A stretch of DNA of 64,000 bases, taken from the NCBI RefSeq assembly GCF_002571385.2, contig NW_019217793.1, positions 947,984 through 1,011,983 on the forward strand, given 5' to 3'. Shown here one piece after another: positions 1 through 64,000 of the stretch; position 1 is the first letter of the stretch; the number at the start of each line of letters is the position of its first letter. The notes beneath the pieces were generated by a model. It was given only the letters and a program-made list of their open reading frames with translations. It was not told where the DNA came from and made no database searches. This DNA comes from Stylophora pistillata. Its lineage: Eukaryota. The position numbers were made by a program, and so were the translations under genes.

Positions 1-452
1 GTCTTGATCAACTTCCAATTCCAACATCCGCCGACTGAAGACCACAGCGCTTGGCTTTCTTGATTTATCGCATTCTTTCCTTGTACACAAATTCTTCCGG
101 AGGACTCCATAGTAAACTCTGTATTCTCTATCTTCTTCCTCTCTCGACTATCGTCTTTTTCATCTCTTTCTTCTCTCCGGATATCGCAAGGTCAAAAGGT
201 CATAGCCTCGTCATATCATAGCTTCCACAAGTTCAATCAGCAAGCCACGAGGGTAAGCCCTCGGGCAAATCTCCTTTGTACTTCTCACAAGCCAGCTTTT
301 ATACATTTACTTTAGTTATCTAGAATGTTCTATTACTATTTATTGCGTATTACAAGTTGTACTATTTTTGGAAACTGCTGAGTCACAGGAAAGAAGTTTC
401 TGGAATATTACAGATTATAGATAATTCTAGAAAAGTCTGGGATTGCGTGACA
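1..452 (-). mobile_element. Probable LTR (truncated by the window edge) in an intron of kinase paralog A
   Basis: On the minus strand the segment starts TGTCACGCAATCCC at 452 (TG.. LTR-type start) and has a TATAAAA box at ~297-303 followed by a purine-rich stretch. The other end is outside the window. Confidence 0.45.
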
Positions 453-671
453 GATTCAGTGAAAATAATTCGATCCTCGTAACACTCTTTTTCTGATTGT
501 TTTCGTACAAAACTATTCTTCGTGCTGTCCATCATTGGATTGGTACAATATCTCAATGAAGCATTCTTTTTTTTGATCCAGTCTTGAATTTTAGTCTATT
601 GGGTGAAGAAGTTGGCGAAACTAAAATTTAAAAGGAATGGTGGTCAACTTAATTACTCATTTATGACAAAC

Positions 672-2134
672 CTGCAACAAGAACAATGTACTCTTTTTGC
701 AGAAGACTTTCTTTGTGGGAAGCGATTTTGTCCTTGAGGTTTCCAATGTTCTTTTTGAAAAGGGTATGAACCTTTTCATCCATCTTGTTCAAACAAAGAT
801 CCGAGTGTTCGTAGAAATGGAGCAAGGTTGCTCGTTTTCTCTCGTCTTCTTTCTTTGCCTCCGTCAACACTGAAAACGCCTGATAAATATCACAAGGTAA
901 ATAAAGTACTATGCATCAACATTCGCCCGGGTAAATTAAAGGTTAATTTCGGCCTAATTGGTTAATTTTACCGCTTTATAGTCATTTCGGAAATCTTTGC
1001 TACCAATAATATCACCTCTATAGCGCTTAAACATCCCTGTTCTGAGTGCAGCTGAATTTAGGGTGTACGTACATTCATTAGGCTGGTCAAAGCTCGGAAA
1101 AACAGCCGCAATGCAATCATCTAGAGGTTACCGTTTGCATTATGTTATCCATGAATACCTAAGTAAATATCCATGTATTGTGTAAACGAAAGAAACTGTT
1201 GATGTTTAGCCATAGCAATTCCTTGCCAAGATCCTCCCGAACGATTTACCTTTGGCAAAAGAATCCAACTCTTCGGTGACAGTTAAGAGTAGTATAAAAA
1301 ATTGTGGCATCTTTTCACCGTAGAAAAGCATCATGTCAGTCTGGACAATAAGTCTTTTGTAATATATTTTGCAGAAATTAGGCAAGCTTTTCTAAGAAAA
1401 TATGAAAACATAATCCTGATACAATCGCCAACATTTTCCCAAGGTTTATAAAGTTTTCCAACTTTAATCACGGGATGCAAGGAAAAGACGGCAGAATATT
1501 GCAGCAAAATGTATCAATCCCTGATGTTCTAAGTGCCGTAACTCTCAACTTGAACCGTCGAGGCTCGTTCGTTGCTCAACCAAACTTACCAAATTATAAA
1601 CATCAATATGCATGATAATCTTTCACTGTGCGAGCACAACTTATCAATTTCTTATTTTAAATCATTTTGCTGACACTCGTGATCAGTAGAATTGTTGATG
1701 AAAGCATCCATAAGTAATGAGCGGCCTTGTAATTAACTCTTCGTGTTGCTAAGTTTGAACTTAGAGAAACAATTGGCGATCGAGTGAATGCTACGATTTC
1801 CACTGATCCATGGTACTTAGGCTTCTTCTAGTACTACTCATTTCCGAGATGCCATTATTGAAAAGATTCACATGAAATAAATTCCGCTAGTGTGTTGAAA
1901 ATTTATACATAAATTGAATCTGATAGTAGCCCATGTTTTAAAAGAAAATTCTAGATTTCGCACCTCCTTTGCCGTCCAGCTTGACTTTTTCTTTGACGAC
2001 CGGAGTGTCTCTTTTACTTTTTGTTTCATTTCGTCCAAAGTTTTCAGCCCTTTGGTCGATATTTTTAGCGACGCCATTGTGGTTACCATCTCCACGATGT
2101 CGTTGATCTTGTCAATGTCTGATAACGTACTCAT
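672..2134 (-). CDS. 5' exons of DSTYK-like dynamin-domain/kinase paralog A (gene continues beyond the left edge)
   Basis: Exon 1 is 2134-1964 (ATG, MSTLSDIDKI...WTAKE, donor GAG|GTGCG). Exon 2 is 879-672 (acceptor cag|GCG, AFSVLTEAKK...YIVLVAG, donor G|GTTTG). Exon 2 has the same length (208 nt) and phase as exon 16284-16077 of paralog B and shares 39/70 identical residues (manual count). Confidence 0.8.
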
Positions 2135-3883
2135 GTTGCACACCGATAAGTTAAACGTTTATGATCAAAATTTAGTCCGTTTCATGTTTAAAAGCTAGGA
2201 AATCTGCGAGAAAGGAAAAAAATAAGCCTCAAATGTTGGGCTTCGTTCAGTCAAAGTCCATTACACACCAAGTGTCTGATTACAGTAGTGCACTGTCACG
2301 CATCTTGTTTCTGACGAGCATTAACTGAGCTTGTTTGACAGTCAAAGCGTGACTAATCACGCCATAAGTAAATATCGAGGAGAATAAACCAAACACAGGT
2401 ACAGGTACATGAAGAAAACAACGGAAAACGAAGTTTTCTTGATTACATTCAACGCCAGTCTTTTCAATGTTTATCAAAGAGGAAGCGTGTATATACCAAC
2501 AATCCGTCTAAGGCTTTAGAAGTTGTTGACTTGTTTTTGTTGTTTTGTTTACTATTTTTGTTGTTGTTTATTATTATTTTACAGAACATTACAAACAAAT
2601 TTACACAACCCGCATATAGCATTAGCTAGTCTTGGCGGGTATTAGAAAGAAATAAGTAAATACTACACATTGCAANGCACAACTTATCAATTTCTTATTT
2701 TAAATCATTTTGGTGACACTCGTGATCAGTTGTATTAATCGTTGATGAAAGCATCCATAAGTAATGAGCGGCCTTGTAATTCACTCTACGTGTTGCTAAG
2801 TTTGAACTTAGAGAAACAATTAGCGATCGAGTGAATGCTACGATGAACTTAGAGAAACAATTAGCGATCGAGTGAATGCTACGATTTCCACTGATCCATG
2901 GTAATTAGGCTTCTTCTAGTACTACTCATTTCCGAGATGCCATTATTGAAAAGATTCACATGAAATAAATCGATACGAACTGCATCTACCATTTATAAAA
3001 GCATCTAAAAAAGCAGGTCCACACCAGCCTTTGGGTTGCCACAAACCGACCTGCCTTAACAAAAATTATATGTATGTATGTATGTATGTATCTAGATACT
3101 TCCACTATATATTGTGTTGCAAATGTCCTTTTTACATAAACTGAATCTGCTAGTAGCCCATGTTTTAAAAGGAAATTCTAGATTTCTCACCTCCTTTGCC
3201 GTCCAGCTTGACTTTTTCTTGGACGACCGGAGTGTCTCTTTTACTTTTTGTTTCATTTCGTCCAACGTTTTCAGCCCTTCGGTCGGAATTTTTAGCGACG
3301 CCATTGTGGTTACCATCTCCACGATGTCGTTGATCTTGTCAATGTCTGATAATGTACTCATGTTGCACACTGATAAGTTAAACGTTTATGATAAAAATTT
3401 AGTCCGTTTCATGTTTAAAAGCTAGGAAATCTGCGAGAGAGGAAAAAAATAAGCCTCAAATGTTGGGCTTCGTTCAGTCAAAGACAATTACACACCAAGT
3501 GTCTGATTACAGTGGTGCACTGTCACGCATCCTGCTACTGACGAGCATTGTCTGAGCTTGTTTGACAGTCAAAGCGTGACTAATCACGCCATAAGTAAAT
3601 ATCGAGGAGAATAAATCAGACATAGGTACAGGTACATGGAGAAAATAACGGGAAACAAAGTTTTCTTGTTTACATTCAACGTCATTGGTATTGAAGCATG
3701 TATATACCAACAATCGTAAGTCCTTAAAAGTTGTTGACTTGTTTTTGTTGTTTTGTTTACTATCTTTGTTGTTGTTTATCATTATTTTACAGAATATTAC
3801 AAGCAAATTTACACAACCCGCATATAGCATTAGCTAGTCTTGGCGGGTATTAGAAATAAATAAGTATATACTACACATTACAA
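1634..3883. repeat. Near-identical tandem duplication (1634-2675 / 2677-~3883) containing exon 1 of paralog A, joined at a single N
   Basis: Both copies begin GCACAACTTATCAATTTC and end ...TACTACACATT(G/A)CAA. There is an N at 2676. Copy 2 has a ~41-bp internal duplication (~2804-2885) and a ~130-bp insert ending in (TATG)n. The second exon-1 copy is at 3361-3191. Confidence 0.9.
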
Positions 3884-5650
3884 GCTAAAGAGTTTGATTA
3901 CCACAATAAACTAAAGAGATTTTACAATAAACTAAAGAGATTTCATTACTACTATATTATTGGGGTTATAAGCCATGCATTAGTTTACTACATTATAAGC
4001 TAAAAAATACGTACAGTTGTCATACAAATTAAATACAATAAAATTACTAGTGAGTTAAAACAAGACATAATAATCAAATACAGAACCCCTNNNNNNNNNN
4101 NNNNNNNNNNNNAAGAAGTGTGAATCCATTGTTGTTGTTATCCGGAATTCTGATACATAGCTGATGATTCATTCTTTTTTGTGCTGGCCTGTAAACGAAA
4201 AAATTTGATTTCTTCACGTTAATAGTTAGTTTATTAGCATTAAGCCAATCACAGACATTTTTTAGCTCATTATTAACTACGGTTTCCAGGGATTTCAAGT
4301 CTTTGTCAGCATATATATATAACAGGTTTGTGTCATCAGCAAACAGATAAATGCCAAGTTTATCGCTACAAAAATGAATGTCATTAAAATAAAATCAAGA
4401 AAAGTAAGGGGCCTAACACAGATCCTTGTGGAACTCCAGTAACCGAGTTATTGTATTGTACATGAGAACCACTCATGTACAATACCTCTTATCCCATAAT
4501 GGTACAATTTATCAACTAGAATAGTGTAATTGACAGTAGCAAACGATTTTTTAAAATCGAGAAAAATACCACATGTGAACATTTTCTTGTCCATATTAGT
4601 TTGTACTGTATTCACTATGTCCAAAATTGCATGCTGAGTAGAAAATTTCTCTCTGAAGCCATACTGGGCTTCAAATAATAGTTCATTATATTCGATGTAT
4701 GATTTCAATCGTTTGTACTTAAATTTTTCAAAGATTTTATTGAAGACGGAGAGTAGTGAAATAGGACTGTAGTTGCTAGGGTCGGTATCATCGTAGCCCT
4801 TGTATACCGGGATAACTTTTGCATGTTTTAGCTTGGAAGGATATTTTCCACTTTGGACAGAGAGGTTGATAAGCTCAGCTAGTGGTGAAGCGAGTATGCT
4901 CTTTGCACATTTCAAAACACGAATAGGGCATGAATATAGTCCATAAGCCTTGTTTAGTGGTAAAAGCGAGATTTCTAGTTCGATATCTGATGAAATGACT
5001 GGTTCAAAGAAAAAGAAAGTGGTGAAAATGATATTTGTTAAGTATTCGTTATAGTGACAATTACTATCTTGTACATTTGCCGCTAACTTTTGGCCAACCG
5101 TAGAAAAGAAGTCGTTTAGTACGTTCGGCAATCCCGCTAGGTTACACGTCATACCATTCCCGTTTAGTCGTTTAAGGCCAACAATGGGTTTTGATTTTCT
5201 TTTGTTTCGGTTCAGTACGTCGTTGATTCCAGTCCATGTTTTCTTCATATCGTTCAGATGTTGTATGAAATATTTGTGATTATAGAGCTTTCTACTAAGA
5301 CGAATTAGAGATGTAATTTTGTTTCGATAGAGTTTGTATTTGTCGGTATCCCCTGAGGCGAATAGAGCGTTATTAATTTTTATAGATTTGATTAGCCCTT
5401 TGGAAATCCACGGTTTTAAGGATTGCTTGAATTTTCGCTTTGATAGAGGTTTAAGCGGAGCATGTTTATCTGTCAGTTTGTTAAGTTTGTTATAAATTTG
5501 TGAAAAAGCGATATCGATATTTCTGATTTGTTCTCGCAAGAATCGATTCTCAGCCGACTTGCGCTAATTCAGAGTTATAATCCTCTTCTGAAAACCTAGA
5601 GAAGTCATGCACCATGGTCTTTTTAGGGAATTCAGTCAAGCAGAATTGAC
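3735..5650 (-). mobile_element. 5'-truncated, frameshifted CR1/L2-type LINE (ORF2 reverse transcriptase)
   Basis: ORF 4448-5539 contains KPWI..GL, P.SLLSVFNKIFEK, QYGFR and GIFLDFKKSF. Downstream frames give GVPQGSVLG (~4438-4412), YLFADDTNL (~4349-4323) and WLNANKLTIN (ORF 4074-4298). The 3' UTR has a stem-loop ACCCGC...GCGGGT (~3817-3849) and an (AAC/AAAC)-rich tail at ~3735-3780, also present in the duplicated copy at ~2530-2640. Confidence 0.9.
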
Positions 5651-7323
5651 AGTAGTGGTCGCTTATGTCTGAAATAATGTTGCCACTATAGGATGGGAGG
5701 AATGGGGCTTATTTAAACAAACACTGGGGGACAATGTACCGGTAATTTTTTTTTTAATTCCGACTTCATTTCTTACCGAAGAAAATTTACAGTATTCATT
5801 TCTTTGTGTAAAAAACCTATACAAAATTATTTTAAAATGGATTTTGATGGAGGCCTTCAAATACAAGTAGTTTTTGCAATGTAACCCTGTTTCACAAAAA
5901 TTACTGAGTGAAATTAAATTTTCAAAAGTTTTTGATTTTGGTAGAGGAGGTAGGGGGGTTTGCTAGAGACGACATTTCACATAAAAAAAAAAATTCAGTA
6001 CAGTTGGTATATTAGAGAAGGAGGGTTAGTTGAGAGGGTGGGCTGATTGGTGTGCTAATACTGGCTTATTTGCTTCTTCGTAGAGTCTGGTTAACTCCTC
6101 GTGACATGCTGTGGAGTGCGGTCGACAGTCTGGTCTTCCATCCCAGCAACGCTGCATCAGACCTTGCCATTCATTTGGAGGCTCCGTCCTGTCTTGAACA
6201 TGCTCCGGTCTTATACCTAGAACCACTCGTTCATGTAGCTCGTCTGCATGAATGCCTTCAAAGGCTCTCTTACCATACCACATCTCCCATAGCATGACAC
6301 CAAAGCTATATATATCCGCTTTGCGGTCGTAGTGTCTGAAGGAGGCCACCTCTGGAGCCATGTAGTGAGGAGTTCCCATTTGAGTACATGTGATCATGTC
6401 TTCCTCTTTCGATAGGCCGACATCGGCTACCTTGACAACGTCATCATGCGACAACTAACAAGTAAAACAAACAATATATACAATATCAGTAACCTACTCT
6501 TACTACTCTTTCCTTGCTGTCAAATATTGGTGTTGTATTGTTTGAGCGACATGATGATCATCTTCAGGTTACAAATTACCCAGAGAACTTGATGGATGTC
6601 CATACAAAGACCATTTGCCTATCAAACTCATAAAAGAAGTTATTGTGACAGGAGACTAGCCTCTCTTTGATGGTGTAGGACTGTAGGACTCAGATAGAGA
6701 GTCCATCGTAATGTGAGTGCATCGATCCATTTAACCATTCACCCACCTACACAACATCAACATGGATAAATATCAAGAATATGGCAGCATTTGTTCGACA
6801 GAGGCTATTTCCATTTGTCCCGTTGTACGAGGACGATAGAACCCTTGACCTCTATCACTGTGCACGCATCTGATTAACTCATACTTACCAATGTGTTTTC
6901 CAGTTTGAGATCTCTGTGAATAATTCCCTTACTATGCATAAATTCCAGAGCATTAGCGATGTCTTTTGCCCATCCGATCACGTTTTTTGCAGCGGCAGAA
7001 GTTGTTGTAGAAAAGCCAGGTACACGGTTCCGACTTCCAAAAATGTGCTTCATCAAGTTCTACTTACAGAGTTCCATGACAAGTATTGGTCTTGATTCAC
7101 CCTTTTCTTTAAGAAGTGTTGCGCCGTACAACTTCACAATGAAGGGATGATCAAGCTTCCTAAAAAAGATACAGTGAGAAATTGAGCTCTAAACAGTTGT
7201 TTTCTGGTCGTCCCAGTGTCGACAGTTCACTACCTCTACAAATGACACGGCTGTTAAAAAAAGTATGTTGCGCAAATTAGATTGAGAAAGCTCTCATGCT
7301 ATCATTCTGGTTAGCACCAGAAA

Positions 7324-8366
7324 TTGCGGATATTTGCGGAAATTGCACCAGAAATTTCGGATAAGGATAGTTTCTGCGTCGTACAACACTTGACTCCACT
7401 TAAGTTTGATATTTCGAGTAAATGTTTTTCAGGGCCTGTCCAACACACAAACCTTGCTTTAATTAATTGTCCAAATTCGAGGCAGGTAGTCTCTTTAGAT
7501 GGATTAGATAGGTGTTTTGAAAGTGAAGTAGGTTTCTTATGGCCTAAGAATGTATTAAAGTCAGTTTCTAGCTTGCAATGGTTGGGTTTAGCTTGGAATC
7601 CAGACGTGAAACTTTCCTTCCCACGAAATCACCATCCTACTTCGAAGTGCGACCATGTCCATCCGTTAGTTCACCTTGGAGGTAGATATTTTATTTCCAC
7701 ACTTCTGGAACTTTGGCTTTGAACAATGGCAAGCTTAACATTTCTCCGTTGGCCATCTATAGCTTCCCTTGCAACAGATGTTTTGTTGGAATGGAGACTA
7801 GTTTGGGCACCTGTCCCCAGAGACTAATGGTGTCACTATCACTTTTCTCAACGGACACACTTTCATATGTTCCATGGGATCCAAGCTCAGGTGATTTTCC
7901 CACACTAAGGTTACATCACAAGTCATCCTCTATACCACCACCCATCAAGGTTAATCGTGCGGCGATTAACAACTTTGACGAGTTGTTTCAACTTTATGAT
8001 AGCCAGCTTAGTGGCGCTTTGCAGAAGGCAGACAGTTTGATTGATCAGATAGAGGAGACTACTCAAACCACTTACATCGAGTATATTGTTTTCGTTGCAC
8101 TTGGTCTATCAGGGGTCAATTTCATTGTCTTCTGTATTCTTTGCCGGTGCATCTCCAGAATATCCGTGCGACATTCCACGCCTGCTAGCCCACCTACCTT
8201 GCCAACAGCCGTTGCAAAGAGTCACCAATATAAAACCTGCACTCATCGTTCTGAGCACAAGAGGACAAATCGTCCGAAGAAAGCCTCCAAGGAAGCTCGC
8301 ACAGCATATGACCCCAAAGTGGACAAGGAATACAAGTTATCCAAGACGAACTATTCAAGGAACTGA
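7324..8366 (+). pseudogene. C-terminal half of an envelope/fusion-type glycoprotein (env-like), frameshifted near 7700
   Basis: Overlapping ORFs 7324-7722 and 7713-8366 join into a Cys-rich ectodomain, a heptad-like membrane-proximal helix (NNFDELFQLYDSQLSGALQKADSLIDQIEE), a TM (YIVFVALGLSGVNFIVFCILC) and a basic cytoplasmic tail. It lies upstream of the PPT/LTR, where env is expected. Confidence 0.65.
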
Positions 8367-9070
8367 ACTGAACTTCCGATGATGCATTACGTAATAACAC
8401 TAACCTTACTTAATTTCTCTACAATTCTGAACGACGCCTCAGCTACGTATTTAGCGTCAGTTAGTGGTCTGTTTGCCTCATTTAAATGTGAATATGACGC
8501 CTATTGTTCAGGGCGAGCAACACCAGTTTTTCGAATTAACCTCCTTTTCTCATAGCAATCCACTAATTTCTTTTTTGGGTTATTTTTGGGTTTCAGTCGA
8601 TCGTTAGACTGGGAGTTAGATAACGTCCCCGAGTTTATCCAAATTTGTCATTATTTCATGGTCCATGAACGGTTCTTGAGTGACGTCTTTCGCGTCGCTT
8701 TTCCGCGTGACTACTGCAATTTTTTCGCAGAAAACCAATTCTGCGAAGGGTTGTTCGCTCTGAAAACTTCTCGTTACCTTTTCTTCGCTCGTAGCCTTAC
8801 TATTCGCGCGTCACAAGAGTTTGAAAACATTTTCATTTAACCAATATCTGATGTCAGCCTCTAGTGTGGATGATTTTTTAAAACAGTCAATTAATGGTCG
8901 ATTGAACGACTTAGGCATCAATTGAAAGATATTATTGAGGATTCTTGAAGTCATTTCGTGTGCACACTACTCGACCGAAGAATACTTAATTATCGACTTT
9001 GTATCCGTTCCAAACACAGCTTTTCCTACCGTCTGCATTGAGGACGATGCCTAATTTAGGCGGGGAGGAA

Positions 9071-10216
9071 TGTTGTGAGGTAAAATTAGAAGTTGTTATT
9101 TTGAGACTTTTTCAGTTAAGCTTTTTGTTTTGTTGAGCCTTGCCTTTTGCGCGTACGTGTTATTTTGGTAGATTTATAGTTTTGATCTTTAATTTTTAGT
9201 GTGTGCTTGAACTTGGCTCAGTTCGCGGATTTCCTTTTTACCGTGCTAGACATTTTAATCGCTTGTTATGGTTGAGAATAATTAGTTTCATAGGTGGTCA
9301 TGTTTGGGTTGATAAAACTGACTTTGACTTTTACCCACACTGAAGATCCTGTTTGTGTGCGTGATTCTCGCGCGCAGCTAAATCATTGGCGCTTAATCGG
9401 TTCCTGGTGCTCGCCAAGTACTTCGGAGCGAGCTACCCAATTTCCCCCTTTGCAAAATAACAAGTCAACTGTGGAAACTCCCACGGTCAGCTAACCCAAA
9501 CATGTCTGTGATTTTTGTATTTAATACGTGGGCACTCCTTGCTAAAAGTAGAAGAAAAATGGCAGTAGCAGCAGCAGTAGAAGAAGAAAAGATCTGAAAC
9601 GTTGTAGTAGGAAAGGAGAATAAAAAGAGAAGATTCTTGGTACTTCTTGTTAAAAGTCAAGCGAGTAGTAAAACCCCCAACATTATAACCAACTGAAACT
9701 GAAGATAACTCTTCGTGCTCTGGTATAAAATATAGCTGCATAGAAATTCTTATTACTTGCTTTCTATTCGCGCCTGCCACTGTCCCATGTTCACGCCGAG
9801 AGGAACGCAGAACCTTTTCAATCTGGTATTTATTAGATGACAAAAACATTTTGTAGATACGGACATGGGTTGCGGTCGGCATCACTACTCTTAAGACATT
9901 CAGTTTGTCTAGCTCCTTTTGAACGAAAGTAAATGTAAATAAACCGAGTCATTTTAAATGACACCCACAACCCCGACACAGAGATCAGCGAACCAATCTG
10001 AGCCATTAAAGTGTCAATCTAAGACGTAGGCGATCAAACATAGAACGTTACGGAACCAACCAAAGCTAGACTGACAGAGTTGAATAACGTATACGCATGC
10101 GCTAGATTTTGCTGCGGAAACACGGATTTGAGTCGTTCGCATGGTTGATTTCCTATTCTGTTGCTTTGAGGTGTCGTTTTCCTTGCCGCTTTTCATTTAC
10201 AGAACAACCTCCAAAA
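9071..10216 (+). repeat. LTR (~1.15 kb)
   Basis: Starts TGTTGTGAGG immediately after the PPT. Ends CCTCCAAAA, an 8/10 match to the inverted terminus CCTCACAACA, followed by ATT-TGGTAC. TATAAAA at ~9724 and AATAAA at ~9938. Confidence 0.6.
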
Positions 10217-13200
10217 ATTTGGTACACCCCCTAAAAATTTTCAAAAATCAATTCTCTCCTTTAAATCTTTGGAAATAGGAAAGTGCCTTCGACGAAAATA
10301 GAGTTCCACGGTTTTAAAGGTCAGCCCTCATCATTTTCCGCTAATTTCGCTAAATTTTAGACCTAGGTCACTTGAGCCCGCGTTGTTGACCGCATACCCG
10401 CTGAAGTAGCATTTCATTATTCAGCTCTGTCAGCTAGACTTTAAGAAACCAACCGACAATAGACGATACAGATTAAGGGTCTGGCGTTGAGGAGCAAATC
10501 CACCTACCAGGCCCCAGGGAATTAATCAGCCAAAAGATAGGGAACAGACCTACAGTAGCTTAGTTCGCTGAAGTCCTATAGTAGTTTAATAACGTCTCAA
10601 GCTGTTTTGCTGAAGTCCTGAGTTAATTCGCGAACAACTTATTTTAGTACGCTAACAATTCATGTAAGCTTTAATCGCTTCCAGATTAGGTTCGCAGGCT
10701 AACAACTCAAGTTTGGTGAGTTCACCCATAACTCAGGTTGGTACAATAACATGTTAGGTTGCTCACAGGTTGCTTATAGAATAAGTGAATTCGTTGACAA
10801 CCTAGCACGGTTAGTTGGTTAGCAACTTAATTTGGTTTTCAGGCGAGTTCGGTTGGTTCGTTATCATCCAAGGTTTGTTTGTTTACCTGGATGAGTTCCT
10901 TGCAACTCAGGTATGTTCGCTAACAATTTGGGTGAGCAGAGTTCGTCAACAACTTGAGTGAGTTCGCTACCGGGAACTTAAGGAGGAAGAGATTTCAAAA
11001 TTATGGGGGGAGGATAGCCCAGATTCTCAACAAACTCGCGCCCCTAGCCCTCGTTTTCAAGCCTTCCCAGTTGAAAAGAAACTTTGCCGTCCCTGTCGCT
11101 AACATTTCGGGTGAGGTTTCAGCGACCTGGGTTAGTAACAAGTGCGTGTTTAGTAGAGACTATTAGATTTTAAAATTGAACCAAAGATAACAGTGAACAA
11201 AACAGCAATTGCAAAACTGCATGAACTGGAACAAAATAACAAGAATTTCATTACACAACATACCAATTGAAACTAACCTTAGGGTATCTGTTTCAGAAAG
11301 GAAGGTTACTGCAGTGCCACTACTCAGTGCCTTTTTCCATACTTTCAGTGCCACGTCCACGGACTTCCCTTCCTCTTGCAGCTTTAAGGTTCCTCGATAA
11401 ACGGTAGCAAAAGCACCATTTCCAAGAGACGATTCTCGGTCGTCTTTCCATTCCAAATCCTCACAACTGATGTCCATGGTACTTACTTCTTTGATGCCAA
11501 AGTCAGCCATCCCCCTTCTTAAATCTGAAGTTTTCAAGTATGAATCTTTAGCATCTTGCAGTAATCGTTTTTGCTGAAGCAAGAGTTTATCACTTTTTAA
11601 CTGTTCTTCAACGAGGGAAATGACTTGTTGTCTGTCAGCCATCTTTGTGAGATATTCTTGAGAGACTTTTGCCATGAATTTACATTTGTCTTTCTTGTAC
11701 TCTTTTGTTTTACTCCGATTATCTAGCTTTTCTTTGGCGGCCATTGTTCCAATTACCGGAGCACTGACTAGAAGAGCAACGATGGCGACGGGAGCCCAAA
11801 TGGGACTTGTGACTCCCATAACCGCTGTTTCTGTCACGCTTAAACTGAAACTTCTTGAAGTCTGTGGACCACTTGATGATGAGTTGGCTCCACTATCTGC
11901 TTTAGGGGAGCTCTGCACAACTTTACTCTTTTTCTCGACGCAGCTGAAATACTGGAGCAAGTTCTGTGTCAGTAAAGTGCGAGATTCTGAGAAAACATGG
12001 GTTTGTTTCTCCCATTCCTCGATCTTCTCCTGAAGTCGTTTCGCTAATGCAGTTTGAATGTTTACCTCTGTCACCGCCCAATCACCCCCGACGTCTGGAA
12101 CATTGTCTAATGACCACGAAGTAAAGTATTGTAGAAGTTCTGGTGAGTTAAGAAGTTTGGACAATTCCCGGGCAGCCACATCTTTGACTGTCGTGTTATT
12201 TAGACACTCCTGCAGCTCTTTGTCTACTGCACACTGCTGACTTTCGTTAAGACGATCCATTTCAGTCACAGCCTTCTTCACCTTTAATAATTCTGCTTTA
12301 GTGCGATAGACCAGACGTGAAAGAAGGTGGTAAAGCCATCTGAAAAAGAGTACATTGCATGTTAGCAAGAACAGCAGAAATTCAACAGAGCCTGCAACTA
12401 CAAATTAATTGCGTGAATCATCTTTTGACCCGTGGATCAATTAACAAATAACCAACTCGAAATGATTCTCCCAGATGTACAGCAATTTGTTGAACTGCAG
12501 TCCAACTGACAGGATCATTTCGTCCGAGATATTATTTGCTTTACTATTTACATCAACAGGGGACGGGAAATCCATTAAAATTTACCTCGCCTTAACAGGT
12601 GGCTTCGTTACTCAGTTTGTAGCGACCGAAATACAGGTTCGAACCTCATGGAAGGATAAATTTTACTAAAGCCTTTTTTCCTGCAATTTCTTCAACAGCA
12701 AATTCTACAATCGGATTAGTATTTGGAGTGGGCGGAAATTTCGAAAGGCTTGTTGGGTTTGGACCCCAAATGAACATTCGGAAAAGCCTTAAGTCAATCT
12801 TGTTGTTCAGATTTTAACAGTCTAATACAACTTACCTCCATTGCTTCTCTAAGTTTATTTCAATGCTTTTCAAAACCATGGAAGAAATATCATTCATCAG
12901 TGAAGCGGACGTAACATCATCAGAAGCTTCTCTAGGGATCTGGGCGTTGCTGTTACTACTTGATGAAATGCAAACGATTTGTGACTTTGGGTCCTCACTG
13001 GGCCAGCGCTCTGTGAGATGCTTGACGATGCAACTCTTAATCTTATCAGCCTCGTGTGGCAGTACTTGATCCCATTTACTTAAAACCAGAAGAGGACAAG
13101 TTGGCAACGATTTCATTTGTTGGTCCAGAAATACAATGACCTGTTCGGTGTGCTCCACGTATTTTTCTACCTAATTACAGACAGTAAAAAGAAACATGAG

Positions 13201-14414
13201 TTGTTACTTCAGATGAACCTTAAGCAATGGACACCTTCATATGATGGACACCCTTTTGTCCTGGAGGACGGTCCACTCAGTCACTCTTATTTTGAACTCT
13301 TTACAATGACCGTGACCACCTCTCCTAATTGTCAACAGCCATTGAGGTGCGACCAAGCGGTCGAAAGTATCTTCTCGACAACAACCATTAAATCACCAAC
13401 TGAGAATCAGTGTATTGCACTATAATATTTCTAAACGTCCACTGAGGCCCAAAGTCGCCTTGCAGATTTGATCACACAACCGCACACATGCCTCCTGGGT
13501 CACATGACCCAAGTTACCGCGTTGCACAACTCCAGGATATCGCGCAAAAACTACATGCACGGTGCAGAAAATAATTTTATAAGCTTTTCACCATCCTCAC
13601 TTCCTTAAAACAGCTAAACCTTTTAACAAAAAATAATCATACTTTCCGCTTCCCTCAAGGTGGACACTACGGGGAAGTTCGACTACATGTGAGATTTCAC
13701 CTGGTTTTTTTGTTTTGTTTGTTTTTTACTTTTTTAATATTATAGGCTTTTATTTCTGCTAATAGACCGTACAAATTACCTTGTCTCGATGTATTCCCTC
13801 GCCATTTATACCATTGATGATGCAGATGAATGCGGAGGCCTCCAAAAGGTATGCCTTTGCCTTGTCATTTATGGAGGGGGATTCATAAGTGCCCACGATG
13901 TCAACTATAACAACCCCTTCCTGAAAAAGATAATATCAGAATAAACACATAAACGATATCTAGTCAATCGATGTCAATCCCAAATATTTTTTCATTTAAA
14001 GGCTCGACACAAAGGGAATTAAAGAAACAACGTCGACGACGTGTCTGTATGCATTTGAAGCTTCCTCGTCAACTTTTGGGGATTACATAGATAGAAAAAA
14101 AATGGCTGGATGGATGGAGGAATCGAAGAAGGGAGTGATGAATAAATGCAGCAATGATCCGGTTTCGCAGTTCTTCCCCTCTTCAAGGCAAGACCGATCG
14201 CAGAGAGGTGCAGAGAAGTACCACTCTTGTAATTATTCGAGCTCCAAAACCACCATCGAACGTCTACTACCTAGTCTACCCGTATTTCCTCGAATAAGCA
14301 ACCCAGCTCCGATAAACCTCTCCCCCCGAACGGTTATTTTCACAGGCATGCTATGGCTTAGACTGGGCACTACATAATTATGTGACTTGGAAAAACTTTA
14401 GGGTCGGAACACAA

Positions 14415-14630
14415 TAGTCCCTTTTACAGTTGTGGGTTTGGTGGCCAAGCCTTTGAACAGGAGTGAGGCTAAGGGTGACCCTGTTGTGATAGAGACCTGT
14501 ATCTAGTTAGCATGATAACAAAGTAATTTGCATTTGAAAAGCAGCAACATCTCTATCATAACAAGGTCACCCTAAGCCTCACTCCTGTTCAAAGGCTTGG
14601 ACATCAAGCCCACAATTGTAAAAAGGACTA
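14415..14630. mobile_element. MITE (~215 bp, ~85-bp TIRs, TA ends)
   Basis: TAGTCCCTTTTACAGTTGTGGG...GCCTTTGAACAGGAGTGAGGCT is mirrored by AGCCTCACTCCTGTTCAAAGGC...CCCACAATTGTAAAAAGGACTA. It sits ~25 bp from the exon donor at 14655. Confidence 0.85.
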
Positions 14631-17600
14631 TTAAAGTTCCTTCATATCACCAACCTTCAGTTGGGGCAAAATTAGTTCGATCTTGTCGTAAAGTAGATCC
14701 TTCGAACTCTCTTCACCGACATCTCCGAAAATAGTGGAGAGGAGCTGTTGCAAACAGCTTCGTTGCAGAGTCTCAAGTGACTCACTCTCTAAGAGAGTTA
14801 CCGAGACAACTTCTGCTCCAGAATGTTTGTGCGCTACAAGCCTGGGTGCAGTTCCATATTTTAGTTCGAGGATAGTGGACGAGGTGCTGACTACGAAAGG
14901 AGGAAAAAGTTCTTCTTCGATGATCAGATTTAGTAAGTTTCTCTTTTCCAAACATCTCTCACCTACAAACAGACACAAAATACTAAGTCCCGTAACCATT
15001 CGAGTCTAAGACATTTCCTACCTCACACTTAGGCTATTAATGGAAGAATGGCATAACTTTAGTCAAGCTGATTCGTATTACGAACCGGTTCGATTCGGTC
15101 TGATTACTCTGCTGGAGAGTTTTTAGTTTTTATGATGAGTCGAAGCAAAATAATGTTCTAAGTTGAAGTCTAAACCTCGTAGATTCTTCCCCGGATCCTT
15201 CCTTATGCATTTCAGTAGCTAAGCAACTGCTCACCCACCTTTCCCTAACCCAACAACAGTCCACTAATAGCAAGTTAAGGTTCAGTAATGTTGGTTAGGG
15301 GTGGGGTAAGGTGCGCAGTTGCTCATTTTATGAACTGGCATTAATCTCTCTTCGTTCCTTAATTTGAATGTCTTTTGATTTCTGATTGCTTGCTTGCTGA
15401 TTCAAATTGAATTTGTCGCAAACATGTGTCAGTAGATATTTACAGGTGGACTTGTGGGAGGGTCTCAATGGGGGGCGATGACTTTCAAGGCTGACGGTTA
15501 AATATTTTGGCCATTTTACGGCTAACGAATTACTTCCTTCTTTTGTGATTGAAAGAAAAATAGTTTACGCTTAATTTTTTTACGACTGACGATTAAAATT
15601 GGTAAATTTTTACGCCTAACGGCTATTTTTGTGGCCGTTTTAGGGATGACGGTTGTGACGATATTGCATTGTCTTAGCGTCCAATCAGATTTCAGTATTT
15701 ACACGTGCGCGCCAACTTGTTTTCGTCTCTCTCTGGTTTTCCTCCCCATGGCCGCTTGTAAGTCGTTTGTGAGTTCACAATGTTCTAATTAAACGAGTTG
15801 AAGTGGTGAGAACGTGAGCCAATTCTTTATAACGGTAAACCCTGTTGAGCCCTCTTGTAGCGAATTTTAGCGATGAGTTCAGTTTCCAATCCAGTCGTAA
15901 AGTGAAAATTGAAAATTACAACAAATTACTAATAACCTAGGTTAGGTATAATCTTCCGGTCAATAAACTTCCGGTAAATGACTGGAGCAAGTAATATTGT
16001 ACGGTAAAATTAACAACAGAGGAAGTATAAACAGGAAACCATTGACAATTTGGTATTTTGTCTATCGATCACAAACCTGCCACGAGCACAGTGTATTCTT
16101 CCTTCTTTAGATTCCGTTTGTGGAAAGCGATTTTGGTTTTGAGATCTCCGATGTCCTGTTCCAAAAGGGCACGAACCTTGTCATCCATAAAGTTTAAACA
16201 ATCCTCCGTACTCTCGTAATATTTGTACAGCTCCGCTTGTTTTCTTTTGATTTCCTTCTTGGCCTCGGATAACATAGAACACGCCTGGAAAACGCAAGAG
16301 AATAAGATTTACGCGTTCTTACACTGATTGGTATGATCATCTGCAGTGAAAGATAAACCTTCGTCAGAGAGAATCATTGGCTGACATTCGAAACTTCACC
16401 TTTGGAATCTTTCTACGGTGTTGTTTACGTCTACTCAAAATGCCAGAGTCTACCGCTCTCGATTAGGCTTGATCATGCAGCTACCGTGGAAGGCACTCCA
16501 GCGATTATCATTGAGTGCCAGAGAGAACGGAGATCTGTCGAAATCGACAGCTGAATTTAATATTATGGTGGCAGTTGATAAAACCAAATTATCATACATG
16601 GATTTATACAGTTACTAAGTCACGAAATAATCAGTTATCTAAAAGGAAAACCACCGCTCTAGTGCTAACGCGCACTGTCATAACACATTGTAATGATTTT
16701 GTCTAATAATTTATTTTAGAAAAGCTCCCGTCTCAACAAGCACAATTTAATGCTTTTCCTGGGTCTGGGTCATCGGGTGACGTTCGCCCTGCATTCACGG
16801 AAATTAGCCGAATGAGCTTTTCCGAGAACTATCCGATCACTGTCTCTTAGTATATTTTTCCAACTTTGACGTAGTGTTCATATTTCTTATGGAGTTTTCA
16901 AAGAAACTAAGGAATTGGAAACAAACGATCAACTTCCCTACTGCATTTGCGAATAATTTTTGAATGAAGGCGATTAAAGTTCTACTTGGTGTTCATTTAT
17001 AACTTGCACATTAGACTGTCTTGGGATGTGATTTATCAAAATTCACGATACATTTAAGAATTTAAGTCAGCAGAACTATATAAAGCTCTTTTTTTCAACG
17101 ATTACCTCGAGATTTTACTGTATTTACGTGAAATTTTAAGTTAATCGTAAAATAGCCAAATTAAAGGTAAAGATATGCTAGCTGCACCCACGGTTACCCA
17201 GCTACAATGACAGTGTCCCAGTGTCGGTTTAAAGTTCGAACTATGTTTGGACTGGTCGCCCATCCAATTAATCAAATTATTACTTAAAGAAAAACCTATC
17301 TCGTAATACACTTCCATTGATCCATAAACATTTACTGTAATTATGCTTACACAATGAAGGAAAACGTTCTGTAAAACATACGAGATGATCGAAATCAATC
17401 AGCTCCCGCTAAATTTGATACTTCCGCCACAAAATTGATAATCTCGTCTCCAAAATTGCTGCACGAGGAATATTTGTCATGTTTACTTCTTATGTCACGC
17501 AGCTGGAAGATTTCATAGGAACATCTAACTGCCATTTGTTTCCTCTTCGACTTACCATTTTGTTCCGTACTCGTACTTCCTATGGTCAAACCATACACCA

Positions 17601-17897
17601 CCCGGCGTTGCCTAGATTCGTCGGATAATGTTCGCTGCTGCTGTCTCTTCAATGTTTCTCGACGTGCTTATGTGGAAACGGGAATTATGTAAACTACATT
17701 TAAAAGAGAATTAAAACGAGCCCGAGGACCGGGATAGTCTGGAGTAGCTTGCACTATTCACTATGCTCCATTTGCAGATGACCGGCGCTGGGCTGTCACC
17801 ACAGTCACGTTGTTGGAGTCCTTAATCTTCTTCTTCTTTGACCTTTAAGACATCCGCTGAACGCAATGAATGCAGGTACAAACCATCCTTACTCGCT

Positions 17898-18141
17898 CAG
17901 GGCCGAGCTTTTCAAAGGTGGGTCAAGATAACCCAGGGTTAGCGTGTAATTTGACTTCAGAGCTGAAAGCTTTACAAGAAAATTCAGTTTAATTCCATTT
18001 GTCTACAATTTGATGATTGAACGCTCTCAAAAGAATTGGGAAAATTATCCCAAAACGGCTTTTGAACAGAGAAATATAGAAACCTGGATTAAAATTTAAC
18101 CCTGGGTTAGCGCCAATCGGCCTTCGAGCAACTGGACCCTG
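17898..18141. mobile_element. MITE
   Basis: Imperfect TIRs CAGGGCCGAGCTT / AACTGGACCCTG with internal palindromes TAACCCAGGGTTA and TAACCCTGGGTTA. Confidence 0.7.
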
Positions 18142-19314
18142 CAGTTCTTTAGGCACCAGAAGAGAAAACAAGCGAATAAAATATATTTGCTCGGACGGAC
18201 ATCTCTTCGCAACGAGAAGCCTTTTCGGAGAAAAATGCATACTTCGGGGAACAGCGAATGTCCATGGACAAATTTTCAAGCTCAAAGAAAGGTTATCGTG
18301 TTTATCAATCTTCAGATACATGTATAATTTTTTTTTTCAGCGTGTTGAACAAAGCTTTTATAAACAGCATACCGTCGAAAACGGTGTTGACTTTTCAGCG
18401 AGATTTTATGAACAAACCAAACTGCCTCCTCTTCCCCTTTATCTTTGATTTGTCTGATGGTAGCGAACACTCTTCCTGCTTGAACAAAATTTAACAGGAA
18501 GACCCTTGTCACATTGAAAATTGGGACTGGAAAATTGTGGAATATCATTTAGGGAATATCAGCGGATGTCACGAACTTTTAACCAAGGCATATTTAGTTA
18601 TGTGACTCGTTTAAACCCATCGCAAGCGGGCGAGCTAAAATATTTGATGGACTCAGAATACAAAATATACGACAAATTCAAACAGAAACTTAGTTCATCA
18701 CAACCTCATTTCAAGCTAATTTTTCTCCGTTTTCTGGTTTAATTTGGGTTTCGCCGTTTCACTTCCAGTGGCAAGGATCTGTTGTTGCAACCTTTTGCCG
18801 TTGTTATAATTACGACACTTTCACAAGAAATTCTTAAAGACCAACAGGATTAAACAGTCACATGGAAACGGCACAATACAGCACACAAACAAATTCAGTT
18901 GCTTTAGTTCCTTCAGTTCTTTTCCTATTACATTAAAAAATGTAAAATTATATATGCCACAAAAAGTCAGTTCCGAAAGATGTGAGCGAATAGAGGGTCG
19001 ATTTCAACGCGTTTCTTCGAAGGGACCTGAAATCGAGGTACTGTGGGCGTTATGTTGGGAAGACGACGTGTGAGCGCATCGATGACCCTTACGAACGCTT
19101 TTTACCAAAGAAAAAGGGTTGGAACATTCCCTAGATCCTCCTCGTACACTGTCAGTGGAACGTGCAGTGGTAAGTTTGACGTATTCTCGGAACAATTAAC
19201 TGCGACAATAGTCACTCATCGAATGAGACGTCTTCTATAGCTCTTAAAGGTTCTGTTCTTGACCAAGAGTTGTAAGGAAAATGTCATAGAGGCCAATATT
19301 AATAAGAGCAGCCG

Positions 19315-22300
19315 TCACACTGTCCACTTTAGGCATCTTGTGTCCTGGTGTGTTCCCAGACACTTGACACAACAGTATCTCGATCCGCAAGACACACAGG
19401 TGTAGTTTGAGGGAAATGTGAAGAATAGTCAAGGATCCATATATCTTTTACTGAAAAGTTTTATTTGCCTCAGCACCCCCCCCCCTAATGATGGCAAGAA
19501 CCCGAACGGCTGATCTTGTTGTCAGAACAACGAAAAAAAAGTTATAAAGGTGCAAATTTTGTGAGCTACTTTGAAGAAAAAAAACGAGTCTAATTAAATA
19601 ACATCTCACCATCTTTTATTGTTTGTAACTTAAAAGTCCAGGGTATTAACCAATCCACATTTTTTCATCCCTTTCCAAAGTGCTTGAAGTAACTAACTGT
19701 CTAAGTCTCCATTGTAGTCATAAGTTGGGCTTGTTGCAAAACATGATGATAATGGGGGGATCATGTAGTTTGATGAGCCCATATCGTGGATACAAAAGAA
19801 TTAAAGGTATGAGAAAGTTTGGACAAGTGGCCTTCAAGGTGCTCGAGCTCATCCTTGTTTCCAAAGGATGAAGCCACTTGGAGTATTGCTACCCCCAGTG
19901 GATGGGATGCCACTTTATCACAGGTTATCCCCCTGCATTTTTTCAGGCTCCCTGGAGAGAGGCACTGTGAGAGAAAAGTGCTTGCCGAAGAATACAACAA
20001 AGTCACCTAACCAGGTCTTAAACCCAGACCTCAGTCAGCTCGATAGCCATTGGGCCACAGAATCCTCCACTGTTTCTGAATTACTGACAGGAAGTTATAG
20101 TTTCAATGGGGCTTTCATTCAAGAAGGATATGATAAATTTCAATTGGATCGTTTCTGTCTGGTTGCACACAACGATAAAGGTCCAGTAATACAGGCAACA
20201 TTTTTCTTCAACTTGTCTTGCAACATTGTTGCATTGCAAGTTGAAACCCTTTGTTGAAAATTTGTTGCAGAAAGTAGAACTCGAGTCTACTTTGAGCAAG
20301 ACGTTGCCTCAACTTGCAACACTATATTTTGTTGTGAGACAAGTTGGTCATGAACGTGGTAATACGACCAACAAAGGGCTTCAACTTGCAATGCAACAAT
20401 GTTGCAAGACAAGTTGAAGAAAAATGTTGCCCGTATTACCGGACCTTAATGCTGAAGATAAGAATACCGTATTTCCCTGAATAACCACCCGAGCTCTAAT
20501 AAATGCCTTCCCCCAAATAAGTGCCCATCCCCCTAAGCCATAATGTGAAACAACTGAGTGTGCACAACTTCTCCTTCACTTTTTCAAATGGTGGGGATAC
20601 AAGGAAAACCTGTTCCTACCGCCATCTTATTCATAACTTTTTAAGCTTCATCTACAGCAGAATCGCCACAGGAGAAAAATTAGCATCTTGTGTGATTAAA
20701 CACTCTCCTTCCAAGAAGTGCCCCCCTTTTATCCAAAATTTTTATTCAGTGCTCAGGCTTTTATTTGAGGAAATATAGTATATCAAAAAAGGTACAAAAC
20801 GACATGTGACAATTTTAAAAAAGGATATCCACACACAGCACAGAAGTGTCTCTCTGGGAATTTTGAGGGAGGTACCTTGGCTGAGGTATAGGATGGTTCA
20901 CCAGCTTCTGCTTCTTGTTGCTGCCAAAAAAATACAAACAAACAAGCTAGCAAGTGACAAAAGTAAACAATACTGACATAACAGCAAATAACTTAAGAAC
21001 CCTTTGACCCTAGAGAGTGACTAGAATTTCATTTCTCTTTACAATATCACCCCTGACTCACACATTAAGGTCACACAGAATATATCTTATTAGATGTTTT
21101 GCTGTGTAGTATTGCTAAGTATGTTTATGAGTTGTGCTGTATTTTGATGAGCTCAAAGGGTGAGTCAAGATACAAATAACAAGTAAAAATAATCAGCGAC
21201 ATGAAACACCAAAATGTGTAATAAATTAGTTATCATCCACCATACCAAGTTGTTATTTCAGTGCAAGTGAATTTCGCAGATAGTTATTTACAAAGAGTGT
21301 GTCACAGAAGTACGTGAAATGGAACAGGGTTTGCGTTTTGTCATGTTGCTGTTTCTATATTTATTTTCTTCACTAAGTGATGAAATTTCATTTTCCCTCC
21401 TTTTCTCGTTTGATTTATTCTCCAGCCATTCCAACTCAAAAAATTTAAATTGCCCCCCATTTTATTTTGTAACTTTAATCCTAATCGTCACTTGTGCAAT
21501 ATAAGAAAAGCTGTCTAACTGGTTCTCTGAAGTACAAATACCGTGTGATATTTGTACTAAATAAGCTCTTGGTTGTTGAAAAAATTTTCCTTGTCAGCAG
21601 CTAAGAAAGCATAAATAGAGAAAAGTATGGAGAATATGCATACTGATGTTCAGGTGTTGAGGGTTACCAAAACATTTACAAACTAGAGACAAGAAAGACA
21701 TGGACATGACATTTACATGCTGTCTGAGTAGAATAAGATAATAATTACAGTTATGGTGCTTAATCCCTTTCGTTAACCTTATTCTAACTACTGACATCAA
21801 AATTGTTACAAAAAAACTCACTGCCTCCTCCAAAAGCATGACAAATGTTCTCCGAAATCTCTGAGGGAGTAAAAAAAATATAAATAAAAAAAAAACACAA
21901 ACTATCATAAACCAGGACTTAACATTTTGAACACACTCAATTATTGTACATCATCAACTCAACTTTAATTTTTTTACTTCAAAAGTTCACTTTTTTCCAG
22001 GAAGCATGCCCACATACCCCCCTTCCACCACCCAGGAAGGTGATGCCCGGGGTGTCACAATTGAAGGCTGTGTAGTCCAAAATCTCACTATTTGTCACCA
22101 AATCAACTTGGGAGCACTGCTCATGTACATACATGCACTGCTGTTCCAGCAGAAAAGGAAATCATTTGAGGCTTTGCCTCCCCTCTCAATACCAAGCATT
22201 TCATTGAATTTCTTAAGAGCTTGATGAGTGAGAAAGTTAACTCCATTACCCACACAAAACAGTACCATAGTCTTAAATGCATACAGACCTGTTTAAACAA

Positions 22301-61300: not shown

Positions 61301-63882
61301 TCCTTACACTAATCCCATTAAAATCAACGTGGAGGTTCTGGGAATAAAGGAAATGATGCCGACGAAATTGTTGAAAACTTATTTTCGTCTGTGCTTTTGG
61401 AAATGTTCGGAGAACAGTAGAGATAATGTACTTACTTCTGTTGTTTATTTGGGTGTTTGAAGTGCTGCAGCAATCTATCGTTGCAATTCTCCTTAACACT
61501 AAAATCTTCCTTTTAATCATCCCGGAAAAGCTTCTTCATTTTTTTTATAATCTTCTGAGGCAAATTTCATCCGTTACCACTTCAAACCCGTCCGTTGTCA
61601 CCTCTAATATTTTCGTCATTGGTGGTTAAAGCCACGCAATTTGCTCTCTCTTAATTTTTATTTGCTTTCAATCAATTTTCTTCAATTCTCGTCAAGTTCC
61701 GTTTCGATGTTTTGATTTTCTCCTGAGCGTTGCGTGTATTGACAAGTCGTTAATTTGCGTTGAGACAAGCGAGGAATGTTTACAAAGCAACTCCCCAGTT
61801 TCCCTAATTAGGAAATCTGAACACATACGAATTTCCGTATTTTGCCTTATTTGTTGGGCAAGGGATGTGGTAAAATTTTCGTCATTATCGAATCAAGACT
61901 TAAAGAAAAACAATAATAAATTGATCTTCGAGAAACATTTCATATGAAATTTCGTGAGCCTGTTGCCATTTGAAGCTCTTTGATTCGGGAAGTGGTGACG
62001 TATTTTTACTTGGAGTCACGTTTCACCTGATAGTTGCTACGTTGGGGTGAAAATAATGACGGAGAACCACGTTTGATTAGTTCAATTTCACGTTCTGTTT
62101 TCTTCTCATTCACGATACGCGCGAACATCTGCGTTAACCATGGAAATACACGTTGAATACTGCTAATCGTTTTTAAGAAAGATCCATTCCACGATTTCTT
62201 AGTTGAAGCCACAGTGAAACACACACACAGCTTCTTTAAGAGTTAACCTGTTTCATCCAGGTCTTAAACAAATTCAAAGTATTCGTCGCTCAGCAATCTT
62301 TTATTCAGGCTTGACACAACTTCTCATAGAACTGTTGCGTGACCACACAACGAATGTAGAGGGGAAAAAAGCCATAAAAGATGAACGATAGACCGAGTAA
62401 ATTCATCGTGTCTATCGTTCATCTTTTATGTTCTCAAATTATCATCTGGTTCTGCCTTTTGAAAAAAGCCAACTGTTTGTTTGCACTAGCTGTAGATCAA
62501 TATGATCAACACCCTTTACTTTATGAGGAACTTTAAGATCTTTGCTTACCTACATTAAATCATTTATTGTTTTCATTTTTCAGCATGGGTTCTGTCAATT
62601 GGCCTGGGTATGATGTTCCTCTTCGCGCCAGTGACGTCAGCGTTATGCGAACGCATTGGTTGTCGGGTAGTAGCATTCATTGGTGGTTTGCTTGGAGTGC
62701 TGGGATTTGTGTTATCATCGTTTGTTAACGACATTCCTAAACTTTACTTGACGTTTGGACTCCTGTGGGGGGTTGGTGCAAGCATGAGTTATTTGCCAAC
62801 CCTTCGTTCGCTTCCGTATTGGTTTGAAAGGTTAGTTTTTTAAATTTGTGATGTTTTTTTTTTTTTTCAGCGATGACACATTTTGTGTCTTGAATTTGAA
62901 CTTGATCTATGCTTCGCCAATAATCAACTGAACCTACTTACTTAAGAACATCTAATGCTCCTTAATTAAAGTGTATTGATAATAATGTTTTCGTTCATAT
63001 TTTTGTTTCAGGCGTATAAGTTTGACAAACGGAATCGTTACGGCCGGGAGTGGCGTGGGTACGATTGCTATGGGTCCCATCATGCAGCTCGCAATAAACA
63101 ATCTAGGGTGGGCCAACGCCGCAAGGGTGCTCGGTGGAGTGTTGTGTCTGTGCACCATCGGCTCTCTGCTCTACAGAGTACCCAGTCAAACTGATCTGAA
63201 AGATGAGAAAGCAGAAGAAGCTGACAAGCTCCGTAGACCGCCTATGTTTGACTTTACTGTCTTCAAGAACAAAGCTTTCTTGGTCTGGTGCATTGCTTTG
63301 AGCGCATTTATGATGGGATATTTCGTCCCTTTTGTACACTTGGTAAGTCAAATGTGTAGGAAATGTACTATGCAGGCAATACGGATTTATTCCTTACAAC
63401 AAATTTCATTTTGAATTTCATTTTGCGTACAAGAAGTAAGAAAGATTTCTGCTCATTAGTCAGATTCCAGAATCCAATATTTAACTTTGATTTGTCTTTC
63501 TCATTCGTACAGCCTGCCTACGCTGAAGAATGTGGTATCCCAAACTCGCAGTCTTCCACGCTGGTTGGCATGATGTCGGTTGGCTCGACTTTTGGTCGGC
63601 TCTTCTTCGGAAAACTCGGAGATCACCGAAGAATGAACCGGCTCTACTGCTTCCAGATAGCGATGCTTCTCATCGGGGTTGCCGATACGTTGAGTACGCT
63701 GACGAAAAGTTACGCTGGCCTGGTTGTGTACATGTTATTCTTTGGTGTGTTTGATGGTTGTTTTGTAGTCTTTTTGGCTGTTCTTTGCGCGGATATTGTC
63801 GGTGTGGACAAGGTTGCCGCTGGAATTGGTATTCAGTTCTTCTTCATGGCAATTACGTCTATCGCTGGTCCTCCTTTAGCAG
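58329..63882 (+). CDS. SLC16 / monocarboxylate transporter family MFS protein (MCT10-like); 3' end beyond the window
   Basis: Exons 58329-58533, 62584-62830, 63012-63342 and 63513-63882 (GT-AG, phase-consistent). Motifs VPDGGWGW, CERIGCR, YWFERRISLTNGIVTAGSGVG, GYFVPFVHL, GRLFFGKLGD and IAGPPLAG are typical of SLC16. Confidence 0.9.
62373..62430. repeat. 58-nt hairpin with a perfect 21-bp stem
   Basis: CATAAAAGATGAACGATAGAC - 16-nt loop - GTCTATCGTTCATCTTTTATG. Confidence 0.85.
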
Positions 63883-64000
63883 GTAATGCCATCATCTCAC
63901 TCTTTAGTTATTTTAATTATCCTCCAGTCAAGGGACTCCGTCGGAACCATTAACAGTGTTCCATAAATAGAGCTTACCCTTTGTTGAAGGTAATCGATAC

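What the first reader, a model, noticed from the sequence alone, without database searches (positions are those of the whole stretch)
672..16284. Tandem, fast-diverging array of dynamin-like-domain + TKL kinase genes (candidate coral immune/sensor family)
Seen: two same-strand paralogs ~4 kb apart with an identical 208-nt exon but only 39/70 identical residues, each carrying TE insertions, and one with a nonsense mutation. The protein joins a helical N-terminus, a dynamin/DLP-type G-domain, a long helical stalk with a hydrophobic paddle-like segment (TAVMGVTSPIWAPVAIVALLVSAPVIG) and a C-terminal kinase. Established: DSTYK is normally a single conserved gene in bilaterians. Dynamin-superfamily GTPases (Mx, GBP, bacterial DLPs) act in membrane surveillance and antiviral defence, and the paddle is the lipid-insertion element of mitofusin/bacterial DLPs. 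Inference: this is a lineage-expanded birth-and-death family of membrane-bound dynamin-kinase sensors, possibly involved in defence or symbiosis.
Basis: partly seen in the sequence, partly recalled or inferred. Interest (0 to 1): 0.75.

Follow-up and report, generated by a model that had tools for sequence, protein, structure and literature searches.

The report
Coral dynamin-kinase fusion gene family
These two neighbouring coral genes belong to a large multi-copy family of marine-animal proteins that join a bacterial-dynamin-like GTPase to a protein kinase and likely act as membrane-bound defence switches; the fully visible copy is transcribed, has lost its GTP-binding motifs, and carries its stop codon on only one allele.

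Summary
Confirmed, with corrections. The window matches Stylophora pistillata. Gene A has 8 exons and 918 codons; only the first two exons of gene B are visible. Both belong to a family combining a BDLP/mitofusin-type GTPase, a helical stalk with a hydrophobic tip, and a kinase. It occurs in sponges, corals, molluscs, brachiopods, nemerteans, hemichordates and amphioxus, with lineage-specific clades and at least 8 Stylophora clusters. It is separate from true DSTYK, which is its nearest language-model neighbour. Gene A is not a pseudogene: three RNA studies carry a sense codon at the 'nonsense' site, and its kinase is under purifying selection (dN/dS 0.22). Its GTPase motifs are degenerate, and a 67%-identical orthologue shares the damaged P-loop, so it is a likely pseudo-GTPase kinase. 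Positive selection was not seen (regional dN/dS 0.2-0.6). A defence role rests on indirect evidence: two adjacent oyster 'mitofusin-2' genes with kinase annotation rise about twofold on dsRNA and herpesvirus, and single relatives carry CARD+TIR or HEPN domains. No 3D model could be made. I found no paper describing the family in ten searches.

The parts
17556..17558 (-). Gene A start codon at the end of a likely mostly untranslated exon 1 (ATG|GTAAG); the family's N-terminal 57-residue module is absent
   Evidence: Gives the NCBI model P0001 exactly; RNA contig 25 of run X6 has 117 extra letters ahead of exon 2 and RNA runs show depth in bin 17250-17703. The exon's position is inferred.
16077..16284 (-). 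Gene A exon 2 (208 nt): N-terminal neck helices up to the start of the P-loop
   Evidence: (RNA piece 16075-16283)
14655..14962 (-). Gene A exon 3: G domain with degenerate G1 (GERCLEKR, about 14940-14962)
   Evidence: RNA contig covers 14654-14964 with 3 differences; orthologue P0302 has GERCLEKS
13780..13920 (-). Gene A exon 4: G3 motif changed to DIVG (13902-13891)
12836..13170 (-). Gene A exon 5: G4 motif changed to SKWD (13080-13069), end of G domain
11278..12339 (-). Gene A exon 6: helical trunk, hydrophobic tip, return helix (two in-frame deletions, about 10 and 26 residues against P0004) and kinase N-lobe
   Evidence: 100% identical to S. pistillata LOC111335523
11748..11828 (-). Hydrophobic paddle-like segment, the protein's hydropathy peak (2.06 over 19 residues)
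   Evidence: falls on the hydrophobic segment of a cyanobacterial BDLP-type protein in a profile alignment. Membrane insertion is inferred.
6889..7159 (-). Gene A exon 7: kinase, HRD motif intact
   Evidence: in one RNA contig with exons 5, 6 and 8 (run X4 record 17)
7060..7062 (-). Codon 719: TAG in this assembly, lysine codon in 3 of 3 RNA runs; polymorphic
6026..6454 (-). Gene A exon 8: kinase C-lobe (DVG, APE intact) and stop
   Evidence: Pfam PK_Tyr_Ser-Thr 1.1e-21
7262..10439 (.). Multi-copy repeats in gene A intron 6, including a + strand ORF 7686-8366 that ends in a hydrophobic stretch and has no family hit
   Evidence: Summed contig depth about 1,100-328,000 against about 145 over exons in run X15; no Pfam or PDB match
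14072..14640 (.). High-copy repeat in gene A intron 3 (limits approximate)
   Evidence: depth 266,965 in bin 14072-14525
4448..5563 (-). Non-LTR reverse-transcriptase fragment between genes A and B
   Evidence: Pfam RVT_1 7.3e-10
3191..3361 (-). Gene B coding exon 1, second copy (possible haplotype duplicate)
1964..2134 (-). Gene B coding exon 1: 57-residue N-terminal helical module, 45/57 identical to Pocillopora P0004
   Evidence: one relative (P0152) hits Pfam Ish1 here at 2.4e-4, below the curated cut-off
672..879 (-). Gene B exon 2 (208 nt), 54/69 identical to P0004, which has an intact GTPase; the rest of gene B lies off the window

Best explanation
The two genes are tandem members of an old, repeatedly duplicated invertebrate family that joins a bacterial-dynamin/mitofusin-type GTPase, a helical stalk with a hydrophobic tip and a C-terminal kinase, and the proteins likely bind an internal membrane by the tip, likely pair through their GTPase heads and would thereby switch on their kinases as a defence or stress signal. 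Shown: the architecture, the copy number, expression and splicing of gene A, and its motif losses. Inferred from BDLP: the helix returning from the tip packs back at the neck, which would put the kinase beside the G domain, so GTP- and membrane-driven head pairing would bring two kinases together, much as in Roco/LRRK proteins. Gene A is a specialised copy with a degenerate GTP site and an intact kinase; it would work as a nucleotide-independent kinase or as a partner of intact paralogues such as, probably, gene B. Other lineages show the reverse, an intact GTPase with a degenerate kinase.
For: Family N-terminus: Pfam Dynamin_N to 3.5e-24; best solved relatives are Nostoc BDLP 2J68 (2.7e-23), then mitofusins and a bacterial DLP pair; ESM Atlas neighbours are bacterial DLPs and Fzo. 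Profile alignment to a PF21808-bearing cyanobacterial DLP is collinear over 553 columns (prob 99.4) and puts tip on tip, 109-115 residues before the BDLP end against about 115 before the kinase. Stalk hydropathy peak at this position in 86 of 92 aligned members, and at least 1.6 there in 76 of 92. G1 intact in 106 of 108 scoreable proteins; the G domain is the most conserved region (dN/dS 0.23). Expansion: 8 S. pistillata and 13 Oculina clusters among 120 listed of 130 hits; genus-specific clades; stops or a frameshift in 3 of 39 coral loci. Defence hints: adjacent oyster genes CGI_10025825/26, named Mitofusin-2 but with kinase GO terms, rise log2 0.8-1.3 after poly(I:C) and 0.7-0.9 after OsHV-1 (PMC7064767 Table S5A); one amphioxus member carries CARD+TIR and one oyster member HEPN_DZIP3; the region at and before the tip has the highest dN/dS (0.58 background). 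Human DSTYK, the nearest outside neighbour, sits on late endosomes and phosphorylates STING (PMC11933320).
Against: No structure was obtained. The stalk alone does not align significantly to BDLP (prob 0.8, E 0.07) and does not hit PF21808. No region shows dN/dS above 1. The oyster genes were assigned by name and GO term, not sequence; induction is only about twofold; CGI_10025826 also rose log2 0.4-0.6 after seawater injection, and the gene listed as mitofusin-2-like without kinase terms rose too. An oyster 'Mitofusin-2' kinase also responds to zinc (PMC4883820). Of the 35 long or extended members scanned for extra domains, only those 2 showed immune-type ones in the rows printed, and gene-model fusions occur in this set (P0282 joins gene A to its neighbour). 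HRD..DxG is intact in only 94 of 153 two-domain members, so kinase switching cannot be universal. No coral challenge data were found.
Confidence: 0.5

Rival explanations
1. The family does DSTYK-like housekeeping on endosomes and lysosomes (fusion, size control, mTORC1/TFEB signalling), and the copy number reflects tandem turnover or tissue specialisation, not defence.
For: DSTYK localises to late endosomes/lysosomes and enlarges and fuses them when overexpressed (PMC6981171); purifying selection in all regions; some coral orthologue pairs are old (P0047/P0044, P0053/P0040); an oyster 'Mitofusin-2' kinase is expressed in eggs and embryos.
Against: Independent expansions in Acropora, Montipora, Oculina, amphioxus and oysters, with disrupted copies, are unusual for housekeeping membrane GTPases (own knowledge); oyster induction by dsRNA and virus; a separate conserved DSTYK exists in oyster.
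Confidence: 0.25
2. The proteins are direct effectors like Mx, GBP or IRG: they coat and remodel pathogen- or symbiont-containing membranes, and the kinase is a dispensable accessory.
For: G1 is intact in 150 of 153 two-domain members but the kinase motifs in only 94; kinase-less models exist (P0024, P0027, P0053, Trichoplax P0120); bacterial DLPs of this branch have anti-phage roles (PMC11789081 discussion passage).
Against: Gene A keeps the kinase under strong constraint (dN/dS 0.22) while losing the GTP motifs; most coral members keep HRD and DVG; several kinase-less models may be truncated.
Confidence: 0.15
3. Gene A is a decaying pseudogene and the locus is only a duplicate graveyard.
For: Stop allele, lost first exon, degenerate G1/G3/G4, two stalk deletions, long branch; G-domain dN/dS raised to 0.45 (p 0.01 against background); the stop allele is at about 60% depth in run X15.
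Against: Spliced RNA with an open frame in 3 studies; kinase dN/dS 0.22 (p 9e-5 against 1) and G domain still below 1 (p 4e-4); an orthologue at 66-75% identity keeps the same damaged P-loop in open exons.
Confidence: 0.07
4. These are simply the coral's DSTYK orthologue and a recent duplicate.
For: [quoted passage not shown]
Against: Atlas keeps DSTYK clusters (927 aa Chordata, 972 aa Mollusca; no Dynamin_N) apart from family clusters (98% Dynamin_N); oyster has one SgK496 at 73.8% to human, apart from weakly matching 'DSTYK' and 'Mitofusin-2' kinases; at least 8 Stylophora clusters.
Confidence: 0.03

Closest known systems
Bacterial dynamin-like protein BDLP (Nostoc, PDB 2J68; Pfam PF00350 + PF21808) and paired bacterial DLPs (PDB 5OWV)
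   Same: G-domain sequence, N-terminal neck helices, collinear trunk, hydrophobic tip about 110 residues before the end of the stalk.
   Different: Adds a small N-terminal helical module and a C-terminal kinase; animal multigene family; stalk not detected by PF21808; gene A's G motifs degenerate.
Mitofusin/Fzo
   Same: Second-best solved relatives (4.6e-13); databases name several members 'mitofusin-like'.
   Different: No Fzo_mitofusin (PF04799) hit; carries a kinase; multi-copy.
DSTYK / SgK496 / RIPK5
   Same: Long non-catalytic N-terminus plus C-terminal kinase of similar total length; nearest non-family Atlas clusters (0.93, 215 of 256 features, against 0.86 for other kinases); endomembrane location and STING signalling reported for DSTYK.
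   Different: DSTYK clusters lack a Pfam-detectable Dynamin_N; the oyster orthologue is a single, highly conserved gene. Homology of the N-termini was not tested.
Roco proteins (LRRK1/2, Roc-COR-kinase)
   Same: GTPase and kinase in one chain; dimerisation-coupled kinase control (own knowledge). This is what it likely works like.
   Different: No COR or LRR; the GTPase is dynamin-type with a putative membrane tip; Roc hit only E 0.11 in 2 of 13 members.
Mx, GBP and IRG antiviral/antimicrobial GTPases
   Same: Large GTPases with lineage-specific duplication; possible induction by dsRNA and virus.
   Different: Different dynamin branch (Drp1/dynamin hit only at the P-loop, E above 1e-3; IRG about 2e-4); none carries a kinase (own knowledge).

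Membership tests
BDLP/mitofusin branch of the dynamin superfamily (family as a whole) | Dynamin-type G domain with intact G1, G3, G4 | tested here: met
   G1 106/108, G3 107/113, G4 110/118; Dynamin_N above cut-off in the 5 full-length relatives; BDLP best PDB hit
BDLP/mitofusin branch (gene A itself) | Intact GTP-binding motifs | tested here: not met
   GERCLEKR, DIVG, SKWD; Dynamin_N only E 0.01, 16.3 bits against cut-off 27
BDLP/mitofusin branch | Neck-trunk helical bundle with paddle at the tip | tested here: inconclusive
   Collinear full-length alignment and matching hydrophobic segment, but stalk alone prob 0.8; weak second stretch to 2J68 357-509; no PF21808 hit
BDLP/mitofusin branch | 3D fold matches BDLP/MFN | not testable with these tools
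BDLP/mitofusin branch | GTP hydrolysis, head dimerisation, lipid binding | not testable with these tools
   Needs biochemistry
Mitofusin proper | Fzo_mitofusin HR2 domain at the C-terminus, no kinase | tested here: not met
   No PF04799 among hits; C-terminal kinase present
DSTYK/SgK496 | Single, highly conserved gene without detectable Dynamin_N | tested here: not met
   At least 8 clusters in S. pistillata; separate Atlas clusters; oyster SgK496 listed apart
DSTYK/SgK496 | Groups with vertebrate DSTYK in a kinase tree; N-terminal homology | not tested
   No DSTYK sequence came back or 89
Roco/LRRK | Roc-COR tandem | tested here: not met
   No COR hit; Roc E 0.11 in 2 of 13
Mx / GBP | Dynamin_M + GED, or GBP domains | tested here: not met
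   None among the rows shown
Active protein kinase (gene A, read-through allele) | Gly loop, VAxK lysine, HRD, DFG-like, APE | tested here: met
   GNGAFATV, VALK; HRDLKLEN, DVG, APE. Activity itself untested.
TKL kinase group | Phylogenetic placement among TKL kinases | tested here: inconclusive
   PK_Tyr_Ser-Thr and Pkinase score alike and change order between members; no kinome tree was built

The most novel reading that the evidence does not exclude
Early animals had a dynamin-kinase: a BDLP-type membrane GTPase wired to a kinase that patrols endosomal, phagosomal or symbiont-containing membranes. It diversified into an innate-immune family with complementary dead-GTPase and dead-kinase partners, of which gene A is a conserved dead-GTPase member, and vertebrate DSTYK is its last, GTPase-dead survivor, which would explain DSTYK's late-endosome location, vesicle-fusing effect and STING phosphorylation.
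Probability: 0.35. Interest if true: 0.88.

Novelty: new variant of a known kind. Interest (0 to 1): 0.68.

Why it matters
If right, animals have an overlooked branch of the dynamin superfamily with a built-in kinase, hidden under the labels 'mitofusin-2', 'DSTYK-like' and 'uncharacterized'. Oyster, amphioxus and coral immune transcriptomes that report 'mitofusin-2' responses may in part be reading this family. It gives a testable identity for the non-catalytic region of human DSTYK, a disease gene. It also offers natural pseudo-GTPase and pseudokinase variants for dissecting how a membrane GTPase controls a kinase, and a candidate for membrane surveillance in corals.

Tried and rejected
No own genome was held, so paralogues were counted from protein clusters, not the assembly. 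Structure prediction took no jobs, so no fold search was run. No DSTYK sequence was retrieved. Prokaryote genome scan: 600 pattern matches, none confirmed. Viral scan: 1 weak G-domain locus from 292 matches (L040, 27%). Plasmids gave 6 records matching the G domain only, 5 annotated as dynamin family proteins. So no close prokaryotic or viral source was found, with pattern-limited sensitivity. Positive selection: not seen; foreground estimates for tip and return helix were saturated (branch lengths 4-8) and are not used; no site models were run. The first tree timed out; the tree used is FastTree, and its join of P0001 with P0041 is flagged as a long-branch pairing. Earlier scan findings: none in 3 look-ups. 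Two coral/anemone papers and a coral gene-expansion paper held nothing on the family in term searches of their main text. Peng 2006 and Nicastro 2023 were not held, and either could bear on novelty. ORF 7686-8366 matched nothing; 'env-like' is my impression only. No complex prediction was run: a full-length pair exceeds the size limit and a head-only pair would pass by likeness to solved structures.
Full report
Identity and gene models. Exon 11280-12338 is 100% identical to Stylophora pistillata LOC111335523. Gene A runs on the minus strand in 8 exons (17558-17556, 16284-16077, 14962-14655, 13920-13780, 13170-12836, 12339-11278, 7159-6889, 6454-6026). The donors are GT, the acceptors of exons 2-8 are AG, and the model reproduces the NCBI protein up to a TAG at codon 719; read through, it is 918 residues. 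The first exon's position is inferred. Gene B shows only exon 1 (twice, 2134-1964 and 3361-3191, joined across one N at 2676) and exon 2 (879-672). The shared 208-nt exon is 143/208 nt and 38/69 aa identical. Gene B's exon 2 is closer to Pocillopora P0004 (54/69) than to gene A.

The stop is an allele. I laid 4 of the 24 listed runs on 5900-19500. Two RNA runs and one presumed RNA run, from three studies, read A>T at 7062 at full depth, which makes a lysine codon. Run X15, of unrecorded kind but covering introns, has both alleles. One contig of X4 carries exons 5-6-7-8 in consecutive record positions, and one of X6 carries exons 3, 5 and 6 with room for exon 4 between. These are contigs, so they show presence and joins, not level.

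Gene A is a pseudo-GTPase by sequence. Among 120 proteins aligned, G1 matches GxxxxGK[ST] in 106 of 108 with the motif columns filled; the two exceptions are gene A and P0041, both on the same 1.6-Mb scaffold. Gene A also alters G3 and G4, lacks the first 57 residues and has two stalk deletions. RNA over exon 3 differs at only 3 and 1 letters, and an independent record keeps GERCLEKR (P0284). A search of short proteins returned 6 hits from 1057 candidates. Four of them are exon-sized orthologues at 66-75% identity with gene A as best hit; P0302 has GERCLEKS and P0300 has TKRD at G4. The damage is therefore old and shared with another lineage. With my own codon model (log-likelihoods within 1 unit of IQ-TREE for the three sets compared), using 6-8 of the 39 loci per region, background dN/dS is 0.23 (G), 0.32 (trunk), 0.58 (tip, 45 codons), 0.35 (kinase). 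Gene A's branch is 0.45 in the G domain (p 0.01 against background, 4e-4 against 1) and 0.22 in the kinase (p 9e-5 against 1). A branch average of 0.45 cannot exclude recent full relaxation of the G domain.

The family. P0004 residues 100-700 found 130 proteins among 7999 scored candidates, 120 listed: corals, octocorals, amphioxus, hemichordates, Lingula, bivalves and a kinase-less Trichoplax protein. Eight clusters are named S. pistillata (three on this scaffold's length, one holding two G domains) and 13 Oculina. A full-library profile search listed 150 proteins; 74 of the 138 new ones have G domain, stalk and kinase by my thresholds. Of 30 proteins looked up, names covered sponge (Oscarella), gastropods, cephalopods, bivalves, a nemertean, Lingula, amphioxus and octocoral; no vertebrate or arthropod name appeared, which is not proof of absence. 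A FastTree of 118 N-terminal regions shows Acropora, Montipora, Oculina, amphioxus and oyster clades of paralogues beside a few old orthologue pairs. Three of 39 coral loci have stops or a frameshift in matched exons. Of 153 proteins with both domains, 150 match G1 (two of the three misses look like boundary artefacts) but 94 keep HRD..DxG.

Fold evidence, by sequence only. The N-terminal profile finds BDLP 2J68 first (2.7e-23), then mitofusins and 5OWV. ESM Atlas agrees. Against a cyanobacterial PF21808 protein the alignment is collinear over 553 columns and superimposes the hydrophobic segments, but the stalk alone is not significant. In BDLP the paddle binds lipid, the heads dimerise and the C-terminal helix returns to the neck (PMC2862293, passages). 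Transferring this puts the kinase beside the G domain. That step is inference; no model could be built.

Relation to DSTYK. For whole P0004 the Atlas ranks two family clusters first (0.99; 98% Dynamin_N), then DSTYK clusters without Dynamin_N (0.93), then other kinases (0.86). The oyster kinome table lists one SgK496 at 73.8% to human and, separately, a 'DSTYK'-named kinase at 30% and a 'Mitofusin-2'-named kinase at 25% to their best hits (PMC4883820, supplement rows). So these genes are not DSTYK. Whether DSTYK descends from them is untested. DSTYK is drawn as two non-catalytic regions plus kinase, lies on late endosomes and fuses them when overexpressed (PMC6981171, passages), and phosphorylates STING there (PMC11933320, passages). 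PMC9573974 (passages) places DSTYK outside RIPK1-7.

Function. The best defence evidence is indirect. Two consecutively numbered oyster genes named Mitofusin-2 but annotated as kinases rise about twofold after poly(I:C) and after OsHV-1 (PMC7064767, supplement 5 rows and passages); one also appears at log2 0.46 in one family at 12 h in PMC6182001 (supplement row). Their membership is assumed from name and GO term. One also rose after seawater injection, and a same-named kinase responds to zinc. An amphioxus 'MFN2' falls strongly after LPS, identity unknown (PMC5731807, passages). CARD+TIR (P0290) and HEPN_DZIP3 (P0104) occur on single members among 35 scanned and could be model fusions. I put the membrane-and-GTP-driven kinase with a defence or stress role at 0.5, endolysosomal housekeeping at 0.25, direct effector at 0.15.

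Novelty. Ten library searches, read as listings, showed no paper describing a dynamin-kinase family. Only 8 papers hold both 'DSTYK' and 'dynamin', none on this by title or abstract. An Mx/dynamin evolution paper has no occurrence of 'kinase' (PMC11789081, passages). The library lacks most subscription papers, two relevant papers were not held, and bioRxiv supplements are closed, so absence from print is not established. The domain pair is already visible in automatic annotation. Verdict: a real, apparently undescribed variant of the BDLP/mitofusin branch, with the window's gene as a conserved pseudo-GTPase member; interest 0.68.

Noticed in passing
window 1634-3883: Gene B's exon 1 and flanks occur twice (91% over 793 nt; exon 167/173 nt), joined at a single N at 2676; likely two haplotypes laid in tandem, though a real partial duplication is possible.
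   Followed up: partly
window 6045: Three RNA runs show G>T here in part or all of their depth, making a stop at codon 913 and trimming six C-terminal residues of gene A.
   Followed up: partly
window 7686-8366 (+): 226-codon ORF ending in a hydrophobic stretch, inside an element at roughly 10-14 times single-copy depth in intron 6; no Pfam or PDB match. May be a retroelement envelope fragment (impression only).
   Followed up: partly
window about 18327-22500 (-): Expressed neighbouring gene; GenBank model PFX33655 (P0282, named Zinc finger HIT domain protein 1) joins it to gene A, apparently in error.
   Followed up: partly
window 22722-23288 (+): Single-ORF Sen15 tRNA-splicing endonuclease subunit (Pfam 2.9e-20).
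   Followed up: no
window about 39800-52200 (+): CEP63-like coiled-coil gene (Pfam 4.2e-12 for 39837-40304).
   Followed up: no
window 62559-63953 (+): MFS transporter exons (Pfam MFS_1 1.5e-13 for 63360-63950).
   Followed up: no
P0041 (same scaffold length, outside the window): A paralogue with both a degenerate P-loop (GERNSKKS) and degenerate kinase motifs: a possible double pseudoenzyme or decaying copy.
   Followed up: partly
P0236 (Oscarella), residues about 1-95: N-terminal extension that looks like a death-fold domain by eye; no such Pfam hit among the five rows shown.
   Followed up: partly
P0139, P0151, P0140: Family members with an added trypsin-like peptidase domain (two) or SCAN domain (Biomphalaria).
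   Followed up: no
window 10564-11115: Degenerate 20-35 nt repeats in intron 6.
   Followed up: no
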